Shown piece by piece: positions 1-59,880 of a stretch of DNA of 59,880 nucleotides (positions are counted from its first letter, which is position 1; each line of letters opens with the position of its first letter). The stretch comes from a virus. Its lineage: Duplodnaviria > Caudoviricetes. A program made the position numbers and the translations under genes. The notes below the pieces were generated by a model. That model was not told the DNA's origin and did no database searches. It saw only the letters and a list, made by a program, of their open reading frames with translations. The stretch spans positions 1-59,880 of IMG/VR virus record IMGVR_UViG_3300008266_000061, one strand, 5' to 3'.

Positions 1-831
1 ATGGGGGGGTCGTTGTGCTGCATTCTCGACTTTAACAAGTCGTTAACAATTTATATGTCAATACACAATGTTTTTAAGCTAACCTGTTGAAAATCAGTGG
101 ACAAAAAAGTTAAGGGTTTATTTGGATATGGGGGTGCTATGCCCTATATTTGGGGAAATCCCCCACAACTTATTGGTTTTCATCGTGTTACATGAGCCCT
201 GCGCCGGTATACCTCGCTGCCTCTATAGGTAATCATATAGCACTAGGTAAGGGACACATAGCGCCAATAGGTATAGGGGCACATAAATGCCTCGTGCACG
301 CCCGCACATTAGGCCTCCCCAAGGTAGGTTGCCCCGACCAAAAGTAACAGGCCCTCTGAACCCCGCGAAAACACACGGAAATCGCTTTAAATCGCATATC
401 TCGGCATGGGTGGTATCTACATACGTCCGAGCCCGAGATAATGCCTCTATGCCCCCTCAAAATGCTATTGAGAATGGTTCTAAATAAGGCGGGAATCCAA
501 GGTAAATAGTCTCTAACACACTGACATGCAGCACGTTACGCAATCACCGCAGCCTGTAGGAATGCAAGAGTAGGCCTGCCCGAGGGCCACAGCGCAGACG
601 CGACAGGGGCTGTTAATGATAAGTTAAATATGGCCCGAGCATGGTCAGTTTGTATAGTTAACCGACGCAAACACGGCACACGATGAGACTTTAGCGGTAT
701 CTTGTTGATAGTCAATGAGTTAGTCTACTTTGCCCACCGAGCGGAGACCGAGACAGGTTGCAGTATGTATGCGCATAATAGTTTACTATCTACACAGGTC
801 GGGCAGGCGGGCGGGCATGGTAGGCGGCATG

Positions 832-847
832 TGTTCCACGTGGAACG
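832..847. promoter_or_regulatory. parS-like palindrome TGTTCCACGTGGAACG
   Basis: Perfect 14-bp palindrome GTTCCACGTGGAAC (833-846); close to the chromosomal parS consensus TGTTNCACGTGAAACA; lies in non-coding DNA. Confidence 0.65.
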
Positions 848-991
848 TATTCGACCCCACCCCTTCTGCCAAGGTCACTTCGGAAATTTTTTTTTCGCGG
901 GGGGGACTAGGGGGGGACCCCAACCCTAGTTAGTTTACGGTTGGTGTGTAAAAACAAGGGGTTAAATTATTTGGAGTTATGAAAGTTTATG

Positions 992-999
992 TATATTTG
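992..999 (+). promoter_or_regulatory. Bacteroidota sigma-A -7 promoter element (TATATTTG)
   Basis: Matches TAnnTTTG; TTTG at 970-973 upstream; precedes ATG at 1015. Confidence 0.65.
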
Positions 1000-1014
1000 G
1001 GAAAAATTTTGATT

Positions 1015-1413
1015 ATGACGGACGCATCACGGGACTATCGGGACAACATGTACGGCATGAGTTCGGTTAGCCAGTTTTTAAAGCGGAAGAAGAAGAAGGA
1101 CGACGCGGTAAAGGTTGAGTGCGGCAAGGCGGACGGTGAGGAGTGTGGCTCGACGCTTGGGGGCAACGAGACCGTACGGAAAGCGCCTAAGAAGAAGAGG
1201 GGCATGGACTCTGAGGGGGAGAAGAACGAGGTAATGACCAAGAAGGAGGCTGATGATCGTGCCGTGGATTTTGAAAAGAATCGCCAAGAGGCTGTCCCGA
1301 TGGTAAACAAGACCAGGAAGCAGTTGGAGGAGGAGGACGAGCAGGCTAAGGCGGACTATAAGAAGTATGGCCGCAACAAGCCGGTGTCGGCGTCTAATAA
1401 GTCAAAGTATTGA
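1015..1413 (+). CDS. Hypothetical charged protein
   Basis: ORF 979..1413; start moved to ATG 1015, downstream of the promoter element. Confidence 0.7.
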   Translation: MTDASRDYRDNMYGMSSVSQFLKRKKKKDDAVKVECGKADGEECGSTLGGNETVRKAPKKKRGMDSEGEKNEVMTKKEADDRAVDFEKNRQEAVPMVNKTRKQLEEEDEQAKADYKKYGRNKPVSASNKSKY

Positions 1414-1416
1414 CGT

Positions 1417-1536
1417 ATGGCAAGGTCACTAGGAAGCGGGGTCAAGCAGACCTTTGGAAAGAGAAAGGACGGCAAGTCGTGTAAGCGTCGTTCCCCTAAA
1501 GATAAAAATGTTAAACCATCAAGAGGACAGGGATGA
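1417..1536 (+). CDS. Small basic protein (39 aa, ends SRGQG)
   Basis: Manual translation MARSLGSGVKQTFGKRKDGKSCKRRSPKDKNVKPSRGQG; ATGA-coupled to the next gene. Confidence 0.7.
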   Translation: MARSLGSGVKQTFGKRKDGKSCKRRSPKDKNVKPSRGQG

Positions 1537-1685
1537 AAGCAAAAATGGGACTATATGCAAACATCAACGCCAAGCGTAAGCGAATTGCTGAGGGCTCGGG
1601 CGAGAAGATGAGGAAGCCGGGTACTGCTGGCGCTCCTAAGCTGAGGGACTTTATCAAGTCAAAGCTGACTGCAAAGAAAAAGTAA
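1533..1685 (+). CDS. Small basic protein of the GLYANIxAKRKRI..GSGEKMRKPG type (50 aa)
   Basis: Manual translation; motif recognised from uncultured aquatic phages. Confidence 0.75.
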   Translation: MKAKMGLYANINAKRKRIAEGSGEKMRKPGTAGAPKLRDFIKSKLTAKKK

Positions 1686-1705
1686 AATTTTAAAAATCAA
1701 ATACA

Positions 1706-1957
1706 ATGGCAATTCGTAAAGCAATGTCTAAGAAGACAGGTCCTCCATTAAAGGGCGCCACAACAGCTGCCGCAAAACCAAAAGGAGGCGCGCAGTTTCT
1801 CCCGAAGGGCATACCTGCTGGAACGGTTGCAAAAGGAGCTTCACTTGCGGAAAAAGTAAAAATAGCAAAGCAGCTTTACAAAGACAATCCGAGTAAAGTT
1901 TATTCGGATGCTGTAAAGAAAGCTGAAAAAAACCTAATGGATTCTAAGAAAAAATAA
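1706..1957 (+). CDS. Lys/Ala-rich basic protein
   Basis: ORF track; A-rich leader; TAATG coupling to the next gene. Confidence 0.7.
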   Translation: MAIRKAMSKKTGPPLKGATTAAAKPKGGAQFLPKGIPAGTVAKGASLAEKVKIAKQLYKDNPSKVYSDAVKKAEKNLMDSKKK

Positions 1958-2220
1958 TGGCAAGGTCAGCAGCATGGCAACGCAAGGAGGGTAAGAACCC
2001 TGAAGGAGGCTTGAACGCCAAGGGGCGTGCCTCGTATAAGCGCGAGACTGGAGGTACCTTGAAGCCACCGGTTTCTGCTGCCCAGGCCAAGAAATCACCC
2101 AAGTCTGCTGCCAGACGCAAGTCGTTTTGTGCAAGGATGGGTGGAATGCCCGGTCCGATGAAAAAACCTAACGGTAAACCCACAAGAAAGGCACTTGCCC
2201 TTCGCAAGTGGGACTGTTAA
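1957..2220 (+). CDS. Conserved basic phage protein (DUF6321-like)
   Basis: WQRKEGKNPEGGLNAKGRASY...RRKSFCARM...ALRKWDC signature. Confidence 0.8.
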   Translation: MARSAAWQRKEGKNPEGGLNAKGRASYKRETGGTLKPPVSAAQAKKSPKSAARRKSFCARMGGMPGPMKKPNGKPTRKALALRKWDC

Positions 2221-2242
2221 TTAACTATATTTGCACAGGGCC

Positions 2243-2470
2243 ATGCACTTTAACTTTTTCGCAGATATAGACCTAGCAAAGTCGGGAGAGTCACTACTAA
2301 CGGCTACAGGATTTCTGGCACTTGGGACGATGTTTGAGGGGATGGACTTGCAGCATATGCACATACCACCGATTATCCTTGAATTTGCCAAGTTGTGCGC
2401 CTACCTCGGAGCGGGGATGTCGTTCTTTAAGTTCATAGTCGGGCTGTTCATCAAACGCAAGGAGAAGTGA
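2243..2470 (+). CDS. Small two-TM membrane protein (possibly holin-like)
   Basis: Two hydrophobic segments, basic C-terminus; TATATTTG at 2226-2233 supports start at ATG 2243. Confidence 0.55.
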   Translation: MHFNFFADIDLAKSGESLLTATGFLALGTMFEGMDLQHMHIPPIILEFAKLCAYLGAGMSFFKFIVGLFIKRKEK

Positions 2471-2679
2471 TCCTGACTATTATCATATTATTTATCATCG
2501 CGTACTTCGTGTACGACACCTGGGCCGCAAGTAAGATTGTCCAGGAGAGCCAAAACCGTATCCTTGACAAGCTCAACAGCCTAATCGACGGCGTGAAGAC
2601 GTTCTTTACCGTTACCCTAGTGGAAAGGCTTTCGTCTCCCAAGGATACCGAGTCAGAAGACGACGACATCGAGCTATAG
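2467..2679 (+). CDS. Small protein with N-terminal membrane anchor
   Basis: GTGA overlap with the previous gene; hydrophobic N-terminus, acidic tail. Confidence 0.6.
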   Translation: MILTIIILFIIAYFVYDTWAASKIVQESQNRILDKLNSLIDGVKTFFTVTLVERLSSPKDTESEDDDIEL

Positions 2680-2723
2680 ACATTAGCAAGACACGGTTCC
2701 GTGCAGGGACCGTTGTAGTTGCG

Positions 2724-2753
2724 AAAAGGCCGGGGTGATAGCCGGCTTTTTTT
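2724..2753 (+). terminator. Intrinsic terminator, possibly bidirectional
   Basis: AAAAG-GCCGG-N8-CCGGC-T7 between convergent blocks. Confidence 0.7.
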
Positions 2754-3036
2754 ATAACTCGTAGCTATCCTCGCACCATATCGGCGTCTTTTCCCCCACG
2801 TAAGCACCGGCCACGTTGTACTGAAAGTGTTCGATGGCGTCCTCTGGGTCCATGCCCTCCACCTCGATGAGTATCTCAAGGCACTTCTTGCACGAATAGA
2901 TGAGGCGGGAAGACCCGTAGTCAACGCCAATTACAGCGTCGTCAAACCCGTCGGCGATAAGGAACTCGTCTTCCGGGTATAGTTCGACGAGGAGTTCGAG
3001 GTAGTTCTTGTATTCCTTTATGTTATTCGTGTCCAT
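2752..3036 (-). CDS. Conserved phage hypothetical protein
   Basis: ADGFDDAVIG...EDAIEHFQYNVAGAYVGEKTP motif; start taken at MDTNN. Confidence 0.75.
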   Translation of the reverse strand: MDTNNIKEYKNYLELLVELYPEDEFLIADGFDDAVIGVDYGSSRLIYSCKKCLEILIEVEGMDPEDAIEHFQYNVAGAYVGEKTPIWCEDSYEL

Positions 3037-3310
3037 TTTTCCAAATTTCTTTAGCGATTTCAATTAACTCATCATGGCTGTGAGAGACATACTCTCCCTT
3101 GACGCTGTCTCCCCACCACTTGCCGTCCTTTGGGGACTCAAGGTAGTAGATTACGTCCTTTTCCTCGGCGTCATAGCTCCACGAGGAGACCTTAGCCTTG
3201 TAGATTGCCAGGTGATCGGTTGGTTGGTTGTGGTCGTACCACATCGAGATGGCGTAGACCTCCGTGCCTGGCTCGTAGGCAAAGATTGTGTAGGTTGTTC
3301 TGCTTTTCAT
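3023..3310 (-). CDS. Hypothetical protein
   Basis: ORF track; start context AAACGAAATG. Confidence 0.7.
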   Translation of the reverse strand: MKSRTTYTIFAYEPGTEVYAISMWYDHNQPTDHLAIYKAKVSSWSYDAEEKDVIYYLESPKDGKWWGDSVKGEYVSHSHDELIEIAKEIWKNGHE

Positions 3311-3365
3311 TTCGTTTATTTCGTTTGTTTTTGTAACAAATCTGGTAAAATTTTGTTACAGTTAG

Positions 3366-3454
3366 TAGTCAGGACAGGAATCGAACCTGCATACAGGTAG
3401 GTTATGTACACTTACCGTTTGAAGAACCTTGCGATACCATTCCGCCACCTGACT
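3366..3454 (-). tRNA. tRNA-like gene with aberrant anticodon arm (identity undetermined)
   Basis: Acceptor AGTCAGG/CCTGACT, D-arm GCGGAATGGTATCGC, T-arm GCAGG-TTCGATT-CCTGT; stem AGGTT/AACCT encloses 21 nt starting CT-TCA-AA; no encoded CCA. Confidence 0.7.
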
Positions 3455-3482
3455 ATTGTCACAATTCTTCAAATATTTGTGA

Positions 3483-3710
3483 CTACATCTTCATAATCTT
3501 TTTCAGATACAGCGCAAGGTCAAGCGCCTCCTCGTAAGCGTGTTGCAGCCACTCTCTTGGGGTGAGGTCTTTGCGGTCCATCGTCTGTTTGTACTGCGAG
3601 AATCCTTTCTTCTCACGCATAAGCATATCCATGATTACCTCATTGAGTAGATCAGAGGCGTGTTTTATCGGCTTATTGTCGCTTGTATGTCCCATCGGTA
3701 GGTGTGCCAT
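3483..3710 (-). CDS. Conserved phage protein, possibly MazG-like all-alpha NTP pyrophosphatase
   Basis: KG..QY..TMDRKDL...WLQHAYEEALDLALYL with an EExxD motif. Confidence 0.55.
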   Translation of the reverse strand: MAHLPMGHTSDNKPIKHASDLLNEVIMDMLMREKKGFSQYKQTMDRKDLTPREWLQHAYEEALDLALYLKKIMKM

Positions 3711-3853
3711 TTGTTTTCTCTTCCCGTTAACTTGTCGAGCTTGTAGCAGTCGTTTAAGACCTTGGTCTTGGCCGAATCAGGACTCTTGGCTCGTGCCTTA
3801 GCGTTGTGGACGAGTTTGTCCCCATCCCAAACCGTTATTACGTAGTTATTCAT
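3665..3853 (-). CDS. Hypothetical protein
   Basis: ORF track; tiles with neighbours. Confidence 0.6.
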   Translation of the reverse strand: MNNYVITVWDGDKLVHNAKARAKSPDSAKTKVLNDCYKLDKLTGRENKWHTYRWDIQATISR

Positions 3854-4043
3854 GTATTCCGTATGTTGAGTTTACCCAAACCCTTACCTGACTGCTCTCA
3901 AAGTGCCTGATCTCCCCGCCCTTGAGCAAAACAACCGTTATCTCGTCGTTCTCATACATCCCGCCGGGCGTTATGTAGAGGATGTATCCGTCACCCAGGG
4001 GTGTTGTCACCGGTATCGGATGCGGAGCGAAGGTCGTCATCAC
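3846..4043 (-). CDS. Conserved phage hypothetical protein
   Basis: PIPVTTPLGDGY...ENDE.TVVL..GEIRHF motif; coupled to neighbours. Confidence 0.7.
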   Translation of the reverse strand: MMTTFAPHPIPVTTPLGDGYILYITPGGMYENDEITVVLLKGGEIRHFESSQVRVWVNSTYGIHE

Positions 4044-4200
4044 ACTTTTTCAATAACTGTTGGATTTCTTGCTGCCTCATCTTCTTTAGCGTCGATATGT
4101 TGGCCATCACCACCTCCATTATCCTTTCCCTCGTTTCTTGGTTGGCCGTCTGGAGCTGTTCCACTAGGTACTCCGTCAGCGCCTGCTTGGTTTTTTTCAT
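3991..4200 (-). CDS. Hypothetical helical protein overlapping the upstream gene
   Basis: Amphipathic translation; overlaps the low-complexity tail of 4040..4516. Confidence 0.5.
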   Translation of the reverse strand: MKKTKQALTEYLVEQLQTANQETRERIMEVVMANISTLKKMRQQEIQQLLKKCDDDLRSASDTGDNTPG

Positions 4201-4516
4201 CTATTTGTCGTTTTATGTCTGATATGCCCTGGTAAACTAACGCCCAATACTCCACGGGGAGGGTTGCCAGGTTTTTTAACGTCTCCTCCATCATCTGGAC
4301 CGCGTTGAGGTAAGAGTCCCCCTCCTGCACGTCCCCAAGCATCTTGAAGAGTGGCATCAACTCTTTTTCAAGCTTTGACACCAAGGTCTTAGAGTGCATC
4401 TTTAAGTCGTGCTTGAAGAACCCGAACTCAATACACTCGTCGTGGCATTGGGCATAGATCTGCTGTGCGGCTAATGCGGTAACAACTAACCGCGCTTTTG
4501 TTTCTCTTTCGTTCAT
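4040..4516 (-). CDS. Hypothetical protein
   Basis: Start moved to ATG 4516 downstream of minus-strand TATATTTG at 4532-4539. Confidence 0.7.
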   Translation of the reverse strand: MNERETKARLVVTALAAQQIYAQCHDECIEFGFFKHDLKMHSKTLVSKLEKELMPLFKMLGDVQEGDSYLNAVQMMEETLKNLATLPVEYWALVYQGISDIKRQIDEKNQAGADGVPSGTAPDGQPRNEGKDNGGGDGQHIDAKEDEAARNPTVIEKV

Positions 4517-4572
4517 TTCGTTTTGTTTGTGCAAATATACAACACGTAAGTGTGTTTGCAACAATTTTAACT

Positions 4573-4827
4573 TTAATTTGCGCTAAAAAGAAAGCTAACG
4601 TCGCTCATAATCATTTCGTCTACCTGCTCCATTGAGAGCCCGACAATAAAGTCGTCACCCCCAGAGCTAATCATGCATAAGTTCTTGTAGTTCTGATAGG
4701 GCCTCACGTTGTCTATCCGATAAAAGATGGCGGGTTCGCACTCATACCTATCCGGCGTAGAGCCAACCAGGTCCGCGATCTTCTTTTCGTCGGTGTCCAC
4801 CACTATTGGAAGAATAACTCTAAGCAT
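4573..4827 (-). CDS. Hypothetical protein
   Basis: ORF track; tiles with neighbours. Confidence 0.7.
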   Translation of the reverse strand: MLRVILPIVVDTDEKKIADLVGSTPDRYECEPAIFYRIDNVRPYQNYKNLCMISSGGDDFIVGLSMEQVDEMIMSDVSFLFSAN

Positions 4828-4828
4828 G

Positions 4829-5071
4829 TCAGTCCAAATTTACTCGCCTATAACCCAATGCCCATAAAAACTCGGAGATTTTTACCCCATACTCTTCAAC
4901 ATACGACTCGTCCCAATGCTTAAACTCGTGGTGTAAATACTCGTGAATCGCTACCTCTAAATGCTCCTTTGCCGGGAGCCGTGGATCAATCTCAATCAAG
5001 CCGTCGTCATGGTAAAGGCCCCTTGCCTTTTCCCTTCCGAGCTTTCTGTATTTGATTCTGAAGTTTTCCAT
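4829..5071 (-). CDS. Small HExxH zincin-like metallopeptidase (ImmA/IrrE-like fold)
   Basis: RGLY..DGLIEIDPRL...VAIHEYLH...E..VE pattern. Confidence 0.65.
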   Translation of the reverse strand: MENFRIKYRKLGREKARGLYHDDGLIEIDPRLPAKEHLEVAIHEYLHHEFKHWDESYVEEYGVKISEFLWALGYRRVNLD

Positions 5072-5150
5072 TACACGTCACGTTATGCAAAATACAGAAA
5101 AAAATGCACATCCTACGTAACAAAAACACGCATAAAAATGTTACGAGTGA

Positions 5151-6170
5151 TTACTTAATCTTGCCGTCAACAATTCGGTAGTTTGTAACCTCAAAGTCAT
5201 CATTATCAAACACTTTGACGTGTGCAAACCCGTGGGTAAACTTGTTGATTGGCATATAGTCGGGGTGCAGCTCGCAAAGACACGCTACCGACCAGCAGGT
5301 GGTAACCTTTCCGTTGATGTTTGGCTCGGTATGCTCCGATGTTTGGTGGTGGTGTCCGCAGATTGCGTTGTCTTTTGCTCTGAGATAAAGTCCACGAGCG
5401 ATGTTTACCGGGCTGAACATGCTTGACCCAAACTCGTGGCCGTGGAGGGCAACTAGCTTACCCATACGCACAAGCTGCTTGTCTGGGATGAACGTGATGT
5501 TCAGCTTGTCAAGGTGCATGATGGATTGCAGGGAAAACTCCTCGATTCCAACAAGGTCTGACGCGTTGTTGATCAGGTAGTGGTCCCATCGGATGTCGTG
5601 GTTTCCGGCCTTGAAGTATATTGCCTGTGTAGGGAACAATCGTCGCAGAGTGTAGAGGAAGTCCCTTGCCATGTAGATTTCTGACGCGAGGTCGCGCTTG
5701 CGCGGGTCCTTTTGGAATCGGCTGATTGCGTAGAAGTCAATGAGGTCCCCGTTAATGTAGATCGTGTTGACCTCATTTTCAAGACCGTACTTGAGTGCAG
5801 CTGTGAGTGCAGGGATGTTGTGATATGGTACGTGAATGTCGGTGAGAAAGAGTATATCATTGTGGTTGACTGGGAATTTATACGGATTGTACTGATTCTC
5901 CTTGGAGTCAGGAAGACCAAGCGGGTTCGCGTCTGGAGCCAGTTCGTTTACGATTTGCTCAAAGGCGTTCATGATTGCGTCTTGAGACCTCTTTATAGAC
6001 TTTTTGACCTTGGTTTTATTTCTTTTCTTCCAGTCATAAAATGCCCTTTTAAAAGATTCAAGCGTGGCACTGGTTCCCGCCTTGTCCCACTCCTCTTGAA
6101 TTTTTTGGTTTTGACTAATGTCTCGCGTGTCGTTTAAGATGTTGCGATAGTTTTGTACGCTATTTTTCAT
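5151..6170 (-). CDS. Calcineurin-like metallophosphoesterase with N-terminal extension
   Basis: Motifs DIH, GDLID, GNHD, HGH, GHHH; minus-strand TATATTTG at 6186-6193. Confidence 0.9.
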   Translation of the reverse strand: MKNSVQNYRNILNDTRDISQNQKIQEEWDKAGTSATLESFKRAFYDWKKRNKTKVKKSIKRSQDAIMNAFEQIVNELAPDANPLGLPDSKENQYNPYKFPVNHNDILFLTDIHVPYHNIPALTAALKYGLENEVNTIYINGDLIDFYAISRFQKDPRKRDLASEIYMARDFLYTLRRLFPTQAIYFKAGNHDIRWDHYLINNASDLVGIEEFSLQSIMHLDKLNITFIPDKQLVRMGKLVALHGHEFGSSMFSPVNIARGLYLRAKDNAICGHHHQTSEHTEPNINGKVTTCWSVACLCELHPDYMPINKFTHGFAHVKVFDNDDFEVTNYRIVDGKIK

Positions 6171-6205
6171 TTGGTTGATATATTGCAAATATAATCACTA
6201 CCCAC

Positions 6206-6235
6206 AAAAAAAACCGCCCCTTTTTAGAGGCGGTT
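6206..6235 (-). terminator. Intrinsic terminator
   Basis: AACCGCCTCT-AAAA-AGGGGCGGTT-T6; the G-U pair works only on the minus strand. Confidence 0.8.
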
Positions 6236-6286
6236 CACACAAACGAAATGAATAAAACAAACTGAACTTGCGCTACGAAACGCAAC
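6206..6286 (-). ncRNA. Putative ~80-nt antisense small RNA
   Basis: TACATTTG promoter element (6291-6298, minus), 5' hairpin (6268-6285), U-rich segment containing UUCAUUUCGUUU, intrinsic terminator; no ORF. Confidence 0.6.
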
Positions 6287-6501
6287 CCAGCAAATGTATC
6301 AACAAACTTTTTTAGTTCGTTCATTTTCTTTTGTTTACGATGACTTTACGCTCCATTTTGTAAAGTAGTTAGTTCCAAAATATAAAATGTGTCCGTGTCC
6401 TTTCGCCCGCCTGCATTATAAGCAGGGTTATCGGAACAAATATGTACATGTCGGTATATTCTAAGCCGTCACCCAGCGTAAACTTTTCGTATGTCACAGA
6501 C

Positions 6502-6807
6502 TCAATTATCTTCATCTAACAGTTTGAACTTTAGTTTGTCGTATTCCCCGACCGGGCGGACAACTTCAAGTTCTTTAAAGTGCCCACCGAGCCAAAGGTA
6601 CATATCGTTTCCTGTCAATTCATACAGTCGGATGTTTATCAACCTCATTAGCGACCGATCTCGCTTGTATTGCTTGTGAGGCTTGTGTGTACCCTTTTTG
6701 GGGCAGCTTACGTCGTCAGTTAGCAGCTTATGCCTCAGAGTCTGGAGGTGTTGCAACTCGGTCAACGTCGATGGCGTAGGTGGTAAGTATATCGGGGTTC
6801 CGTTCAT
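6502..6807 (-). CDS. Hypothetical protein
   Basis: ORF track; overlaps the upstream gene by 80 nt. Confidence 0.6.
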   Translation of the reverse strand: MNGTPIYLPPTPSTLTELQHLQTLRHKLLTDDVSCPKKGTHKPHKQYKRDRSLMRLINIRLYELTGNDMYLWLGGHFKELEVVRPVGEYDKLKFKLLDEDN

Positions 6808-7213
6808 TGAAAAAATCTAATAATAGTTCTTGTTTGGCTGGGTCTAAGTCTGCAATGAAGTGTCGTATCTTATTTCTACGAACCGCATTGAACTCATAGT
6901 CTCTCTTTAGAGTTTTAATAGCGTGGCATACGGTTGCGTGATCTTTATTGATTAACCGGGCAACCTCTGCTAAGGTTTTTGTCGTGCATACCTTGACTGT
7001 TGTCATAAACACCTGCCTAGCAAGGACGATGTCTGCAAGTCTTTTGTCACTCTTGATGTCGCTGGTAGCAACAATAAAGTGTTTGCTAACCTTTTGAAGA
7101 AGCTCGTCTCCATCGGCATCCTCCATCTTGTGAATGTACTCGTAAACCTTTGTGAAGTCGGCTCTCTTAGCTGGTGGAACCATGTCCACTAAATCTTTGA
7201 ATGTATATCTCAT
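6728..7213 (-). CDS. DnaA C-terminal (domain IV) DNA-binding domain protein
   Basis: IVLARQVFM...TLAEVARLINKDHATVCHA resembles the DnaA domain IV signature (RDHTTVxHA); no AAA+ domain. Confidence 0.8.
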   Translation of the reverse strand: MRYTFKDLVDMVPPAKRADFTKVYEYIHKMEDADGDELLQKVSKHFIVATSDIKSDKRLADIVLARQVFMTTVKVCTTKTLAEVARLINKDHATVCHAIKTLKRDYEFNAVRRNKIRHFIADLDPAKQELLLDFFNERNPDILTTYAIDVDRVATPPDSEA

Positions 7214-7232
7214 GTTCGTTTGTTTATAAAGC

Positions 7233-7267
7233 CGTGGCGGGTTAACCCTTATTAATCCCCCGCCACG
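7233..7267 (-). terminator. GC-rich hairpin after ssb (weak terminator or processing stem)
   Basis: CGTGGCGGG / CCCGCCACG arms; short U tract on minus strand. Confidence 0.5.
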
Positions 7268-7281
7268 ACTCTTGGTTAAGG

Positions 7282-7911
7282 TTAGAATGGCAAATCGTCT
7301 CCAGGATGCTCAACGTATTCGGTAGCGTGAGAGTCTAACTTTTTAATTGCACTTACTGACTTGACTTGCGGAAGGAAAATGTCATTAAGATGCTTCTCAA
7401 AGAACTCTTGACGCTCTGAGTCATCCCAAACAACTTGCCCTTTGACCTTTACCTGTTTCATCTCAGGCATATTACCGGGGTTGTCCTTTGTCCACGCCCA
7501 CTTGATGTCCTCTTGTCCTTGACGCAAGTAAAGCATTGTGCGCGTCTTGCCGTCGACCTCCTTTGACCACGGGGTAAGAGTAACCTCCTTCCCCGCATCA
7601 ATGTTAGGCATACACATAAAGAATCCTGATGAGTAACGTGAACTCCACGGCATTTGGATTTGATACTCGCTGTCTTGATCCTTCAGAACTATACAAAGCT
7701 GATCGCCGTAGCCCTGCTCGGAAACACGCTTGAATACGTCTGTGATGTAGCCTGAAAGCGACGTGTAACGCTCCTCGTACCAAATCTTAGTACCGTCTTT
7801 GCTCATGCACTTAATTGAGCCAGCTGTACCCTCAGGAACACGCTTGGCAATCTTACCGCCAGCAATGCTGAGGTAAGTACGGTTTGATGAACCACCTTGA
7901 TTTAATCCCAT
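7282..7911 (-). CDS. ssb: Probable single-stranded DNA-binding protein
   Basis: C-terminal DDLPF tail; next to primase-helicase; own promoter element at 7944-7951. Confidence 0.65.
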   Translation of the reverse strand: MGLNQGGSSNRTYLSIAGGKIAKRVPEGTAGSIKCMSKDGTKIWYEERYTSLSGYITDVFKRVSEQGYGDQLCIVLKDQDSEYQIQMPWSSRYSSGFFMCMPNIDAGKEVTLTPWSKEVDGKTRTMLYLRQGQEDIKWAWTKDNPGNMPEMKQVKVKGQVVWDDSERQEFFEKHLNDIFLPQVKSVSAIKKLDSHATEYVEHPGDDLPF

Positions 7912-7990
7912 AATTTTTGATTAATATTTATTGGTTATATTCGCAAATGTAGCATATATGTTTCTTTTGTGCAAGAAAAAAACTGTTAAA

Positions 7991-9931
7991 TTATTCCCAC
8001 GCTTCTTTGTAGCCGTTTGGATGATCAGTTTCCTCGTTCCATTCCTTGGCATCGCGTGAATCAGTCCAATTTCTGTTCGGCTTGATGACCGATGGCTTCG
8101 GTTCTTCAATTTGAGCCTGTACGTACTTGCCGTCAATCGCCTGTTGCAGGTAGTCAACCCCATCAAATGTAAACCTCCGAGTGTTCCTCTGTAGTTGGAA
8201 CTCAAAGAAGCCCTTTATACCCACGATTTTTTGTCGGCGGATCTTCTTACTATGAAACTCGCAGATAGGGCTTTCTGGGGCCGTCTGGGCAAACGGACGG
8301 TGGTATATGAGGATGTTGTCTGCCTTGTTGTTCCACATCGCTCCGTCGGCAAGGTCAAATACCTCCGGACATGGGTAGTTCCCGTCGTCCCCTTTCCTCA
8401 TCTTGTGCGGGTGGACCACTATGTCAAAGTACACGTTGTTTTTCCGTGCAAAACGAGTACAGTCAGACAAGAAAGTTTCCAAATACTTGTCACTTCTTCC
8501 GCCGCCCTTCGTATAGTCATTCGCCATTTGGTTGAATGGATCAATGATCACCCTTTCCACGCCATGTTTGATAATGAGACTCAAGAAAACTTCTTTAACG
8601 TAATCCGGTGTTGGGCTTACGTCTTTGGGGTATACCATGAAGATATGTTCGCCAATCATCTTGTACACCTTCATGTACAAATCGTAGCTTGGTCGATTTG
8701 GATTGTTTGGCGTACAGTCCTTTCCAAAATAGATTTCCACAAGGTCGTGGTAAAACTGTTCGGCAGGTAACTCCTCCGGGGTAAAGATGGCAACCTTCTC
8801 TCCAAACTTGACTATACGGAATATCATCTCCCACTTCATGAATGATGACTTGCCATAGTTTCCTATTCCGGAAACAATTGTTAAATCCCCCTTCACTCTT
8901 TTGAAGTGTTTGTCAAGTAGTGGAACGCCTAGAGGTTGTGCCGCACGATATCCGTGGAGGTAAATCTCGGAAGCCTTTTCCATAACTTCCTCCGCATAAA
9001 TGACGTCCTGTGCGGCTATATTCTCCGCATCTTCTGCGGTGATTACGATGTCAACCTCCACTCGGTTACTCTTTGTAACCAACTGGTCTTTGGTAAACTC
9101 GGCGGTGTTCCACTGGTTCATGTTGGCCCTGTACGCGCTACGTATCGCCTGTCTGCACTCACGTTGGCTGAAACTAGCGTCAGGAACAACGTAGGTCATC
9201 ATCATGTTATAGCACGTCTCCTCAAGCATCCCGAACCTGCAACAGCTTGCGGCTAACTTGAACACGAAGTGATTTCTTTCCCCCTCACGGAACGCGTCCC
9301 CCTTGGAGGTCATCCATGTCAGCAGGTTGTTAAAAATCTTGTCGTCGTCGTTAATCGTTTCGGTAGTTGTCTGTTGTGGCAACCTTCTGTCGGCCTTCTT
9401 TACTGGCAATTTGTTAAAAACCTCAGCGTTTGGATTGTAATAAATTTCGGGATCATACGACTCAAAGCATAGGCGGGAAACATTTCGACCAGTCTTGTCA
9501 ATGTCTGGGAAATCATTCATTAAGGCATCGAAATGCTCCTTATGCATGGTATTCCATTCAATCCGAACCAAGGCCTTCAGTCCCTTTCCAGAAGGTGATA
9601 CCCAAACAGCCGTAATGTAACTTATAAGTGACAATTCATTTCTTTTTTGGGTGATATTAGGGACATTATCGAAATCAAGCACAATGTAACCAGAGTGTTC
9701 GACAAGCTCTGAGTCCTTACGTTTGTTAAAAACCCCACTAAAGCAAGCTGCTGGAAGTCTCTTCTTTAACTCGTCCGCCTCCTTTTTGGTTTTAGCTTCC
9801 CTCGCCTTCTCGACGAGTTCCTTTGACTTTCCAGTCCTAATTCGTTCAAGTGCGCCCAACACAGTAATCGTGTGTCCTTGCAGGTCGTTGAAGTCTTTGT
9901 AGATTGAGATTTTACCATGTATTGCTGTCAT
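7991..9931 (-). CDS. Primase-helicase: BT4734/VirE_N-like primase domain, PriCT-like domain, DnaB/twinkle-type SF4 helicase
   Basis: HSGYIVLDFD...SPSGKGLK...DVSRLCF-like (NVSRLCFESYDP); GERN; Walker A GIGNYGKS; Walker B IIDP; VVHP; NKADN. Confidence 0.85.
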   Translation of the reverse strand: MTAIHGKISIYKDFNDLQGHTITVLGALERIRTGKSKELVEKAREAKTKKEADELKKRLPAACFSGVFNKRKDSELVEHSGYIVLDFDNVPNITQKRNELSLISYITAVWVSPSGKGLKALVRIEWNTMHKEHFDALMNDFPDIDKTGRNVSRLCFESYDPEIYYNPNAEVFNKLPVKKADRRLPQQTTTETINDDDKIFNNLLTWMTSKGDAFREGERNHFVFKLAASCCRFGMLEETCYNMMMTYVVPDASFSQRECRQAIRSAYRANMNQWNTAEFTKDQLVTKSNRVEVDIVITAEDAENIAAQDVIYAEEVMEKASEIYLHGYRAAQPLGVPLLDKHFKRVKGDLTIVSGIGNYGKSSFMKWEMIFRIVKFGEKVAIFTPEELPAEQFYHDLVEIYFGKDCTPNNPNRPSYDLYMKVYKMIGEHIFMVYPKDVSPTPDYVKEVFLSLIIKHGVERVIIDPFNQMANDYTKGGGRSDKYLETFLSDCTRFARKNNVYFDIVVHPHKMRKGDDGNYPCPEVFDLADGAMWNNKADNILIYHRPFAQTAPESPICEFHSKKIRRQKIVGIKGFFEFQLQRNTRRFTFDGVDYLQQAIDGKYVQAQIEEPKPSVIKPNRNWTDSRDAKEWNEETDHPNGYKEAWE

Positions 9932-10589
9932 CTTGAATAGGCGTTTGTTTTATTGCTTTCGTTTGTGTTTCGTCTTCCCATCTCTTGTCGCGAAGATATC
10001 GAACCGGGTCTTTCCAGTATTTCCGTTCGCGACCCGATTTGTGGTTATTCATGCATTCTACCGCAAGTGTGCGCTCATCAGAAGATAGTTTGTTCCAAGC
10101 AGTTTGTGCTTGTTTCTTATCCACCTTCTTGTCGTAAGCAGTCCAAAAATCCTCAAATGCGTATTTGTATATTATTATTTCTTTGTTTGTATTTGTTTCT
10201 TTATATATATCGAGGTTTTCCGATTCACGGAAATCCCCGACATCGGGAAATCCCGACATCGGGAAATCCGCATCTCGGGAAAGCTGAGGTGCATCATATA
10301 CAATATGGTTCCATCCCACCATCCTGTTGGTGCTTGAATCTATTTGACGGCAACTCAAGATGTACCCCTTCTCTTGCAGGGACTTAAACACCCTGTCTAC
10401 TGCGTTTTTTGCATCTGGCATCTGATTATAAAGATTCTTTTTGTAAAGAACCCAATTCTCCGGAAGGGAAAGAAGAAAGCAAAGCATACCTTTCTCTTCC
10501 ATTGTCAAATCCTTAGACTGTGAGATTTCGTTCGGGATAATAGCAAAGTCATGCTTGCGCTTCCCTTTAACAATTTGTCCTGTATTCAT
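9912..10589 (-). CDS. Phage replication initiator (N-terminal winged HTH)
   Basis: FAIIPNE...LTMEEKGMLCFLLSLPENW...LQEKGYI; C-terminal FEDFWTAY.KKVDK...YL..KRWED; internal iterons; start taken at MNTGQ. Confidence 0.8.
   Translation of the reverse strand: MNTGQIVKGKRKHDFAIIPNEISQSKDLTMEEKGMLCFLLSLPENWVLYKKNLYNQMPDAKNAVDRVFKSLQEKGYILSCRQIDSSTNRMVGWNHIVYDAPQLSRDADFPMSGFPDVGDFRESENLDIYKETNTNKEIIIYKYAFEDFWTAYDKKVDKKQAQTAWNKLSSDERTLAVECMNNHKSGRERKYWKDPVRYLRDKRWEDETQTKAIKQTPIQDDSNTW
10229..10284. repeat. 16-bp iteron-like repeats (three and a half copies) beside an AT-rich tract; putative origin
   Basis: GGAAATCCCCGACATC / GGGAAATCCCGACATC / GGGAAATCCGCATCTC / GGGAAAGC; AT-rich tract about 10161-10210. 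Confidence 0.75.
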
Positions 10590-10594
10590 AAGAT

Positions 10595-10712
10595 AAAAAA
10601 AGCTCGCAAGAACCACTTTGCGAGCTTTTGAATTGGTAAGTAATTATACCCATCCAACCCTAGTTTACTGTGGTTCGTTAGCAAACGAGGGGTGAAATAT
10701 GTGGCAAACATA
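10595..10712 (-). promoter_or_regulatory. Structured leader / attenuator of the initiator gene
   Basis: TATGTTTG at 10705-10712; hairpin 10658-10691; terminator hairpin plus U tract 10595-10629 just before ATG 10589. Confidence 0.7.
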
Positions 10713-10731
10713 AACTACCCACGCGAGGATG

Positions 10732-10923
10732 TCAAGGATTTTCGTCTTTATTTTTCAAGTGCCAGGTTTCGCAGTCCCAGCACATATAGATAATTTGGTC
10801 CGCATCCTTATGAGACTCAGCCTCTTTACGAGTTTTGTATGGGCGCTTGCCACATCCGTATTCGGAGGCTCTTATCATTAGTGCGAGGGATAAAACGGTA
10901 AATATGATTGACAGAATAAACAT
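10732..10923 (-). CDS. Small Zn-binding protein with hydrophobic N-terminus
   Basis: CGKRPY.TRKEA...YMCWDCETWHL motif. Confidence 0.65.
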   Translation of the reverse strand: MFILSIIFTVLSLALMIRASEYGCGKRPYKTRKEAESHKDADQIIYMCWDCETWHLKNKDENP

Positions 10924-10927
10924 ACTG

Positions 10928-10995
10928 CAAATTTACTCTGTTTAATACTATTTCCAAGCACCAAGTTGACACTGTGTTGTTTTTGAGTATATTTG
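10928..10995. promoter_or_regulatory. Back-to-back divergent promoters between replication and morphogenesis blocks
   Basis: Minus TAAATTTG 10928-10935 and plus TATATTTG 10988-10995, each with TTG 19 bp upstream. Confidence 0.75.
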
Positions 10996-10999
10996 CAGC

Positions 11000-11215
11000 A
11001 TGAGTAATTTGTTCCCGCCCGACCACCGGGTATTCATTGAAATAGAAAACAAAACAGACAAGCAGATTGACGCGGTAATAACTAAGGTTGGAAACTTTTG
11101 TGAATTTGAGGTTGGTCAGCGCGTTTGCATTGTCGGAAAGGTAGACAAAGTTGAACTGCAAGATGTAACGGAGTACTCCGTACACGAGCGATACATCGTG
11201 ATGGTATATGAATAA
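11000..11215 (+). CDS. GroES/Cpn10-like protein lacking the mobile loop
   Basis: LFPPDHRVFIE...AVITKVG...FEVGQRV...VHERYIVMV aligns by eye with GroES. Confidence 0.6.
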   Translation: MSNLFPPDHRVFIEIENKTDKQIDAVITKVGNFCEFEVGQRVCIVGKVDKVELQDVTEYSVHERYIVMVYE

Positions 11216-11510
11216 CGAAAAAAACTGGAAGCGATCCATAGAGCTTGTCAGGCAGATGCTTGATGACAAGATTGAGATATATGAGGTGATGAAGATATTC
11301 ACCCCGATGGCTTCGTCCTCGCGAAGAAACCTTCTTTACTGTAGCCCAAGCATAACGGAGTCTGACCTAGACCAGGTTGAGAAGGCGATCCAAAGGTACA
11401 AGTCCACGCTAGAAGAGATGGGTAAGACACAGGTTGAGACTCGAATCAAGCGTTCGATGTACTTCCAAAAACTGAAAGAACACTATGATAAGGACAAAGA
11501 CAAAAAATAA
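11208..11510 (+). CDS. Hypothetical protein
   Basis: ORF track; overlapping operon. Confidence 0.7.
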   Translation: MNNEKNWKRSIELVRQMLDDKIEIYEVMKIFTPMASSSRRNLLYCSPSITESDLDQVEKAIQRYKSTLEEMGKTQVETRIKRSMYFQKLKEHYDKDKDKK

Positions 11511-11733
11511 TTACCTCAGAATCATCGAAGTGTACGAGTACTACATCGAGCGAGAGAACACTGATATGAAACAGATTGAGGGACTTATGAGTAATTGGGA
11601 CGCCATAAACCTGTTTGGGACCTACTCCTCACTCCGCCGGGGTGTAAACAAAATCAAGAAGAAGCTGCCTGTAGGCAAGAAGAACTTTGAGACCCAAAAA
11701 AAGCTATTTGAAATCTACAAACACACACTATGA
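11485..11733 (+). CDS. Hypothetical protein
   Basis: ORF track; ATGA-coupled. Confidence 0.7.
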   Translation: MIRTKTKNNYLRIIEVYEYYIERENTDMKQIEGLMSNWDAINLFGTYSSLRRGVNKIKKKLPVGKKNFETQKKLFEIYKHTL

Positions 11734-12533
11734 ATTTAGCTGGACTAGACTTAGAGAAGCTGCGTTTAGTTAACGGAGAATGTATAATTGAACTACATTC
11801 CTTAACCGAGGATGAGATCGACTTTAATGGAGGTAAACTAAAAATAGTAAACAAGGTTAAGAACTATATTTCTGATGTGGACGATGACGAAATGGTTGCC
11901 GTCATAAAAGCATTAAAAAAATCAGACTATAAAGATAAAAATCTTCTGGAAGAGTACAGTAAAATGGCTGGAGAGGCTCACAGAAAGGCTGACGAGGACA
12001 AGGAGAATATACAAGACAAGCAGGCCGTTAGACGAGGCAAGATAATTAAAATAGCGGAGGCCGAACTGAACTATGGCGGATGGGACTACGACTGTGAGTT
12101 TGATGCTGTTGTTGGAGATGAGGTTTGGTTTGATGCCACATTCACAAGAGAGCTGATTACCGAGGGGGAGGGTGGTTGTGTTATAGACGGTAAAACGTAT
12201 CTCATGATTTCGAAGAGGTCTATATACGCGGCCAAGCGAGGAGACGATATAGTTAGTTTAAATGGTTACATCATAGGAAGGCTGTTGGGCAACGAAAGGA
12301 TGTATGGGTCAGTATATATTCCTGACAATGACATCCAGAGGGTTGAGGTGGTTGTCCCTCCTGCTAGACTTCCAAGATATACCCGTCCAGATATTTGGTC
12401 TAATACGGAGGTAAAAAAAGGGGACGTTGTTTGTGTTCGAAACATATACGCAACAAAACTCGATCCTACACTTGCTAACACTACGGAATATGTTCGTTTC
12501 CAGCCACGAGTAATAATGGCACACGAAAGATGA
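11730..12533 (+). CDS. Tandem GroES/Cpn10-like protein
   Basis: Domain 1 GKIIKI..AVVGDEVWF..IDGKTYLMISKRSIYA; domain 2 LNGYII..GSVYIPD..EVKKGDVV..IMA. Confidence 0.65.
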   Translation: MNLAGLDLEKLRLVNGECIIELHSLTEDEIDFNGGKLKIVNKVKNYISDVDDDEMVAVIKALKKSDYKDKNLLEEYSKMAGEAHRKADEDKENIQDKQAVRRGKIIKIAEAELNYGGWDYDCEFDAVVGDEVWFDATFTRELITEGEGGCVIDGKTYLMISKRSIYAAKRGDDIVSLNGYIIGRLLGNERMYGSVYIPDNDIQRVEVVVPPARLPRYTRPDIWSNTEVKKGDVVCVRNIYATKLDPTLANTTEYVRFQPRVIMAHER

Positions 12534-13183
12534 TAAAATTAGATTTTAGTAAAATATCGTACAACATTGAAGGTGTCCCGGACGATGAGGCAGTAATATA
12601 CCGTTTCTCGGACCTCGCCAGTCAAGCACATATCCTTGACAGGTCAGACGATCTCCCAGAGGGAGTCAACGCCGACAAGGTTGTACGATACCTGATATAT
12701 ATGTTCGCTCCAGGTACGCCCGTGAAAGATGCGTATCCTGACATCAACCAGCGCAAACGATACACATTGAACAAGCTGAACATCATGGTTGATGACACGG
12801 ATCCAGACAACGGGTACGCCCAGCTCTGCATGATGAATGTGGACTGGGCGGTGGAGCGTTACATAACCTTCACCCGACTGCAATGCTCGGAGGACTACTC
12901 GATCATGAGTACTGCCGACATCCGAATTGCGGCACTTCAAAGGGCCTTGTTGACACAGCCCGTTGACAGGTCGAACGACGACAAGAACTTCCAAGCAGGT
13001 CTTGAGAGTTGGCGCCAGACACTTGTGGACGCCCGTAGCCGAATAATGAACGACGAGGTCAGCATCACGTTACAGAAGGCAATTACCTTCTCTGTACGTG
13101 CTGAGAACCTTGGCATACAACCCGAACACTACGCAAGGGTGTGGCGTGAGAAGAAGGAAATATTCCCGGAGGTAATGCCATGA
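12530..13183 (+). CDS. Putative terminase small subunit
   Basis: Helical protein ATGA-coupled directly upstream of TerL; positional call only. Confidence 0.45.
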   Translation: MIKLDFSKISYNIEGVPDDEAVIYRFSDLASQAHILDRSDDLPEGVNADKVVRYLIYMFAPGTPVKDAYPDINQRKRYTLNKLNIMVDDTDPDNGYAQLCMMNVDWAVERYITFTRLQCSEDYSIMSTADIRIAALQRALLTQPVDRSNDDKNFQAGLESWRQTLVDARSRIMNDEVSITLQKAITFSVRAENLGIQPEHYARVWREKKEIFPEVMP

Positions 13184-15642
13184 ATTACGAATACGAGGAG
13201 GAGGATAAGTACGTTTCCTTTCACGAGGACGACGATGAGTTGGATACAATTCGTATCCCACTGCCTCGCTTAGAGGAGTGGTATTCTCATCACCTAAAGC
13301 GTGAAGTTACGCGGGAAGAGGCACTAACTTACGTGGATGGCTATGGCCTTGCTCCAAAGGACCAAAAGTTTCAATATCAGGAAACCCCTGAGAAGATAAA
13401 ATTAATCTATGAGGTTGTGTTCAACAAGAAACACGCAACCAACAAGTCTAAGTACAAGGAGGTAGGGGACGTTCGTCTTGAGGACATTTACGAGGAGGTA
13501 GAGTCCAATCAGAAGTACTACGCGATGGAGATTGAGTGGATGAAGCTCCAAATCAAGCGGAGATACGTGGGATATTGGTGCTTCATTAAAGGAAAGCCGA
13601 CATATCTAAACGGTGCAAATTACTTCTTCTTAAACTTCTGGACGGTAAAGAACTTTGGAAAGAACAACAACCGTCCCGACTATAGGGACTACCAGCGCAA
13701 GATGTTCCATCTGTTCATGTACGCATACACAACAGAGGACGCATTCTACAAGCACAAGATTCTGTATCGGGAAGATGGCGTGGTAAAGACAAGGTATTCA
13801 AACCAAGACGTTAAGAACGTGGTTGACGAAATGAACGAGATGGCGGTTGAGTATTTCGTTGAGCCTAACATCAACATTACCGTTACAAAGGGAAAGCGCA
13901 CTGTACACGGAATCAACTTCGTCTCTGGGCGACGTATTGCTAAGACCGCAATTGCGTGTTGTTTCTGTACGTGGGGAACGCTAAATATGCCCGACCAAAC
14001 ATTCATCATCCAGGCGATGAACGAGGACCAGGCGGTCAACAAGATATTCATAAAACAAATTCAAACACCTGTAAGCAAACTCCCTTTCTTCTTCCGACCT
14101 CATTATCGTGGGCGGATAGAGGCAAAGGAGGGTTTGCGTTTCCAGTATGAGGGAGCAATCGCATCAGCAGCAAGGGCCGGAATCGTCCCCGAACAAATGG
14201 AGTGCTTCATCACGCCGCTCCCTTCGACGGAGAAAGCAGCGGATGGGGAAGCGGAAATTGCTTTTGTCTATCGTGACGAGCCAGCGAAGAAAACGGACGC
14301 AAAGGCGGCGGACCAAAACATCCCGACGTGGTGGTACAACACGATGAAGCCAGCCATCGAGCGAGGCGAAAACATCCGGGGGTTCTGTATCATGCCTTCT
14401 ACCGTGGGAGACATGGATACAGGGGGTGGAGCGCAGTTCTTTGATATTGCTAACGACTCGCACTTCTCGGATCGTAACGAGAACGGCACAACCCCATCTG
14501 GACTCATTAACTTCTTCTTGCCCGGTTACTACGCGGTGGAGGGATATATCGACGAGTTCGGCGCAAGCATTATCGACGACCCCAAGGAGCCTGTTATGTC
14601 TAATGAGGGCAAGTGGATTACTAAAGGTGCTAAGTCGTACCTGTTAAACCAGGCGGACTACTTTGAGCGCAAACGCGAGTGGCAGAAGCTCATCAAGTTG
14701 CAGCAAAACTTCCCTATGAGCTGGAAGCAAGCATTTGCTGTAATACCTAAGGATATGGGTATGCCCATCGAGAAGATGCGCGACCGAATATCGGAACTGA
14801 AGTTCTTGCGGACCCCAATCACCACCAAGATTAATTTCAAGTGGGCGGGCGACAAGTTTGGTGGAGACGTGTATGTAGAAAACGACCCTAAGGGAAGCTG
14901 GACCATGAGCTATCTTCCTCCATTAGAGCAACGTAATAAAAAAACAATTGTTACCGCAGAAGAGGGGTACATACCGCCCAAGGATAGGGGTCTAATATAT
15001 GCACCCGATCCGTCAGTGATGAACAAGTACTTCCTTTGCTGTGACCCGGTAAAGTTCCACAAAAGAAACACGGTAGGTAAAAAGAAATCAAACGCGGCGG
15101 CGGCAGTCTTCTACAAACGAGACAGCCAGGTAGACCCAGACAATAAACCCAGGAATGAGTGGGTAAGCAACGATTGGATACTGATATACAACAGGCAGAC
15201 CGAGGATAAGGCCGAGTACCACGAGGAGTGGCTCAAGGCGGCTGTCTTTCTTGGGGCGTACGTTTACCCCGAATGGCCTGACGGAGAGGCTTTGGTTGAA
15301 TACTTTAGGGACAATGGTTTTGACGGATACCTACTCAAAGACTTAGGGTCAGACGGCAAACAGGACAATCGCCCCGGAGTTTGGGCGGGCGAGGCTGAAA
15401 AAAATGAAATGGCTGGGGACATCATGACCTTCTTCAACAATAATGTTAAGTACGTGAAAATGTGGGAGATAATAGAGGAGTGGAGTCAAATGAGGGGTCT
15501 TGACGACTTGACCAACCATGACTTGTGCGCCGCCACAGGATGGTGTATGAGGGCCATAAAAAGCAGAATGCCAGACCTTTACAAGGAAGTGTATCAACCC
15601 ATAGAGGTCAAAGGGGGCTTTGCAACTTTTGATGTAGAATAA
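13180..15642 (+). CDS. terL: Terminase large subunit
   Basis: GKPTYLNG.NYFFLN, YRDYQR, Walker A-like GRRIAKT, Walker B YRDE, PST, nuclease CDP and HD; upstream of portal. Confidence 0.9.
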   Translation: MNYEYEEEDKYVSFHEDDDELDTIRIPLPRLEEWYSHHLKREVTREEALTYVDGYGLAPKDQKFQYQETPEKIKLIYEVVFNKKHATNKSKYKEVGDVRLEDIYEEVESNQKYYAMEIEWMKLQIKRRYVGYWCFIKGKPTYLNGANYFFLNFWTVKNFGKNNNRPDYRDYQRKMFHLFMYAYTTEDAFYKHKILYREDGVVKTRYSNQDVKNVVDEMNEMAVEYFVEPNINITVTKGKRTVHGINFVSGRRIAKTAIACCFCTWGTLNMPDQTFIIQAMNEDQAVNKIFIKQIQTPVSKLPFFFRPHYRGRIEAKEGLRFQYEGAIASAARAGIVPEQMECFITPLPSTEKAADGEAEIAFVYRDEPAKKTDAKAADQNIPTWWYNTMKPAIERGENIRGFCIMPSTVGDMDTGGGAQFFDIANDSHFSDRNENGTTPSGLINFFLPGYYAVEGYIDEFGASIIDDPKEPVMSNEGKWITKGAKSYLLNQADYFERKREWQKLIKLQQNFPMSWKQAFAVIPKDMGMPIEKMRDRISELKFLRTPITTKINFKWAGDKFGGDVYVENDPKGSWTMSYLPPLEQRNKKTIVTAEEGYIPPKDRGLIYAPDPSVMNKYFLCCDPVKFHKRNTVGKKKSNAAAAVFYKRDSQVDPDNKPRNEWVSNDWILIYNRQTEDKAEYHEEWLKAAVFLGAYVYPEWPDGEALVEYFRDNGFDGYLLKDLGSDGKQDNRPGVWAGEAEKNEMAGDIMTFFNNNVKYVKMWEIIEEWSQMRGLDDLTNHDLCAATGWCMRAIKSRMPDLYKEVYQPIEVKGGFATFDVE

Positions 15643-15706
15643 TTGTTTTCAACTATTTAGTAAAAAAATTTACTACATTTGTCGTGGTTAACTAAATTTG
15701 TTTGAT

Positions 15707-18103
15707 ATGATATTGCCACAGATAGTTGGTAGTGTGTTGTTTCCAAATGACAACATCCCGGAGGTTGACAAACTAAAACCAGAATACGGTCTGCGTTGTG
15801 CGCGGGCTTTATATACTCGTTTTTGTGCGGGTGGCACGTATTTTACATACACCCAACTACCCGAGATGCAGGAGACTAGAAACTACGGAGCGGGAAATCA
15901 GTCACAGGAGAAGTACAAGAATTGGTTCACTAACGGATCTCCAATTGGAACAAAAGGAATAAGTCAGGGTGAGGCTTCGGCCACCACAAAGGGGATGAGT
16001 AAGGCACAAAGAAAGGCGATGGCTAACATTAGCTACGACATTTTCTCACCAATGCGTAAATTATCAAATGTTCTTCTATCAATTCTTTCAGATAACGATT
16101 ACAAACTTGATTGTGTTTCTCTTGATAAAAACATCATCAATAAAAAGAAGCGTGACAAATATGATGTCTATGCTAAGGCGAATTTTGTAAACCCATTGAT
16201 GCGGGAGCTTGGGCTGCCCGAATACAAACTACCTTTCGTTCCTAAAGACGAGACGATGCTTAACATGGCTGAACGTCTTGGTTTTTTTAAAACTAAGTAC
16301 GAGGTGGCCTTGGAGAAACTTGCAGAGGCAGGTTTTCGTTCATCTAATTGGGCTGGGCAGCGAATGGATCTTAATCGTGACGCGATTGATTTCCATTTCC
16401 GTGCAGCAAAGATTTATAACGACCCAATTACCGGGCAAGTAAAATTTAATTACATTGACCCAGCGCGAATGGTGATGCTTTGGAACGAAGACAACCAAGA
16501 CGAGCCCGTAGCGATTGGACATATTGAGGCTGAAACCGTTCAGTCTATTTTCAGTAAACTAATTGAAGCTGGCTTCAGTGAGGAGCAGATCCAGGCAATG
16601 GCTAAGTCATACGTTCCGTACCAGACGAACGTGTCTACCATCCCGCAGTGGGCATTTGAGCGTAAGGATTCTACGACAAACCGATGGGTTTGGATGGACT
16701 TTAAGATTTACGTGTTAAAATTTGAGTACTTATCTACTGACTATAAGCAGTACGTAGAGCGCGTGAACAAGCAGGGGTACGGAAGCTATGTCCGTAACAA
16801 CAAGCCGGTAGACGAAAAGAAAAAGAATCCCAACGACACATACGACGAGGTTTCTTGCAACTACTGGTATGAGGGTTCTTATATAATCTCCGGCACAGGC
16901 CAGGACCGTATTTACGAGTGGAAGAAGAAGCCTAACCAAATGCAGAAGGGCCTTTCTCCAATGAGTTCGTATGTTGTTCACCGAATCAATGGTCAGTCCC
17001 CAACACGAAGCGTGAAAGGGTTGCTCGATGACTTGATGTTTGCGGTATTGAAGTTACGCGCAGCTGTATGGGCTGCTGCTCCAAAGGGATATAGAATTGA
17101 CGTTGGCGAGGCTGCTAACATCAAGATTGGAGGTGTGGAGTACGACCTGTTCGACCTCATGCACATCCACCGTCAGAACGGTATTCAGATTGTCGCAACC
17201 AAGTTTAACGCGGCAACCGGTAAGTATGTTTCTCAGCCGTTGACAGAAATGGATAACGGTCTCGGTCCTCAAGGGCAGGAATGGCTTGCTCAGATAGCCA
17301 ACCTACAGATGATGATTAAGGACATCATGGGCATACCCGACGCCATGGCTGCAAGTCCCGACCAGTCAGCGGAAAGGTTAGTCGGGGTAATGGAGCAGGA
17401 TTATGTTGCCGGAAATCACGCAAACTGGCCGCTCCGCGAGTCCGAGCGTCAATTTAAACAGAAACTTGGCGAGAGGATTATTCACCAGGCCCGCATAGAC
17501 ATTGAGTTTGACCCTAAGATTAGGGAGTTTTACGAAAGCATTATCGGGCAGCATATGATAAACGCCCTTGATGACATTCAAGGTCTTTCGTTGGACCAAC
17601 TTGCAATTTCGTGCAAGGTGCTTCCAAACGAAAAAGAAAAGACCGCAATACTTCAACGCGCAATGCAGATGTCACAGATGCCGACCAAGGATGGCGCTGT
17701 ACTGCTTAGTCCATCTAGCGTTGAGCGTGTTGCGCAGATGTTAAAGAATGGGGATATTGACGAGGCGCTATGGTTTATGGCCACGGAAGAAACCGAGGCG
17801 CGTCAAAGAGAACAAGAGTATTCCCAGATGATGATGCAGCAGACCATACAGGGACAGCAGCAGTCTGCGCTTGTAACCGAAGAGGCTAAACGTCAGACCA
17901 TGATGCAGAAGATGCAGATGGAGATCGCTATGCACAGGGAGAAGGCGAACCTTGACTTGATGAAGGAACAGCAATTGGCTAAGCTAAAGGCAGATGCTGA
18001 TTATCAAGTACAGGTTCTCAAGGGACAGCAGGCGTTGGATGAAATTAATCTTGAGGCAAATCTTGAGGCTGAATTAGGAAGCGAAATCACAGGTAGAGTA
18101 TAA
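15707..18103 (+). CDS. Portal protein (crAss-like)
   Basis: About 800 aa after TerL; Q/M-rich C-terminal coiled coil; TAnnTTTG elements at 15674 and 15693. Confidence 0.85.
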   Translation: MILPQIVGSVLFPNDNIPEVDKLKPEYGLRCARALYTRFCAGGTYFTYTQLPEMQETRNYGAGNQSQEKYKNWFTNGSPIGTKGISQGEASATTKGMSKAQRKAMANISYDIFSPMRKLSNVLLSILSDNDYKLDCVSLDKNIINKKKRDKYDVYAKANFVNPLMRELGLPEYKLPFVPKDETMLNMAERLGFFKTKYEVALEKLAEAGFRSSNWAGQRMDLNRDAIDFHFRAAKIYNDPITGQVKFNYIDPARMVMLWNEDNQDEPVAIGHIEAETVQSIFSKLIEAGFSEEQIQAMAKSYVPYQTNVSTIPQWAFERKDSTTNRWVWMDFKIYVLKFEYLSTDYKQYVERVNKQGYGSYVRNNKPVDEKKKNPNDTYDEVSCNYWYEGSYIISGTGQDRIYEWKKKPNQMQKGLSPMSSYVVHRINGQSPTRSVKGLLDDLMFAVLKLRAAVWAAAPKGYRIDVGEAANIKIGGVEYDLFDLMHIHRQNGIQIVATKFNAATGKYVSQPLTEMDNGLGPQGQEWLAQIANLQMMIKDIMGIPDAMAASPDQSAERLVGVMEQDYVAGNHANWPLRESERQFKQKLGERIIHQARIDIEFDPKIREFYESIIGQHMINALDDIQGLSLDQLAISCKVLPNEKEKTAILQRAMQMSQMPTKDGAVLLSPSSVERVAQMLKNGDIDEALWFMATEETEARQREQEYSQMMMQQTIQGQQQSALVTEEAKRQTMMQKMQMEIAMHREKANLDLMKEQQLAKLKADADYQVQVLKGQQALDEINLEANLEAELGSEITGRV

Positions 18104-18108
18104 AACAT

Positions 18109-19170
18109 ATGGAAAACAACGAATTAGAAAATCAGAACGAACAAGTTAACGAGCAAGTTAACGAACAAGTAACCGAACAAGTAAATGAACAAGGCAACCA
18201 GGAGGATATGCCGTGGTTTTCTTCGTATGGCTACGACAGCGAGGATTCATTTAAGAGTGAGTTTGAGCAACTAAAGTCATACAAGAGCCTTGCGGCGGAG
18301 CTTGAGGAAAGGAAGAGGGATGTTGAAGAGGGTCTAGCCTTGTTGCAAGACGCTGACGACCCATTCGCCGGCATTGAAGAGGCCCGCACAATGGTTGCGT
18401 TTGGCAAGAAAGGGATTAGTTCCTCCATAGCCAACCAAATCGTTTCTGCCACCCCGGATAGCTTGATGGAGGACCCATTGAAGGCTTTGGTAATTGCTGA
18501 AGCTGTAAAGAATCCTGACAAGTTCAAGCGACTTGGCCAATCGACTATCGAGGAAGCCATACGTGAAAAATATAACTTAGGTGATGGAGAATATTACGCC
18601 ACAGCTCTTTTAAAGTCTGACGCAATCGACGCAATCGAAATGATTGAAAAGACTAAAAAAGATGTTGAAGTTGTTAAGAATCCTTTTACCTTTGCCAAAG
18701 AGCTAAAGAGCCAGACTCAAAAACAGATTGCGGAAAGACAGACCATAGCACTTGCCGAGGCAGAGACCTACGCCAAGCAGCTGAAGGATGTCCCCTACAA
18801 ATTCGGCGATACGGAAGTTTCGTTACAAGTTTCAAACGAAGAGGTCGAATCGATTTTGAAGTCGCAGTATGCTGGCTATTTAGGTCAAGCCTTTGACACC
18901 ACCACAAAGGAAGGTAAACAAGCGGTGCGTGAATGGCTAACGAACCAAATCCTCATTCATAAGGTTCAGTCTGGGGATCTCGGAGTTCAAATTGCCAAGT
19001 CACTTACGGCTCAAACCGAAAAAAAGGTGGTACGCGAGGTCTATAACGGTCAGCCTAAGACGCCGAACCGTGTAGGCAAAACGGCTGTTGATCAGAAGGG
19101 ATTAACCCCAGCTCAAAGAGATCTAATGGAGCGCGGCATTCCTTTCCCATCGCAGACGCTAAAATCATAA
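18109..19170 (+). CDS. Putative scaffolding protein
   Basis: Acidic, helical, between portal and capsid genes. Confidence 0.6.
   Translation: MENNELENQNEQVNEQVNEQVTEQVNEQGNQEDMPWFSSYGYDSEDSFKSEFEQLKSYKSLAAELEERKRDVEEGLALLQDADDPFAGIEEARTMVAFGKKGISSSIANQIVSATPDSLMEDPLKALVIAEAVKNPDKFKRLGQSTIEEAIREKYNLGDGEYYATALLKSDAIDAIEMIEKTKKDVEVVKNPFTFAKELKSQTQKQIAERQTIALAEAETYAKQLKDVPYKFGDTEVSLQVSNEEVESILKSQYAGYLGQAFDTTTKEGKQAVREWLTNQILIHKVQSGDLGVQIAKSLTAQTEKKVVREVYNGQPKTPNRVGKTAVDQKGLTPAQRDLMERGIPFPSQTLKS
18136..18192 (+). repeat. 12-bp coding tandem repeat, five copies (NEQV)
   Basis: aacgaacaagtt aacgagcaagtt aacgaacaagta accgaacaagta aatgaacaa. Confidence 0.85.
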
Positions 19171-19193
19171 TTAACTTTTAAAAAAATACTACA

Positions 19194-20660
19194 ATGGGTT
19201 TTGTAATAAACAACCCCACAGGTATTCAGCCGTTATCAACTAGCGGGATGACCTATGGTGGAATCCAGAATAACTGGGATGCTTTGATGGAAGATTTCGA
19301 TTCGGTAGCTTATTTGCCATTTGGTGATGAGTACTGGGACGCGATGAACCAAATCATGAACGCTGTAGGTAATCGCGAGATTGCTAAACAGCCACGCGTT
19401 CGTTGGTTTGAAATGACTCGTATGGAGGCTCCTATCCAACAGGATGGAGCTGCAACAGGTTCAGCGGCTGCTGGTTTCACAGTACCTTTGACAGCCGCAA
19501 GCGCAACAAGCGTTGGTGGTAGTCCATATATGTGGCCAACTGCTGGTGACATTTGGAAAAACGCTGCAACAGGCGCTCTTTACCAAGTTGTTTCAACAGA
19601 CCCAGCTACCCCAAAAATTGTTTTTCTTCCTTTGGTTAGCACCACAACCGCTCCAACTACCGGTACTTATTTCTACTATGTAGGAAACTCAGCTCCAGAA
19701 AATAGTCAGCCATTCGGCGCTAAGTTTACATTTGACACGGTTCACACCTCTTATTTGCAAACTTTCCGTAACGACACGTTGACTAGTTCTGAAGCGCTTT
19801 ACAACCAGCTTTGGTATTCACAATTGGAGAGTGGGGTTCAGACTCCATACTCTAACTCACGCGACATCATCTACTTGCAGCGTGAACACCAAGTTGCTCT
19901 TGTAAACACCTTCTTCGCTGGTCAACCAACCGGAACTGCAAACTACCAATTACCTTCCGGTGCATCGTTCCAAACCACTCAAGGTTTGTATGACGCAATC
20001 CAGAACAACGGGTCAGGCACTAATGGTGGCTCTAGCACGGTGGTAACCACCGGTGGTGTTACTGGTCTTGATTTGGATGACTTTTATGCAATGGAGGCTG
20101 CTTTGACATCACAAGATGGTTCTGTAAAGAACTACATGGTATGGACAAGTGGTTATATGCAAAGTAAACTTGAGCAATACATTCTTGCTGGTCCCGGAGC
20201 TGTAACTCCTCTCACTTACAACGTAAGCACAAACAAAACTCAGATGGAGAAAACATTCTGGGGAGAGGGCGCTTATGCTGACTTGATGAGCCGTACATTC
20301 TCGTTCAACAACCTTGTGTTCAACAACAAGAACTTTGCGTTTGTTCGTATGGGCATCTTTGACAACCCAACTATGTTTGGTGTTGGTTCAAGCACTGCTG
20401 ATAACCAGACTGAAAATACTTGGAAAAACCTTGCGTTCTTCATCCCATTAAGTACTAATGGAGGTGTTGACGACGGTATTGGTAACATGGGTAAATATAT
20501 CCGCGTATGCCATAAGCCAGGTGCATTTATGAATATGTGGCAGACAGGTGGCCGTGCGGCGTCTAACAAGACTCCAAACTGGGAACTTGGTGTTCACATC
20601 GTATCTGAAGTTGGTTACAAGTTTGTAAACGCCAACAAATACGGTATGTTCACTGTATAA
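19194..20660 (+). CDS. Major capsid protein
   Basis: 488 aa; follows portal and scaffold; biased codon usage; strong terminator after it. Confidence 0.85.
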   Translation: MGFVINNPTGIQPLSTSGMTYGGIQNNWDALMEDFDSVAYLPFGDEYWDAMNQIMNAVGNREIAKQPRVRWFEMTRMEAPIQQDGAATGSAAAGFTVPLTAASATSVGGSPYMWPTAGDIWKNAATGALYQVVSTDPATPKIVFLPLVSTTTAPTTGTYFYYVGNSAPENSQPFGAKFTFDTVHTSYLQTFRNDTLTSSEALYNQLWYSQLESGVQTPYSNSRDIIYLQREHQVALVNTFFAGQPTGTANYQLPSGASFQTTQGLYDAIQNNGSGTNGGSSTVVTTGGVTGLDLDDFYAMEAALTSQDGSVKNYMVWTSGYMQSKLEQYILAGPGAVTPLTYNVSTNKTQMEKTFWGEGAYADLMSRTFSFNNLVFNNKNFAFVRMGIFDNPTMFGVGSSTADNQTENTWKNLAFFIPLSTNGGVDDGIGNMGKYIRVCHKPGAFMNMWQTGGRAASNKTPNWELGVHIVSEVGYKFVNANKYGMFTV

Positions 20661-20673
20661 TCTTAGTAAATTC

Positions 20674-20706
20674 AAAACCGGGAGAGGGAAACTTCTCCCG
20701 GTTTTT
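20674..20706 (+). terminator. Intrinsic terminator with GAAA tetraloop
   Basis: CCGGGAGAGG-GAAA-CTTCTCCCGG-T5. Confidence 0.85.
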
Positions 20707-20729
20707 ATACAAACAAAAAATAAAACGAT

Positions 20730-21659
20730 ATGTTATTTGATCTAAGCAACAACTCGCCTGTTGATATTCCAGGATGGGCGGAAGAAGAATTGAGAAACGA
20801 GTTTCCAGATTTTTTTCAAAACAAACGTCCAGTGGTTTTAAGAGTTAAGGACAGATATAAACTAAAGACGTATAAGGTTCCAAGTAATCAACCTGATTCA
20901 GAGCCTCGCTTGTTTATTCAGGCCCCCGGCCCATCTTCAATCAAGACAAAGGGAAACTTTTACGATAAAGAGACTGAGTCTGAATACACCCTGGCATATA
21001 CAACTATTGCCCCAACAAACATAAACGGGGTAGTTAAGTACTCAAATTCTCGTATTGAAATTGCTGACGGTTTTTCAATTCAACCCCATCAAAAAGACCT
21101 TCTTTTCTACATTCACTATATGTGTCCAATCGTAGACAATAATAAGGCTATGCAGAAGTCAGTGGATGTAAAGTACGAGTATGAAATGAAGCATGTTGAG
21201 GCCAAGACAAAAATCAACGTGGCCAAGGCTGCGCGTGAGCTTGAGAACCTCATTTATTTTGATACTGATTACAAAAACATTTTGAAAGCGGTTGATGGCT
21301 TGGGTATGGCTCCACTTCATACCGAAGATGAGACACGCGTAATGCTTCACGATGCAATCAAGAACGGAAGCGAGACCTTCCGCAAAAACGCGTTTGAGAT
21401 TCTCGGTTCATCAAAACCCGCTCAGACCAAGTCGTCAGAAGGCGAAAGTGTTCACGAGTTGGTAAACAGACTTTTGAGCGAGAATTTTATCAAAAATGAG
21501 GACGGAATGTGGTATATTCGCGACCGTAGAGGTGATGGAACAAAGTGGTTGAAATCACCATTTTTTGAGTCAGCGCAAACGGGTAGCGAAGCTGCATTTG
21601 CATTGATTGACCACCTCAAGGTAAATGAAGAATTATTAGGTAAATTAAGAAAACTATAA
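20730..21659 (+). CDS. Hypothetical protein in the crAss-like post-capsid position
   Basis: ORF track; synteny only. Confidence 0.6.
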   Translation: MLFDLSNNSPVDIPGWAEEELRNEFPDFFQNKRPVVLRVKDRYKLKTYKVPSNQPDSEPRLFIQAPGPSSIKTKGNFYDKETESEYTLAYTTIAPTNINGVVKYSNSRIEIADGFSIQPHQKDLLFYIHYMCPIVDNNKAMQKSVDVKYEYEMKHVEAKTKINVAKAARELENLIYFDTDYKNILKAVDGLGMAPLHTEDETRVMLHDAIKNGSETFRKNAFEILGSSKPAQTKSSEGESVHELVNRLLSENFIKNEDGMWYIRDRRGDGTKWLKSPFFESAQTGSEAAFALIDHLKVNEELLGKLRKL

Positions 21660-21663
21660 AAAG

Positions 21664-24255
21664 ATGATTAGCACCGTATCCCTTTCGTTTGATTTATCAT
21701 ACGTAGATCCGATAACTCAGACCGTAGTCCCAAAGGGTATTGTAACGGACTCAACCGATTACATTGGTCTTGGACTATCACCTCTTTTGGGGAAACTAAA
21801 AGGGCTTGGTGTTATCAGTTTTAATGGCGACATCATCGTCAATGAGAATACTGTTGGAAACCCCATGATTGACTTAGAAATCTGGGATTTTGCCAATAAT
21901 GGGGTTCCTACTTATTCTTTTGATTTACCACTTGACGTTAATGGAAACGTGGCAAATGGTATCTATACCTTCACCTATTCCCTGCGTGTTTTAGCAGATC
22001 CGTTTCTTGGGGTTTCCCTTGGTGGCGTGGTTACTGCTCCAAATGTGTTGACAGTTGCATCAAATGAATGGGTGTATCAGTTCCTAGAGTCAGGAAATGG
22101 AATCACTTTAATTGACGGAGCTACAACTGCTACGTCGTTGGTTTCAAGCACATCATACAATGATCCTGATAGTATTGTAATTTTAGCAACCCCTCCAGCC
22201 CCCGCTAACTACGTTATAACCTTTGAATTAACAAATGTTCAACTTAGTGGCGTTTATAGTTATTCGGGCTGTACGCAGACTACCGCTAGTGTAAACTTTG
22301 TTTACGATTGTGAGTATGACAACAGCGGCACTTGGGGTGTTTCAAATACAACTCAATTATCTTCTAATGAAGTCGTTAGCGATTTGAGTTGTACGATAAA
22401 CTATCCATCATGGACTGGATTAAATCCAAACTTTAATCCTCAAGTTTTTACAACGTCTCTTCCGTATCCGACGCTACCCGAATCAACTCCATTAGCAACC
22501 GGCACATACGGTGTTTCATTGACTCAACAAATTCAGCAAACTCAAACAGATGGGTTAATTATTCTTTACACAACATCTGTGGTTAAAGAGTTCGTTGTAA
22601 CCTGTTCGGGTTCGTTGTGTGGACTGTTGCCATGCATTGAAAACTTGCGTGCTGCACATCAAGCAGAACTCGTTAGGAATAGAGTGTCCAAGTACCAAGT
22701 ATATGTAGACAATGTCCTCTTGTATGGTACACAGGCGATAAACTACAGAAGCTGTGGGGAAATCGACAAGTATAACGAGATGCTTGCTAACATTCAAGCA
22801 AATCTCGACTCTTCCGGATGCGAATGTGCTTGTTGCGACGACGAGACATATTACTGGGTTTCAAACAATTCGGCTAGTTCTGTAATTGACAGCTTACTCC
22901 AATCGTTTCAGTTTCGATTGTTTAATCTTACACCCCCCGGACCTGGATCTCCTACACAATATGATGACGAAAGCAAGGGTGTTGAGGTGGGCGCTTTGTG
23001 GGAAAACGTCAACACGAAATTGTTGTATGTCTGCACCAACAACTCGCTCAACAATGCTGTTTGGCAACAATATTATGACCCAAACGCCCCCTTCCCCGGA
23101 TTTAACGCACAGTCTATTAGTTATGCAGGGGCGCCATTGTATCCGGGACCTACAAATGTGAAGGTCGCACTTGACGTCGCTTCTACAAACATAATAAGTC
23201 AAGGGGCGGACATTACAACCTTGCAGGGTGACGTCGTTACGCTTACATCAGCGGTTGCGGGGAAGGTAGACATTCCGGTTCCGCCAGTTGTAGGAGGAAC
23301 TGCGACTAAGGTGACATACAACAACAATGGTCTTATAATTTCTGGTACAACGCTTTCGGCCTCAGATATACCGGCAGGTGTTGACGCTGCTAAGATTTCT
23401 ACGGGATTAGTTAGCAATACAGAGTTTGGGTATTTGAATAATGTTACATCAAACATTCAAACTCAATTAAATGGCAAGCTTCCATTAAATCTTACCGCCA
23501 ATACAACTCTTGACCAAAACAATTACGTTTTAACCTTTTTAACAGGCACTGCTCAGACCGATATAGCCAAGTCTCAGGGCGCAACAAGTTCTGCATCTGC
23601 CCTGACGGTACAGGCAAGAAACGCGGCTGCTGGCAATGGTTTTGGTAGTTCAGTACTGCTAAGTGGAAACATAACAGGTAACAGCACACAGATATCTCTT
23701 TCAAGGCTCTCTTCTTATTGGACAGATGCTGCCGTTGGCAGTTCCGAATTTTCATTGAGTACCACGAAGAGCAGTGTTGAGAGCGTTAAGCTTACTGTAA
23801 ACTCAGATGGTCAGTTAAAATTAACCGAGTACGACGCAACAAATTTTGTTGATCCGTCGCCTGCATATATGCTCGGTGTTGACACGCTGGGAAATGTAGT
23901 TAAGTCTAACAATCCGTTAGTATATGTAGCCCTTTTGACCCAAACAGGTACATCAAACCCGGTCGTGACTGTTATAAAAAACACCACAGGTCAAACACTG
24001 ACCTGGGATCGAGTCGGTGCCGGATATTATCGTTGCCTGACTACAGGCACTCCGTTTACTACCAACAAAACAATTATTACCATATCTTACGGGGCTGGCA
24101 GCACTGATTTTGTTGCGGGAATAAATAGCTACATAAATACCACCAGTTCAGCATACGTTTTAACAACCGGAATGGGTCCACTTGGAGCTGGACCGGCCGC
24201 TTATGCTGACGACTTGTTGGTAGCTGCTTCCGTTAAAATAGAGATTTACTCATAA
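21664..24255 (+). CDS. Virion structural protein: Cys-rich N-terminal domain plus fibre-like C-terminal half
   Basis: CSGSLCGLLPC...CGE...CECACC; fibre motifs TKVTYNNNGLI and TEFGYLNNVTSNIQTQLNGK. Confidence 0.7.
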   Translation: MISTVSLSFDLSYVDPITQTVVPKGIVTDSTDYIGLGLSPLLGKLKGLGVISFNGDIIVNENTVGNPMIDLEIWDFANNGVPTYSFDLPLDVNGNVANGIYTFTYSLRVLADPFLGVSLGGVVTAPNVLTVASNEWVYQFLESGNGITLIDGATTATSLVSSTSYNDPDSIVILATPPAPANYVITFELTNVQLSGVYSYSGCTQTTASVNFVYDCEYDNSGTWGVSNTTQLSSNEVVSDLSCTINYPSWTGLNPNFNPQVFTTSLPYPTLPESTPLATGTYGVSLTQQIQQTQTDGLIILYTTSVVKEFVVTCSGSLCGLLPCIENLRAAHQAELVRNRVSKYQVYVDNVLLYGTQAINYRSCGEIDKYNEMLANIQANLDSSGCECACCDDETYYWVSNNSASSVIDSLLQSFQFRLFNLTPPGPGSPTQYDDESKGVEVGALWENVNTKLLYVCTNNSLNNAVWQQYYDPNAPFPGFNAQSISYAGAPLYPGPTNVKVALDVASTNIISQGADITTLQGDVVTLTSAVAGKVDIPVPPVVGGTATKVTYNNNGLIISGTTLSASDIPAGVDAAKISTGLVSNTEFGYLNNVTSNIQTQLNGKLPLNLTANTTLDQNNYVLTFLTGTAQTDIAKSQGATSSASALTVQARNAAAGNGFGSSVLLSGNITGNSTQISLSRLSSYWTDAAVGSSEFSLSTTKSSVESVKLTVNSDGQLKLTEYDATNFVDPSPAYMLGVDTLGNVVKSNNPLVYVALLTQTGTSNPVVTVIKNTTGQTLTWDRVGAGYYRCLTTGTPFTTNKTIITISYGAGSTDFVAGINSYINTTSSAYVLTTGMGPLGAGPAAYADDLLVAASVKIEIYS

Positions 24256-25004
24256 TGACTACTAACCTCGGTCAAATATATGATGAGCTTCTCTTCAGGG
24301 CCGGAAAGGATCTGAGGGGCGGCTACATCACGCCCGACGACTTCAATCGGGCTATCAAGATTGTCAATCAACGTTACTTAAACACGCTTGTGGACAACTT
24401 TGAAAAGGACCGAGAGATTACAAGCGACCTTCAGACGTTCATTAAGACTTTAGGTTCACCGCAGTACCCTGCAATGTCGTTTACTCCTGTGCTTCCAGGA
24501 CGGCCTGAGCGCGGGGGCTACGCTACAATTCCTGCGGACATTTGGTATCAGGCAACCGCAAGTTTCCTTGAGCAACTCAACGAGCAATGTTCGTATGACA
24601 CTAACTACCGCAGTGTTGAGTTTGTGAGCCAACACGAGTTTGACGCAAAGATGCGTAACTCAATCACAAGCCCGGTCGATAATCCTAGCGAGAACGACCC
24701 GATCCTTGTAACACGAAACGACAAATACTTTATCTATCCGTATATGCCACGGATAACCTTTACTTACATACGAGAGCCGATTCAGCCTGTATTTGACTAC
24801 GATATTATTAACGGAATTCCCGTATATTTACCTCCGGGTTCCGTTCATACAACAGGTCCAAACGCTGGTCAACCGAGTTCGAGTGTTGAGTTCGAATACC
24901 CCGAAAGCTGCGTGGACCACTTGACTGACTTGATAAAAACCTACGTCGGTATTGGTAACGAGAACCAGTGGAACATTCAAACTCAAATGCCAAGTAAAGT
25001 ATGA
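24255..25004 (+). CDS. Putative tail ring / adaptor protein
   Basis: GGYITPDDFN..., YIREP..P, ..EYPE; position before muzzle gene. Confidence 0.65.
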   Translation: MTTNLGQIYDELLFRAGKDLRGGYITPDDFNRAIKIVNQRYLNTLVDNFEKDREITSDLQTFIKTLGSPQYPAMSFTPVLPGRPERGGYATIPADIWYQATASFLEQLNEQCSYDTNYRSVEFVSQHEFDAKMRNSITSPVDNPSENDPILVTRNDKYFIYPYMPRITFTYIREPIQPVFDYDIINGIPVYLPPGSVHTTGPNAGQPSSSVEFEYPESCVDHLTDLIKTYVGIGNENQWNIQTQMPSKV

Positions 25005-25621
25005 TAACCAAGCGTCAGGCCATAGAATTAATACAGCACAGGTTGACTGGAGGAGATACTCCAGAGGACTTGCGTCGCTTGTACCCTCGTTCGATTATCT
25101 CTCGTGTTCTGAACCTAGCCCTTGCCGACATTGTATCACGCGATCCGTATGAGGCAAGCGATATGGCGGTTCCATACACCTTTACTATCGCTAATGACGC
25201 CAATGGTTACTATGTGACCTTGAGTCCGCAGCCCATCGCGGGAAGCATGGCAATATTTAGTGTGGAGGATCAGTCTACGGGTGACAACGGATATATAGTT
25301 CAGACCAAAGCTGAGGCCACAGCAATCAACATCCTTCGGGGTAGCAACAGGTCGGCGGCCATCCTGTTCAAGGACAAGCTCCGATTTAACAGAAAGCCTG
25401 AGGGAGATGTGACGGTTACGATGGTTCCCAACGTGTATCAGATGGATGACGACGACATCTTGGTAATCCCAAGCGACGAGACAGGCAAGGGTGAGATGAT
25501 GCTGTTCCAGATGTGTTTACAGGTTCTTTCGAATCAAGGACTCCAAGACGATTTGAATGATGATGCTATTGATGCTCAAGCGCTTGCTCGTGACACCTCA
25601 AGATTATACAATAATCAATGA
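25001..25621 (+). CDS. Putative tail ring protein
   Basis: Size, position and ATGA coupling. Confidence 0.55.
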   Translation: MITKRQAIELIQHRLTGGDTPEDLRRLYPRSIISRVLNLALADIVSRDPYEASDMAVPYTFTIANDANGYYVTLSPQPIAGSMAIFSVEDQSTGDNGYIVQTKAEATAINILRGSNRSAAILFKDKLRFNRKPEGDVTVTMVPNVYQMDDDDILVIPSDETGKGEMMLFQMCLQVLSNQGLQDDLNDDAIDAQALARDTSRLYNNQ

Positions 25622-26349
25622 CGATAAAGAACATAAAATACATCGCTACCTCTGCCCTGTATCGTCTTGGCAAAAATCCCGTTGGCCGTGAGTTGACGTG
25701 GATGACTCAGGTAGCTATCGACTACTTGAGCGAGAAGAGTCCGCTTGATGGCAACGTAAGCCTTCGGACTATTTACGGCAAGATTGACAACGGTGCGCGG
25801 GTGTTTACCATGCCCGGAGACTGCATCCGTATCTCTAAGGTGGGCTTGAAGTCGGGACGTCGCATTTGGACGCTAACTCCTGACACTTCGCTGACTTATC
25901 CTGAGAACTTCTTCCAATGCGAGAGTGACCAGAATGATGATGTGGTTCTTGACGGCTTTTTCCCGACAGGATACTTCGGGTATTTTTACAACTACCCAAG
26001 CTATACCGTGGGCGGCGGTCGCAACGAGAACTACTACCGAATAGATGGAAACAACATCATATTCAGCCATAGCATCCCGGAGGGACAGCTCGTAATTGAG
26101 TACTTCTCCAACGGCGCGGATGTGAACGAAAACACATTGATTGACACGGCCTACGCCGAGCCATTTCGCTTATATTTGATGAGTGAGTACTGTCTCCACA
26201 AGGGGAACAGTCGGGATCAGTCAAAGTACAAGGAACTACAAATTCAGTACGAGGCTGCTCAGTGGAGTGCGAATCTTTTGGTTAAGGCTCCACGACTCAG
26301 CGAGATGATTGACGCGCTTGCACAGAGTTCAGAATTTAACTTAGGATAA
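25618..26349 (+). CDS. Putative tail ring / tubular protein
   Basis: MPGDCIRISKVG...YYRIDGN.I.F...VIEY; position. Confidence 0.6.
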   Translation: MTIKNIKYIATSALYRLGKNPVGRELTWMTQVAIDYLSEKSPLDGNVSLRTIYGKIDNGARVFTMPGDCIRISKVGLKSGRRIWTLTPDTSLTYPENFFQCESDQNDDVVLDGFFPTGYFGYFYNYPSYTVGGGRNENYYRIDGNNIIFSHSIPEGQLVIEYFSNGADVNENTLIDTAYAEPFRLYLMSEYCLHKGNSRDQSKYKELQIQYEAAQWSANLLVKAPRLSEMIDALAQSSEFNLG

Positions 26350-29300
26350 TGGATTTTAACGAGATCATAAGTTTTGAGGGTGGTATCAATACCGACGACA
26401 CACCACAGGGCGTTCCAAAGGGTGACTATCGTGAGTTTTCGTATTGCCGCTTGGGATACAACTCGGGCAACGCCTATGCCGTTGAAACTTCTGACGGAAC
26501 TCTTGTTATCCCCAACGCGCAGATTGATGACGCGGATCAAATCCTAGGGGCTACCCCATGGTTAAAAAATAATTCAATTGTTTATTTTGTATTCAAGGCT
26601 GACCTTGACCATCAGATATGGGTTTACGACATTACTAATCAGACTCATACACTTGCTGTTCAAGGTTCTGAGCTTAATTTCAGTCGTGATTGGCCGATAT
26701 TTCACTCTAATATCATAGATGATATTTTAAAGTGGACAGACGGACGTTGGGATCCTCAAATGTATGAGGCTGACGGAACTCGTTTATTCAACCCCCCATA
26801 TCAGATAAACTTAGCAAAGGCATTGGAGTCTCCAACGCCAAACGGATATTATCCCGTAATTGACCTTCAAACTATTGACGCCATCAAGTGGCCGTTAGAG
26901 CCACCAATTGTTAGTTATTTTACCGACACAACTCGTCAAGACAATAAACTTCGAAATAAACTATTCAAGTTTATCATCCAGCCGATATATGAAAACGGCG
27001 AGGTGGGTGTTTGGTCAATGTACTCCAAGTTAGATTTGCCTGAGCAGTCAGAACTAATACCCGGTACAAACTGGGTTTATTTAAACAATGATAACGGGAT
27101 AATAATTCAGTTCAATACAGGGCCGAAAATTATCCGTAAGTTTAATATAGCTGTACAGCAGTTTGATAAAAGTAATTTTGGTACAGAGCCTCCGTTTTCG
27201 GTTTTTCTTCAGTTAGACAAGGAACAGGATTCTATTTCAGACAACTCCATACACGCGATTAGTTACTATGGCGGCGTATCAACCGTTCCAGCAATGGACG
27301 TGTTTAAAAATTATGACCGCCTTCCGATCATTGCGGACTGTCAAGAGTATTTGCCTACTAACCAGTTAACTTACGTTAACTTTAGAGAGGGGTATAACAA
27401 GCCGTCCGAGCTGGATGAAGTTTTAGACGTAACGGTTGGATACAGTTTAAATGAGATACGCTGGAACGCATGGGCAGCACTTGATTTTGCAATTGATTAC
27501 AACATTGGAGTTAACGCGTCTACAATAACAAGCGACACTAGTGATTGGGACGCCTTCGGTACATATGCGATGTTTCCATTTTCGGCTGGAATAATTTTTT
27601 ATGGCCCACCCCCATCCAGTGTATCGATTAGACAGATGACGTATCAGTTGACACAATATGATATTGATACAGCACTGGCTTCTGGACCAAATATATGGGA
27701 CTGGAATGTAGCCATAATGCAAATTATTGGCGATGCGTTCATGGATCAAATGGGGTATGCGAACGGCACAGCGGCAATATTTGGCTTGGCCGTAAGATAT
27801 ACATTCACCGCCGGACCTAATGTGGCCGGAGTCCCTTCGCCAAGGGTTAGGACAACAAGGCAAACACTGGCAACGCCATCATTAAAGGCGGGAGCAACGC
27901 ATGAGTTTGGAATTGTGTATGGAGACAGGGCTTATAGGGACAGCACGGTATATACCGCAGACTCTATGAACTTGTTTGTTCCGTGGTTTTACGACATCGA
28001 CAGGTCTGGACTAGATAATCCCGACAACCCGTTTACCATAAATGCTGAATTTACTATTGATCATATACCCCCTGTTTGGGCAACAAAGTATTGGATAGTT
28101 GCAAAACCAGCTACGGAAATTTTAAGTTTTGGTCAATACACAACAAACGCAAACGATTTATCGGCAGGCTTAACGTCTGGCTATATTTCGTCTATTACCT
28201 TAGATGACGACAACATAAATAGATACAAAATCAATATAGATAGGTATTATGAATCGCAGAATATTGGCGCAAAAATACAGCATGAAATCAAGGTAGGCGA
28301 CAAGATAAGGTTTATAAGAAGGCGACTAGACGCCCCAGGAACCGACGCCTCTCAGGTAGCGTATTTACCATACCTTGAGTTAGACGTGGTCGATTACCAA
28401 CCGGCAAGTGGAGAGGAGCAACGTCAAGTGGTATACACTAATATTTTTGACACCGGGCTCATAGAGTCTCCTGCGGGACTGGCCTCAGTTCTTAATCAAT
28501 TATTCGGTCAGTTAATAGAGATATATACCCCCAGACCAGCTGTTGATGACACGGGAAGTATATTTGTAAGTACATGGAAGGATGTTAGTGAGGCCATAGA
28601 TATAATCAATCCTTATACTGAGGATAGGTCACACGCATCCCCTATAGCTTACTATGTCCAAGTTGGTCAGGCTGCAAGTTATTTCCTGTACTTGTCCGGA
28701 GACCAATCCGAATTATTAAACACGGCTTGGAATGCTACCGTTTACAATTTAGACGGTACGACGTCCCAAGTATCAACAATAGTTATAGACGTTAGATATA
28801 ACTCGTTTACGAACGTCACCACCTTAATATTGCAGGGTATAACACCTACATCAAACACGGCATTAGTTACCCTATATTACGTAAACCAGGTTGTAAACAA
28901 CTTGGTAAGCACAACTCCCGCAACATTCACCTTATCTTATGGTGATGTTTATGTGAGACAAAGAAACTACCAGACCGGAATGGGCGGCGGATCTACTCAA
29001 GCGTATTATTTTATTGAGGATCCTAACTATTCAGACTATTGGGCTAGTAATATACATGAAACAGGCAGGATAAGAATAGAGGATCAAAACGCCAAGATGA
29101 CTCACCGTCAGGCAACAGCAATACATTCCGGCACCTTTATATTAGGGACTCAAGTAAACAACCTTTCTTCCTTTGCGCTTGATAACGAGAACATAAAGGA
29201 CATGAACCCTACGTTCGGTCCTGTGATCAAAGCCTTGATGTCGGGCCGCGAGGGTAAGACTCTAAAGTGCCTTCAACAAAAGAAGGAGAACTCAATCTAC

Positions 29301-30680
29301 ATACAGTTCTACCCCAACGAGGTTGGATCGGACTCAACGGTGCGCGTATCCAATGCGACATTCGCGTCCTGGTTCGACTACAAGAGCTTGTTTGGATGCT
29401 CTAATCCAGGCGCTACTGCTATTCTTCCTAACGGTGCTTCCATGTACTTTGACAACAACGCTGGTGTGTTTGTTTACTCTGGCGCTAATGGGCAGATTGT
29501 GGTGAGTGAAATAGACCAGGATAACGGCAAGGACTACAAATTCAGAACAAAGACAAAAGAGCTTGCCAAATCTTACAATGCGAGTGCCAATCCGGTGGTC
29601 AGAACATATATTAACGAGTCTGTTGGCGAGGTAGGTTTTGCGTTCCGATTTGACTCTCCTTACACAGGTGTTGTCTATGGGGCTTATGATGGAGAATTTT
29701 TGCCATATTTTAGAATAGATGGTGACGTTTCGTATCTGTATGGGTATGACATTGTACTATTCTTTGAAGAAAGCGGTAATTCATATAGTGGAAATATCAA
29801 CTATGTTTTTTATGACGAAGAGTCAAATTACACCTTGATTGGCATTGAAGACGTGACTCCAAGTATAGACGACTATAATCAGCCAGGGTATTACTACACG
29901 GCCAGCGGACTATCTTACGATCATGTGGTGTTTGACTACGTAAACATGAGGTGGAGGTCAACCTATGACTATAACTTCCAGCAGTTCTGTAACCTTGGAC
30001 AAACTCTTGTTGGGTGGGGTGTAAACAATCAGCTTTACGTCCATAATCAACCAGAACAGTGGACCTTCCACGGCGATTCGTTTACTCAAAAGGTATCTTT
30101 TGTTTCCAATGAACAACCGTTGATGCTCAAGCGTTATCAAGACATATCCTTAGTATCGGATGATTTATTTTCGATATCAGCTGAGTCAGAACCTAACCGA
30201 AGTTATCCTTTGGGAATGAAGACCACCATGCCCACAAACCTAATTAGCACGTATGAGGGCTACGGCAAGGTAAACTATCGTAAGAATCTTTACGACCCCA
30301 AGTTCTTCAACAACAACAATACCTGCTCTTCATACTACAACCCGCCCTCCCAGCTTATAAATGGGTGGGTGTTTGACTTTGACCAGTCTACGCTTGTGGG
30401 GCAGGTGGTAACAATACTTCAAGCCGGGGGAGATATATTTACGGGCGAGGTTTTAACCGCTGTTTACTACCCTATTAACGACTGGACCCTAGTAACATTG
30501 CAGGGACAACAGCCGGACAGTAACAACATTCCAGGCACTTGGTACTACAGCGACATCGCTATGTGGAACGGAGAAGATATAAGGGCGAATGCTTTAACCC
30601 ACACGTTAGAGTACGACCCCACAATTAATAATACAGGTTCCGTCCTTGTATCGGTTGGAATCAAAGGTGTTTTATCTTAA
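26349..30680 (+). CDS. Tail stabilisation / muzzle protein (P22 gp10-like)
   Basis: N-terminal FEGGINTD, LKWTDG..P..IN, LKAGATHEFGIVY.D, YGDVY, FGCSNP; 1443 aa, beta-rich. Confidence 0.8.
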   Translation: MDFNEIISFEGGINTDDTPQGVPKGDYREFSYCRLGYNSGNAYAVETSDGTLVIPNAQIDDADQILGATPWLKNNSIVYFVFKADLDHQIWVYDITNQTHTLAVQGSELNFSRDWPIFHSNIIDDILKWTDGRWDPQMYEADGTRLFNPPYQINLAKALESPTPNGYYPVIDLQTIDAIKWPLEPPIVSYFTDTTRQDNKLRNKLFKFIIQPIYENGEVGVWSMYSKLDLPEQSELIPGTNWVYLNNDNGIIIQFNTGPKIIRKFNIAVQQFDKSNFGTEPPFSVFLQLDKEQDSISDNSIHAISYYGGVSTVPAMDVFKNYDRLPIIADCQEYLPTNQLTYVNFREGYNKPSELDEVLDVTVGYSLNEIRWNAWAALDFAIDYNIGVNASTITSDTSDWDAFGTYAMFPFSAGIIFYGPPPSSVSIRQMTYQLTQYDIDTALASGPNIWDWNVAIMQIIGDAFMDQMGYANGTAAIFGLAVRYTFTAGPNVAGVPSPRVRTTRQTLATPSLKAGATHEFGIVYGDRAYRDSTVYTADSMNLFVPWFYDIDRSGLDNPDNPFTINAEFTIDHIPPVWATKYWIVAKPATEILSFGQYTTNANDLSAGLTSGYISSITLDDDNINRYKINIDRYYESQNIGAKIQHEIKVGDKIRFIRRRLDAPGTDASQVAYLPYLELDVVDYQPASGEEQRQVVYTNIFDTGLIESPAGLASVLNQLFGQLIEIYTPRPAVDDTGSIFVSTWKDVSEAIDIINPYTEDRSHASPIAYYVQVGQAASYFLYLSGDQSELLNTAWNATVYNLDGTTSQVSTIVIDVRYNSFTNVTTLILQGITPTSNTALVTLYYVNQVVNNLVSTTPATFTLSYGDVYVRQRNYQTGMGGGSTQAYYFIEDPNYSDYWASNIHETGRIRIEDQNAKMTHRQATAIHSGTFILGTQVNNLSSFALDNENIKDMNPTFGPVIKALMSGREGKTLKCLQQKKENSIYIQFYPNEVGSDSTVRVSNATFASWFDYKSLFGCSNPGATAILPNGASMYFDNNAGVFVYSGANGQIVVSEIDQDNGKDYKFRTKTKELAKSYNASANPVVRTYINESVGEVGFAFRFDSPYTGVVYGAYDGEFLPYFRIDGDVSYLYGYDIVLFFEESGNSYSGNINYVFYDEESNYTLIGIEDVTPSIDDYNQPGYYYTASGLSYDHVVFDYVNMRWRSTYDYNFQQFCNLGQTLVGWGVNNQLYVHNQPEQWTFHGDSFTQKVSFVSNEQPLMLKRYQDISLVSDDLFSISAESEPNRSYPLGMKTTMPTNLISTYEGYGKVNYRKNLYDPKFFNNNNTCSSYYNPPSQLINGWVFDFDQSTLVGQVVTILQAGGDIFTGEVLTAVYYPINDWTLVTLQGQQPDSNNIPGTWYYSDIAMWNGEDIRANALTHTLEYDPTINNTGSVLVSVGIKGVLS

Positions 30681-30715
30681 ATTTGCCAATCGTCTAATCT
30701 AATAAAGAAAAAGAT

Positions 30716-31633
30716 ATGCCCATACCGTTAGCTTTAATGGCTGCGCCAGCCGCCATACAAGGCGCAACATCATTAGCACAATTTATTGCGGCAAGGAAAG
30801 CTCAGAAAGGTCTTGGCGAAAGGCCCGACTATGAAATACCAGAGCCCGCAAAGCAGGCGCTTGGCATTTCGCAACGTCTGGCCTCTTCTTACGAGATGCC
30901 GGGCGCTGGGGCAAGAAGGTACTCGCAGGATCTACAGAACCAAAGGTTTGTGGCCGCTGCGTTACAGGCGGGAAATAGTCAAGACGCAATGGCGATGCTT
31001 ACGAAGGGGTTGGAAGGGGCGCAGATGGGCGAGCTTGATTATTCACTACAATCTGCCCAAAACTACCAACAAAGGCAGCAGGACCTGCAACAGGCTCTTG
31101 GAACTTATGCGGGATATGAAGACATGAAGAGTGCCGATGAGTTGACCGCGTTTAATGAAGAGTCTGACAGGATAGCCAAATTAAAAGGTGCCGCCTTAGA
31201 AAACATGATAGGGGCTGCTCAAGGGATTGGCCAGATGGGCATGATGAGCATGATGTATGGGGGGGCGGGTGCTGGCACAAAAGGCTCTATGGCTGACGCG
31301 TTTACCAAGTCTTCTGATTTGCCTAGTTCTTTTGACCACTCCAATATGTCCGGCAAGGACTTGATCAAGTTCATGATGCAAGACAGGCAAGCACCTCCCA
31401 CAGCGGGCGCTCCTGCTTCAAGGGCAACCCAAGGAACATATTCGCCTTCATTTGGCTTAGGTAATAGGAGGGGTAAAAATCCAGGCATGTGGGACGAGAC
31501 ATTCCCTGGCTTATATTCTGGCCTAGGCATGGATAGTTTTTCAATACCAAATTTAAAAAAGTCAGGCGGCTATGGGCTTAATAACTTTAACTCTGGTTTT
31601 TTTAATAACGACTTAACTAATCCGGTGTACTAA
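30716..31633 (+). CDS. Putative ejected internal virion protein
   Basis: Ala/Gly/Gln-rich with hydrophobic N-terminus; first gene after muzzle; TAAATTTG at 30678-30685. Confidence 0.6.
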   Translation: MPIPLALMAAPAAIQGATSLAQFIAARKAQKGLGERPDYEIPEPAKQALGISQRLASSYEMPGAGARRYSQDLQNQRFVAAALQAGNSQDAMAMLTKGLEGAQMGELDYSLQSAQNYQQRQQDLQQALGTYAGYEDMKSADELTAFNEESDRIAKLKGAALENMIGAAQGIGQMGMMSMMYGGAGAGTKGSMADAFTKSSDLPSSFDHSNMSGKDLIKFMMQDRQAPPTAGAPASRATQGTYSPSFGLGNRRGKNPGMWDETFPGLYSGLGMDSFSIPNLKKSGGYGLNNFNSGFFNNDLTNPVY

Positions 31634-31635
31634 AA

Positions 31636-32928
31636 ATGGCAACGCCAATACAAGCAAGAGTGGGGTCTGAGGGCGGTGGTGACGCCACCGTGTTTGACAC
31701 GTCTCAATTTTATACGCAGATGTACAACATCCAGAAGGATGTTTTAAGTGAGCGCGATAAAAAGAAAAAAGAACTTGAGCGACAGCAGAAGACTTGGAAC
31801 GCCCTTTTAGAAGACCCCGGCGATGTTTGGCAGGCGGACTATGAGTATGTTAACAAGGCGGTAAATGAGTACAACGACTATATAATCGACCTCCGCTCCC
31901 AGGGCATCGATCCGGAGACAATGGACGCAAACATAATGCGTAAGATGAAGCGGCTTGAGGGGGAGATACGCAAGGCAACATCTGCCGCTAAAGAAAACAA
32001 GACATACTCCGACCAGTCCTTTAACATACTTAACCAGGACAAGCAAAACAAGTATAATAAAGACTACGCCACCGACTGGTTAAAAAAATATGCCGACCCA
32101 AAATTAACCCCTCAAGACAGGGCAAAAATGCGTATAGAGTCAAACCCGTTCAAGGTTAACTACGACCTGATTGAGTTTACGAAAAATACGATACCAGAAA
32201 AAGAGGTGATTGTGGGCAAGGACAAGAAGACGACGCAGCGAAACAGGGAGGCACATCGCGCAGTTGTGTTGGATTACGTAATGAACGACCCGCAGGGGCA
32301 GGACGTGTATGAGTCGCTTAAAAAACCAAACGAGACAGAGCTAGAGTTTTCGGAAAGGGTAGCGGCAAAGGGGCAGGAACTTTTTCCTGTCAACGAGGAG
32401 CCTATTAAAAAGGGCACCTCCAAGGGTTCATCTAGCGGCACGTCTTCGAGTTCAAAGACAAAAAAGCCGACCGTTAAGGTACAGAGCAGAGACACAGACA
32501 CGTTGGACAACAACGGGCAGCCCAAATATGACCAAAGCCTGTCGTACAACAAGTTGTTGCTTGACAACACACCCCCGGTTTATGTAGTCGCTGATGACGG
32601 CACAACAAGGGTAAAGGACTTCATCCCGTCGGGCGGCTTTAAGATCAGGCCAGATGGCCACGTCGAGGCTGTCGGTGAGGGTAAAAGCGAGGCCGACAAC
32701 AGCTTGGTGGAGGTCACTATAAACTATGGCAAAAACCAAGACCAGTTCAATATAGCCGGATATCCAGACATGTTTGTTGCCTTTCAGAAGGGGAAAAAAG
32801 ATACCGGTTCCAAAAAGACAATTAAAAGATCTGAAATACAAGGCAAGGCAACGGCTGCTGGATATAAAAACGTAGCTGAATACGAGGCTATACTCAAAAA
32901 AAATGGTGTAACAATTACAGAGGATTAA
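31636..32928 (+). CDS. Putative internal virion (cargo) protein
   Basis: Helical, no Cys seen; position in cargo block. Confidence 0.55.
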   Translation: MATPIQARVGSEGGGDATVFDTSQFYTQMYNIQKDVLSERDKKKKELERQQKTWNALLEDPGDVWQADYEYVNKAVNEYNDYIIDLRSQGIDPETMDANIMRKMKRLEGEIRKATSAAKENKTYSDQSFNILNQDKQNKYNKDYATDWLKKYADPKLTPQDRAKMRIESNPFKVNYDLIEFTKNTIPEKEVIVGKDKKTTQRNREAHRAVVLDYVMNDPQGQDVYESLKKPNETELEFSERVAAKGQELFPVNEEPIKKGTSKGSSSGTSSSSKTKKPTVKVQSRDTDTLDNNGQPKYDQSLSYNKLLLDNTPPVYVVADDGTTRVKDFIPSGGFKIRPDGHVEAVGEGKSEADNSLVEVTINYGKNQDQFNIAGYPDMFVAFQKGKKDTGSKKTIKRSEIQGKATAAGYKNVAEYEAILKKNGVTITED

Positions 32929-32932
32929 TAGC

Positions 32933-35900
32933 ATGGAAGAAGAATTTGACGAGTTCGGGGTTCCGATTAAGCCGTTGGCCAATGAGTCAAAACCAGCCAA
33001 GCCAACGACCGCTAAGGTCGAGGTCGATGAGTATGGCGTGCCTATAAAAAAAAAAGAGGGTACTACACCAGGTTCAGAGCAGCCTGTACAGCCTTCTGCG
33101 ACGAGTGGCGGTCCTGATCAGGCCTCTGTAGACAAGCAAAAGACACTTCTTAGCAATGTAAAGAGGCTATATAAAAACTTCTTAAATGATGCAGACCAGG
33201 CGTTGAATGACGGCTGGGATGTGGACTATACCAAGAAGCACTTTAGCGACAGGCGCGGCCAAATCAGCAGCATGCTTGACGAGATGGACAGTCTCGGCGG
33301 AGATGACGTGCGTAAGTGGACGTCTGGCATGCGCTCCGCGATGGAGAACAGTCAAAACAATGTTGTCGCCCAGCGTGATTCTTACCTTAGCTACTTCAGC
33401 GACCCGGAAAACTTGTACGCAGAAGATAAAGGCAACAGGGAGTGGTTTTCCAAGAATGTCAAGGAGGTTGAGGGTATTTTAAGTGGCAGACAGGCGGCCA
33501 ACCCAAAGGAGGGTTTGCCGTCCGTTAAGGTGCCCAAAAAGAAAGAGTTTGGCAAGGGAGAGGTTCCGTCGTTACGTGAAATTGTGCAGAAGCCTCAAGC
33601 CGAAATGTTTAAACCGGAAGAGGATGACTACACGAGCGAAAGGTTAAAAATCGCCGCGTATCAGGAGGCTAACGATAAATACAAGGACCTCGTAGGGCTT
33701 ACAAAGAATGTCACGGTAACCACCAACAAGGCTGGCAACACAGAGATCGGTAACGTTGTCGTGGACTATAATCTACTCATCCAGAACGAGGAGATGTGGA
33801 AGAAGTATGTTGGCGAAGATTTGCCGTGGCCAGGTGGCGTATACGAGCCAAACCCACAGAAAAGGAAAGATATACGGCTAGAGGCTGAAAATCGTATCAA
33901 GCAAAAAATTCAGAATGCCAGCGACAATGTAGGCGAAACCCTTGACACCAAGATTATAGACAAGATAGTTGAGGAAAACTTTAACGAGAAAACATTCGCC
34001 CACTTCTTAAAGGCCCCGGACGAAGACATCACGCAAACAACTGTTGACTCCAGCAAGTTGGATGAACAGGTAAGAAAAATAATCGAGCAGTATGGCCTTG
34101 ACCCAAACGGGTCTGCTGTAAGCATCCTGTATGACAAGGCCAACGCTGCGGTACAGAGCCAGTCCACGCAATATGACACCGACGAATACTTTAAAGAGGA
34201 ACACCCGGAGGCGTATGCGCTCAGAGAGAAGTACAAGAGCGGTAAGTTCCAAGAGGAAATAAACGCAAGGTACATATCCGATATAGAGGCGATGTACAGC
34301 CAGTACGAGTCCCAGGCAAACACCGAGATTGACGCTATTGTTTCTGTCGCTAAAAAGCAGGCCGACCAGCTTGCTATAAAATATAACGAGCAGACTGACG
34401 CAATAAAGCAAGAGGTCAAGAAACTGGGTGAGGACTATCAAAACGGCGTCATTGATGAGCTGACCTATAACGACGCTTTCAACAAGTACAACCAACAGCT
34501 TGCTGAATTAGGCGATGCCTTCCAGGCCTTGTTGCCGGACCAGTCCCAGTTGATGGAAGAAGCCAACAAGATATACTCGAGGTACAACAGCACCTTTGAG
34601 ATGAGAAAGGCTGAGATGGTAAAGAGGGCTGACGAGGAGTTGAAAAAGTATGCCGCTGGCATCCCAGAGGAGGACCTCAAGACTATCAACACGGCTTATC
34701 AGATGTCCTTTGACAAGGCAATGTCTGAAAGGAATAGTGAGCTGTTCAAGCAGATGAAGATGACCCAGCAGGAGTCGGTAATCCCGCTGTATATAGCCCG
34801 CCGTTCGTTCATGAACGGGCTAGGTTCGTTTATAAAAAACATAGGCAACTACACTGACAGTCAGGACCTTAAAGTGATGGGTGAGACCATGCAGAACGAA
34901 TGGAGTTCTGCCGCCCCTAAGGTGAAAGACATTGGCTTTAATGCCGACGACTTGTACTACAACAGCCAAATCGCGTTAGGCAACATGGGTGGCAACATGG
35001 CCCCGGCATTGCTTGGCACGGGGCTGGTTAGCTACTTCTCTGGCGGGGCCGCTACCGGACAGGCCGTAACCCTAATGGCTGGATGGGTAGGGAACTGGGC
35101 AAGTGAGACCATGTCAATAGCGGGCGAGAATGGCGCCGCTGTTTTGGCGAAGACTGGCGACGTTAGGCGCTCTGAGCAGGCCGTGTCGAGAAGCATTGAC
35201 GCCCAAAAGGACCTGTTCTTTACATACGCCATAGACGGCCTTCCATTTACAAAGGGCGCATACAGGCTCGTGTCTGGTTGGGGCAAAGGGCTTGGTGCTG
35301 ACATATCGGGGAGGGCCGCAAGGGCTGTCGTTGGCGGAGCTGTTGAGGTGTTACAGGAGACTTTCCTGCAAGAACTGCCACAGAATATTGCCCAAGAAAA
35401 TATAGTAGAGAAAGAACGCGATCCATGGACAAACTTTGGCGAAATGTATTCCAGGGAGCGTATCAAGGAGACCCTTGTGGGCGTTGCACCGATAGGTATC
35501 CTGGGTTTCATTGGCGGCGCAAGGACTGGCTCTTTGGCCCAGCAGCGAGTAGACGAGGCACAGGCGTTTAACGACAAGGCAACCCTTGCCGGTGGGTTTG
35601 AAGACCAGCGACGTCAGTACTTACAGGGGCTTGTGTTTGAAAAGAACGAGAAGTACGCAAGGGGTGTGGTGTCCTCACTGTATGCGACCGGCAACATAGA
35701 CGTCAACGAGGCGGCCCAGATGCAGGAGCAGATTACGGACGCGAACCGGATAAAACTTGCCGCAGACAACGCCAAGCTCAACACAAGCCAACGCAACGTG
35801 TATGGGTTCTTTAGTGCCCGGGCGGACGAGGCAAGAAGGAACGCGGACAAGAACTCAAACGACCCTATCCTCGAGAAGATGTACCGCCAACAACAGGCTC

Positions 35901-37744
35901 AATACGAGCGTGTTGGTGCGGAATACTTGCAGGGAAAGTCGCCAGACATGCTTACGCTTACTTACGCGGACGGCACGTCCATGATGATGACCCCGGAGGA
36001 CGCCAAGGGGCTTAGCGAGAACAAAGATTTTTTAACCCTGTTGGCCAAGAAGCGTGTTAGCGTTTCGGGATACGGCAACACCCAGCCTATACTGGACCAG
36101 TTGCAGACAAGTGTAAACAACCACGAGACGTCTACCACGTGGAAGCAGAAGGCTGAGAAATTGACCGGCATGGTCAAGTCTATAGTTGAGCCACGCAGGG
36201 TGGATATTGAGGATAAAAAGCCTATGCCTACCGAGGCGGCACAAAAGCAGGTTGATCAGAACTACAACAACACTGCGGACCTCTTGAAGGCAATGAAGGC
36301 CGGGGACCAGTTCCTGACGACGGTAATTGGAAACCCCTTGTGGGGCAAGTTGGCTGATGACAAACGGAATGCGATAACTTCGCTTTCTGGCCAGATGGCC
36401 AAAGACCGTCAGTTGATGGCCGACAACGATTCGGAGTCAAACGAGTACAAGCAAGCAAAGGAGAGGATTGCCGCCAATGAAAAGGCGGTCTATGACATAT
36501 TAAACGGTAAAGTAGATGATACGAAAAACATCACGGGGGTACCAGGTCAAGTCGGAGTCGGGCAAAAACCTGTCGAAACCCAACCTGTCGAAGGCGCAGG
36601 CACAGAAACGACTACAACAGGTGGAGTACTTCAAGAAGAAGAAGTAGCCGACCCGCGCCAGAGGGTCTTAAACTCTATCACGGAGCAGGACTTCATCGAC
36701 AACGCCCCGGCCATAACCACCCCAGACATTGAGCGAATCAAGTCAGACGACGCATCTAAACAACAGGCCGCCGAGAAGGCGCGAAAGGAGGCCGAGTCAG
36801 CATATGCTTACCTGGACGGACAGAAGACAGCTAAGGAGTTCCTTGCAGACAACGGCTACGACGTGGAGGGCATGAGCGATGAGGACGCTAAAAAGTATGC
36901 GGACTCTGACGCTGAGTACTGGAAAAACAAGCTCACAGCTGAAGAGGCTAAGGGCGGCAAGAAGCCGACAAAGGCTAAGAAACCGGGCCGCACTAAGGGG
37001 GCTAAGATTGCCCAGAAGGAGCAAGAGAAGATGGACCTGCTCGAGAGTGGTGTGCAGTCAAGCCAGGAGAGGATTAAGCAGCTTATAGCCGAGGGTGCCA
37101 CGCCAGACCAGGCGTATGCCATCACCGAGGCCGAATGGAAACAGACCGAGGACGGCAAGAAATATGTCGCCCTACAGGAAGAAATAGCCAAGATGTCTCA
37201 AGAGAAGGAGCCCGCGCCGTCTCGTAAAAAGAAGGAGCCAGAGCCCCTCAAGATGCCAGAGATCCCAACAGGCGGGCAGCAAAGGATCGCGACAATCAAC
37301 AGCCTTGAAGAGGCCGTGTTTAAGAGCGCGACGGGGGAAAGCGATATGAGCCTTGAGGAGGTGAACCAGGCCCAGGCGACTGTAGCCGAAATGAAGAAGC
37401 AGAACAAGGAGGGTGGATTAAACGAGGCAGAGCTTGCCATGAAGAAGGCGCTTGGCGAGAAGGTTGTCACAAGGTCTGACGTGGACAAAATGGTCAAGGA
37501 AAAGAAGGTGAAGGAGAAGTGTCCTCCTAAATCTAAAAAGGCTGAACACGGCATGTCGTTCGGCTTCAAGCCCGGCGGCAAGTGGCAAGTCGTTAAGAAC
37601 TTTAAAGGCAAAAGCCACGAGAACGGGGGTATAGACATCGAGGTGATTGGCGGCAAGTTGAAGTACACCGACAAGGATGCCAGCACCAAGGCAAAAAACG
37701 GCATGTATTGGACAATGAAGGGTGTCGATAGTGACAAGAAATGA
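32933..37744 (+). CDS. Large internal virion (cargo) protein, 1603 aa
   Basis: Coiled coils, central Gly/Ala-rich hydrophobic region, C-terminal GKSHENGGIDI motif. Confidence 0.65.
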   Translation: MEEEFDEFGVPIKPLANESKPAKPTTAKVEVDEYGVPIKKKEGTTPGSEQPVQPSATSGGPDQASVDKQKTLLSNVKRLYKNFLNDADQALNDGWDVDYTKKHFSDRRGQISSMLDEMDSLGGDDVRKWTSGMRSAMENSQNNVVAQRDSYLSYFSDPENLYAEDKGNREWFSKNVKEVEGILSGRQAANPKEGLPSVKVPKKKEFGKGEVPSLREIVQKPQAEMFKPEEDDYTSERLKIAAYQEANDKYKDLVGLTKNVTVTTNKAGNTEIGNVVVDYNLLIQNEEMWKKYVGEDLPWPGGVYEPNPQKRKDIRLEAENRIKQKIQNASDNVGETLDTKIIDKIVEENFNEKTFAHFLKAPDEDITQTTVDSSKLDEQVRKIIEQYGLDPNGSAVSILYDKANAAVQSQSTQYDTDEYFKEEHPEAYALREKYKSGKFQEEINARYISDIEAMYSQYESQANTEIDAIVSVAKKQADQLAIKYNEQTDAIKQEVKKLGEDYQNGVIDELTYNDAFNKYNQQLAELGDAFQALLPDQSQLMEEANKIYSRYNSTFEMRKAEMVKRADEELKKYAAGIPEEDLKTINTAYQMSFDKAMSERNSELFKQMKMTQQESVIPLYIARRSFMNGLGSFIKNIGNYTDSQDLKVMGETMQNEWSSAAPKVKDIGFNADDLYYNSQIALGNMGGNMAPALLGTGLVSYFSGGAATGQAVTLMAGWVGNWASETMSIAGENGAAVLAKTGDVRRSEQAVSRSIDAQKDLFFTYAIDGLPFTKGAYRLVSGWGKGLGADISGRAARAVVGGAVEVLQETFLQELPQNIAQENIVEKERDPWTNFGEMYSRERIKETLVGVAPIGILGFIGGARTGSLAQQRVDEAQAFNDKATLAGGFEDQRRQYLQGLVFEKNEKYARGVVSSLYATGNIDVNEAAQMQEQITDANRIKLAADNAKLNTSQRNVYGFFSARADEARRNADKNSNDPILEKMYRQQQAQYERVGAEYLQGKSPDMLTLTYADGTSMMMTPEDAKGLSENKDFLTLLAKKRVSVSGYGNTQPILDQLQTSVNNHETSTTWKQKAEKLTGMVKSIVEPRRVDIEDKKPMPTEAAQKQVDQNYNNTADLLKAMKAGDQFLTTVIGNPLWGKLADDKRNAITSLSGQMAKDRQLMADNDSESNEYKQAKERIAANEKAVYDILNGKVDDTKNITGVPGQVGVGQKPVETQPVEGAGTETTTTGGVLQEEEVADPRQRVLNSITEQDFIDNAPAITTPDIERIKSDDASKQQAAEKARKEAESAYAYLDGQKTAKEFLADNGYDVEGMSDEDAKKYADSDAEYWKNKLTAEEAKGGKKPTKAKKPGRTKGAKIAQKEQEKMDLLESGVQSSQERIKQLIAEGATPDQAYAITEAEWKQTEDGKKYVALQEEIAKMSQEKEPAPSRKKKEPEPLKMPEIPTGGQQRIATINSLEEAVFKSATGESDMSLEEVNQAQATVAEMKKQNKEGGLNEAELAMKKALGEKVVTRSDVDKMVKEKKVKEKCPPKSKKAEHGMSFGFKPGGKWQVVKNFKGKSHENGGIDIEVIGGKLKYTDKDASTKAKNGMYWTMKGVDSDKK

Positions 37745-37791
37745 TGTAAATTACGCCCCAATTGATGTAAGGGCTTATCCCTGGTAACACA

Positions 37792-39297
37792 ATGGAAAAG
37801 AAACTGTTAGAAGTAGAAGGTGGAGAGATGGCCATATCCTCATCCAACGGGATCATGGCCATCGTTCCAAAAAACAAGGTTAGTTGGGTTAGAAAAAAAC
37901 TTGACGAGGGTTGCCATGAGTGTATAGACTCGTTGATAGAGACCCTTCCTAGCTTTGATGGGGACGGGCAAATGGCTGAAGATGGGGTTGCCTTAGACAC
38001 AGACCCGCCAAAAAAGAGACTGTTCCGTCGAGACCCACAGCAACTGTTTTACGAAGACGAGACCGAGCCGGGGACCGACACGTATGTGTCCCAATACTCA
38101 ACAAACCCTGTCGAGATAGTGGCCGAGCGCGGGAAGCCAATGAGCGCGTTTCAAAAGGCTATGTCTCACCTCAACCCTAAGAACTGGTTCCTTGAGGACT
38201 ACAGCGACCAGATTACCAAAGACGACGCATACGCTAAGGCACGTGCGGCAGGTCAGGTAGAGTACATGTATCGAGGAAGGCGTTACAACACCAAAATGGA
38301 AGGGACGCCAAAACAACAACTTGAGTGGTCTGGTATAACAGACGAAAGGATACACCGGGGTGTAAACAGACCCGGCGATGGGTTTGGGGTAGGTGCTATT
38401 AAGGAATTTACGGAAGGAAGGCTTGAGGAAAATCTTGACCCCATTAGTTATGAGGACATGGAGTCAAGGTTCTTTAGCACTGTCTTCTTAAACAAAAAGG
38501 AGGCGTCCAGGGTAGCAAGAGATGCCATGGACGAAACTATGGCAAACAGGGCCTACATGGGCCCAAGGACAGACGCTTTTAACCTGTACGTTGGTAAGCC
38601 TCAAAAATATAACACGTTTTCCGTGTCGGACTATAGGCCCTCCAGGGGTAGTGAAAAAGATGCGACATACTATTCATTGAATAAGTTTAAGGAACCCGCA
38701 ATTGCCAGAGACCTTGTTGAAAGATATGAAAGAGACATACAAGACATAAACGACCAGATTGCCTTTAGGAAGTTAACTGAAGACCAGATAAAAGACCTAA
38801 AGAAGCGACATCTATATTTTGAGGACTTGAAAAAGGATGGCGTGATAACGGTTGGTTCGGCAGACGTGAGTGCAACAGTCAGAGACTTGGGAGACTTTAT
38901 TGAGCAATACGACAAGTCTAACCGTTCAATGTCTATGCCACGGGGGCAAATAGAAGTTTTAAGGGATTACGTGAGGCTGATGAATGAGCCAGAGTTGGCC
39001 GAACGAATGGGGAAGGGAGACCTTTCCGAAGAGGACCAAGCGGTTTTGAGAGAGCTAAGAGATTTTGGAGAGACGATGACGGCATATGATCCGGCTACAA
39101 AGTCTTTTAGGTACACCGACTCGGCAGGATGGGCCGGTGTAATGGGCAACTTTAACGTAAGCAAGGGTGTAGACCCGCAGACCGGAAGGGCTTATGTCGC
39201 ATACAGAGACCTGTGGGACTTACAGCCGGCTGACTTTGGTAAGCCTTACGAGATTTATGATAGAATTTATTTGGACCAAATAAAGCCCAGGGAGTAA
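37792..39297 (+). CDS. Putative cargo protein
   Basis: N-terminal EVEGGE...GCHECID..LP; AY.KAR..G...Y.YRG.RYNT motif; C-terminal Y.DLWDL...GKPYEIYDRIY. Confidence 0.6.
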   Translation: MEKKLLEVEGGEMAISSSNGIMAIVPKNKVSWVRKKLDEGCHECIDSLIETLPSFDGDGQMAEDGVALDTDPPKKRLFRRDPQQLFYEDETEPGTDTYVSQYSTNPVEIVAERGKPMSAFQKAMSHLNPKNWFLEDYSDQITKDDAYAKARAAGQVEYMYRGRRYNTKMEGTPKQQLEWSGITDERIHRGVNRPGDGFGVGAIKEFTEGRLEENLDPISYEDMESRFFSTVFLNKKEASRVARDAMDETMANRAYMGPRTDAFNLYVGKPQKYNTFSVSDYRPSRGSEKDATYYSLNKFKEPAIARDLVERYERDIQDINDQIAFRKLTEDQIKDLKKRHLYFEDLKKDGVITVGSADVSATVRDLGDFIEQYDKSNRSMSMPRGQIEVLRDYVRLMNEPELAERMGKGDLSEEDQAVLRELRDFGETMTAYDPATKSFRYTDSAGWAGVMGNFNVSKGVDPQTGRAYVAYRDLWDLQPADFGKPYEIYDRIYLDQIKPRE

Positions 39298-39319
39298 CCT
39301 TTAATTTTTAAGTTATATA

Positions 39320-42300
39320 ATGGCAAAAGGCTGCGTTTACATACTACAATCAGGCAAGGATGCGGGGAAAATCTTTGGTTCTAAGGACTCCCTTGCCGCG
39401 CACATGAACTACACCCCGGCCATGGCCGACTTGATGGCCAAGTACGAGAAGACGGGTGGCAAGATGGACGCGGGCAATGTGACCAAGTGGTTGACCGACA
39501 ACGGTTACTTGAAGGCTGAGGCTAAGAAGCCAACTACAACAGGTGAGGATATTAAATCTTTCTTCAGCAATATTGGCAACCAAAGTTTAGCAATCATGGA
39601 AGCCGATATACTTAAAGCTGGTAAGTCTGTTATATCTAATATATCTAAAGCTACTTCTGAGCAAAGAAAAAAAATAGATGCTGATATAGAGCAACTTAAA
39701 AATAAATATCCCGAAAGGAATATTACGAGCAAGGTTGAAAATGGTAATTTAATTGTTGAAAGCGGAGTGGCCGCCCCTAAGACAACCCAAAAGCCAACAA
39801 CTAAGAAAGAGTTCCCAAAGGCCCCGGTCACAGACGCGGTAAAGGCTGCGCTCAAGAGCGTGGACAATACCACGGTGGCCATCATGAACCTGGCAAAGGT
39901 ACTCCCGACGGTATACGAGTCTATCACCAAGCAGGTAAAGACAACCCTTGGCAAGCCTGTCTCACAGCAGGTGGCCGAGGCGTACCACAACGCGGTAGAG
40001 AACGGCGTGGAGCCAGAACTGGTAGCGGCGGTAGAGAATGCTGTAGCATTACAGGAGCAGATGAAGTCCAAGCCAAGCCTGGCCGACGACATCGAGACGG
40101 CAGAGACCTTGGAGATGGACGGCGTGCCTAACGGGGTACGCGTCAGCAACAAGTCGTCTTTGGCCGACCTGGAGCGCAAGCATGCGGGGAACGCCACTAA
40201 AAAGGCGACCATTGCCATGGCCCGTGCGGCAGCCAAGACCCTCAAGTCTGTGTTCCCGATGATGGACATCCACCTGCACGAGAACACCTCCGACTACAAC
40301 AACGCTATGGCTAACCTTGGCGCACAGCAGAACAGCGCGGGTAACTTTACATACAGCACCTCGTCCGATGGAACGGTCGTTGGTCGTATCGACATCAACC
40401 TAAACAGGGCTGTTCCACGCACCGTTGTACACGAGGTGAGCCACGCGATAATGCTCAAAACCTTTGGCGACAGTTCTCCTGCCTTCCTTGAGTTCCGTAA
40501 CAACCTTGAGAAGATAATATCAAAGTCCGGCAACGCGAGACTGTCAGCCTTTGCCGACAAGTACAAAGACATAGCCGACGACATAGGCCAGGCGGAGGAA
40601 TATCTCGCCGAGCTGGCCGGTATACTGTCCGACAAAGAGGCTCCGCTTAGTTATGGCGTGATTCGCCGCATCGCTGAGATGATCAACAAAGCGGTGTCTA
40701 CCATAACCTTTGGCCGTATCAAGCCTTTTGAGGACTTGCAAAACCAGAAGGAGACTCTTGAGTTCTTTAACAGCATTGCACAAAGCATTAAGACCGGTAG
40801 CTCACTTGAAAATCTTATGACGGCCGAGCCGTATAGCACGTCAATAGCTATTGAGGTTGATCCAGATGGAACCTTTACGAAGTCAAGTATCAAGACTAAA
40901 GCGGCAATAGGCGATTACATCATACCCAAGGGTAAGAAGGATTTGGCAATTGCTACCGTGCCTACAAAATCACTTGCGGAAGTTATTAAGGAATACAACG
41001 GTCGTGTGGTAATCATTACTAGCGACGCTACTGGATACGGTGTGGATAGTAAGGGACGTGAGATTTATGGTGGACCTGGGTTTGCAAATAATTTGAAGAA
41101 TGTTCTTGACGAAATTGGTTTTGCAAGTTTGAACATAGGTACGGTTAAGTCAACATATACCGCCGCAGAAAATATTTATGGCCAAGGCAAGACTCTTGTT
41201 TTGATCATGGTTCAACCACCTCATACTACAATAAATAATTCCTATGGTACTCGATACTTCATGGAGTCTCTTGTTAAAATTGCAAAAAACAAAGATTGGC
41301 AAGATGTAAAAAATGATATAAAAACCCGCATTTCAACACTTAATAAAATTACGAATGAGATTGGAGATGAAAATGTTGCAAAAATGATGGCGTTTTTTGA
41401 CAAAATAAATTCAAAGTCAGATCCAGATGCCTTAACTGAGGAGTATCTAAATTTTACAACATTCCCAGCCAGATCTGTAATAGCTAAAACATTGATGTTT
41501 GATCATCCCGGAAAGGGCGTGAGTGTAAATACCGCAAAAAGTAAGTTAGCATTTTTAGATATTGGTGTTACTATTTATGATTTCTTAAAAGAATACGGAG
41601 ATCAAACCATCCTCACAGAGGATATGATGAGGGAGGATATAGGCGGGTTTGTTGTGGCTGGATTTGAAATTGATGTCACGGATAAAGACACTAGAGAAAA
41701 ATTAATAGTTGAGACTCAAGGAAAGGGTATAGCACATCCATTGTTTAATGCCAAATTACCTGGTACTAATCATTTTGTATTAGACGGGCTTTATGGCGTG
41801 AACGAAAACTTTGCCCGCTTTTCAAAAACAAACACTGAAATTGCATTACCAACAAAAGAACGCGACCAAATGGTTCGTGAAATATATACAAAAACAAGCA
41901 ATTATGCTAAACCTATACAAAGTAAAATAAATGCAATAGCTCAAGATCCAGCGTTGTCTGACGAAGAAAAAAATGCTCAAATAGAAAAACTTAAAATTTA
42001 TACGAATCTATCAGTAACTAAAAAAGTTGAGTTTAAGGAAAAGTACTTATCAAAAATAAAAGGTGCTTTAGTTACTGTAATGCCCAATGTAGCAACAAGT
42101 GTTGCACAAGGTATAGGATTTATTCCCGAAAAAGGCGCTGAAAAACGTATAGAAAAAGCAGAATACACAAAATCCAGAGAACTTCCACCGTCAAAGATCG
42201 CAAACAAGGCCCAGATTGCAATCAACGAATACGAAGAGGCGCCAGCCAGCGAGAAGCCGGTACTGAAGAGCAAGGCTCAGCTTGCCGTGTTCGACGAGAC

Positions 42301-45133
42301 AGGCTACGTGTCCACAGAGTTTTGGGTAAACAACTTGAGTGCCAACACCAAGTACCTAGACGGCGTGATCAAGTCCATCCTGGACGCACGCAGTGTACTC
42401 AAGAAGGGGAAGGTAAAGCCGGAACAGGTCGTGAAGGCGTACATGATAACGCTCGGCTCTATGGGCAGCGGCGGCACGTATTATGACAGCTGGAAGGAAA
42501 AGACAGGTCAAACAGTTAGCGACCTATTCTTGGAGAAAGAAAAAGGGCGCGACTGGTTAAGACCGGAAGGTGCAGCCGCCGCATACCTTGTGACAGACGA
42601 AGGTAAAAAGTTAGTGGACGACATGATTGCGGGCACGGCCAGTGCAGTGCAGATTAAAAAACTATTTGACTTTATTGGCGTGGGCCGCGAAACACAAAAG
42701 GCTGGATACGCAATCAAGTCAATGCAAAACGGTGGCATAAAGGCCATGACCGACACGTTCAACGAGAACAAGGGTAAGGACTTCGCTCAGCTGTACCAGG
42801 CCGCTATGGACAACCTGGAGGGTATAGGCGAGGGCAAGACCGGGTTCTTCAACCAGTACTTTGGAGTGTCTGGACGTGCTGTGATTGACGCCCGCGAACT
42901 GAATGCATGGATCGCAGGCAGCATGAAGCTCACCCCGGAGCAGACCAGGGCAAAGGAAAAGGCAGCGTCCAGCAAGGCTATCGGAGACATGCTGTTGAAG
43001 CGTATCGAGGAGGTCGGACTGAAGCTGGGTTACTCTGCGGACATGGCTGGGTACATCGCACACCACGCGATTTGGGACGCTGTAAAAGGATCCGTAACTA
43101 CCCACGAGGGTGAATACGCCGTGGTGTCTGGAAAGGCGCCCATCAAGTCAAAGGTGTCCATCAAGTCGAAGGCACAAATCTTCGGCGAGACAGGAGCCAC
43201 GAGGATGGAAAACGCTGAAAAGGTACTCGATAACCTACAGGTGGCAAGGGACATGGAGGCCAAGTTTGAAAAGGAGGAGCGCACAATGAGGTTTGTTGGC
43301 CCGTCAAAGTCGGCTGAAAACGCTCAGAAGATTAGGCTGGCTACTGGATGGGAGAAGGGTGCAGACGGTATGTGGAGATTGGAGATCCCAGACGGTCAGC
43401 TCAAGCCGATTGACCTTGATAACATGTACAAGGACGGCGGGGTTCCAAAGGCATATCTTGACGAGATATACGACTCCAAAGAACTGTACGAGGCTTATCC
43501 AACCGCAAGGGACCTACGGGTGTCTTTTATTGAGGCCGATGATTATAAGGGATCCTACAATCAAAAGGAAGGTCAAATAGAATTGGCTATCAACAATTTT
43601 GATGAGCCGATGGATATGTTGTCTACTCTACTGCACGAGGTTCAGCACCACATACAGTACGTGGAGGGATTTGCAACAGGTTCAAATACTTCCACTGTCG
43701 TTAATAAGATCATGTCTGAGATTCAACAAATAAACAGACAGATAGATACGGTCAAAAAGGAAAAGAAGGAGCCGGGTGCAGATGTTGGTAAGTTGCAAGA
43801 AAAACAAGCTGTCCTTGAGAACAAAAGCAAAAGACTCAACGAAAAGGTGTCAGAAAGCATCATGGGCGCAATGGCCAGGATGAACGTCGAACTCAAGGGA
43901 CCAGAAGAACAAAGGGCCTTTGTGAACCTGGCACTAAAGGATAGAGACGTACAGAGGGAGTTATATATAAAGGTGGCTGGAGAGGTAGAGGCTAGGAACG
44001 TACAAAAGCGTATGGGCCTTAGCGAAGAGGAGCGCATGAATAAACTCCTATCTTCAACAGAGGACGTCCACAGAAGTGACCAATTGGCTTTGGGAGCCGC
44101 ATTGAAAGGGGAGACGCCAACTCTCAAGTCAAAGGCCCAGATGGCACCCGTAGAGGAGACGGCTAAGGCGTTGGATGAGGTAGGAGAGGCGACTGTTAAG
44201 GCTAAAATAGATAGTTTATCGGAGTCTTTAAAAAAGTCTTTTGATCAACAAAAAGCCAAAATAGAGGCATTAGGAAACGCCTCCACAGATAAGGATTTAG
44301 AATCGTATACTAACTTAAAGTCTGCAAGCAGACAAATTGATCGTGTTGCTAAATACGGATCTTTCCCAATAGGCTACGATACAATAAGAGACGAGTTTTC
44401 AGACGTAGACAAACAAATTGAAAAACCAGAGGCCAAGTATAAAAACGGGAAGCAAATTGGCAAGGAGGATTTTGGTAAAACATATGAGGTTGAAGGCAGT
44501 GGTCTTTTATATAGAGGTGTATCAAAAGCCGATTATGAGAGAATAAATAAACAAGGGTTTATTGATACTGATATGAGGGGTGCAATTAGTCGTAGAGAGG
44601 GTATGAACTTGGCTAAGGATCCTGCAACATCTGCTAGTTACCTCCCTAATAATGCTGGCGGATACGTCATAGCTATAAACCCAAAGGGATTGAATCTTTT
44701 TGGTACAGATGCTGACAATTATATAAGAACACGTGATGTTGTACCTATTGAAAACATTGTAAAGGTTTCTGAGTATATCGCCAAAGATGATATGGGCTCG
44801 TTTTTTATGGATTCAAAACTTAATGAATCTATATCTAACGCCTACTACAAGGCTAAAGAAGACGGCTCCAACCCCGAACTTGTAAAAGCTGTTGAAGACC
44901 TAATCGGTAAGCCAGGACTCAAGACCAAGGCCCAGATGGTGGACAACAACGCCAAGGAGGTAGCCGACCTTTATGCCGAGATGCGTGAGGGTGGTGGATG
45001 GGCTGAGCGCCAAAAAATAAACGCTATTTTGGACCAAGACCCCAAACTATCGTACATTTACAACAACTTTAAGGCCATCACTCAGATGCTCGAGGATGCC
45101 AAACTTTTAACGAAATCCGGTAACTGTCCATGA
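39320..45133 (+). CDS. Large polyvalent cargo protein (two HExxH peptidase domains, HhH glycosylase-like, LPD23-like and ART-like modules)
   Basis: HEVSH..EEYLAE; GIGEGKTGFF..AVIDAR..HHAIWD; RLATGWEKGADGMWRLEI; LLHEVQH.IQ..EGF..GEVEAR; LYRG. Confidence 0.75.
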   Translation: MAKGCVYILQSGKDAGKIFGSKDSLAAHMNYTPAMADLMAKYEKTGGKMDAGNVTKWLTDNGYLKAEAKKPTTTGEDIKSFFSNIGNQSLAIMEADILKAGKSVISNISKATSEQRKKIDADIEQLKNKYPERNITSKVENGNLIVESGVAAPKTTQKPTTKKEFPKAPVTDAVKAALKSVDNTTVAIMNLAKVLPTVYESITKQVKTTLGKPVSQQVAEAYHNAVENGVEPELVAAVENAVALQEQMKSKPSLADDIETAETLEMDGVPNGVRVSNKSSLADLERKHAGNATKKATIAMARAAAKTLKSVFPMMDIHLHENTSDYNNAMANLGAQQNSAGNFTYSTSSDGTVVGRIDINLNRAVPRTVVHEVSHAIMLKTFGDSSPAFLEFRNNLEKIISKSGNARLSAFADKYKDIADDIGQAEEYLAELAGILSDKEAPLSYGVIRRIAEMINKAVSTITFGRIKPFEDLQNQKETLEFFNSIAQSIKTGSSLENLMTAEPYSTSIAIEVDPDGTFTKSSIKTKAAIGDYIIPKGKKDLAIATVPTKSLAEVIKEYNGRVVIITSDATGYGVDSKGREIYGGPGFANNLKNVLDEIGFASLNIGTVKSTYTAAENIYGQGKTLVLIMVQPPHTTINNSYGTRYFMESLVKIAKNKDWQDVKNDIKTRISTLNKITNEIGDENVAKMMAFFDKINSKSDPDALTEEYLNFTTFPARSVIAKTLMFDHPGKGVSVNTAKSKLAFLDIGVTIYDFLKEYGDQTILTEDMMREDIGGFVVAGFEIDVTDKDTREKLIVETQGKGIAHPLFNAKLPGTNHFVLDGLYGVNENFARFSKTNTEIALPTKERDQMVREIYTKTSNYAKPIQSKINAIAQDPALSDEEKNAQIEKLKIYTNLSVTKKVEFKEKYLSKIKGALVTVMPNVATSVAQGIGFIPEKGAEKRIEKAEYTKSRELPPSKIANKAQIAINEYEEAPASEKPVLKSKAQLAVFDETGYVSTEFWVNNLSANTKYLDGVIKSILDARSVLKKGKVKPEQVVKAYMITLGSMGSGGTYYDSWKEKTGQTVSDLFLEKEKGRDWLRPEGAAAAYLVTDEGKKLVDDMIAGTASAVQIKKLFDFIGVGRETQKAGYAIKSMQNGGIKAMTDTFNENKGKDFAQLYQAAMDNLEGIGEGKTGFFNQYFGVSGRAVIDARELNAWIAGSMKLTPEQTRAKEKAASSKAIGDMLLKRIEEVGLKLGYSADMAGYIAHHAIWDAVKGSVTTHEGEYAVVSGKAPIKSKVSIKSKAQIFGETGATRMENAEKVLDNLQVARDMEAKFEKEERTMRFVGPSKSAENAQKIRLATGWEKGADGMWRLEIPDGQLKPIDLDNMYKDGGVPKAYLDEIYDSKELYEAYPTARDLRVSFIEADDYKGSYNQKEGQIELAINNFDEPMDMLSTLLHEVQHHIQYVEGFATGSNTSTVVNKIMSEIQQINRQIDTVKKEKKEPGADVGKLQEKQAVLENKSKRLNEKVSESIMGAMARMNVELKGPEEQRAFVNLALKDRDVQRELYIKVAGEVEARNVQKRMGLSEEERMNKLLSSTEDVHRSDQLALGAALKGETPTLKSKAQMAPVEETAKALDEVGEATVKAKIDSLSESLKKSFDQQKAKIEALGNASTDKDLESYTNLKSASRQIDRVAKYGSFPIGYDTIRDEFSDVDKQIEKPEAKYKNGKQIGKEDFGKTYEVEGSGLLYRGVSKADYERINKQGFIDTDMRGAISRREGMNLAKDPATSASYLPNNAGGYVIAINPKGLNLFGTDADNYIRTRDVVPIENIVKVSEYIAKDDMGSFFMDSKLNESISNAYYKAKEDGSNPELVKAVEDLIGKPGLKTKAQMVDNNAKEVADLYAEMREGGGWAERQKINAILDQDPKLSYIYNNFKAITQMLEDAKLLTKSGNCP

Positions 45134-45621
45134 CACCAAACAAGTTAGATAAAGACGTAGTAGACCTACTGTTGCCTCGCCTCAAGGACGAGTACAACGC
45201 ATTTTATTTTTACCGCGCAGCCAGCAACTGGTGCCAGGGCGTGGGTTACTTCAAGGCCGCAGAGTTCTTCGCAAAGGAGTCTGAGGACGAGCTAGGCCAC
45301 GCAAAGAAGATCGAGCAGTACCTCGTGGACTGGAACGTGGACCCGGAGCTTCCCACCGTGGAGCGTCCGCAGATTGTCTTCTCTGGCCTCATGGAAGTTA
45401 TTGAGAACGCCTACACGATCGAGTACGCACTGTACGAAGACTACGAGGGCACCTCAAAGGAGATGTTCAAGAAGGACCTGTGCGTGTTTGACTTCCTACA
45501 GGAGTTCCGCATGCTACAGAAGCAGTCAGTCGCCGAGTATAGCGACAAACTCAACATGCTCGAGGGTGTGGACGGCAAGGACAAGTTCAAGTTACTTTTG
45601 CTAGAGAAAAAGTTATTCTAA
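45130..45621 (+). CDS. Ferritin (FtnA-like)
   Basis: E...A..FY..ASNWC...G..KAAEFF..ESEDELGHA.KI..YL...IE...FDFL....Q; 163 aa. Confidence 0.85.
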   Translation: MTPNKLDKDVVDLLLPRLKDEYNAFYFYRAASNWCQGVGYFKAAEFFAKESEDELGHAKKIEQYLVDWNVDPELPTVERPQIVFSGLMEVIENAYTIEYALYEDYEGTSKEMFKKDLCVFDFLQEFRMLQKQSVAEYSDKLNMLEGVDGKDKFKLLLLEKKLF

Positions 45622-45625
45622 TTGA

Positions 45626-48600
45626 ATGGCAAAGAATCCCTGTAAGATATTCTTTAAGGACAAGCCTGGCGGCACCGCCACTGAGTACACTTATGATGAG
45701 TTCATGAGTATGCTCAAGGATGGGAGGTTGATAGACTTTATAAACCAGGGCCTGCTTGACGAGGGGCGCATGCGCGGGGAGAACCCGTTCATCGCGGCTG
45801 AGCCACAGCCGGTGAAGCGAGTCGATTTAAAGTCTATGGTAGGGAAGGGCAAGGCCCTCAAGACCCTGTTGACCAGGGCTGTACTAGGTGACAACGACAA
45901 GCGTATCGTTGATGCCTTACGTAAGACCGGTCTTGACCGGGACATTTTGAAGCTTACCGATGCAAGGGCTCGTGCTGAACAGTTTGTGGAAAAGGTTGGC
46001 TTTGACGCGGCCTACCAGGCGGTGTCTGACCACGCCATGAACCCCGGGGTGGCCTCGTACGTCTATGCAAACCTTATCGACAGGCTAGAAAAGGCAAAGC
46101 TTATTTCGCAGGAAGACAGCGGCATGGACCCACAAGAATATGTGGAGGCTCTAAACGACCTGTACGACATGCAGGCCAAGATGATTGGAGAGTTTTCGGC
46201 CATATCCACCGGGTACGGTCAGTTCATAAACTCACTCAAGGACATCTACCGCAACTCGCTGTTTAACTACAGCCTGGACAACCAGATCAACGAATACAAG
46301 AAGGCTAACTTCAACTACATCCCCTCAGAGGTGGAGGAGAAGTACCGCAAGCTTGACGCGCAGATAAAGGAACTGAACCAGCGCATTTCCGACATGGAGA
46401 AGAGGGCGCAGGACGCGGAAGATGCCAGGAACATGGCCGAGGTACAGGCAGCGGTTGAGGGGGACAAGATTGCCAACATCGACATCAAGGACAGCACAAA
46501 CGACGCTGCCGCTGAGGTGATGAAGTTTAAGGCCAAGTCCGTTTCGTTCAAGGACGCCAACGGGAAGCCTATCAACGTGCCCAAGTCCTCGTGGGACAAG
46601 ATAGTAGAGGCCGCAGCAAACGCGGTAAAGAACCTGACCAACAAGCCGTCGCTTGTGTCAAAGGCAAGCCTTTCCGGTTCCGCATCTAACGCCGCCATGA
46701 ACGCGGCCATTGCTGCGGTACAGGCAGAGCCTTGGTATCAGGCACTCAGCGCGGCCGACAAGAAGGCTGTGGAGGACCAGATAAAGGCGCAGTTTCAAAG
46801 CACAACGCCGGGCAAGATATCGATACCATCCAGCGTAATAAGCAAGGCTATCGAAGACGGCGCTGCCACCATGGACGAACTTGTCCAGGCGGTAAAGGCC
46901 GAGATGTCAAAGAAGTACCCCAACGCCACTGATCGCCAGATCCGTGACGCAATAAGCGGATACGGACGTGAGCGGACCAAGACCAAAACCGACTTGCAGG
47001 TGGAGCTTGCAAGGTTGAGGAACATTGGACGCATGGTGTCAAGGCTTGAGGACATCCAGGCAGGCATCATCAAGGCCAAGACTCCCCAAGAAAAGGCCAA
47101 GCTGACCGATCAAGAAAGTCAGTTGAGGTTGGATATACAGGACGCCTACGAGCGTGAAGGTATTGCCGGCGCACAGCGACTCATAAACGCCAAGGAGAAC
47201 GCCAAGAAGCGAATAGCTGAACTGGAGCGCAGACTTAGCGAGGGGGACTTTAGCAAGAAGGAACGCAAGGAGGCGGTAGAAGACGACGAGCTTCGTCAAC
47301 TCCGGGCAGAGCGCCAGACGTTACAGAACCAGTTCGACAAGGAGCTTGACAGGATCAAGAAACAGAACAGTCCAACCAAGTTTTGGGACGGATTAGGAGC
47401 GTTTTGGGAGATTGCTCGTCTGTTGCAGGCAACCTTTGACTTGTCGATGGTGCTTGTGCAGGGTTTGAAGCTGACCGTGTCTCACCCACTTTATGCCGTC
47501 AGGGGATTCAAAAAGGCGTTTGAACACTTGGCGAGTGAAAGCCGGGCACGTAAATGGGGGGAGTTCATCAAGTCTCAGGAACACTACGAGGAGATGATGA
47601 AGGCCGGACTTTCGTTGTCTGAATACGACGCGTCGTTGTCTGAAAAAGAAGAAGGCTTCTTGGGCGGCGTAGGTAACACGATGTGGGACTATTTGGTCCT
47701 CCCGTTCAAGATGTTTGGTCAGGGCGCATACACCCGGGCGGCGTTAGTAAACCCGTTCAAGGCGTTTGAACGTGCTGGTATCGGATACCTAAACACTATG
47801 CGTGTCCTTAGGTACGAGGATGGTCGCAACATGCTTATGAACGCTAAAAAAGGCAAGACGTTTGAGACCGACCCGGAATCGTTTAAGGCTGTGGCAAACA
47901 TGGTCAACACGTTTACCGGAAGGGCGTCCTTGGGGCCACTAGAAAAGAATGCCGGACTCTTGTCAAAGATATTCTACTCGCCAAAGAACTGGGCCTCTCA
48001 GCTCAAGACGTCTACCATAGGGTTTCCTATATACCTGCTCACCTTAAAAGACAAGGGTACGTTTAAGCCGTCGGTAGCCCAGAAGATGGCTGCCAGGGAC
48101 TTTATATCTTGGTTTATCACAACAACTGGTATAGTGTCTATGATTGCGTTCAAGGCAAACGAGGACGACGAGGATGAGGTTGAGGTAGACCTAAACCCGC
48201 TAAGTTCAAGGTTTGGCAAGATCCGTATAGGCAACATTTACGTGGACCCATGGGGTGGATTTATCCAGCACATCGTTTTACAGGCCCGTTTATACAACGA
48301 GGCAATGGTTCGTGGCGGGGAAGAAAAAAAGCTAGGGGACTACAACACCCCCACAAGGGGCGGGCTGATTGCGGAGTTTGCTAAGAACAAGCTACACCCG
48401 ACCGCTAGTCTTTTGGTTGGATATCTTACCACACACGACGAGGACGGCAAGCGCGTAGACGCATACGGCAACGACTTTATATGGAAGGACGAGATACAGG
48501 AGCGTGTATTGCCCATGATTGGAAGCACGCTTGCTGAGATATTTAAGGAGGAGCCCAACCTCAAGGGGGCATTCCTTGGCGCGTATGCATTCCTTGGCGC

Positions 48601-49132
48601 CGGTGTAAACGTGTACAAGAACGAGAATGTTGCCCCTAAGTACGACAGCCCAGAGACGGCCGGAGTTATGAAGGAGTTCAAGCCTAAGGGTATTCCGGAC
48701 ATCAAGAAGGACACGTTTGCTGTAGAGATGACCCCAGAGGAACTTGTGCAGATCAACGTAAACTATCGCAAGAAGGCGACGGCTCTTATCGACCTATATT
48801 CGGCATCCAAGCCTTCACTCGACGACAAGAAGATGTTCCCGGAGAAGTTCAACAAGGTCACGGAAAACCAACTGGAAGAGGCTCGACTAGAGGCCGTAAA
48901 GAAGGGGACGCCGGAGGCGCAGCTCGACGAGGAGTCTAAGCGCATTGCTATCGAGAAGAAGAAGCGTGAAAAGATATCCGACGACATATCAGAACTGGCC
49001 ACGCTTGGTAAAAACGCGGCAGCATACGAATACTTCAAGTCTCTTGGTAAGCGCATCCCGCCCACGATAGAGGACGCTGTAAAGGAATACGAAAAAAAGT
49101 TGAGTAGTTTACAGAAACAACTGGACCGATAG
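45626..49132 (+). CDS. Large internal virion (cargo) protein, 1168 aa
   Basis: Coiled coil, then ERA..GYLN.MR...N.FTGR..LG...P.SS.FGKIRIGN..VDPWGG domain typical of phage ejection proteins. Confidence 0.65.
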   Translation: MAKNPCKIFFKDKPGGTATEYTYDEFMSMLKDGRLIDFINQGLLDEGRMRGENPFIAAEPQPVKRVDLKSMVGKGKALKTLLTRAVLGDNDKRIVDALRKTGLDRDILKLTDARARAEQFVEKVGFDAAYQAVSDHAMNPGVASYVYANLIDRLEKAKLISQEDSGMDPQEYVEALNDLYDMQAKMIGEFSAISTGYGQFINSLKDIYRNSLFNYSLDNQINEYKKANFNYIPSEVEEKYRKLDAQIKELNQRISDMEKRAQDAEDARNMAEVQAAVEGDKIANIDIKDSTNDAAAEVMKFKAKSVSFKDANGKPINVPKSSWDKIVEAAANAVKNLTNKPSLVSKASLSGSASNAAMNAAIAAVQAEPWYQALSAADKKAVEDQIKAQFQSTTPGKISIPSSVISKAIEDGAATMDELVQAVKAEMSKKYPNATDRQIRDAISGYGRERTKTKTDLQVELARLRNIGRMVSRLEDIQAGIIKAKTPQEKAKLTDQESQLRLDIQDAYEREGIAGAQRLINAKENAKKRIAELERRLSEGDFSKKERKEAVEDDELRQLRAERQTLQNQFDKELDRIKKQNSPTKFWDGLGAFWEIARLLQATFDLSMVLVQGLKLTVSHPLYAVRGFKKAFEHLASESRARKWGEFIKSQEHYEEMMKAGLSLSEYDASLSEKEEGFLGGVGNTMWDYLVLPFKMFGQGAYTRAALVNPFKAFERAGIGYLNTMRVLRYEDGRNMLMNAKKGKTFETDPESFKAVANMVNTFTGRASLGPLEKNAGLLSKIFYSPKNWASQLKTSTIGFPIYLLTLKDKGTFKPSVAQKMAARDFISWFITTTGIVSMIAFKANEDDEDEVEVDLNPLSSRFGKIRIGNIYVDPWGGFIQHIVLQARLYNEAMVRGGEEKKLGDYNTPTRGGLIAEFAKNKLHPTASLLVGYLTTHDEDGKRVDAYGNDFIWKDEIQERVLPMIGSTLAEIFKEEPNLKGAFLGAYAFLGAGVNVYKNENVAPKYDSPETAGVMKEFKPKGIPDIKKDTFAVEMTPEELVQINVNYRKKATALIDLYSASKPSLDDKKMFPEKFNKVTENQLEEARLEAVKKGTPEAQLDEESKRIAIEKKKREKISDDISELATLGKNAAAYEYFKSLGKRIPPTIEDAVKEYEKKLSSLQKQLDR

Positions 49133-49149
49133 ACTATATTTGTAACCAC

Positions 49150-49335
49150 ATGCATCACGACGTAGGACATACAGGCGGCATAAGTTCAGTTTTACTGACG
49201 GTATTCGCCACTGTTGTTTCCTGGCAAGAGCAAGCTGAGTGGTTATTCCGCATCTCGTCTCTCCTCCTCGCCTGTACGGTGTCTGTTGTAGTCCTTTACG
49301 GCCACTACAAGAAGTCCAAGAAAAAGAAAGTCTAG
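49150..49335 (+). CDS. Small two-TM membrane protein with basic tail (holin- or toxin-like)
   Basis: Two hydrophobic helices, KKSKKKKV tail; own TATATTTG at 49135-49142. Confidence 0.6.
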   Translation: MHHDVGHTGGISSVLLTVFATVVSWQEQAEWLFRISSLLLACTVSVVVLYGHYKKSKKKKV

Positions 49336-49367
49336 TCCTAAAGAATCTTCCCGATTGTACCTTCTAT

Positions 49368-49446
49368 AAAACACAGAGGGCGGTGATCAGCCCGCCCTCA
49401 AAGTTCTCGTCTCCCGACTGCACTCATTTCGAATGCGCGAACTTGC
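49368..49446 (-). ncRNA. Putative short RNA (leftward)
   Basis: Minus TATATTTG 49451-49458 with TTTG 19 bp upstream; stem GAGGGCGG/CCGCCCTC (49376-49399) followed by TGTGTTTT. Confidence 0.4.
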
Positions 49447-49521
49447 ACTGCAAATATATGACATTTATTATTTAATGCAAAATAATTTGCATTATGCAAC
49501 TTGTGCATATAACTTTGCCCC

Positions 49522-49592
49522 CTGGTTATGGTAATGTAGATAGTGTTTAAGTTATTGTTGTTTAAACCCTCGGCAACGGCTGGGGGTTTTTT
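49522..49592 (+). ncRNA. Putative ~70-nt U/G-rich small RNA (rightward)
   Basis: TAACTTTG 49510-49517 with TTTG 20 bp upstream; ends in hairpin plus T6 at 49564-49592; next gene has its own promoter element at 49595-49602. Confidence 0.5.
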
Positions 49593-49619
49593 CGTATATT
49601 TGCATCTCAACAAAACGAT

Positions 49620-50267
49620 ATGATAGAGCTGATGATCGCGGACCCCACCCCGCACGAATTAGGTGAATATAGAGAACTAATTAAGGAGCTAAAGGACAAG
49701 TTCCCAACCGCAATTGTCATGGTGACAAGGGGCGATGGGGACTACGCTATAAGTACTACAATAATCTACATAGACAGTGAGAAGCGCACAGACACCCATT
49801 CCGCAATTTACCCCTCGGTTCCCAACCGTGGAACCGCGCAAATCAAGGCGGACATTCTCTCCCTTACCTTCGCTATGCGTGAACTTGGGTTTGATATCAA
49901 ATTCCTTGACGAGGATCGGCCAGTTCGTGAGAAGGTTGTCATAACCCGTGGGCGTTTGGACTCGTGTGTTTCCCTTCGCCAACTGGTTGAACTGCTCGAA
50001 GAAGCCAACCACGAGAAGGTTACGGAGGTAAAGGTGATGATAGAGAACAAGCGCAAGAACGGCGGTCGTCCAAGCAAGAAGTCTGTGATTGACTTTATCT
50101 TTTCCGGGCCTAAGGAGGAGCGCAAGCAGCAGCCTGTTCGCACCGGGGCAGAGTGGGCGCGTGTCAAGATGGAATGGCGCGATAAATTTGCCACTTCTAA
50201 GTACGCGAAAATGTACAAAAGTCTCGACGAATTTTGTACCTTCGCGACTGAAGAAGAATGTAAATAA
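49620..50267 (+). CDS. Hypothetical protein
   Basis: ORF track; promoter element and AAAACGATATG start context. Confidence 0.7.
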   Translation: MIELMIADPTPHELGEYRELIKELKDKFPTAIVMVTRGDGDYAISTTIIYIDSEKRTDTHSAIYPSVPNRGTAQIKADILSLTFAMRELGFDIKFLDEDRPVREKVVITRGRLDSCVSLRQLVELLEEANHEKVTEVKVMIENKRKNGGRPSKKSVIDFIFSGPKEERKQQPVRTGAEWARVKMEWRDKFATSKYAKMYKSLDEFCTFATEEECK

Positions 50268-53200
50268 TGGCAAACCCGATAATCACTAGAATACAGGTAG
50301 AAGGCAACGACGTTGTGTCGTTTTTAAACGGCACTACACCTCCGTATACCTACGTCCGTTCCATGAGTCAGATTCTCCCGCAGAGTCCGACGTACATCTC
50401 CTACCGATATGACTCTATAACCATCTCACAGGTGGGCGGAGAGGCGTTTACATTCACGGTTTATACGATTACACAGGTTGGCGGCAACGCGTTTACGGCC
50501 CTTAACTTCCAAGACCCCGCTAACGTAGTACAGGCCAAGACTGTTGAGATATACAGGCTTCTTGTAACATCCATCTTCAAGGGATGCTGCGAGTGTGGTA
50601 ACACAGAACCGGAGTGTTCTATTCAGTACACCTATGGAAATTCGGGACTTACTGGCGAGTTTGATTATACTTATGGAACCCCTGGTTTAATCAGGTTTAA
50701 CGATATAACAGGGAACAATCAGGACTTTTCCGGCTTCTTCCCGCTTATACCAGATGGGTCGTGGGTTTTTCTGTTTAGCAAGACGGACCCGACCGTGTAT
50801 GCGGTGCTTCAGTTGTCCAACTACATCAACGCAGGTGGAGCGGCGGCATTCGATGCTATTGAGTTGAATGCCAACGGAACTCCATTTGTGGAAGGCACTC
50901 AGTTCTGCGTGGACTTCACAAGCGTGGGTGGCTCACTCGTACAAGGGTGGCAGGACACGTTGAATATAAATCCCAACCTCAACCAAGACAACACGATTGA
51001 TGGGGGCGGATTTGACTTTGTCTTTGACAACAACAACTCGTTTACCATCAACGGCCCCGGCGGATCTTTTGAGGTAGACGCGTTCGGCCCCGCTATGAAC
51101 GCAGGGACTCAGCAGATACTTGTAACTGCGGGGTACATTGATATAAATACTCCTCTGATAGGTTCGGCGTCTCCGGGGGACGTTCTTACGCTTACCGCGT
51201 CGGGCCATATTGAATATGCTCCGCCTCCCGTGAGTAATGTGTACACCGTTGCAAACGGTCTTCATTATCAAGAAAGTCCTGTGGATCCTAATGTGTTTCA
51301 TTTGGGCGGTAATCTTATTGAAGACACAACCATATACAATCAAGGGTTTGACCTTACCGTAGAAAGGGCAGTTAGCGGTTATGCATTAAAGGTGGAGAAT
51401 ACAGGCACAAGCATCGGGCCTTTTAATCACGCTATTAGGGCTGTTACTACGGATGGATTGGCCGGGGATTTTTATGCTGGTGCAGATTTTTATGCGATAG
51501 ATGAGATAGAGCCTGTGGTGAAGATAACCAGAACAACTATTTTATCACCTGATCCAGAGTTTAATTATGATAACATAGGTTCATCTATAGACATGATGAA
51601 TCCTATGGTTGTTGGGTCTTTTGCTACAGTCGTTCCATACACTAGTAGAATAGCATCAAGGTGGACAAACTCATTAAACCAAGGGGGGTTTGCTGTTAAT
51701 CGCCCAATAGGAAGAACTGAATTTTGGCATTACGATGGAGTTGCAGCTGAATCCTTGACTGCCACATTTAATGCTGACAATCCGTATAGTGGTGGTAATC
51801 GAGGAATGGTTCAGTTCAATCAGTATGGACAGGGAACATTTTATGGTTTGCTTACCCCTGTTTATGGGTTAGCTGTTGATGATCAAGGTAACATATTGGA
51901 AGTTGATTTAGGTGGAGGTGGAACCTACGATGGCGACCAAGGCGTCTACAAAGACACCACGCTAACGAACGACACTTTCATGTTAGGGGCGCCTTACGTT
52001 TTTGGTTCTCCTAACCCAGTTCCGTTTCAAACCTCAAGAGAGGTGGATGTTGCGGGAAATGTTATGATTTTTACCGGAAGCCCTTTTACTGGCTATACTC
52101 TTAATGCGTACAATTCATCTGCCACCTCAAGAGCTGGAGGAGCTATATACGCTGAAGTTGTAAATGGATTTCAAAAAGGCGTGTATTCTAATGCTCCTGC
52201 GGGGATAGGTTTTTATACTACGTCCGGCACTTATGGGCTTATGTCGTATACAACAGGTAGTGATTTTAATACAGTACTTGATGTTACTCCGGCTAATACA
52301 TCTAATGTATCTGAGATGTTAGAGCTTAATAGAAATAATGCTAGTGGAGTAGGAGCGGGTATACGCATAATAAACAGAATAAATTCAACTGGATCTTCCG
52401 CCCTTGTAACAACCGCTCAAGGTTATTCTTCAGGCTCTCCGACTAGTACTAACTTTGAAATACAAACGAAAGGAATTGCCGTAACATTAACATCCAATCT
52501 GACTGTAAAAGGTGTTGATGGTCAACTTCAATTTAATCAATACGGAACCCCTGGGACATTCTACGACGCATCTCCTGTATGGGCGCTTGGAGTAGATGCA
52601 AGTGGTAATGTGGTAGAGTTTACTCCCGGCGGAGGCGGAGGCGGAACTTACGACAGCAACCAGGGTGTTTACAAAGATACCACGCTAACGAACGACACGT
52701 TCATGCTTGGGGCGCCGTCAGGGAGTGGCGGAACAATTCCTTTTTTACAAGATAGAGAAATTTTTACAGGTGAATTTAATTTATCTATAATAGGAAGACC
52801 TCCGTTTTTTGGTAAAAATGTTTTGTATGTTCAGGCTGATGGATTTTCTGGAAGCAATGTTAGTTCTATATTTTCAGATACAAGTTTAACCTTAGGCAAG
52901 ACATACGCTTACAACACTAGCGGAGGTTTGACGAGTGTTGGTTATGGTGGATATACGGGCAAGGGGATTGAGTTAGCTCAAGAGTTTTATTCTGAAATAA
53001 TTACTGGCGAAACTGGTGGACCTTCTGGAATAAACGAATCTCTTAGGTTTGTTAGAGCTTTTGGTGGATCCATTGGGGATGGAACAAGCATAACATTTCA
53101 AGCATCAAGTTCTGTCGATGCCTCTATCGAAAGTTATCTTACTAACGCATCAAATGGTGCTAGTCTTGCTTTTAGAACCAAGGATAATTTGGGTTCTTTA

Positions 53201-54730
53201 ATTAAGGGATTAGAGTTAAAGCAGAATAGCCAACTTCAGTTAAACAACTACACTACCTCTACAGCCTTTCAATCTTCTTCCGGCCCATCGGTCGGGGTCC
53301 TTAACGTGGACAACGCAGGCAACGTGTTTGTAGGAACTGGCGGGACTAGTGCGGGAAGCATCCTATTCGGAACCGCAACAGCTGCGGTAACAGACGTATA
53401 CACAGCCACGATTGGAACAGCTACTACTTATACAGATGGTGACGCTTACATCGTTCGTTTCACGATAGGAAACACGGACGCTGCCACTTTAAATATCAAC
53501 GGAATAGGGGCCAAGTCCCTGTATAGAAACAATGACGGGGCCTTAATCGGCGGAGATATTTGGGACGGCGGAGAGATGCTTTGTATTTACAATGCTGTTC
53601 TCGATGGGTTTGACTGCATCGGAACCTCCCCAAACTCTTTGTTTGCCTACGTGACAAACGATCAGGGGTCAACCATAACAAAGGGTCAGGCCGTATACGC
53701 TGCGGGTGGTACAGGAAACCGAATGACGGTTAAACTTGCCAAGGCTGATACGGACGCAACGTCAGCTCAGACGATTGGATTTGTATTCTCTACGTCCATA
53801 GCCGCTAACCAGAAGGGTATAATTATTATTCAGGGTTACTTTACCGACCTCAACTTATTCCCACCATCTGCGGGTTGGTTAGACGGGGACACGGTATACC
53901 TCAGCCCAACAACTGCGGGGGCTGTTACCCGGACTAAGCCATTGGCCCCTCAGCACCTTGTATACCTCGGAGTTGTGGCAAGCACAAGCCCCGGTGCAGC
54001 TGGTCGTATGTACGTTCGTGTACAGAACGGATACGAGATGAACGAGCTTCACGACGTGGCCTCTACAGGCGCTGTGAACAACGACATCCTATATCGCGAC
54101 ACGACCGTTACTCCTAACCTTTGGAAGCCCGCGTCAATCCCAACCATACTTGGATACACGCCTGTTCCAACGACTCGTTCCATTTCAACCACGTCTCCAC
54201 TAACCGGGGGCGGGGACTTGAGTGCGGATAGGACTATTTCAATACCTGCCGCAACTTCTTCTGTCAATGGGTACTTGACCTCTACTGACTGGACTACGTT
54301 TAACTCTAAGGCAGATAGTGATTACATTACACTACGTATGCAGGTAGCTGGTCAGTCACCAGCGGATAATCAAACTTACTACATAGGTGAAATTAGTGTA
54401 TCATTAAATACAGTTGCTACTCTTTATAGGACAACTGTTCCGTATGCTTGTACGCTTGTAGGTGCGGTTATTACCGCTGTTAACACAAGTGCAGGTTCTA
54501 CTACGGAGGCTTCAACAATTAATTTCCGTTTAAACAATACGACTGATACCTTGCTATCAAATGCGGTTGCGTTTGGTCCTAACCTAACGGTCAATATTTA
54601 TTCGATTACAGGTTTAAATGTAGCCATTGCTGCGGGTGATACTTTTAATATTAAGTGGACTACTCCAATATGGGCAACCAACCCTACAGGAGCAACATTA
54701 TTAGTAACGCTTTATTTAAAACGCACATAA
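50267..54730 (+). CDS. Modular tail fibre / spike protein, 1487 aa
   Basis: Gly/Thr/Ser-rich; repeated QLQFNQY..LGVD..GNV modules; LTGGGDLSADRT and GYLTSTDWTTFNSK fibre motifs. Confidence 0.8.
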   Translation: MANPIITRIQVEGNDVVSFLNGTTPPYTYVRSMSQILPQSPTYISYRYDSITISQVGGEAFTFTVYTITQVGGNAFTALNFQDPANVVQAKTVEIYRLLVTSIFKGCCECGNTEPECSIQYTYGNSGLTGEFDYTYGTPGLIRFNDITGNNQDFSGFFPLIPDGSWVFLFSKTDPTVYAVLQLSNYINAGGAAAFDAIELNANGTPFVEGTQFCVDFTSVGGSLVQGWQDTLNINPNLNQDNTIDGGGFDFVFDNNNSFTINGPGGSFEVDAFGPAMNAGTQQILVTAGYIDINTPLIGSASPGDVLTLTASGHIEYAPPPVSNVYTVANGLHYQESPVDPNVFHLGGNLIEDTTIYNQGFDLTVERAVSGYALKVENTGTSIGPFNHAIRAVTTDGLAGDFYAGADFYAIDEIEPVVKITRTTILSPDPEFNYDNIGSSIDMMNPMVVGSFATVVPYTSRIASRWTNSLNQGGFAVNRPIGRTEFWHYDGVAAESLTATFNADNPYSGGNRGMVQFNQYGQGTFYGLLTPVYGLAVDDQGNILEVDLGGGGTYDGDQGVYKDTTLTNDTFMLGAPYVFGSPNPVPFQTSREVDVAGNVMIFTGSPFTGYTLNAYNSSATSRAGGAIYAEVVNGFQKGVYSNAPAGIGFYTTSGTYGLMSYTTGSDFNTVLDVTPANTSNVSEMLELNRNNASGVGAGIRIINRINSTGSSALVTTAQGYSSGSPTSTNFEIQTKGIAVTLTSNLTVKGVDGQLQFNQYGTPGTFYDASPVWALGVDASGNVVEFTPGGGGGGTYDSNQGVYKDTTLTNDTFMLGAPSGSGGTIPFLQDREIFTGEFNLSIIGRPPFFGKNVLYVQADGFSGSNVSSIFSDTSLTLGKTYAYNTSGGLTSVGYGGYTGKGIELAQEFYSEIITGETGGPSGINESLRFVRAFGGSIGDGTSITFQASSSVDASIESYLTNASNGASLAFRTKDNLGSLIKGLELKQNSQLQLNNYTTSTAFQSSSGPSVGVLNVDNAGNVFVGTGGTSAGSILFGTATAAVTDVYTATIGTATTYTDGDAYIVRFTIGNTDAATLNINGIGAKSLYRNNDGALIGGDIWDGGEMLCIYNAVLDGFDCIGTSPNSLFAYVTNDQGSTITKGQAVYAAGGTGNRMTVKLAKADTDATSAQTIGFVFSTSIAANQKGIIIIQGYFTDLNLFPPSAGWLDGDTVYLSPTTAGAVTRTKPLAPQHLVYLGVVASTSPGAAGRMYVRVQNGYEMNELHDVASTGAVNNDILYRDTTVTPNLWKPASIPTILGYTPVPTTRSISTTSPLTGGGDLSADRTISIPAATSSVNGYLTSTDWTTFNSKADSDYITLRMQVAGQSPADNQTYYIGEISVSLNTVATLYRTTVPYACTLVGAVITAVNTSAGSTTEASTINFRLNNTTDTLLSNAVAFGPNLTVNIYSITGLNVAIAAGDTFNIKWTTPIWATNPTGATLLVTLYLKRT

Positions 54731-54931
54731 ATGAGAAAGGAATACACATATAAATTACAGGGCGATGGCCGCGATTCGTGGACGGTTACTGAATACAATG
54801 AGTTGGATGAAGTCGTTTCAGTCTACATGGTTTACGAAGATCCGACCACCGAAGTTGGGACGGCATTGAAGGCCGTATTATCAGCGACTCCCGAAGAGAT
54901 TGTTGAGATTAAAAAAATTCTTGGTATTTAA
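54731..54931 (+). CDS. Small protein after tail fibre (possible fibre chaperone)
   Basis: Abuts the fibre gene; positional call. Confidence 0.5.
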   Translation: MRKEYTYKLQGDGRDSWTVTEYNELDEVVSVYMVYEDPTTEVGTALKAVLSATPEEIVEIKKILGI

Positions 54932-54952
54932 CAAACCATAAATCATAAAAAA

Positions 54953-55351
54953 ATGAAAAGAATAATACGCAAACTTCAACTCTTCGATGGCGTGTGGTCT
55001 ATCCCTGTCGTCTTCTTCCTATTCCTTCTCGCCGGGTCTTACAGCTCGGAGTACTTCGGTGACGGACTCATCTCCATCGAGTACATTCAGCAAGTAATTC
55101 TCGCCGCACTTATACTAATTTTTGGTAACTTTGTGGTGTTCCTTGGCGGGTACTTTAACTTCAGAGGCTTGCAGAGTTACTTCTACTCAAGCCAAGCCAA
55201 GAATGAATTAGATTATACATCAACAGCATGGCAAAAAATCGTATTGTATGTCTGTGTCTACTTTGGACTCTTCTTGTGTTTCCTGTTTATCCTATGGCTT
55301 ATAATGACGGCTACTGTGTCCGTGTCAATGCCTCCTCTTACGTTGGAGTAA
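54953..55351 (+). CDS. Holin-like three-TM protein
   Basis: Three hydrophobic helices; overlaps endolysin. Confidence 0.65.
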   Translation: MKRIIRKLQLFDGVWSIPVVFFLFLLAGSYSSEYFGDGLISIEYIQQVILAALILIFGNFVVFLGGYFNFRGLQSYFYSSQAKNELDYTSTAWQKIVLYVCVYFGLFLCFLFILWLIMTATVSVSMPPLTLE

Positions 55352-55803
55352 AGGAGAAGGGGGGAAACAACCAGGGCTTTAACGACTGGGAGCTTCAAAA
55401 GATGATGGCCGACGTTGGATGGAGGCCGGGCTATGCCTGGTGTGCGTTCTTTGTCCGCGCCATCCTCGATGACTGCGGCGTGGAGAATAAGATATCGGGA
55501 TGGTCTCCCACGGCCTATAACAAGAAGGACGTAATCTTTACCGACGGAAGGTTCTACCAGACCTACAGCAACAGAGACGTGCTTGTTATGACACTCTCGT
55601 ACTCAAAGTTCAAGAACACGGCAAGGTACAAGGCCATCGGCCACACCGGAATCGTGGATCGCATCGGAGAGCATTCAGTCAGAACAATAGAGGGCAACAC
55701 TAACGAGAGGGGAGATAGAGACTCTCGTTCCAGGGATGGCGTGTACATAAAGATTCGCCCCCTGTCTAAGAACATCCACATTACAAGGTGGAAGAAGGGG
55801 TAA
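55228..55803 (+). CDS. CHAP-domain endolysin with N-terminal signal-like peptide
   Basis: VGVKE.GGNN.G...WCAFFV...GHTGIV...TIEGNT (Cys/His catalytic pair). Confidence 0.85.
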   Translation: MAKNRIVCLCLLWTLLVFPVYPMAYNDGYCVRVNASSYVGVKEKGGNNQGFNDWELQKMMADVGWRPGYAWCAFFVRAILDDCGVENKISGWSPTAYNKKDVIFTDGRFYQTYSNRDVLVMTLSYSKFKNTARYKAIGHTGIVDRIGEHSVRTIEGNTNERGDRDSRSRDGVYIKIRPLSKNIHITRWKKG

Positions 55804-55809
55804 ACAAAA

Positions 55810-55830
55810 GTGGGGACAATTTGTCCCCAC
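55810..55830. terminator. Perfect inverted repeat between convergent genes
   Basis: GTGGGGACAA-T-TTGTCCCCAC; T4 follows on minus strand. Confidence 0.55.
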
Positions 55831-55853
55831 CATTGCACAATCTAAATCACACA

Positions 55854-56915
55854 CTAGAACAAATCCTCTGTATATTTTTCGAGGCTGTAGACACGTCCCG
55901 CGTTCTCGTTCTTGCCTCCGGCTGGAGAGAACTCAGCGTAGGCAATGATCTGCGCCTCGTAGCTCAGGTTAGGGTTATAGGTTAGGGTCTTGGTGTTGTT
56001 GTCCCAAGCGTTTGTGGTTCCCGACACCACCTTGATGGTCGAGTCGGCAAGCGGATTGATTCCGATGTTCAGCGTACTTCCGTACACGTTGTCCACCGTC
56101 GCTCCGGGGCCGTTGTTCAGTCTGTATACCCACATATACCCCTCGTAGGTCTTGTCAAACGAGTTGATGAGGGTCTTGTAGTTGAACGTCTGTGCGTCCT
56201 GTCCGTTGATGTAGAACACGCTCTTGATTTGGTCGTTACCAATCTGCTCGATGTCCATAGCAATGTTGTTGATATGGGTTTCGGGGTCGGTGGTCACGCG
56301 GTTGTATGTCCATCGCGTCTTGTACATGAACTCCTCCATGGTCATCCCAGATATCTGAAGGAACTCAGAACGGCGGAGGCGACGCTTGGGGTTGATCGCG
56401 CTACGTGATGTCCACGCAATCATCGGCTTTCCGTCTGGGCCTTTCTTGACCAGGCGGGACTTGTATCCGATACGCATCATCGGGTCTGTCATGTCGTCTA
56501 CCACGCCCTTCCACACGGTCTCGTATGGCTCGTACATCACGTCAACACCTGTCTCGGTTGCTTGAATCTGAGAGTACACGTAGTACACGTTCTGCCCCGC
56601 AAGGCTGCTTGGTGACTCGTGCTTTACGAACTGACCGGGACGAGTGAGAACGGCTGTACCCTCCTCGCTTATCCCCTCGTAAACGTAACCCATGTGATGG
56701 ATGGAGTTAGCAAGGTAGTTGAGCGGATACATTCCGAACGCGTCGGTCTTAGGCTCATCGAACCCAAGGGTGTAATACACGCGGGTTGGAGACGACGAGA
56801 TGTCTGTTACCTCGTAGATCCACGCCATGCGCTGTGTACGGGTCTTGATTTGTCCATCATACTGCGCGAACTCTTCGGGCAGTTCTAATACTTCTAGTGC
56901 TTTCTGTACTGACAT
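55854..56915 (-). CDS. Hypothetical protein, stand-alone transcription unit (353 aa)
   Basis: Long ORF; TAAATTTG at 56950-56957; insulated by an upstream terminator. Confidence 0.8.
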   Translation of the reverse strand: MSVQKALEVLELPEEFAQYDGQIKTRTQRMAWIYEVTDISSSPTRVYYTLGFDEPKTDAFGMYPLNYLANSIHHMGYVYEGISEEGTAVLTRPGQFVKHESPSSLAGQNVYYVYSQIQATETGVDVMYEPYETVWKGVVDDMTDPMMRIGYKSRLVKKGPDGKPMIAWTSRSAINPKRRLRRSEFLQISGMTMEEFMYKTRWTYNRVTTDPETHINNIAMDIEQIGNDQIKSVFYINGQDAQTFNYKTLINSFDKTYEGYMWVYRLNNGPGATVDNVYGSTLNIGINPLADSTIKVVSGTTNAWDNNTKTLTYNPNLSYEAQIIAYAEFSPAGGKNENAGRVYSLEKYTEDLF

Positions 56916-56973
56916 ATATTGATTGGTTTAATTAACGTAATATGCGTGGCAAATTTATGCAACTTTCTTGAAT

Positions 56974-57004
56974 AAAAAAAAACGGGAATCACGTTTGACT
57001 CCCG
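56974..57004 (-). terminator. Intrinsic terminator
   Basis: CGGGAGTCA-AACG-TGATTCCCG-T9. Confidence 0.85.
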
Positions 57005-57041
57005 CCCTTTAACAATAAACAACTATAACAACTATAACAAC

Positions 57042-57458
57042 TTAGAACACATAAAAGAATAATGCTGCTGCGGAAGTTACAATGGTTGTACACTTCCAAA
57101 ATATTTTCTTTCTCTTCTCGGACTTCTGCTCCTTCCGGGCATCAGCATACTGAGCCTGTAGAAACTCAATCTCCGCCTCCTGGTTCTTCCTGATCGTGGT
57201 GCATAGCTTACCATTCTCAAGGGCAAGGTCGAGTGCCTGTTGAGACGCTGTGAGCTGGTCACGTAGCATCTTAATCCGCTCTGACCGGGCCTCCATAGTA
57301 ATCTTGTTGTTGCGGATGGTTTCAGCGGCGGCTGATACAACCTCCTGGGCCTCTCTTCCTAACTGAGGTGTATCAGTTACTTGGGATGAGGCGACCGTTG
57401 CGGTACTCATCAAGAAGATAATTCCAAGAACTAATGTAAAGAGTCTTGAGTGAATCAT
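57042..57458 (-). CDS. Spanin-like protein (signal peptide, coiled coil, C-terminal TM)
   Basis: Hydrophobic N- and C-termini; overlaps the upstream TM/coiled-coil gene; start uncertain. Confidence 0.5.
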   Translation of the reverse strand: MIHSRLFTLVLGIIFLMSTATVASSQVTDTPQLGREAQEVVSAAAETIRNNKITMEARSERIKMLRDQLTASQQALDLALENGKLCTTIRKNQEAEIEFLQAQYADARKEQKSEKRKKIFWKCTTIVTSAAALFFYVF

Positions 57459-57780
57459 TGGACATACGTGGTATTCGTGAAACAAATTTTTGTGACTTGG
57501 CTATGCGCTCCTGTTCGATCAGGAACTGCTGTTGGTCTTGCACCATGAACGAGTCAAGGGCGGCCTTGGTTGCTGCGATAACTACGGTGTTGGAGTCCAT
57601 CTGTGCCTGGTACTCCTTGTTAATCTCGTGTAGCCTTTCGATGGCTATGTTCTCATTCTCTGAGTTCTTCTCGACCGTCCCCATGTGGAAGACGAGGAAG
57701 AACACTCCAACAAGGATCACAACGGACAGGCCGAGGATGATCAGGGTGTATATGTTTTTGGTCTTATCCATATTATTCAA
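57373..57780 (-). CDS. i-spanin/Rz-like protein
   Basis: N-terminal TM followed by coiled coil. Confidence 0.5.
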   Translation of the reverse strand: MNNMDKTKNIYTLIILGLSVVILVGVFFLVFHMGTVEKNSENENIAIERLHEINKEYQAQMDSNTVVIAATKAALDSFMVQDQQQFLIEQERIAKSQKFVSRIPRMSNDSLKTLYISSWNYLLDEYRNGRLIPSN

Positions 57781-57819
57781 AGTTAGCGTATCCTAGGTCT
57801 TCCCAGGTCGGTGAATCAA

Positions 57820-58359
57820 TCATTTTTTTAACTCCTTTATCTTGTCCTTGTATTCGTATATCAACTCCTTTATCTTGTCAAGCGGCATACTCAGTCGGTC
57901 GTTCCGGAGCGACTTCAGCTCCTCTAGTTTTGCCTTGCCAATTCGCTTCTCAATCCCGATGGCGTACTCAAGGAGGTTGCCATGCTTGTGTTGGTTACAC
58001 GATACACACTGGCCGAAAACGTTCCACTCGTGGAACCTTAGGTTAGGGTAGGAACCAACGGAATAAAAATGCCCGGCATCATACTTCCCTTGCAATGGCC
58101 GACCACAACTGATGCAACCCTTCCCCTGGTCTCTGACCCGAATGAATTGGTTAAACACCTGTTGTAGTTCCTTGCGCCATTGGGAGACGGACTTGTTCCG
58201 CTCCTTTACTTCCTTGAGTTCTCTCTTTATCTTCTTATCCTTCTGCTTGGAGGAGTAAGTTATCATGCACTCGATGTTCTCACACGTTGCTTGCATCGTG
58301 CTGTACTTCGGAATAAACTCCTGTCTACAGATTTTGCACTTCTTATTCCTCACCTTCAT
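57820..58359 (-). CDS. ninG: NinG/Rap-family recombination endonuclease
   Basis: CKIC...C...C; Q..FN.FIR.RD...CISCG..DAGHF.SVG..P.LRF.E.N..GQC..CN.HKHGN. Confidence 0.9.
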   Translation of the reverse strand: MKVRNKKCKICRQEFIPKYSTMQATCENIECMITYSSKQKDKKIKRELKEVKERNKSVSQWRKELQQVFNQFIRVRDQGKGCISCGRPLQGKYDAGHFYSVGSYPNLRFHEWNVFGQCVSCNQHKHGNLLEYAIGIEKRIGKAKLEELKSLRNDRLSMPLDKIKELIYEYKDKIKELKK

Positions 58360-58367
58360 ACGCTATC

Positions 58368-58646
58368 TTATTTTGCGGTCGGCTTCCAGTCTGCCTGTTC
58401 TTTAGCCAAGTTTGCCTTGACGGTCTCCTTGAGAGTCTCGACACAGAACGGAACCGATTCCTTGTAGTCCTCAAAGTGTTCATCGAATTGTTTCTCATCA
58501 ATTTCCACGTCAAAGGTAGTGATTCCGTTCGTGGTACGCAAGACCGTGAAGTTCCATTCTTTGTTCTTGACCCCCGGAAAGGACATTGTGATTGTGCCGG
58601 CAAAGTACTCGACTTGCTTGGATGGCTTGTTAGAGATGTTGATCAT
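58368..58646 (-). CDS. Hypothetical protein
   Basis: ORF track; ATGA-coupled. Confidence 0.65.
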   Translation of the reverse strand: MINISNKPSKQVEYFAGTITMSFPGVKNKEWNFTVLRTTNGITTFDVEIDEKQFDEHFEDYKESVPFCVETLKETVKANLAKEQADWKPTAK

Positions 58647-58858
58647 AATTTTATGTTATAGTTGTTAATGATTTCAAAGAATTGTTCGTATACCTCATTA
58701 TAGGCTTCCCACATCTTCTCGTCATGGGTGTCGTACTTTACCTTGCCTCTGAGGTACTCTCTGACCCCATCGAGGGCTATCCTCATATCGAGGGCCTTGT
58801 TGCATAGTTCGTACTCGTTCTGGTCTTCGGGCAGATTGAAAGTTAATTGTGCTTGCAT
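58643..58858 (-). CDS. Conserved phage hypothetical protein
   Basis: M.A.L.FNLPED..EY...LR.KVKY motif. Confidence 0.75.
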   Translation of the reverse strand: MQAQLTFNLPEDQNEYELCNKALDMRIALDGVREYLRGKVKYDTHDEKMWEAYNEVYEQFFEIINNYNIKL

Positions 58859-58911
58859 GGTGGTGTACTTATTTTTTAGGTGGTGTACTTAAATGTGAGG
58901 TGGTGTACTTA
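58859..58911. repeat. Three identical 13-bp direct repeats at 20-bp period
   Basis: GGTGGTGTACTTA at 58859, 58879 and 58899. Confidence 0.9.
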
Positions 58912-59128
58912 CAACCTCCTTCTTTGTTTCTGTTCCGTCATACCAACAAAGGTTTTCTTGGGCTTCTTCCAACGTGTCGTATAAACTCCTCAGGCATTCA
59001 TCACCATAAAGGCTTGCCTCCTTCCACTTATACCCGCCAAAGAGCCGCTTCTTCTTCTGTTCGATGGTGTAGTATTCGCGGCCATTGGGCAGCGTGGTCT
59101 TTATGATGCGGCATTCTATTTTACTCAT
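58889..59128 (-). CDS. Hypothetical protein
   Basis: ORF track. Confidence 0.65.
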   Translation of the reverse strand: MSKIECRIIKTTLPNGREYYTIEQKKKRLFGGYKWKEASLYGDECLRSLYDTLEEAQENLCWYDGTETKKEVVSTPPHI

Positions 59129-59384
59129 TGTTTTTTTCTTTAAGTTTCTTTTTGAGATCTTTCAACATTATTTTTGCAGTATCTGTCATGGTGGGTGCGG
59201 GCAATTTTGACAATGCATCAAGCGCTTTTTCCATTTGCTCTTTAGTCATTTCAACCCTCTCTACCTCCTCGCCTATGTGCTTGTGGCCTATTAAATCTGG
59301 TTGCTCTTTCATTTGAAGTTGTACCCTAGTTACCATTGCTCTAATCATAAGTTTCGTAAACTCACTTGTTTTCTTTTTACTCAT
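59121..59384 (-). CDS. Hypothetical protein
   Basis: Start taken at MSKKK. Confidence 0.6.
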   Translation of the reverse strand: MSKKKTSEFTKLMIRAMVTRVQLQMKEQPDLIGHKHIGEEVERVEMTKEQMEKALDALSKLPAPTMTDTAKIMLKDLKKKLKEKNNE

Positions 59385-59520
59385 AATTACCTCCTTCAAT
59401 AAATGTGATATGATGACAATTAGGACATTCAAGTTCTGTAGTTTCAATAGGTCTAACAGCAACCCACATGATTCTACATATATCACACTCTACTAATGAT
59501 GTTGTGAATTTCTCATTCAT
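59377..59520 (-). CDS. Small zinc-ribbon protein (47 aa)
   Basis: Manual translation MNEKFTTSLVECDICRIMWVAVRPIETTELECPNCHHITFIEGGNYE; overlaps both neighbours. Confidence 0.65.
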   Translation of the reverse strand: MNEKFTTSLVECDICRIMWVAVRPIETTELECPNCHHITFIEGGNYE

Positions 59521-59770
59521 ATTCTTTCAGCATTTCTATATTTCTTTTCTTTCTCTCCTGCTTGGTTAACGTCTCGTGCCTCCTGGCTCTCATGATTGCT
59601 CGTGCGTTCTTGATGACCTTGTTGGTCTCCGGGTCAATTACCTTGAAGTCCATGGAGTGGACAAGGCCGCAGTCGCAACAGGCCATCTTGTATCCCTTCT
59701 CGATGGGCATCTGCCATTCGTTCTTGGGAACCACGTAGAAGTCTACCTTTTTGTTTTCTTTTTTACTCAT
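59513..59770 (-). CDS. Conserved phage Zn-binding protein
   Basis: W..P...GYKMACCDCGLVH.MDF motif. Confidence 0.75.
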   Translation of the reverse strand: MSKKENKKVDFYVVPKNEWQMPIEKGYKMACCDCGLVHSMDFKVIDPETNKVIKNARAIMRARRHETLTKQERKKRNIEMLKEYE

Positions 59771-59880
59771 TGCTCACCTCCTTTCTTTCTTTGTGCATTC
59801 CAAAATCCTTCAACAAAATCACCAATGTCTTCTATATAAACAATGTATTTACCATCTACAGGCTCTTTGCTTCTCAGTGT
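59767..59880 (-). CDS. Partial hypothetical protein running off the window edge
   Basis: Open frame ending ...WNAQRKKGGEQ*, ATGA-coupled to the next gene. Confidence 0.5.
   Translation of the reverse strand, partial: TLRSKEPVDGKYIVYIEDIGDFVEGFWNAQRKKGGEQ

Follow-up and report, generated by a model that had tools for sequence, protein, structure and literature searches.

A candidate small RNA gene of a probable Flavobacteriia-type phage, predicted to pair with start sites of the phage's own early genes

The c4 RNA is a phage RNA of about 80 nt that blocks translation downstream via complementary sites in the phage's own transcripts; it arises by processing of the transcript that also carries its targets, and the immunity of temperate enterobacterial phages is under its control. 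The sar RNA of P22 and the OOP RNA of lambda, also small and encoded by phages, either block access to a start region or make a phage mRNA unstable, each being transcribed opposite a single target to which it is fully complementary. RegA of phage T4 is a protein that stops the translation of several early mRNAs by recognising a short sequence at their AUG. The RNAs c4 (P1, P7), sar (P22) and OOP (lambda) are named in a 2025 review of phage small RNAs, the main text of which contains no mention of "Bacteroid" or "Flavobacter" (PMC12197685). For the Bacteroidota, the text of PMC7366714 describes TAnnTTTG as the -7 element of the primary sigma factor, and GibS of Bacteroides thetaiotaomicron as an RNA whose conserved single-stranded seed pairs across the start codon of mRNAs lacking a Shine-Dalgarno sequence and represses them.

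The candidate RNA described here shares with GibS and the other trans-encoded small RNAs of B. thetaiotaomicron presented in that text the Bacteroidota background, a TAnnTTTG promoter, the lack of a Shine-Dalgarno sequence and a conserved single-stranded seed, which in the candidate is predicted to pair across the start codon. GibS is chromosomal and its extended seed is 5'-terminal in the same account, whereas the candidate is a phage gene with its seed between two hairpins and with predicted targets in the phage. No sequence relation to known Bacteroides RNAs was detected, the best Rfam match (BTnc201) reaching 21 bits against a gathering threshold of 105. Like c4 of P1 and P7, it comes from a phage, measures about 80 nt and has complementary sites at other places in the transcripts of its phage; unlike c4, it has its own promoter box, belongs to a different host phylum and has several separate predicted target genes. 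Unlike sar and OOP, it is encoded on the strand of its predicted targets at a distance of 1.7-3.7 kb, and only 12-26 nt are complementary. In its predicted working it is similar to RegA of T4, with the difference that RegA is a protein and the recogniser here would be an RNA. The literature searched yielded no small RNA from a phage of Bacteroidota; the supplements of PMC12197685 and PMC7366714 might list some. Judged from its sequence, the candidate is a new phage small RNA family of a kind of regulator already known, because GibS-type pairing at start codons is established, and so is the silencing of a phage's genes by its own RNAs.

The stretch of DNA analysed (the window) was a virus record of 59.9 kb, with a completeness estimate of 91%. 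According to Pfam and PHROG annotation, a minus-strand early/replication module spans approximately positions 2,400-10,600; it includes several small genes without assigned function and the following genes, all annotated with Pfam/PHROG:

9912..10616, minus strand: replication-initiator gene
7991..9931, minus strand: primase/helicase gene, with a BT4734-like N domain
6728..7213, minus strand: gene of a DnaA-C-like helix-turn-helix protein
5151..6170, minus strand: metallophosphoesterase gene

A DNA search against isolated phages was without match. The tblastn comparison of the primase with isolated phages returned 185 records, all of them distant (22-38% identity), comprising 162 of Flavobacterium, 7 of Cellulophaga and 4 of Nonlabens phages, and no bacterial genome contained a close relative of this primase. 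TAnnTTTG boxes were present 61 times in the window versus 38 +/- 6 in shuffles, approximately 14 of them intergenic and just upstream of genes, mainly as TAYATTTGC. Since the relatives of the primase are mostly Flavobacterium phages and TAnnTTTG boxes are in excess, a host of the Flavobacteriia type within the Bacteroidota is a reasonable inference. The relatives of the phage infect Bacteroidota and TAnnTTTG boxes precede its genes, as in a phage of this phylum.

An earlier note on this DNA, prepared from the letters alone, had proposed on the minus strand a promoter, a 7-bp hairpin, a U-rich stretch and an intrinsic terminator, and all four were present at the positions given there. The features of the unit and its surroundings are as follows:

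6299..6350, minus strand: conserved block upstream of the promoter box; end of a membrane-protein gene in relatives
6298-6291, minus strand: promoter -7 box TACATTTG, of the Bacteroidota TAnnTTTG type; invariant in 24/24 aligned sequences
6285-6268, minus strand: 5' hairpin of 7 bp with a 4-nt loop (hairpin scan and fold)
6267-6237, minus strand: unpaired U/G-rich stretch of about 31 nt, the seed (fold and conservation)
6262-6254, minus strand: first half of the seed, GUUUGUUUU
6252-6241, minus strand: second half of the seed, UUCAUUUCGUUU, which contains the anti-AUG CAU
6236-6211, minus strand: intrinsic terminator of 11 pairs (6 G-C) with a loop of 4, followed by a T/U run to about 6204 (scan and fold)
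6193-6186, minus strand: second promoter box TATATTTG, for the metallophosphoesterase gene, 15 nt from its ATG

The TACATTTG box has the extended form TAYATTTGC, the same as the boxes of other genes of the window, which are located 7-32 nt upstream of the gene starts 4516, 6170, 7911, 15707, 49150 and 49620. Transcription would start at about position 6286. The 85-nt RNA folded with -25.9 kcal/mol (z = -3.6), and none of 200 shuffles was as stable. The short unit has its own promoter box, of predicted activity, and a Rho-independent terminator, and is without a conserved ORF. As the metallophosphoesterase gene possesses the separate box TATATTTG, the unit is not simply the leader of that gene.

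The metallophosphoesterase gene was used to retrieve 66 related viral loci, in 37 of which the upstream region was homologous (29 distinct, the window counted). A covariance model built from 24 sequences gave a single hit per source in 42 sources (E <= 1e-7), 23 of these copies being distinct. In the alignment of the 23 distinct rows, standard pairs occupied 97.2% of the pair cells and changes on both sides were found in 8 of the 17 pairs; none of 500 shuffles reached any of five measures, and slid-partner controls were 39-55% paired. Both-side changes affected six of the seven pairs of the 5' hairpin among the 23 distinct relatives and two pairs of the terminator, where 99.6% of the cells were paired. 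The covariation alignment is model-fitted and each distinct sequence was therefore also folded alone: all 23 homologues showed the 5' hairpin, 27-31 unpaired nucleotides and the terminator, with a mean unpaired probability of 0.95 and 0.90 for the two seed halves. A raw MAFFT alignment analysed with RNAalifold misses hairpin 1 because of differences in loop length, and the model-based alignment was used instead.

A model search of 30 whole records of more distant relatives yielded six further copies (L178-L183) of the same layout, with other hairpins (GGCAGC/GCUGUC, AGGUGUU/AACACCU, UGCGCCA/UGGCGCA) and other seeds; copies L179-L183 fell short of E <= 0.001 in the larger search space and were folded singly, outside the structural alignment. 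The hairpin was retained despite a wholly different stem sequence in L041, L179, L181 and L182. Compensatory change in the secondary structure is thus documented by the covariation, the single folds and the distant copies, and since the pairing of hairpin 1 survives both changes on both sides and full replacement of its sequence, selection on RNA structure is indicated. We consider it quite probable that the RNA gene is real. Against Rfam 15 (E-value mode, positions 5500-7000) no family reached its gathering threshold and six rows of chance level were obtained at E <= 10, the top ones being BTnc201 (21.1 bits versus 105 for gathering), GcvB (19.8 versus 42) and SpF41 (20.8 versus 52); over the whole window, only a tRNA was found at the gathering threshold.

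The unpaired stretch was the conservation peak of 1.4 kb, with an identity of 0.98 at 6270-6251 and 0.92 at 6250-6231, the adjacent coding sequence ranging from 0.34 to 0.94. The earlier note had counted a seed not conserved alongside its promoter and terminator as evidence against the proposal; the seed proved to be the best-conserved part, so that the proposal holds on this point. Homology with the relatives begins about 55 nt upstream of the promoter box: identity was about 0.3 upstream of 6350 and 0.86-0.90 in 6299-6350. In the relatives, a membrane-protein gene of 85-112 codons ends with ..KVIVIKRK* at a TGA overlapping the ATG of a small ORF, and the window retains only the last 11 codons of that gene, yet the entire RNA unit. 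The gene order upstream of 6350 is mosaic. Because the seed is the conservation peak, the unit outlives the upstream gene and the next gene has its own box, a self-contained transcription unit is favoured over a mere 3' end or leader. An attenuator was also considered and rejected: the fold offers no alternative pairing of the seed with a terminator arm, the GUUCA/UGAAC match of the window is lost in relatives that have AAAAC there, and the 23 homologue folds contained no conserved alternative anti-terminator pairing. The GUUCA/UGAAC match in the window had been spotted by eye.

With regard to the partners of the seed, the U-rich stretch had been described in the earlier note as containing the exact 12-nt complement of a sequence over the AUG of two minus-strand genes, which was confirmed for the ORFs 3023..3310 (95 aa) and 4040..4516 (158 aa). 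The 12-mer AAACGAAATGAA is present exactly three times in the window, at 3306-3317 (-), 4512-4523 (-) and 6241-6252 (+), the last copy being the complement of UUCAUUUCGUUU in the RNA. With at most one mismatch it matched six times versus 0.48 expected, a number reached by none of 100 shuffles. The contexts noted as related at the starts 7213, 20730 and 49620 are real but weaker, with the form AAACGA followed by 1-2 nt and ATG; by seed-only energies these starts ranked 9th, 6th and 7th of 63 start regions. The strongest site had been missed: positions 6237-6262 are complementary to 9943-9968 in 24 of 26 positions. The predicted targets, with their cofold energies, are:

9943..9968, minus strand: leader of the primase/helicase gene; -30.2 kcal/mol, rank 1 of 63
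3306..3328, minus strand: tandem ACAAACGAAAU + AAACGAAAUGAA over the AUG of the 95-aa ORF 3023..3310; -21.2 kcal/mol, rank 2 of 63
4512..4523, minus strand: AAACGAAAUGAA over the AUG of the 158-aa ORF 4040..4516; -20.3 kcal/mol, rank 3 of 63

The promoter box of the 158-aa gene (4539-4532) ends 9 nt before the motif, so the RNA would cover nearly the entire leader of this gene together with its AUG. The site at 9943-9968 is located 12-37 nt upstream of the AUG of the primase (9931), inside the 3' end of the replication-initiator gene. The 158-aa and 95-aa proteins belong to no Pfam or PHROG family; the protein atlas gave nothing usable for the former and only unnamed viral clusters for the latter.

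Exact matches of at least 12 nt to the complement of the seed were four (3306-3317, 4512-4523, 9943-9954 and 9957-9968), all on the minus, or mRNA, strand and within the leader or over the start site of an early gene. Shuffled seeds gave a mean of 0.33 and a maximum of 3 such matches, and none of 300 reached four. Shorter matches in the window were not enriched, either for at least 10 nt (8 versus 5.1 expected, with 48 of 300 shuffles as high) or for at least 9 nt (23 versus 17.7). When the seed alone was compared by duplexfold with the 63 start regions (-35..+15), the best energy was -24.6 kcal/mol, and dinucleotide shuffles of the seed reached the real value in 6 of 500 cases for the best energy, 4 of 500 for the mean of the top three and 17 of 500 for the mean of the top five. 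A second energy test was carried out with the full-length RNA and windows of -45..+20, using a cofold energy that charges for opening the structure of each partner; the real best, top-3 and top-5 values were reached by none of the 83 shuffled-seed controls. The predicted pairing is therefore better than that of shuffled U-rich controls, the comparison proposed in the earlier note, both by cofold energy (0/83) and by exact 12-mers (0/300). An accessible, conserved seed with complementarity beyond chance was thus found for the clade of the window, and not for G031 or G028.

Among all the fetched loci, the 9-mer AACGAAATG was present in 67 distinct contexts, of which 44 were on the ATG of an ORF of at least 40 codons, 17 corresponded to the antisense of the RNA gene and 6 were elsewhere. 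One of these last six is a gene start truncated at the end of its locus. The proteins starting on the 12-mer (at most one mismatch) constituted eight families, four of them with more than one member:

158-aa family: 26 distinct proteins, 53 loci
95-aa family: 14 distinct proteins, 30 loci
40-aa membrane peptide family: 4 distinct proteins, 5 loci
DnaA-C-like protein family: 2 distinct proteins, 5 loci

In the relatives, four gene families unrelated to one another accordingly have the 12-mer AAACGAAATGAA on their ATG, and it is constant while its flanks differ widely, above all in the 95-aa family. Within the clade, the motif was present at no more than two mismatches in 19 of the 20 distinct start regions of the 158-aa family (13 exact), and those of the 95-aa family carried it exactly in 10 of 17, despite differing upstream flanks; it was absent from 1/20 and 4/17, respectively. 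Homologues of the 158-aa gene were without the motif in all four clades with a different seed (L041 type, G015, G019 and G020). In the primase leader, the exact complement to the first half of the seed extended over 9 nt or more in 25 of 27 distinct RNA-leader pairs; the match of 24/26 is limited to the subclade of the window, and 7-12 nt remain elsewhere. The primase-leader site consists of low-complexity A/C-rich coding sequence.

Compensatory changes between seed and target were not detected within the clade, in which the cores of both are invariant; this amounts to co-conservation, but it provides no compensatory evidence there. The seed variants, namely AAUCAU (L002, L004, L006, L007, L026 and L064), a deletion of 1 nt (L001, L003, L005 and L036), an insertion of 1 nt (L031, L033 and L034) and a U>C change (L035), were unanswered in the start sites or the primase leader of the clade. 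Among clades, the scaffold is constant while the seed differs (WIN, L041, L178, L179 and L182 types), the most widely kept element being GUUUGUUUU, which is the complement of a generic A/C-rich leader. In G019, with the seed ..UUUUCAUUGUUCAUUG.., complements were again found on start codons, the best, a 13-mer, on that of a 112-codon ORF and a 10-mer on that of a 49-codon ORF; its count of 10-mers was equalled by 3 of 200 shuffles, and the genes bearing these complements are not orthologous to the targets of the window, including the 158-aa gene. Two complete genomes of other clades with the same RNA showed complementarity at chance level, G031 with no 12-mers and 7 10-mers versus 5.0 expected and G028 with 4 10-mers versus 5.1 expected, and that of G015, G020 and G027 was also weak. 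The description of the RNA as antisense to the phage's own start codons, given in the earlier note, consequently does not extend to the whole family, given that the seeds of G031 and G028 differ and are without above-chance complement in the phage genome. The pattern of motif versus seed across clades may reflect a single or very few evolutionary events. The RNA of the locus L187 (G020) has a seed of the L178 type, a match to CAUUUCGUU elsewhere in its 20 kb being a chance regex hit.

As a proposed mode of action, an RNA of about 80 nt (6286-6206, minus strand) would start from a TAnnTTTG promoter of its own and finish at the intrinsic terminator. Its unpaired stretch would pair with the short, A/C-rich leaders, lacking a Shine-Dalgarno sequence, and with the AUGs of a few of the phage's own early mRNAs: UUCAUUUCGUUU with AAACGAAAUGAA in the mRNAs of the 158-aa and 95-aa ORFans, and both seed halves with the leader of the primase/helicase gene. 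With the start site so paired, the 30S subunit would be denied access to it, and accumulation of the RNA would turn the target genes off. Transcription, the 5' end of the RNA, pairing in the cell and the repressive effect are all predictions from the sequence. Four runs labelled RNA-Seq, which are probably DNA (contigs), were compared with positions 5400-7200; they contained only DNA of relatives and are uninformative on expression, RNA ends and strand. Anti-start-codon control of phage genes is plausible, and we consider it about equally probable that the RNA does and does not mask the early start sites of its own phage. The broader proposal can be advanced only tentatively, and we rate it as rather doubtful in its entirety: that Flavobacteriia-type phages possess a family of anti-start-site riboregulators, with a fixed scaffold (5' hairpin, open seed and terminator) beside the metallophosphoesterase gene and a seed rewritten from one clade to the next, which shut off a regulon of early genes including the primase by occupying their entire short leader, devoid of a Shine-Dalgarno sequence, together with the AUG. 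In some clades of this putative family, host mRNAs may be targeted instead.

Provided that the RNA exists and functions in the predicted way, it would represent a compact, testable case of translation control where leaders lack a Shine-Dalgarno sequence, an RNA-based timing switch of a phage, and a natural, re-programmable silencing scaffold for Flavobacteria and Bacteroides. The 12-nt motif defines a small candidate regulon of phage genes without assigned function (the 158-aa, 95-aa, 40-aa and DnaA-C-like genes) that is worth joint study.

Three other interpretations were weighed against the masking of phage start sites. The small RNA could be real and have its main partners elsewhere, either host mRNA leaders or a host RNA-binding protein; the U/G-rich seed would then pair with A-rich host leaders lacking a Shine-Dalgarno sequence, or bind or titrate a protein, and the matches in phage genes would be secondary or clade-specific. 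The constant scaffold with seeds that differ between clades is in line with such partners, as are the genomes G031 and G028, which contain no above-chance complement, and the broad retention of GUUUGUUUU as the complement of a generic A/C-rich leader. On the other side, the exact 12-mers in the clade of the window fall only on its own early leaders, the motif is found on four unrelated phage gene families, and the seed pattern had no matches in bacterial genomes, searched with one genome per species (185,579 species). We regard host partners as an unlikely explanation, although one that retains some weight. Less likely still is that no trans-acting RNA exists and that the region comprises the terminator or 3' end of the upstream operon and promoter-proximal DNA, in which case the U-rich stretch and the AAACGAAATGAA sites would be DNA or RNA operators for a phage repressor or translational repressor, or short boundaries favouring module exchange. 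Promoter-like boxes (4539-4532 and about 3340) do precede the motif by 9-20 nt, which is where a classical operator would lie; the stretches 6237-6262 and 9943-9968, a 26-nt near-repeat, enclose the replication genes as an inverted DNA repeat, with the 9943-9968 copy inside the replication-initiator gene; and gene order is mosaic upstream of 6350. A protein operator or a module-boundary sequence could thus be the cause of the repeated start motif, but it leaves unexplained the covarying hairpin, whose pairing is kept through both-side changes and complete sequence replacement, and the register between motif and start codon, which is fixed in 44 of the 50 contexts outside the RNA gene and which a DNA operator does not need. 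The window has kept the unit although the upstream gene is gone, and this, like the lack of conservation of an alternative anti-terminator pairing, also speaks against a cis-acting or DNA element.

The third interpretation, that the region encodes a small hydrophobic protein of 29-54 aa coupled translationally to the upstream gene via an overlapping ATGA, we judge to be very improbable. A 29-codon ORF (6324..6235), with its start ahead of the promoter box, covers the first 50 nt or so of the unit; the absence of an ORF reported in the earlier note therefore does not hold to the letter, while its substance does, since the relatives show no conserved protein. The ORF is open from an ATG or GTG at 6324 in all 29 distinct close relatives (GTG in 5), in the relatives its start overlaps the stop of the upstream gene, and 25 of the 29 have the seed in the same frame, all of which would suit a coding region. 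Its middle 12 codons, however, are read in two frames, as ..FVDTFA.. in 11/29 distinct relatives and as ..LLIHLL.. in 18/29; the frame shifts at the seed in 4/29, and the length varies between 29 and 54 codons. Conservation is lowest at residues 2-3, and third positions show almost no variation in the seed (0.98 identity). Neither the frame nor the amino-acid sequence is conserved in the manner expected of a small hydrophobic protein or a type I toxin-like peptide. The distant copies are again T-rich and open, but L182 and L183 use different frames, and no frame is shared with the window in any of them, L041 included. The stretch is T-rich and free of stops in all three frames, so that the openness of the ORF carries little information.

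Viewed as DNA, the seed of the small RNA (the unpaired U/G-rich stretch of the predicted RNA) and the predicted target in the primase leader form an inverted repeat, listed here with the other features of the window:

6237-6262 and 9943-9968, arms of a 26-nt inverted repeat, 24/26 identical (seed and primase leader)
3365-3454, minus strand, tRNA-Glu gene, anticodon ttc (ARAGORN)
3306-3326, minus strand, 95-aa gene leader, tandem duplication AAACGAAAT AAACGAAAT GAA
49365-49458, minus strand, second unit without an ORF, with promoter box and terminator, on the strand opposite to the late genes

The genes for primase, p209 and a DnaA-C-like protein lie between the arms of the repeat. One arm falls within the replication-initiator gene, at its 3' end, so that the repeat may have a role at the DNA level, for example at the origin.

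The 95-aa gene (3023..3310), a predicted target, has the tRNA-Glu gene directly upstream, which scored 48.4 bits with the Rfam tRNA model and whose 90 nt make it an unusually long tRNA-Glu gene. The target motif comes directly after the 3' end of this tRNA in several relatives. The tandem duplication provides two overlapping pairing registers in the leader of this gene and was also found in several relatives.

In the relatives, a membrane-protein gene of 85-112 codons is located immediately upstream of the small RNA gene. Only the last 11 codons of that gene are retained in the window, the sequence at 6351-6870 (minus strand) being unrelated to it, and position ~6350 is a mosaic boundary.

In G031 (L191-L194), a complete genome from another clade of the same RNA family, the primase leader region is present at both ends of the 68.5-kb record:

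1595 and 67187, RNA-sense strand, primase leader region

Despite its classification as linear, this record thus seems to be circularly permuted or to have a terminal repeat.

The second unit comprises TATATTTG and, ~60 nt further on, a G+C-rich hairpin and its U-rich tail. In the predicted transcript of this unit, CGAAAUGA repeats 8 nt of the start-site motif, so that this RNA could itself pair with the seed of the small RNA.

What the first reader, a model, noticed from the sequence alone, without database searches (positions are those of the whole stretch)
10590..10712. Kissing-loop attenuator ahead of the replication initiator
Seen: the ~110-nt minus-strand leader has hairpin 1 (CCCUCGUUUGCU / AGUAAACUAGGG, loop AACGAACCAC) and a terminator (AGCUCGCAA / UUGCGAGCU plus U tract, loop AGUGGUUC) ending 5 nt before the AUG. 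The two loops are complementary over 7 nt (GAACCAC / GUGGUUC), and the G-U pair in hairpin 1 works only on this strand. Inference: a loop-loop switch controlling read-through into initiator and primase-helicase, analogous in logic to P4 CI or plasmid antisense copy control.
Basis: partly seen in the sequence, partly recalled or inferred. Interest (0 to 1): 0.78.

Follow-up and report, generated by a model that had tools for sequence, protein, structure and literature searches.

The report
Loop-pairing RNA leader before phage initiator
A short structured RNA in front of a phage's DNA-replication genes carries two hairpin loops that stay complementary to each other in every relative examined, which points to an undescribed RNA-based control of phage replication.

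Summary
On the minus strand, a conserved promoter is followed by hairpin P1, a small hairpin P2 and a canonical intrinsic terminator. The terminator's U-tract ends 5 nt before the AUG of a phage replication initiator. The P1 loop and the terminator loop are complementary over 7 nt.

The window is a 59.9-kb virus record, probably of a Flavobacteriia phage. In 43 distinct homologous leaders the complementarity is always kept, in three sequence codes: 22 A, 20 B, 1 C, with no mixed combinations. A and B differ by two double-compensatory changes. Sequence between the loops recombines freely. Nothing else within ±3 kb covaries with the code, including the initiator's DNA-binding domain.

A second, distantly related initiator group shows the same design in 6 of 6 terminator-bearing leaders, each with its own 6–9-nt code (combined p≈7e-11). 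No Rfam family matches.

So an RNA–RNA loop contact under selection is very likely. What it does is inferred. I favour leader RNAs pairing with each other to give dosage-dependent, code-specific control (0.4). A purely intramolecular contact that tunes termination or translation is next (0.3). No expression data exist. I rate it a new variant of known RNA copy-control and immunity logic.

The parts
10730..10735 (-). Upstream promoter hexamer TTGACA; overlaps the stop codon of the 63-aa ORF
   Evidence: TTGACA-N17-TATGTT, 10 of 12. Conserved in all related leaders.
10705..10712 (-). -7 box TATGTTTG (Bacteroidota-type TAnnTTTG); predicted transcription start near 10700
   Evidence: The motif is enriched in the window (61 matches against 44.9 +/- 6.0). 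It is described as the -7 box of Flavobacterium and Bacteroides in passages of PMC7641319. The start site itself is inferred.
10658..10691 (-). Hairpin P1: 12-bp stem and 10-nt loop. May extend by 4 pairs (10696-10693 with 10656-10653).
   Evidence: Seven of 12 pairs show changes on both sides; -10.9 kcal/mol, or -14.1 when extended.
10670..10676 (-). L1 code GAACCAC, in the 3' part of the P1 loop
   Evidence: Unpaired probability 0.99 in the window, mean 0.97 over 40 leaders.
10633..10657 (-). Hairpin P2: variable sequence, conserved weak hairpin
   Evidence: 25 distinct P2 segments, each folding at -4.0 to -9.5 kcal/mol.
10598..10629 (-). Intrinsic terminator hairpin P3: 12-bp stem including the A-U pairs, and an 8-nt loop
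   Evidence: 99.1% of cells paired; 3 pairs changed on both sides. -16.0 kcal/mol.
10610..10616 (-). L3 code GUGGUUC in the terminator loop, complementary to L1
   Evidence: The helix formed by alignment columns 33-39 and 107-113 is 98.6% paired.
10595..10601 (-). U-tract of the terminator (7 U)
9912..10589 (-). Replication initiator gene (225 aa); AUG lies 5 nt after the U-tract
   Evidence: phrog_270 E 1.6e-19. Distant annotated RepA- and DnaD-like relatives.
7991..9931 (-). Primase-helicase gene (646 aa), overlapping the end of the initiator gene
   Evidence: BT4734-like_N E 7e-20 and PriCT_1. phrog_18375 E 9.5e-51.

Best explanation
The element is the roughly 110-nt 5' leader RNA of the phage's replication operon (initiator, then primase-helicase). 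It is transcribed from a strongly conserved promoter. It folds into a long 5' hairpin (P1), a small spacer hairpin (P2) and a strong intrinsic terminator (P3) that sits directly before the initiator AUG.

The operative feature is a 7-bp Watson-Crick pairing between the P1 loop (L1) and the terminator loop (L3). I put the probability that this RNA-RNA pairing is real and under selection at about 0.9.

My preferred working model is as follows. The terminator stops most transcripts, so the promoter yields many free leader RNAs and fewer read-through mRNAs. Every leader carries both L1 and L3, so leaders can pair with each other head to tail (L1 with L3' and L3 with L1'). The fraction of read-through mRNA left free to express the initiator would then fall as leader concentration rises, that is, as phage genome dosage rises. 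Only phages with the same 7-nt code (A, B or C) would cross-regulate.

Shown here: the anatomy, the covariation, the orthogonality of the codes, and the absence of any covarying partner nearby. Inferred: the transcription start, termination in vivo, pairing between separate RNA molecules (in trans), and the effect on initiator expression.
For: Structure and covariation.
- In 40 distinct leaders the L1-L3 helix is 98.6% paired, against 29-57% when the partner columns are slid. Two pairs switch on both sides (AU:22/GC:17 and CG:22/AU:17). There are no G.U pairs and no intermediates.
- The only misfit row is the misaligned type C leader. Its own 7-mers are complementary.
- With the metagenome scan added, 43 distinct leader cores split 22 A/A, 20 B/B and 1 C/C, with none mixed.

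Recombination with linkage of the loops only.
- Nineteen alignment columns between L1 and L3 show all four allele combinations with the loop type (four-gamete test), whereas L1 against L3 shows only two.
- Identical 34-nt P2 segments occur on both A and B backgrounds.

Orthogonal codes.
- Cognate duplexes score -9.0 to -9.1 kcal/mol; non-cognate duplexes score +1.4 to -2.8.
- Types A, B and C occur on contigs whose names share a prefix.

No protein partner nearby.
- Over +/-3 kb in 30 distinct loci (19 A, 11 B), the only k-mers linked to type lie in L1 and in the terminator hairpin.
- The three initiator N-terminal domain types and the DnaA_C-like protein do not follow the loop type.

Accessibility and generality.
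- The loops are accessible: unpaired probability 0.97 for L1 and 0.85 for L3, against 0.40 for the whole leader.
- The terminator is strong (-16 kcal/mol, U7).
- In a second initiator group, 6 of 6 distinct leaders that have a terminator hold a 6-9-nt complement of the terminator's apical loop near the 5' end. Per-leader p ranges from 1e-4 to 0.018; Fisher combined p is 6.8e-11.

Arguments for pairing between molecules (all inference).
- A perfect 7-bp loop match is typical of intermolecular antisense recognition. The kissing-loop contact (a loop-loop helix) of corrinoid riboswitches, which acts within one RNA, has only 4-5 bp (passages of PMC10327014).
- If P1 (16-17 bp when extended), the loop helix and P3 stack end to end, the short P2 connector must span about 100 A within one molecule. 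In an antiparallel dimer it need only bridge two neighbouring helices.

Precedents.
- P4 CI RNA is made from the leader and pairs with sites in the same leader to stop transcription before the replication genes (passage in PMC4825925).
- phi29 pRNA multimerises by kissing contacts between identical molecules (abstract of PMC4201828).
Against: - There is no transcript data of any kind. The start site, termination and RNA abundance are all inferred.
- Nothing here shows pairing between molecules. Within one molecule the two loops are at very high local concentration.
- In several second-group leaders the 5' element is single-stranded with a long flexible linker, so an intramolecular pseudoknot would form easily.
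- Free leaders would also titrate each other, which blunts their action as regulators.
- Only three codes exist in the main family, which amounts to about two independent switching events. The discreteness of the codes could therefore reflect history rather than selection for orthogonality.
- The geometric argument is a hand estimate, not a model.
- The phage's lifestyle is unknown. No integrase or repressor was hit among the 20 ORFs scanned.
Confidence: 0.4

Rival explanations
1. The contact acts only within one molecule. L1 and L3 of the same RNA form a kissing or pseudoknot contact that tunes terminator efficiency, or the translation or decay of the read-through mRNA. No action between molecules is involved.
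For: All the covariation, linkage and accessibility evidence fits this equally well. Pairing within one molecule is kinetically favoured by proximity. In the second group the apical loop of a 40-80-nt terminator domain is transcribed well before the U-tract, so a 5' element could capture it first. Two precedents exist. The corrinoid riboswitch L5-L13 kissing loop controls the hairpins of its expression platform (passages of PMC10327014). A ColIb-P9 loop-to-distal-site pseudoknot switches repZ translation (titles seen in the reference list of PMC10724649).
Against: In this window L3 ends 14-15 nt before the end of the U-tract. It therefore emerges from the polymerase only at the termination point, and cis pre-emption of the hairpin is unlikely (inference). 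A perfect 7-bp contact (-9 kcal/mol) should be constitutive, so by itself it is not a switch. No conserved alternative antiterminator pairing was found: RNAalifold gives only P1 and P3. With P2 folded, the connector is short for coaxial kissing. Discrete orthogonal codes are not required for a cis contact.
Confidence: 0.3
2. The terminated leader is a stable small RNA with another job, for example a structural or multimeric RNA, or a primer. The L1-L3 contact only shapes or protects it, and expression of the initiator is not controlled by it.
For: The unit is a strong promoter followed by a strong terminator, about 105 nt long, made of three hairpins. Its 5' end lies a few nucleotides from a long hairpin. 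Self-complementary loops drive multimer formation in phi29 pRNA (abstract of PMC4201828).
Against: In both phage groups the unit always sits 5-15 nt before the initiator AUG. The initiator has no promoter of its own, so read-through of this terminator is obligatory for its expression. It is hard to see the element as neutral for expression. No other role is suggested by the context.
Confidence: 0.15
3. The two 7-mers act as DNA: an inverted pair of binding sites for a phage protein, serving as an operator or origin element. The RNA hairpins would be incidental.
For: Origins and operators often lie next to initiator genes. Two copies of one site would change together. A specificity protein encoded more than 3 kb away was not excluded.
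Against: - The code does not follow the initiator's N-terminal domain type, the DnaA_C-like protein, or any k-mer within +/-3 kb.
- The 7-mer is not enriched in the genome: 6 copies against 8.1 expected.
- In both phage groups the sites always sit in the apical loops of hairpins whose stems covary and contain 75 strand-specific G.U cells.
- There are no iterons in the leader. Repeat- and AT-rich sequence lies inside the initiator gene instead.
Confidence: 0.05

Closest known systems
Phage-plasmid P4 immunity (CI RNA with seqA and seqC)
   Same: Both are phage systems in which an RNA element encoded in the untranslated leader is complementary to other sites in the same leader. In both, the outcome concerns premature termination ahead of the replication genes. 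Source: passage in PMC4825925.
   Different: According to that passage, CI is processed out of the primary transcript and has two targets flanking it. Here there is one pair of sites, both in hairpin loops, one of them the terminator's own loop. No processing is known here, and the host lineage differs. The Rfam scan of this region listed no CI or related family, even at E up to 10.
Countertranscript-driven attenuation of plasmid rep genes (pT181 type)
   Same: Both have a rep-gene leader with an intrinsic terminator just before the initiator gene, with RNA-RNA pairing deciding expression, and copy-number logic. Source: title seen in the reference list of PMC10724649; the mechanism is recalled.
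   Different: That system uses an antisense RNA from the opposite strand plus alternative pre-emptor and terminator folds (recalled). Here no opposite-strand TAnnTTTG box lies between 9725 and 10988. Complementarity is limited to 7 nt within one strand, and no alternative fold is conserved.
IncI-alpha ColIb-P9 repZ pseudoknot competing with Inc RNA
   Same: In both, a hairpin loop in the initiator leader pairs with a distal downstream site near the initiator start. Competition at that loop by a free RNA gives copy control. Source: titles of Asano and Mizobuchi 1998, seen in the reference list of PMC10724649.
   Different: There the distal partner is not a terminator loop, the pseudoknot activates translation, and the competitor is a true antisense transcript (recalled). 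The paper itself is not held in the library.
Corrinoid (cobalamin) riboswitch L5-L13 kissing loop
   Same: Both have a loop-loop contact between an upstream loop and a hairpin of the expression platform, which decides terminator or RBS-hairpin formation. In the riboswitch this was proven by compensatory mutants (passages of PMC10327014).
   Different: The riboswitch needs a ligand-binding aptamer, its contact is 4-5 bp, and L5 has a fixed consensus. Here there is no aptamer, the contact is 7 bp, and several orthogonal codes exist. No Rfam hit.
phi29-family packaging RNA (pRNA)
   Same: Both are phage RNAs in which identical molecules can pair through kissing loops (abstract of PMC4201828).
   Different: pRNA is part of the DNA-packaging motor, not a gene leader. 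There is no terminator-loop partner and no link to replication genes.

Membership tests
Intrinsic (Rho-independent) terminator placed as a leader attenuator | GC-rich hairpin followed directly by a U-tract | tested here: met
   12-bp stem with 5 GC pairs, 8-nt loop and U7; -16.0 kcal/mol. Stem pairs covary.
Intrinsic (Rho-independent) terminator placed as a leader attenuator | Lies between the promoter and the first codon of the regulated gene | tested here: met
   The promoter box is at 10712-10705, the U-tract ends at 10595 and the AUG is at 10589. The arrangement is the same in all related leaders.
Intrinsic (Rho-independent) terminator placed as a leader attenuator | Termination is partial and regulated in vivo | not testable with these tools
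   No RNA run holds the stretch.
Ribosome-mediated leader-peptide attenuators (Trp, His and Thr leaders) | Match to the Rfam family at its gathering score | tested here: not met
   Trp_leader scored 25.5 bits against 41, trpB 26.7 against 59, Thr_leader 16.9 against 55.
Ribosome-mediated leader-peptide attenuators (Trp, His and Thr leaders) | Conserved short leader ORF | tested here: not met
   The 41-codon ORF starts inside the -7 box. In 38 related leaders it varies from 11 to 55 or more codons, in different frames, and in type C it is absent.
P4 CI RNA immunity | Leader element complementary to sites in the same leader, upstream of the replication genes | tested here: met
   L1 and L3 are complementary. 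The initiator and primase-helicase lie downstream.
P4 CI RNA immunity | Sequence and structure homology to CI or related RNAs | tested here: not met
   No Rfam family reached its gathering score in the window region or in 8 related loci.
P4 CI RNA immunity | A processed, stable RNA acting in trans on two flanking targets | not testable with these tools
   There is no RNA data. Only one complementary pair is present.
Countertranscript (antisense) attenuation, pT181 type | Promoter on the opposite strand giving an antisense RNA across the leader | tested here: inconclusive
   There is no plus-strand TAnnTTTG box between 9725 and 10988. A weak sigma-70-like match (9 of 12) lies on the plus strand at 10567-10594. 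No transcript data.
Corrinoid riboswitch | Cobalamin aptamer (Rfam model) | tested here: not met
   Not among the matches listed at E up to 10.

The most novel reading that the evidence does not exclude
Leader RNAs of lake Flavobacteriia phages carry a programmable 7-nt address code. Each leader pairs head to tail with other copies of itself. Together they would act as a concentration (genome-dosage) sensor for replication-gene expression. They would also define RNA incompatibility or immunity groups among co-infecting phages. Orthogonal codes (A, B, C and others in related groups) would be kept matched by selection while the rest of the genome recombines freely.
Probability: 0.25. Interest if true: 0.85.

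Novelty: new variant of a known kind. Interest (0 to 1): 0.72.

Why it matters
If the pairing controls initiator expression, this is an undescribed class of RNA regulator for phage DNA replication in Bacteroidota. RNA regulation is poorly known in that phylum, which lacks Shine-Dalgarno-based initiation (recalled).

The design is unusually economical. One promoter and one terminator would produce both the regulator and its target.

The natural set of orthogonal 7-nt codes shows how specificity can evolve by paired changes under free recombination. It also offers ready-made orthogonal kissing-loop parts.

The claim is directly testable with in vitro transcription, native gels and compensatory mutants.

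Tried and rejected
- **Expression data.** One search for sequencing runs listed no RNA holder. One run held a small share as contigs only.
- **Close relatives.** There was no nucleotide match among deposited phages and no relative in genome contigs. The two cultured Bacteroidales phages with a distant initiator homologue have no leader, because the gene abuts its upstream neighbour.
- **Leader peptide.** The 41-aa ORF is rejected.
- **Protein-site readings.**
  - Initiator N-terminal domain types do not follow the loop type.
  - The DnaA_C-like protein does not follow it either.
  - The k-mer association scan found nothing outside L1 and the terminator.
- **Other RNA targets.** The 7-mer is not enriched. 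The GUGGUUC in the first codons of gene 7282-7911 is kept in type B loci too, so it does not covary.
- **Extended antiterminator pairing.** Pairing beyond the 7-mer was checked by eye and is not conserved between types. RNAalifold gives only P1 and P3.
- **Origin-like repeats.** None in the leader.
- **Automated loop detection.** Detection on whole-window minimum-energy folds was unreliable, because it paired the two 7-mers directly. A domain-wise test replaced it. One script failed on a wrong coordinate.
- **Literature.**
  - Searches found no description of a 5'-element-to-terminator-loop contact in phage leaders.
  - The original P4 papers, the P1/P7 c4 papers and the ColIb-P9 papers were not available. 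Only a citing passage and titles were seen, and one search found the ColIb-P9 paper not held.
  - Supplementary files were not consulted.

Full report
**What the window is.** The window is a complete IMG/VR virus record of 59,880 nt, estimated 91% complete. Genes on the minus strand from about 10,900 downwards form a replication module:
- a 225-aa replication initiator at 9912-10589 (phrog_270, E 1.6e-19);
- a 646-aa primase-helicase at 7991-9931 (BT4734-like_N, PriCT_1, phrog_18375);
- a DnaA_C-type HTH protein at 6728-7213;
- a metallophosphoesterase.

The plus strand from about 11,000 carries the terminase and the structural genes.

The host is probably in the Flavobacteriia. Of 185 deposited phages with a primase-helicase match, 162 are Flavobacterium phages, all below 60% identity. 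The Bacteroidota -7 box TAnnTTTG is enriched, with 61 matches against 44.9 +/- 6.0 expected and 0 of 100 shuffles reaching 61. The motif is described in passages of PMC7641319. No integrase or repressor was hit among the 20 ORFs scanned, so the lifestyle is unknown.

**The observation.**
- P1 at 10691-10658, with the loop at 10679-10670;
- P2 at 10657-10633;
- terminator hairpin at 10629-10598, with an 8-nt loop at 10617-10610;
- U7 at 10601-10595, then 5 nt, then the AUG at 10589.

L1 (GAACCAC, 10676-10670) and L3 (GUGGUUC, 10616-10610) are exact reverse complements. The leader folds far better than shuffles (z = -4.27, 0 of 200). Of 20 terminator-like hairpins in the genome, this is the only one whose loop has a complement of 6 nt or more within 130 nt upstream.

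The promoter is a -7 box at 10712-10705 with TTGACA 17 nt upstream. It puts the RNA start near 10700, which is an inference. The 41-codon ORF in the leader starts inside the -7 box and is not conserved in length or frame in relatives. No Rfam family reaches its gathering score; weak hits to Trp/Thr-type leaders reflect only the hairpin-plus-terminator shape.

**Relatives and covariation.** Searching viral contigs with the initiator gave 38 loci, and an alignment query gave 80. In total 94 locus entries carry the leader. These are 37 and 57 entries from overlapping sets of contigs, after dropping two 5'-truncated loci. All are concordant: 49 A/A, 33 B/B and 12 C/C. The three codes are:
- A: GAACCAC / GUGGUUC
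- B: GAGCAAC / GUUGCUC
- C: GUAAGGC / GCCUUAC

In the alignment of 40 distinct leaders, the L1-L3 helix is 98.6% paired, against 29-57% when the partner columns are slid. Two pairs changed on both sides (AU:22/GC:17 and CG:22/AU:17). No shuffle out of 500 reached the observed pairing or covariation score. The single non-fitting row is the type C leader, which the aligner placed out of register; its own 7-mers are complementary.

P1 and the terminator stem also covary: 7 of 12 and 3 of 9 pairs changed on both sides. They contain 75 G.U cells, which work only on this strand. A pattern scan of metagenome contigs added 20 loci (12 A/A, 8 B/B). In all there are 43 distinct leader cores: 22 A/A, 20 B/B, 1 C/C and none mixed.

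**Why this is not just shared ancestry.** The region recombines.
- Nineteen alignment columns lying between L1 and L3 show all four allele combinations with the loop type (four-gamete test). Only the two L1 columns, the two L3 columns and one adjacent terminator stem pair show two.
- Identical 34-nt P2 segments occur on both A and B backgrounds.
- Leaders such as L090 and L096 differ essentially only in L1 and the terminator.
- Over +/-3 kb in 30 distinct loci (19 A, 11 B), the only 7-, 8- or 10-mers associated with type lie in L1 and in the terminator hairpin.

The initiator comes with three unrelated N-terminal DNA-binding domains on one conserved C-terminal domain, and each domain type is found with more than one loop code. 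The DnaA_C-like protein is nearly identical between some A and B phages. The 7-mer is not enriched in the genome, with 6 copies against 8.1 expected. A GUGGUUC in the first codons of the next gene is kept in B-type phages as well. All this argues for a direct RNA-RNA contact and against a protein-binding site.

**A second phage group.** One distant hit (L117) has an initiator that shares only the C-terminal domain. It shows the same layout: a -7 box, a small hairpin with loop A-GUGGAAG, and a long terminator with apical loop C-CUUCCAC.

Its relatives (12 loci) include six distinct leaders with a terminator-type domain. All six hold a perfect 6-9-nt complement of the apical loop near the 5' end, each with a different sequence. 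Per-leader shuffle p ranges from 1e-4 to 0.018, and Fisher combined p is 6.8e-11. In three of them the 5' element is in an unstructured stretch rather than a hairpin loop. Four further loci have no promoter/terminator leader, because the gene follows coding sequence or a hairpin without a U-tract, and they were not counted. None of 8 loci from either group matches Rfam.

**How it may work.** Shown: the anatomy, the selection on the pairing, its orthogonality (cognate -9.0 to -9.1 kcal/mol, non-cognate +1.4 to -2.8), and the accessibility of both 7-mers (0.97 and 0.85 unpaired, against 0.40 for the whole leader). The initiator has no other promoter, so its expression must pass this terminator. 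The element is therefore an attenuator in the broad sense.

Inferred: everything about dynamics. Three considerations make me prefer pairing between leader molecules.
1. L3 ends 14-15 nt before the end of the U-tract. It therefore leaves the polymerase only at the termination point, and a pre-emptive cis switch is unlikely in this window.
2. A perfect 7-bp, all-Watson-Crick loop match is typical of intermolecular antisense recognition. It would be constitutive in cis, whereas regulated cis kissing loops have 4-5 bp.
3. RNAalifold extends P1 to 16-17 bp. Coaxial kissing within one molecule would then need the short P2 connector to span about 100 A, while a head-to-tail dimer needs no such span.

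The strong terminator would then make one promoter yield both an abundant free leader and a rarer read-through mRNA. Pairing among leaders would make initiator output fall with dosage, and only within one code. The discrete, co-occurring, recombining codes fit such a specificity function but do not prove it. The cis-only reading remains nearly as likely.

**Comparison with known systems.** In logic, the closest are:
- P4 CI RNA (passage in PMC4825925);
- pT181-type countertranscript attenuation and the ColIb-P9 pseudoknot/Inc RNA competition (titles only);
- the corrinoid riboswitch kissing loop;
- for self-pairing of identical phage RNAs, phi29 pRNA (abstract).

The element is not a member of any of these. 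There is no homology in Rfam, no antisense promoter box on the other strand between 9725 and 10988, no aptamer and no leader peptide. Full-text searches for a terminator-loop contact in phage leaders found nothing. I rate it a new variant of a known kind.

**Limits.** There is no transcript evidence and no cultured relative. Only about two independent code changes are seen in the main family. A specificity factor encoded more than 3 kb away is not excluded. The steric and kinetic arguments are hand estimates.

Noticed in passing
window 10911-11012: The divergent promoter region is a 28-nt imperfect inverted repeat (79% complementary). Each -7 box (10935-10928 on the minus strand, 10988-10995 on the plus strand) is followed 4 nt later by an ATG (10923 and 11000). 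Both first genes may therefore be translated from leaderless or nearly leaderless mRNAs.
   Followed up: partly
window 10095-10260: Direct repeats, including a tandem 16-mer at 10228-10259, and an AT-rich stretch lie inside the initiator gene, in the linker between its two domains. This is a candidate replication origin.
   Followed up: no
window 9912-10589 and loci L026, L029, L032, L034: The initiator occurs with three unrelated N-terminal DNA-binding domains joined to one conserved C-terminal domain, so domains have been swapped among closely related phages.
   Followed up: partly
L115:900-1085: In another phage group, a hairpin loop (GUGGUUGU) is complementary to an 8-mer inside a 16-nt stretch that occurs twice, each time directly before an ATG. 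One of these is the initiator start. This may be a translational version of the same idea.
   Followed up: no
window 10732-10923 (minus strand): A conserved 63-aa ORF has a hydrophobic N-terminus and a Cys-rich end. Its stop codon lies inside the TTGACA hexamer of the leader promoter. It has no Pfam or PHROG match.
   Followed up: no
window 10693-10696 with 10653-10656: RNAalifold extends P1 by four pairs, one of which changes on both sides in 5 leaders. This extension excludes the UUGG/CCAA base of P2, so the two may alternate.
   Followed up: partly
L005:2920-2945 and similar B-type leaders: One subgroup of B-type leaders has an extra short hairpin between P1 and P2 that overlaps the base of P1.
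   Followed up: no
window 7889-7895: GUGGUUC occurs again in codons 6-8 of the gene after the primase-helicase. It is also conserved in type B phages, so it is not a code-matched target.
   Followed up: yes

Follow-up and report, generated by a model that had tools for sequence, protein, structure and literature searches.

A seven-residue delimiter marks the exchange points of effector cassettes in a phage polyvalent protein and is a possible cleavage site of its zincin

For phages and plasmids, polyvalent proteins are believed to be a principal route for the delivery of many anti-host activities at once. In the main text of Iyer et al. 2017 (PMC5512222), zincin MPTase domains were proposed to process polyvalent proteins into individual functional units, and the MPTase was unified with the lethal factor endopeptidase by HHpred. 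The same text describes the N4 virion RNA polymerase, ArdC, and TraC1 as proteins that undergo packaging or transfer without processing although they contain an MPTase. The cutting of polyvalent proteins into working units by zincins has so far been a prediction only.

Here, a polyvalent effector polyprotein (P0001) is described that is encoded by the ORF at 39320-45133 on the plus strand (1937 aa plus stop) of a 59,880-base stretch of viral DNA, referred to below as the window, and for which full-length homologues were found. With unrelated enzymatic domains in one phage polypeptide and a family-specific LPD domain (LPD23), P0001 is classed as a polyvalent protein sensu Iyer et al. 2017, of a new variant with delimiter-bounded cassettes. 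The resemblance includes its character as a giant multidomain phage protein with unrelated enzymatic domains, LPD23 (PF18838), and zincins; the presence of ART-PolyVal and GNAT among the cassettes of its relatives, which possibly also include a phosphoribosyltransferase-like one (below the Pfam cut-off); and a possible likeness of the first zincin of P0001 (M1) to the lethal factor fold, with which the MPTase was unified in the PMC5512222 main text. Relative to that main text, which makes no mention of linkers, shuffling, low-complexity, or a glycosylase, the new elements are the delimiter at every domain border, the exchange mapped there, the polarity of the motif downstream of the zincin, and an HhH-GPD cassette. 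The most far-reaching reading, to which we give a little less than an even chance, is that of an aquatic podophage-like virus family with a self-processing rack, in which delimiter-flanked cassettes would be loaded via anchors, injected, and released by the zincin, the delimiter being cleavage site and splice point in one.

An earlier note on this DNA had listed a K-[ST]-K-A-Q linker recurring at apparent domain borders, and every coordinate on its list proved right and in frame when checked on the ORF (Table 1). The strict form K[ST]KAQ was found four times in the six frames of the 59,880-base window, in all cases in frame within this ORF and nowhere outside it. The 7-mer Φ-K-[ST]-K-[APSV]-[QSA]-Φ occurs seven times in the 1937-aa protein, and the six occurrences without overlaps compare with a shuffle mean of 0.016; for the core [ST]K[APS]Q[LIVMF] four copies were observed versus a shuffle mean of 0.04, and each of these two counts was reached in 0 of 5000 residue shuffles. 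The signal of bare K[ST]K was much weaker (nine observed versus 2.6, a count reached in 6 of 5000 residue shuffles), and two of these nine (aa 740 and aa 1502) are module-internal and do not count as delimiters. The 22-nucleotide repeat at 44123-44144 and 44918-44939 is identical at 20 of 22 positions, as the earlier note had said, and the shift in composition that it had seen near the linkers was recovered by sliding GC analysis and by segment-wise GC3 (0.555, 0.663, 0.293, 0.669, 0.539, 0.340, and 0.620), which jumps at the cassette borders (0.29-0.34 versus 0.54-0.67). This cassette-by-cassette GC3 mosaicism indicates that cassettes were imported from other genomes. Literature searches with the string KSKAQ yielded unrelated papers only, and those on cleavage motifs of phage ejection-protein polyproteins yielded nothing on the present protein family.

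Table 1. Parts of P0001 and the delimiters between them, with the first nucleotide and first residue of each listed motif.
Feature	Nucleotides	Strand	Residues (aa)	Motif (nucleotide; residue)	Remarks
M0, N-terminal region	39320..40060	+	1-247		
Delimiter 1, MKSKPSL	40061..40081	+	248-254	KSKPS (40064; 249)	pLDDT <50 segment
M1, zincin metallopeptidase (predicted)	40082..40888	+	255-523		folded core ~aa 269-494
Delimiter 2, IKTKAAI	40889..40909	+	524-530	KTKAA (40892; 525)	pLDDT <50 segment
M2, large module	40910..42196	+	531-959		GC 0.37, GC3 0.29
Double delimiter 3	42197..42283	+		ANKAQ (42200; 961), KSKAQ (42266; 983)	pLDDT <50 throughout
M3, predicted HhH-GPD fold, Ogg-like DNA glycosylase cassette	42284..43141	+	989-1274		
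Tandem delimiter 4, IKSKVS-IKSKAQI	43142..43180	+	1275-1287	KSKVS (43145; 1276), KSKAQ (43163; 1282)	pLDDT <50
M4, LPD23 + second zincin	43181..44122	+	1288-1601		
Delimiter 5, LKSKAQM	44123..44143	+	1602-1608	KSKAQM (44126; 1603)	
M5, low-GC cassette, putative ART-like	44144..44917	+	1609-1866		GC3 0.34
Delimiter 6, LKTKAQM	44918..44938	+	1867-1873	KTKAQM (44921; 1868)	
M6, C-terminal domain	44939..45130	+	1874-1937		

The first ~68 aa of M0 are conserved and may represent a packaging anchor; they are followed by a variable slot (~aa 70-162) with KKPTT-type repeats on both sides, and the region ends in a conserved segment with an AYxxAVENGVEPELVAAVE element. The delimiter 1 variant MKSKPSL is identical in all close homologues, and the counterpart of delimiter 2 in distant relatives reads ...SKSQ-IGDY. 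In front of M1 the delimiter invariably reads KSKPS, and behind M1 frequently K[ST]K[AS][AS]; the delimiters therefore need not all be equivalent sites. Double delimiter 3 is composed of a degenerate IANKAQI (aa 960-966), a 15-aa spacer AINEYEEAPASEKPV, and LKSKAQL (aa 982-988), and tandem delimiter 4 looks like a duplication scar.

When 22 homologues were cut at the 7-mer, the cassettes so defined formed families of near-constant length (F00, 71-71 aa; F01, 264-276; F07, 338-341; F04, 301-361), and the homologues shared an order of N-terminal anchor, conserved zincin, one large module, shuffled effector cassettes, and a 71-aa C-terminal piece. This last piece, which in P0001 comprises M6 plus delimiter 6, is present in 18 of the 22 homologues, always with a length of exactly 71 aa. 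The 98 junctions displayed 52 different neighbour pairs: F00 has upstream neighbours from ten different families, F04 has nine families before it and seven after it, and F03 and F04 were seen in both orders. Moreover, the ten residues before a junction track the upstream family and the ten after it the downstream family, leaving only the 7-mer as the common part. Internal BLAST alignment ends were located at most 5 aa from a strict motif in 341 of 1776 cases versus 26.5 expected, in a comparison of pairs that are not independent. The earlier proposal that the linkers are swap points for effector cassettes is thus borne out by these 22 homologues and 98 junctions, which turn over exactly at the 7-mer. 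Judged from sequence comparison, it is precisely at the delimiter that related phages have swapped and rearranged cassettes, acquired new ones, and dropped others.

The location of linkers outside folded domains had been set beforehand as a test, and all delimiters tested fall between the cores of the AlphaFold2 model. The delimiter segments (aa 240-261, 500-540, 960-987, and 1276-1300) have a pLDDT <50, as opposed to values mostly in the 80s-90s for the cores that they separate, and no Pfam match crosses a delimiter; a delimiter that is part of a folded domain was rejected on the basis of the pLDDT <50 and the lack of secondary structure. Conservation of the delimiter is seen at the protein level and not at the DNA level. 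Its 29 copies at six DNA loci use TCN, AGC, ACN, all four GCN, CAG/CAA, and AAG/AAA codons, and nine KSKAQ copies occur in seven nucleotide versions with a mean pairwise identity of 9.7/15 nt. In view of these seven versions among nine copies, a DNA site of a site-specific recombinase was rejected. So were internal translation starts at the delimiter, since ATC, CTC, ATA, and CTT, none of them a start codon, make up most of the hydrophobic codons that flank it.

Four of the five module names given in the earlier note were right. The HExxH motifs are present at aa 371 and aa 1439, the AT-rich module of ~430 aa corresponds to M2 (aa 531-959, GC 0.37), and the LPD23-like module with a second HExxH was recognized as LPD23 (PF18838) at aa 1330-1361 with 31.9 bits versus a cut-off of 27. 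The second zincin in M4 carries HEVQH at aa 1439, for which SprT-like and DUF6782 both stayed below cut-off. M2 accompanies M1 across the wider family, and an ESM Atlas search with aa 530-960 had a best score of 0.84 and gave no family. The name that was not confirmed is ART-like for M5 (aa 1609-1866), for which Pfam gave no match. M5 belongs to cassette family F09, and its kinship with the ART-PolyVal cassette F08 was rejected at an hhalign probability of 0.3; its last ~60 aa, at the C-terminal end, are common to cassette family F10. ESM Atlas gave leads only (0.82-0.85; PARP, Tox-ART-HYD1, Exotoxin A, Arr, and ART-PolyVal clusters), and M5 may be ART-like. Searched singly, M0, M2, M3, M5, and M6 gave nothing above cut-off in Pfam, and the whole protein had three sub-threshold matches in PHROGs, to families of unknown function.

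The glycosylase-like module of the earlier note is M3, for which the fold was confirmed as HhH-GPD and Ogg-like. M3 matched the Tm1821 Ogg with Z 13.6 (203/209 residues aligned, rmsd 3.6), the next 25 rows of the fold search were all HhH-GPD superfamily members or offshoots before Z dropped below 4, and Foldseek gave a probability of 0.98-1.00 and a TMt (TM-score normalised to target) of 0.52-0.64 to MjOgg, TmOgg, and SsOgg. The module has a helix-hairpin-helix, a Gly-rich loop followed by Asp, and a Lys, as is typical of the HhH-GPD motif, and within GIGEGKTG...VIDAR the residues G1168, I1169, K1173, and D1190 are invariant in 17/17 aligned sequences; K1173 and D1190 are taken by us to be the catalytic positions by analogy with endonuclease III. 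M3 had no match in Pfam, and its profile gave only chance-level hits to PDB sequences (E at least 0.32). Because of this lack of Pfam and PDB sequence matches, the module is filed as fold-level kin only of the HhH-GPD superfamily (Ogg2/AGOG/EndoIII-like), as predicted from its modelled structure.

M1 carries an HExxH motif and a downstream Glu (E427) as putative third zinc ligand, the arrangement of gluzincin endopeptidases of the lethal factor/PPEP (M34-like) kind. It looks catalytically competent: these residues and a Tyr do not vary (H371, E372, H375, Y415, and E427 in 30/30 aligned sequences). Pfam peptidase models did not match M1, and Foldseek gave a best E of 0.013 (a Bacteroides putative zinc peptidase) and none at E <=0.001. 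With VIA-align, the catalytic domain of anthrax lethal factor came nearest among solved folds (Z 8.3; 170 residues aligned at an rmsd of 4.8), followed by PPEP-3 at Z 8.0 and PPEP-2 at Z 7.6; across the three, 144-170 residues were aligned with an rmsd of 4.0-4.8, and a Z of ~8 is in the range the tool calls common. All three are sequence-specific endopeptidases, and the model suggests that the M1 core is an anthrax-lethal-factor/PPEP-like zincin. A complex prediction of the M1 core with zinc and a 35-aa peptide across delimiter 5 scored 0.10 (mark 0.32), a value that weighs neither way.

The association of the motif with M1 was assessed in the best 150 (26-84% identity) of 452 cluster representatives matching M1. 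In these distant zincin-bearing giant proteins the core [ST]K[AS]QΦ occurs 135 times versus 8.1 expected (~17-fold enriched), and 131 of these 135 copies are downstream of M1 (0.568 per 1000 aa), four are upstream (0.028), and none is inside. Among proteins that share the anchor, all 18 with M1 have at least three delimiters, and of those that lack M1 four complete ones have none and a fifth (P0045) has one, a difference that is effectively a single clade contrast. Another repeated delimiter in the M1-less sister proteins was sought and none was found, the only repeat being RRAARR, present twice.

In the mechanism that we prefer, the polyvalent effector protein is built like a plug-in rack, with every unit bounded by a 7-residue delimiter, Φ-K-[ST]-K-[APS]-[QSA]-Φ with the core [ST]-K-[AS]-Q-Φ, in a disordered linker. 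Its conserved N-terminal part and its 71-aa C-terminal part probably provide for entry into and exit from the capsid with the DNA, and the rack of the window holds the Ogg-like HhH-GPD glycosylase, the LPD23-plus-zincin unit, and the low-GC cassette M5. The delimiter would be recognized and cleaved by M1, probably before the hydrophobic residue, by which the polyprotein would be split, within the capsid or once injected, into individual enzymes. The delimiter would be kept because M1 recognizes and cleaves it, and in-frame cassette exchange would be a by-product of the short shared coding sequence. Cleavage at the delimiter by the M1 zincin, a form of the self-cleavage after ejection that the earlier note had put forward as well, is held to be slightly more probable than not, and is indirectly supported by a motif that is protein-conserved, positioned downstream of the zincin, and absent from zincin-less sisters.

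Alternatively, the delimiter could be a linker or exchange module only, in a polypeptide that stays intact and of which M1 and the second zincin act on host proteins; the 7-mer would then persist as a tolerated flexible joint, with incoming cassettes bringing their own copy. This reading, which we regard as rather unlikely yet serious, gains from the exchange that is directly seen at the delimiter, from the tandem forms IKSKVS-IKSKAQ and IKAKPE-IKSKAQ at junctions, which resemble recombination products, and from a second repeated linker, KKPT[T], which likewise flanks a variable slot and shows that such linkers can sit at exchange points in the absence of any evident protease logic. It also fits the absence of the core motif from 85 of the best 150 of 452 M1-bearing representatives, which implies that M1 does not require the motif, and the unprocessed state of N4 vRNAP and similar MPTase-bearing proteins in the main text of PMC5512222. 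However, if the delimiter were a flexible joint alone, K-S-K-A-Q-Φ should not survive the turnover of synonymous codons, should not be retained in relatives with an M1 of only 30-45% identity, and should not lie on the downstream side of M1 in a ratio of 131 to 4; moreover, 15 nt of which on average 9.7 are identical form a poor substrate for homologous recombination.

Cleavage by another protease, either a phage head-maturation protease or a host protease after injection, is improbable. Head proteases of T4 and phiKZ-like phages trim internal or ejected proteins at short motifs, and several ORFs adjoining the portal and capsid genes of the virus are without family assignment. Capsid or scaffold proteins are usually among the targets of a maturation protease, however, and neither the core nor the 7-mer occurs in any other plus-strand frame of at least 100 aa in the window, including those of candidate head proteins; in addition, Pfam detected no protease family in the 30 other ORFs scanned, and the motif tracks M1. 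Least probable is an uncut docking peptide (for packaged DNA, the capsid interior, or a chaperone) that spaces the cassettes in packaging, since the basic (two Lys), surface-exposed, and disordered motif and the conserved termini suggestive of a packaging role are offset by the lack of a partner candidate, by an invariant Gln and flanking hydrophobics that a simple DNA-binding patch would not need, and by a polarity relative to M1 that is left unexplained.

The virus record carries TerL and a portal protein, both nearest to those of flavobacterial podophages. Megablast of the gene versus cultured phages gave no match, and when one genome per species was screened for prophage copies, none of the 104 pattern matches was confirmed. 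The nearest cultured-phage match of the protein is gp18 of Elemovirus (Flavobacterium phage vB_FspP_elemo; 3694 aa, annotated 'structural protein'), which is likewise a giant late-module protein with an M1-like region (26% identity over aa 272-496), but differs by having neither the delimiter 7-mer nor a repeated 5-mer. Synteny and the 'structural protein' annotation of this 26%-identical match suggest that P0001 may be present in the virion.

For cleavage by M1, which remains the favoured mechanism, the locus and its relatives provide a candidate site, [ST]-K-[AS]-Q with a hydrophobic residue right after it, a candidate enzyme whose catalytic residues are intact, and natural variants of the substrate by the dozen. 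With these, few constructs and peptides suffice to test the processing prediction. Independent of cleavage, the effector repertoire of these phages is reshuffled by whole cassettes, some of foreign base composition, at one 7-residue joint, while the protein ends stay fixed. The delimiter can moreover serve as an annotation handle for splitting giant unannotated phage ORFs before structure prediction.

Protease-site motifs are found at the domain borders of viral polyproteins, e.g., at the picornavirus 3C sites, and P0001 similarly combines one ORF, several units, a short motif between these, and a protease in the same polypeptide. The units of viral polyproteins are fixed replication or structural proteins, whereas the effectors of P0001 are exchangeable and its proteolysis is inferred. 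Polymorphic toxins use delimiters such as VENN in CdiA and PxxxxDPxGL in Rhs, in which, as in P0001, a short conserved peptide that joins a variable part to a conserved carrier is the exchange point. Such toxins have one junction before one C-terminal toxin, plus an immunity gene, whereas the P0001 family has up to seven junctions per protein and internal reorderable cassettes without an immunity gene. In MARTX toxins the protease is a cysteine protease that is activated by a host factor and placed after the effectors; these are secreted bacterial toxins of eukaryotic cells, whereas P0001 is phage-carried and has its candidate zincin before the cassettes. The likeness to MARTX toxins (PMC5218395, PMC6315884, PMC6731672) lies in conserved N- and C-terminal regions that frame strain-variable modular effectors, and in a built-in processing protease that releases these, a release that for P0001 is proposed only. 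If the self-processing rack holds true, it would be the phage counterpart of MARTX, with the first defined processing site for polyvalent proteins, and one peptide would let phages trade anti-host enzymes in frame.

The polyprotein P0001 (1937 aa) carries a recurrent linker peptide, which an earlier note had placed at eight positions, all of them correct and in frame. With its neighbours, the motif extends to the 7-mer Φ-K-[ST]-K-[APSV]-[QSA]-Φ (Φ, hydrophobic; hereafter the delimiter), often preceded by K-P-x. P0001 contains seven copies, as well as an eighth, degenerate one, IANKAQI (aa 960-966), which is aligned to IKSKAQI or IKSKPQL in relatives. Strict K[ST]KAQ occurs four times in the six frames of the window, always within the P0001 ORF, and the observed count of the 7-mer or of its core, here [ST]K[APS]Q[LIVMF], was reached by none of 5000 residue shuffles of P0001. 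Bare K[ST]K is much less special, as its count was reached in 6 of 5000 shuffles and two of its nine copies (aa 740 and 1502) lie inside modules. The 22-nt repeat around the last cassette is indeed identical at 20 of 22 positions.

Searching 5.8 billion proteins with word seeds yielded 47 relatives of 1232-3364 aa, and in BLAST comparisons of P0001 with these the block ends recur at aa 966, 978-988, 1281-1287, 1600-1612, and 1856-1868. All-against-all comparison of the 23 proteins with the strict motif placed 341 of 1776 internal alignment ends at most 5 aa from a motif, versus 26.5 expected under uniform placement, the pairs not being independent. P0001 and P0003-P0023 (22 proteins) were cut at the 7-mer, and the pieces clustered into families of nearly fixed length in a clear order grammar: an N-terminal part (F02), the zincin (F01, 264-276 aa), one of five large modules (F05, F06, F07, F11, F27), a variable cassette series, and a C-terminal piece (F00; 18 of 22 proteins, each time exactly 71 aa). 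The series draws on a glycosylase-like family (F03, 287-347 aa), LPD23 plus zincin (F04, 301-361 aa), ART-PolyVal (F08), GNAT (F12), three families with weak phosphoribosyltransferase-like matches (F13, F15, F24), and F09, F10, F17, and F23. The 98 junctions hold 52 different neighbour pairs; ten different families precede F00, nine precede F04 and seven follow it, and the F03/F04 order of P0001 and P0019 is reversed in P0003, P0007, P0010, and P0016. The ten residues before a junction always track the upstream family (GAALKGETPT ends F04, whether F03, F09 or F12 comes next), and the ten after it the downstream family ([VA]DNNAKEVAD starts F00 after ten different predecessors). Since the flanks follow their own cassette and the junctions have nothing but the 7-mer in common, exchange is mapped to the delimiter, which is thus the junction of cassette exchange, bearing out the proposal that the linkers serve effector swapping. 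In the homologues, every Pfam match falls within a cassette and none crosses a delimiter. Apparent scars of such exchanges are tandem delimiters (IKSKVS-IKSKAQI in the window; IKAKPE-IKSKAQL closing the F03 subtype of 319 aa) and a mini-unit of 22 aa (AINEYEEAPASEKPx) that two delimiters enclose.

The shift in base composition near the linkers was confirmed as a difference in GC3 between neighbouring segments (0.555, 0.663, 0.293, 0.669, 0.539, 0.340, and 0.620 in order along P0001). Related loci are alike, with a backbone GC3 of 0.54-0.73 and individual cassettes at 0.30-0.43, a pattern that fits import of single cassettes from lower-GC genomes.

Several further observations concern the linkers. 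P0054 (71 aa, on a 2715-base contig) is a gene call that starts exactly at a delimiter (MKSKAQL...) and consists of the 71-aa C-terminal piece; it is either a free-standing gene or a fragment artefact. KKPT[TSA], a second type of repeated linker, flanks an insert that measures ~102-365 aa in 15 of 17 homologues examined, and both flanking markers together were not found in P0012 and P0023. A helical element, AYxxAxExGxxPELVxAVE, closes both the first segment (M0) and M5, each time before a delimiter, and the same tail is common to F09 and F10 (hhalign probability 98).

AlphaFold2 modelling of aa 240-540 (30-row alignment, mean pLDDT 74) gave a confident core at ~aa 269-494, and aa 240-261 and 500-540, containing delimiters 1 and 2, had a pLDDT below 50 and scarcely any secondary structure. 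For aa 960-1300 (17 rows, mean pLDDT 79) the confident core spans aa 989-1275, and aa 960-987 and 1276-1300, with delimiters 3 and 4, again fell under 50. The four linker regions examined therefore lie outside predicted folded domains, the opposite of what the earlier note had named as refuting its reading, and the models show the delimiter as a predicted disordered joint between cassettes.

In M1 (aa 255-523), residues H371, E372, H375, Y415, and E427 are kept in 30 of 30 sequences. Foldseek returned weak matches, exclusively to zincins: a Bacteroides putative zinc peptidase (best E 0.013), followed by lethal factor and collagenases, N4 vRNAP gp50 ranking 25th. The VIA-align scores for the catalytic domain of lethal factor (Z 8.3), for PPEP-3 (Z 8.0), and for PPEP-2 (Z 7.6) fall in a range that the tool itself notes as borderline; they agree with the HHpred link between the metallopeptidase domain of polyvalent proteins (MPTase) and lethal factor given by Iyer et al. 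(PMC5512222). M2 (aa 531-959) obtained no family from Pfam or ESM Atlas. The suspected glycosylase-like module, M3 (aa 989-1274), has a predicted HhH-GPD fold by both VIA-align (T. maritima Ogg, Z 13.6, 203 of 209 residues aligned; 25 further same-superfamily rows before Z falls below 4) and Foldseek (Ogg of archaea and bacteria, probability 0.98-1.00), and profile searches (Pfam; profile versus PDB sequences) gave no match. Its hairpin GIGEGKTG and the downstream VIDAR hold K1173 and D1190, kept in 17 of 17 sequences, which by analogy with endonuclease III we take to be the paired Lys and Asp of a bifunctional glycosylase. M4 (aa 1288-1601) combines, as anticipated, LPD23 (above the Pfam cut-off) with a second HExxH, the latter with sub-threshold SprT-like and DUF6782 matches, and this unit recurs in other phages. 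M5 (aa 1609-1866) has weak ART leads in ESM Atlas; Pfam gave no match and hhalign against F08 was negative.

The delimiter is conserved as a peptide. Among 29 copies from six DNA loci (the window, L002, L003, L006, L007, and L008), Ser/Thr is encoded by TCC, TCA, TCG, TCT, AGC, ACT, and ACC, Ala by all four codons, and Gln and Lys by both; nine KSKAQ copies represent seven nucleotide versions, and mean pairwise identity in the 15-nt core is 9.7. Such wide synonymous variation therefore places the constraint on the peptide.

Sequence comparison also ties the delimiter to M1 in position and occurrence. Of the 452 cluster representatives that exhaustive phmmer retrieved with M1 at E <=0.001, 84 reached <=1e-30, and nearly all of the 452 are giant (2000-4900 aa). 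The best 150 of these 452 contain 135 copies of the core in the form [ST]K[AS]Q[LIVMF] versus 8.1 expected from composition, with at least one copy in 65 proteins and at least two in 44; relative to M1, 131 of the copies are downstream, 4 upstream and 0 inside (0.568 versus 0.028 per 1000 aa downstream and upstream). The first copy follows M1 by 14-52 aa in 15 proteins and otherwise by ~285-480 aa, i.e., after M2. In relatives with ~41% M1 identity the M1/M2 junction reads ...SKSQ-IGDY or RSQL-IGDY, preceded by a linker otherwise variable in length and sequence. The delimiter is absent from four complete M1-less sisters, which share the N-terminal anchor (P0042, P0201, and P0202, 74-84% identical over the first ~70 aa; an L010 ORF at 10001-13549, 50% over the first ~150 aa). 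P0045, with the same first ~70 aa and no M1, has one delimiter copy, and P0044, with a different N-terminus, one core copy. The C-terminal anchor (...ITDKTDGCP) is related in P0042, P0202, P0045, and the L010 ORF, not in P0201. Each of the 18 M1-bearing proteins that share the anchor has at least three delimiters, in what is in effect a single clade contrast. The interiors of the five anchor-sharing M1-less proteins are unrelated, and other HExxH sites are present. Elemovirus gp18 (L011:7633-18717, NC_055854.1), a 3694-aa 'structural protein' of a cultured phage, has an M1-like region and no delimiter motif, and is a possible experimental outgroup.

We slightly favour the reading that the delimiter is a candidate cleavage site of M1. 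The S1' pocket of zincins typically suits a hydrophobic residue; M1 would cut at the delimiter, with the invariant hydrophobic residue after Gln filling this pocket, and the nearest solved folds to M1 are sequence-specific endopeptidases. Cleavage would release each enzyme towards its own target, as argued in general terms in a passage of Iyer et al. (PMC5512222) on processing. The main alternative, possible though rather unlikely in our estimation, is that the polyvalent protein stays uncleaved and the delimiter serves only as a joint: N4 vRNAP, ArdC, and TraC1 have the MPTase yet are unprocessed according to the same source (PMC5512222), the motif is absent in 85 of the best 150 M1-bearing proteins, and the N-terminal region has a variable slot of its own between copies of a second repeated linker, KKPT[T]. 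Cleavage at the delimiter by a different protease is less likely, because no other large frame of the window contains the motif and Pfam detected no protease family in the other 30 ORFs scanned.

The window is a whole virus record, estimated to be 91% complete. Its terminase and portal have ~24-26% identity (tblastn) to podophages of Flavobacterium, Cellulophaga, Maribacter, and Tenacibaculum, and the kind of primase encoded is a hint of a host among the Bacteroidota. No close DNA relative of the polyprotein gene was found in cultured phages, and no prophage copy in one genome per prokaryote species. P0001 is one of a series of late genes on the same strand; four others in the series are giant ORFs (1168-1603 aa) without a Pfam or PHROG family, save a marginal match of the 1168-aa ORF, which is syntenic in L002, L003, L006, L007, and L008. 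The adjacent ferritin-like ORF starts 4 nt before the polyprotein ORF ends, so translation may be coupled; an iron-storage-type protein next to a putative injected effector protein is unusual, and at its place a gap of matching size occurs in related loci.

Features of the window and repeated elements of P0001
Feature	Position	Strand	Remarks
tRNA-Glu	3365-3454	-	anticodon TTC; sole tRNA noted; 90 bases, longer than usual for tRNA-Glu
Calcineurin-like phosphoesterase	5151-6188	-
DnaA C-terminal helix-turn-helix	6728-7213	-
BT4734-like primase N-terminal domain + PriCT-1	7991-9931	-
Large terminase	13180-15642		PHROG family match
Portal	15698-18103		PHROG family match
SU10-adaptor-like and tail-protein match	25618-26349	+	weak
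Giant ORF	26349-30680	+
Giant ORF	32933-37744	+
P0001 ORF	39320-45133	+
KKPT[TSA] linker	39521-39535		aa 68-72; flanks variable N-terminal slot
KKPT[TSA] linker	39788-39808		aa 157-163; flanks variable N-terminal slot
Helical element	39980-40042		aa 221-241
Helical element	44840-44899		aa 1841-1860
Ferritin-like/Dps-like ORF	45130-45621	+	163 aa; PF00210 E 1.4e-19; also phrog_16594
Giant ORF	45626-49132	+
Giant ORF	50267-54730	+
CHAP-domain protein	55228-55803	+	probably lysin; match below cut-off
NinG	57820-58359	-

P0001 shows those features of a polyvalent protein that were tested. The main text of the 2017 paper on these proteins (PMC5512222), as far as its consulted sections go, makes no mention of linkers or delimiters, of shuffling at a defined peptide or of a glycosylase domain, and a literature search for 'KSKAQ' returned no relevant paper. 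The main value of the present analysis is that a long-standing processing prediction becomes a defined, directly testable pair of candidate enzyme and candidate site. The delimiter motifs of polymorphic toxins also resemble that of P0001. Closest in logic are the MARTX toxins, in which, according to PMC5218395, PMC6315884, and PMC6731672, a central region of exchangeable effectors lies between conserved ends and a processing protease is built in.
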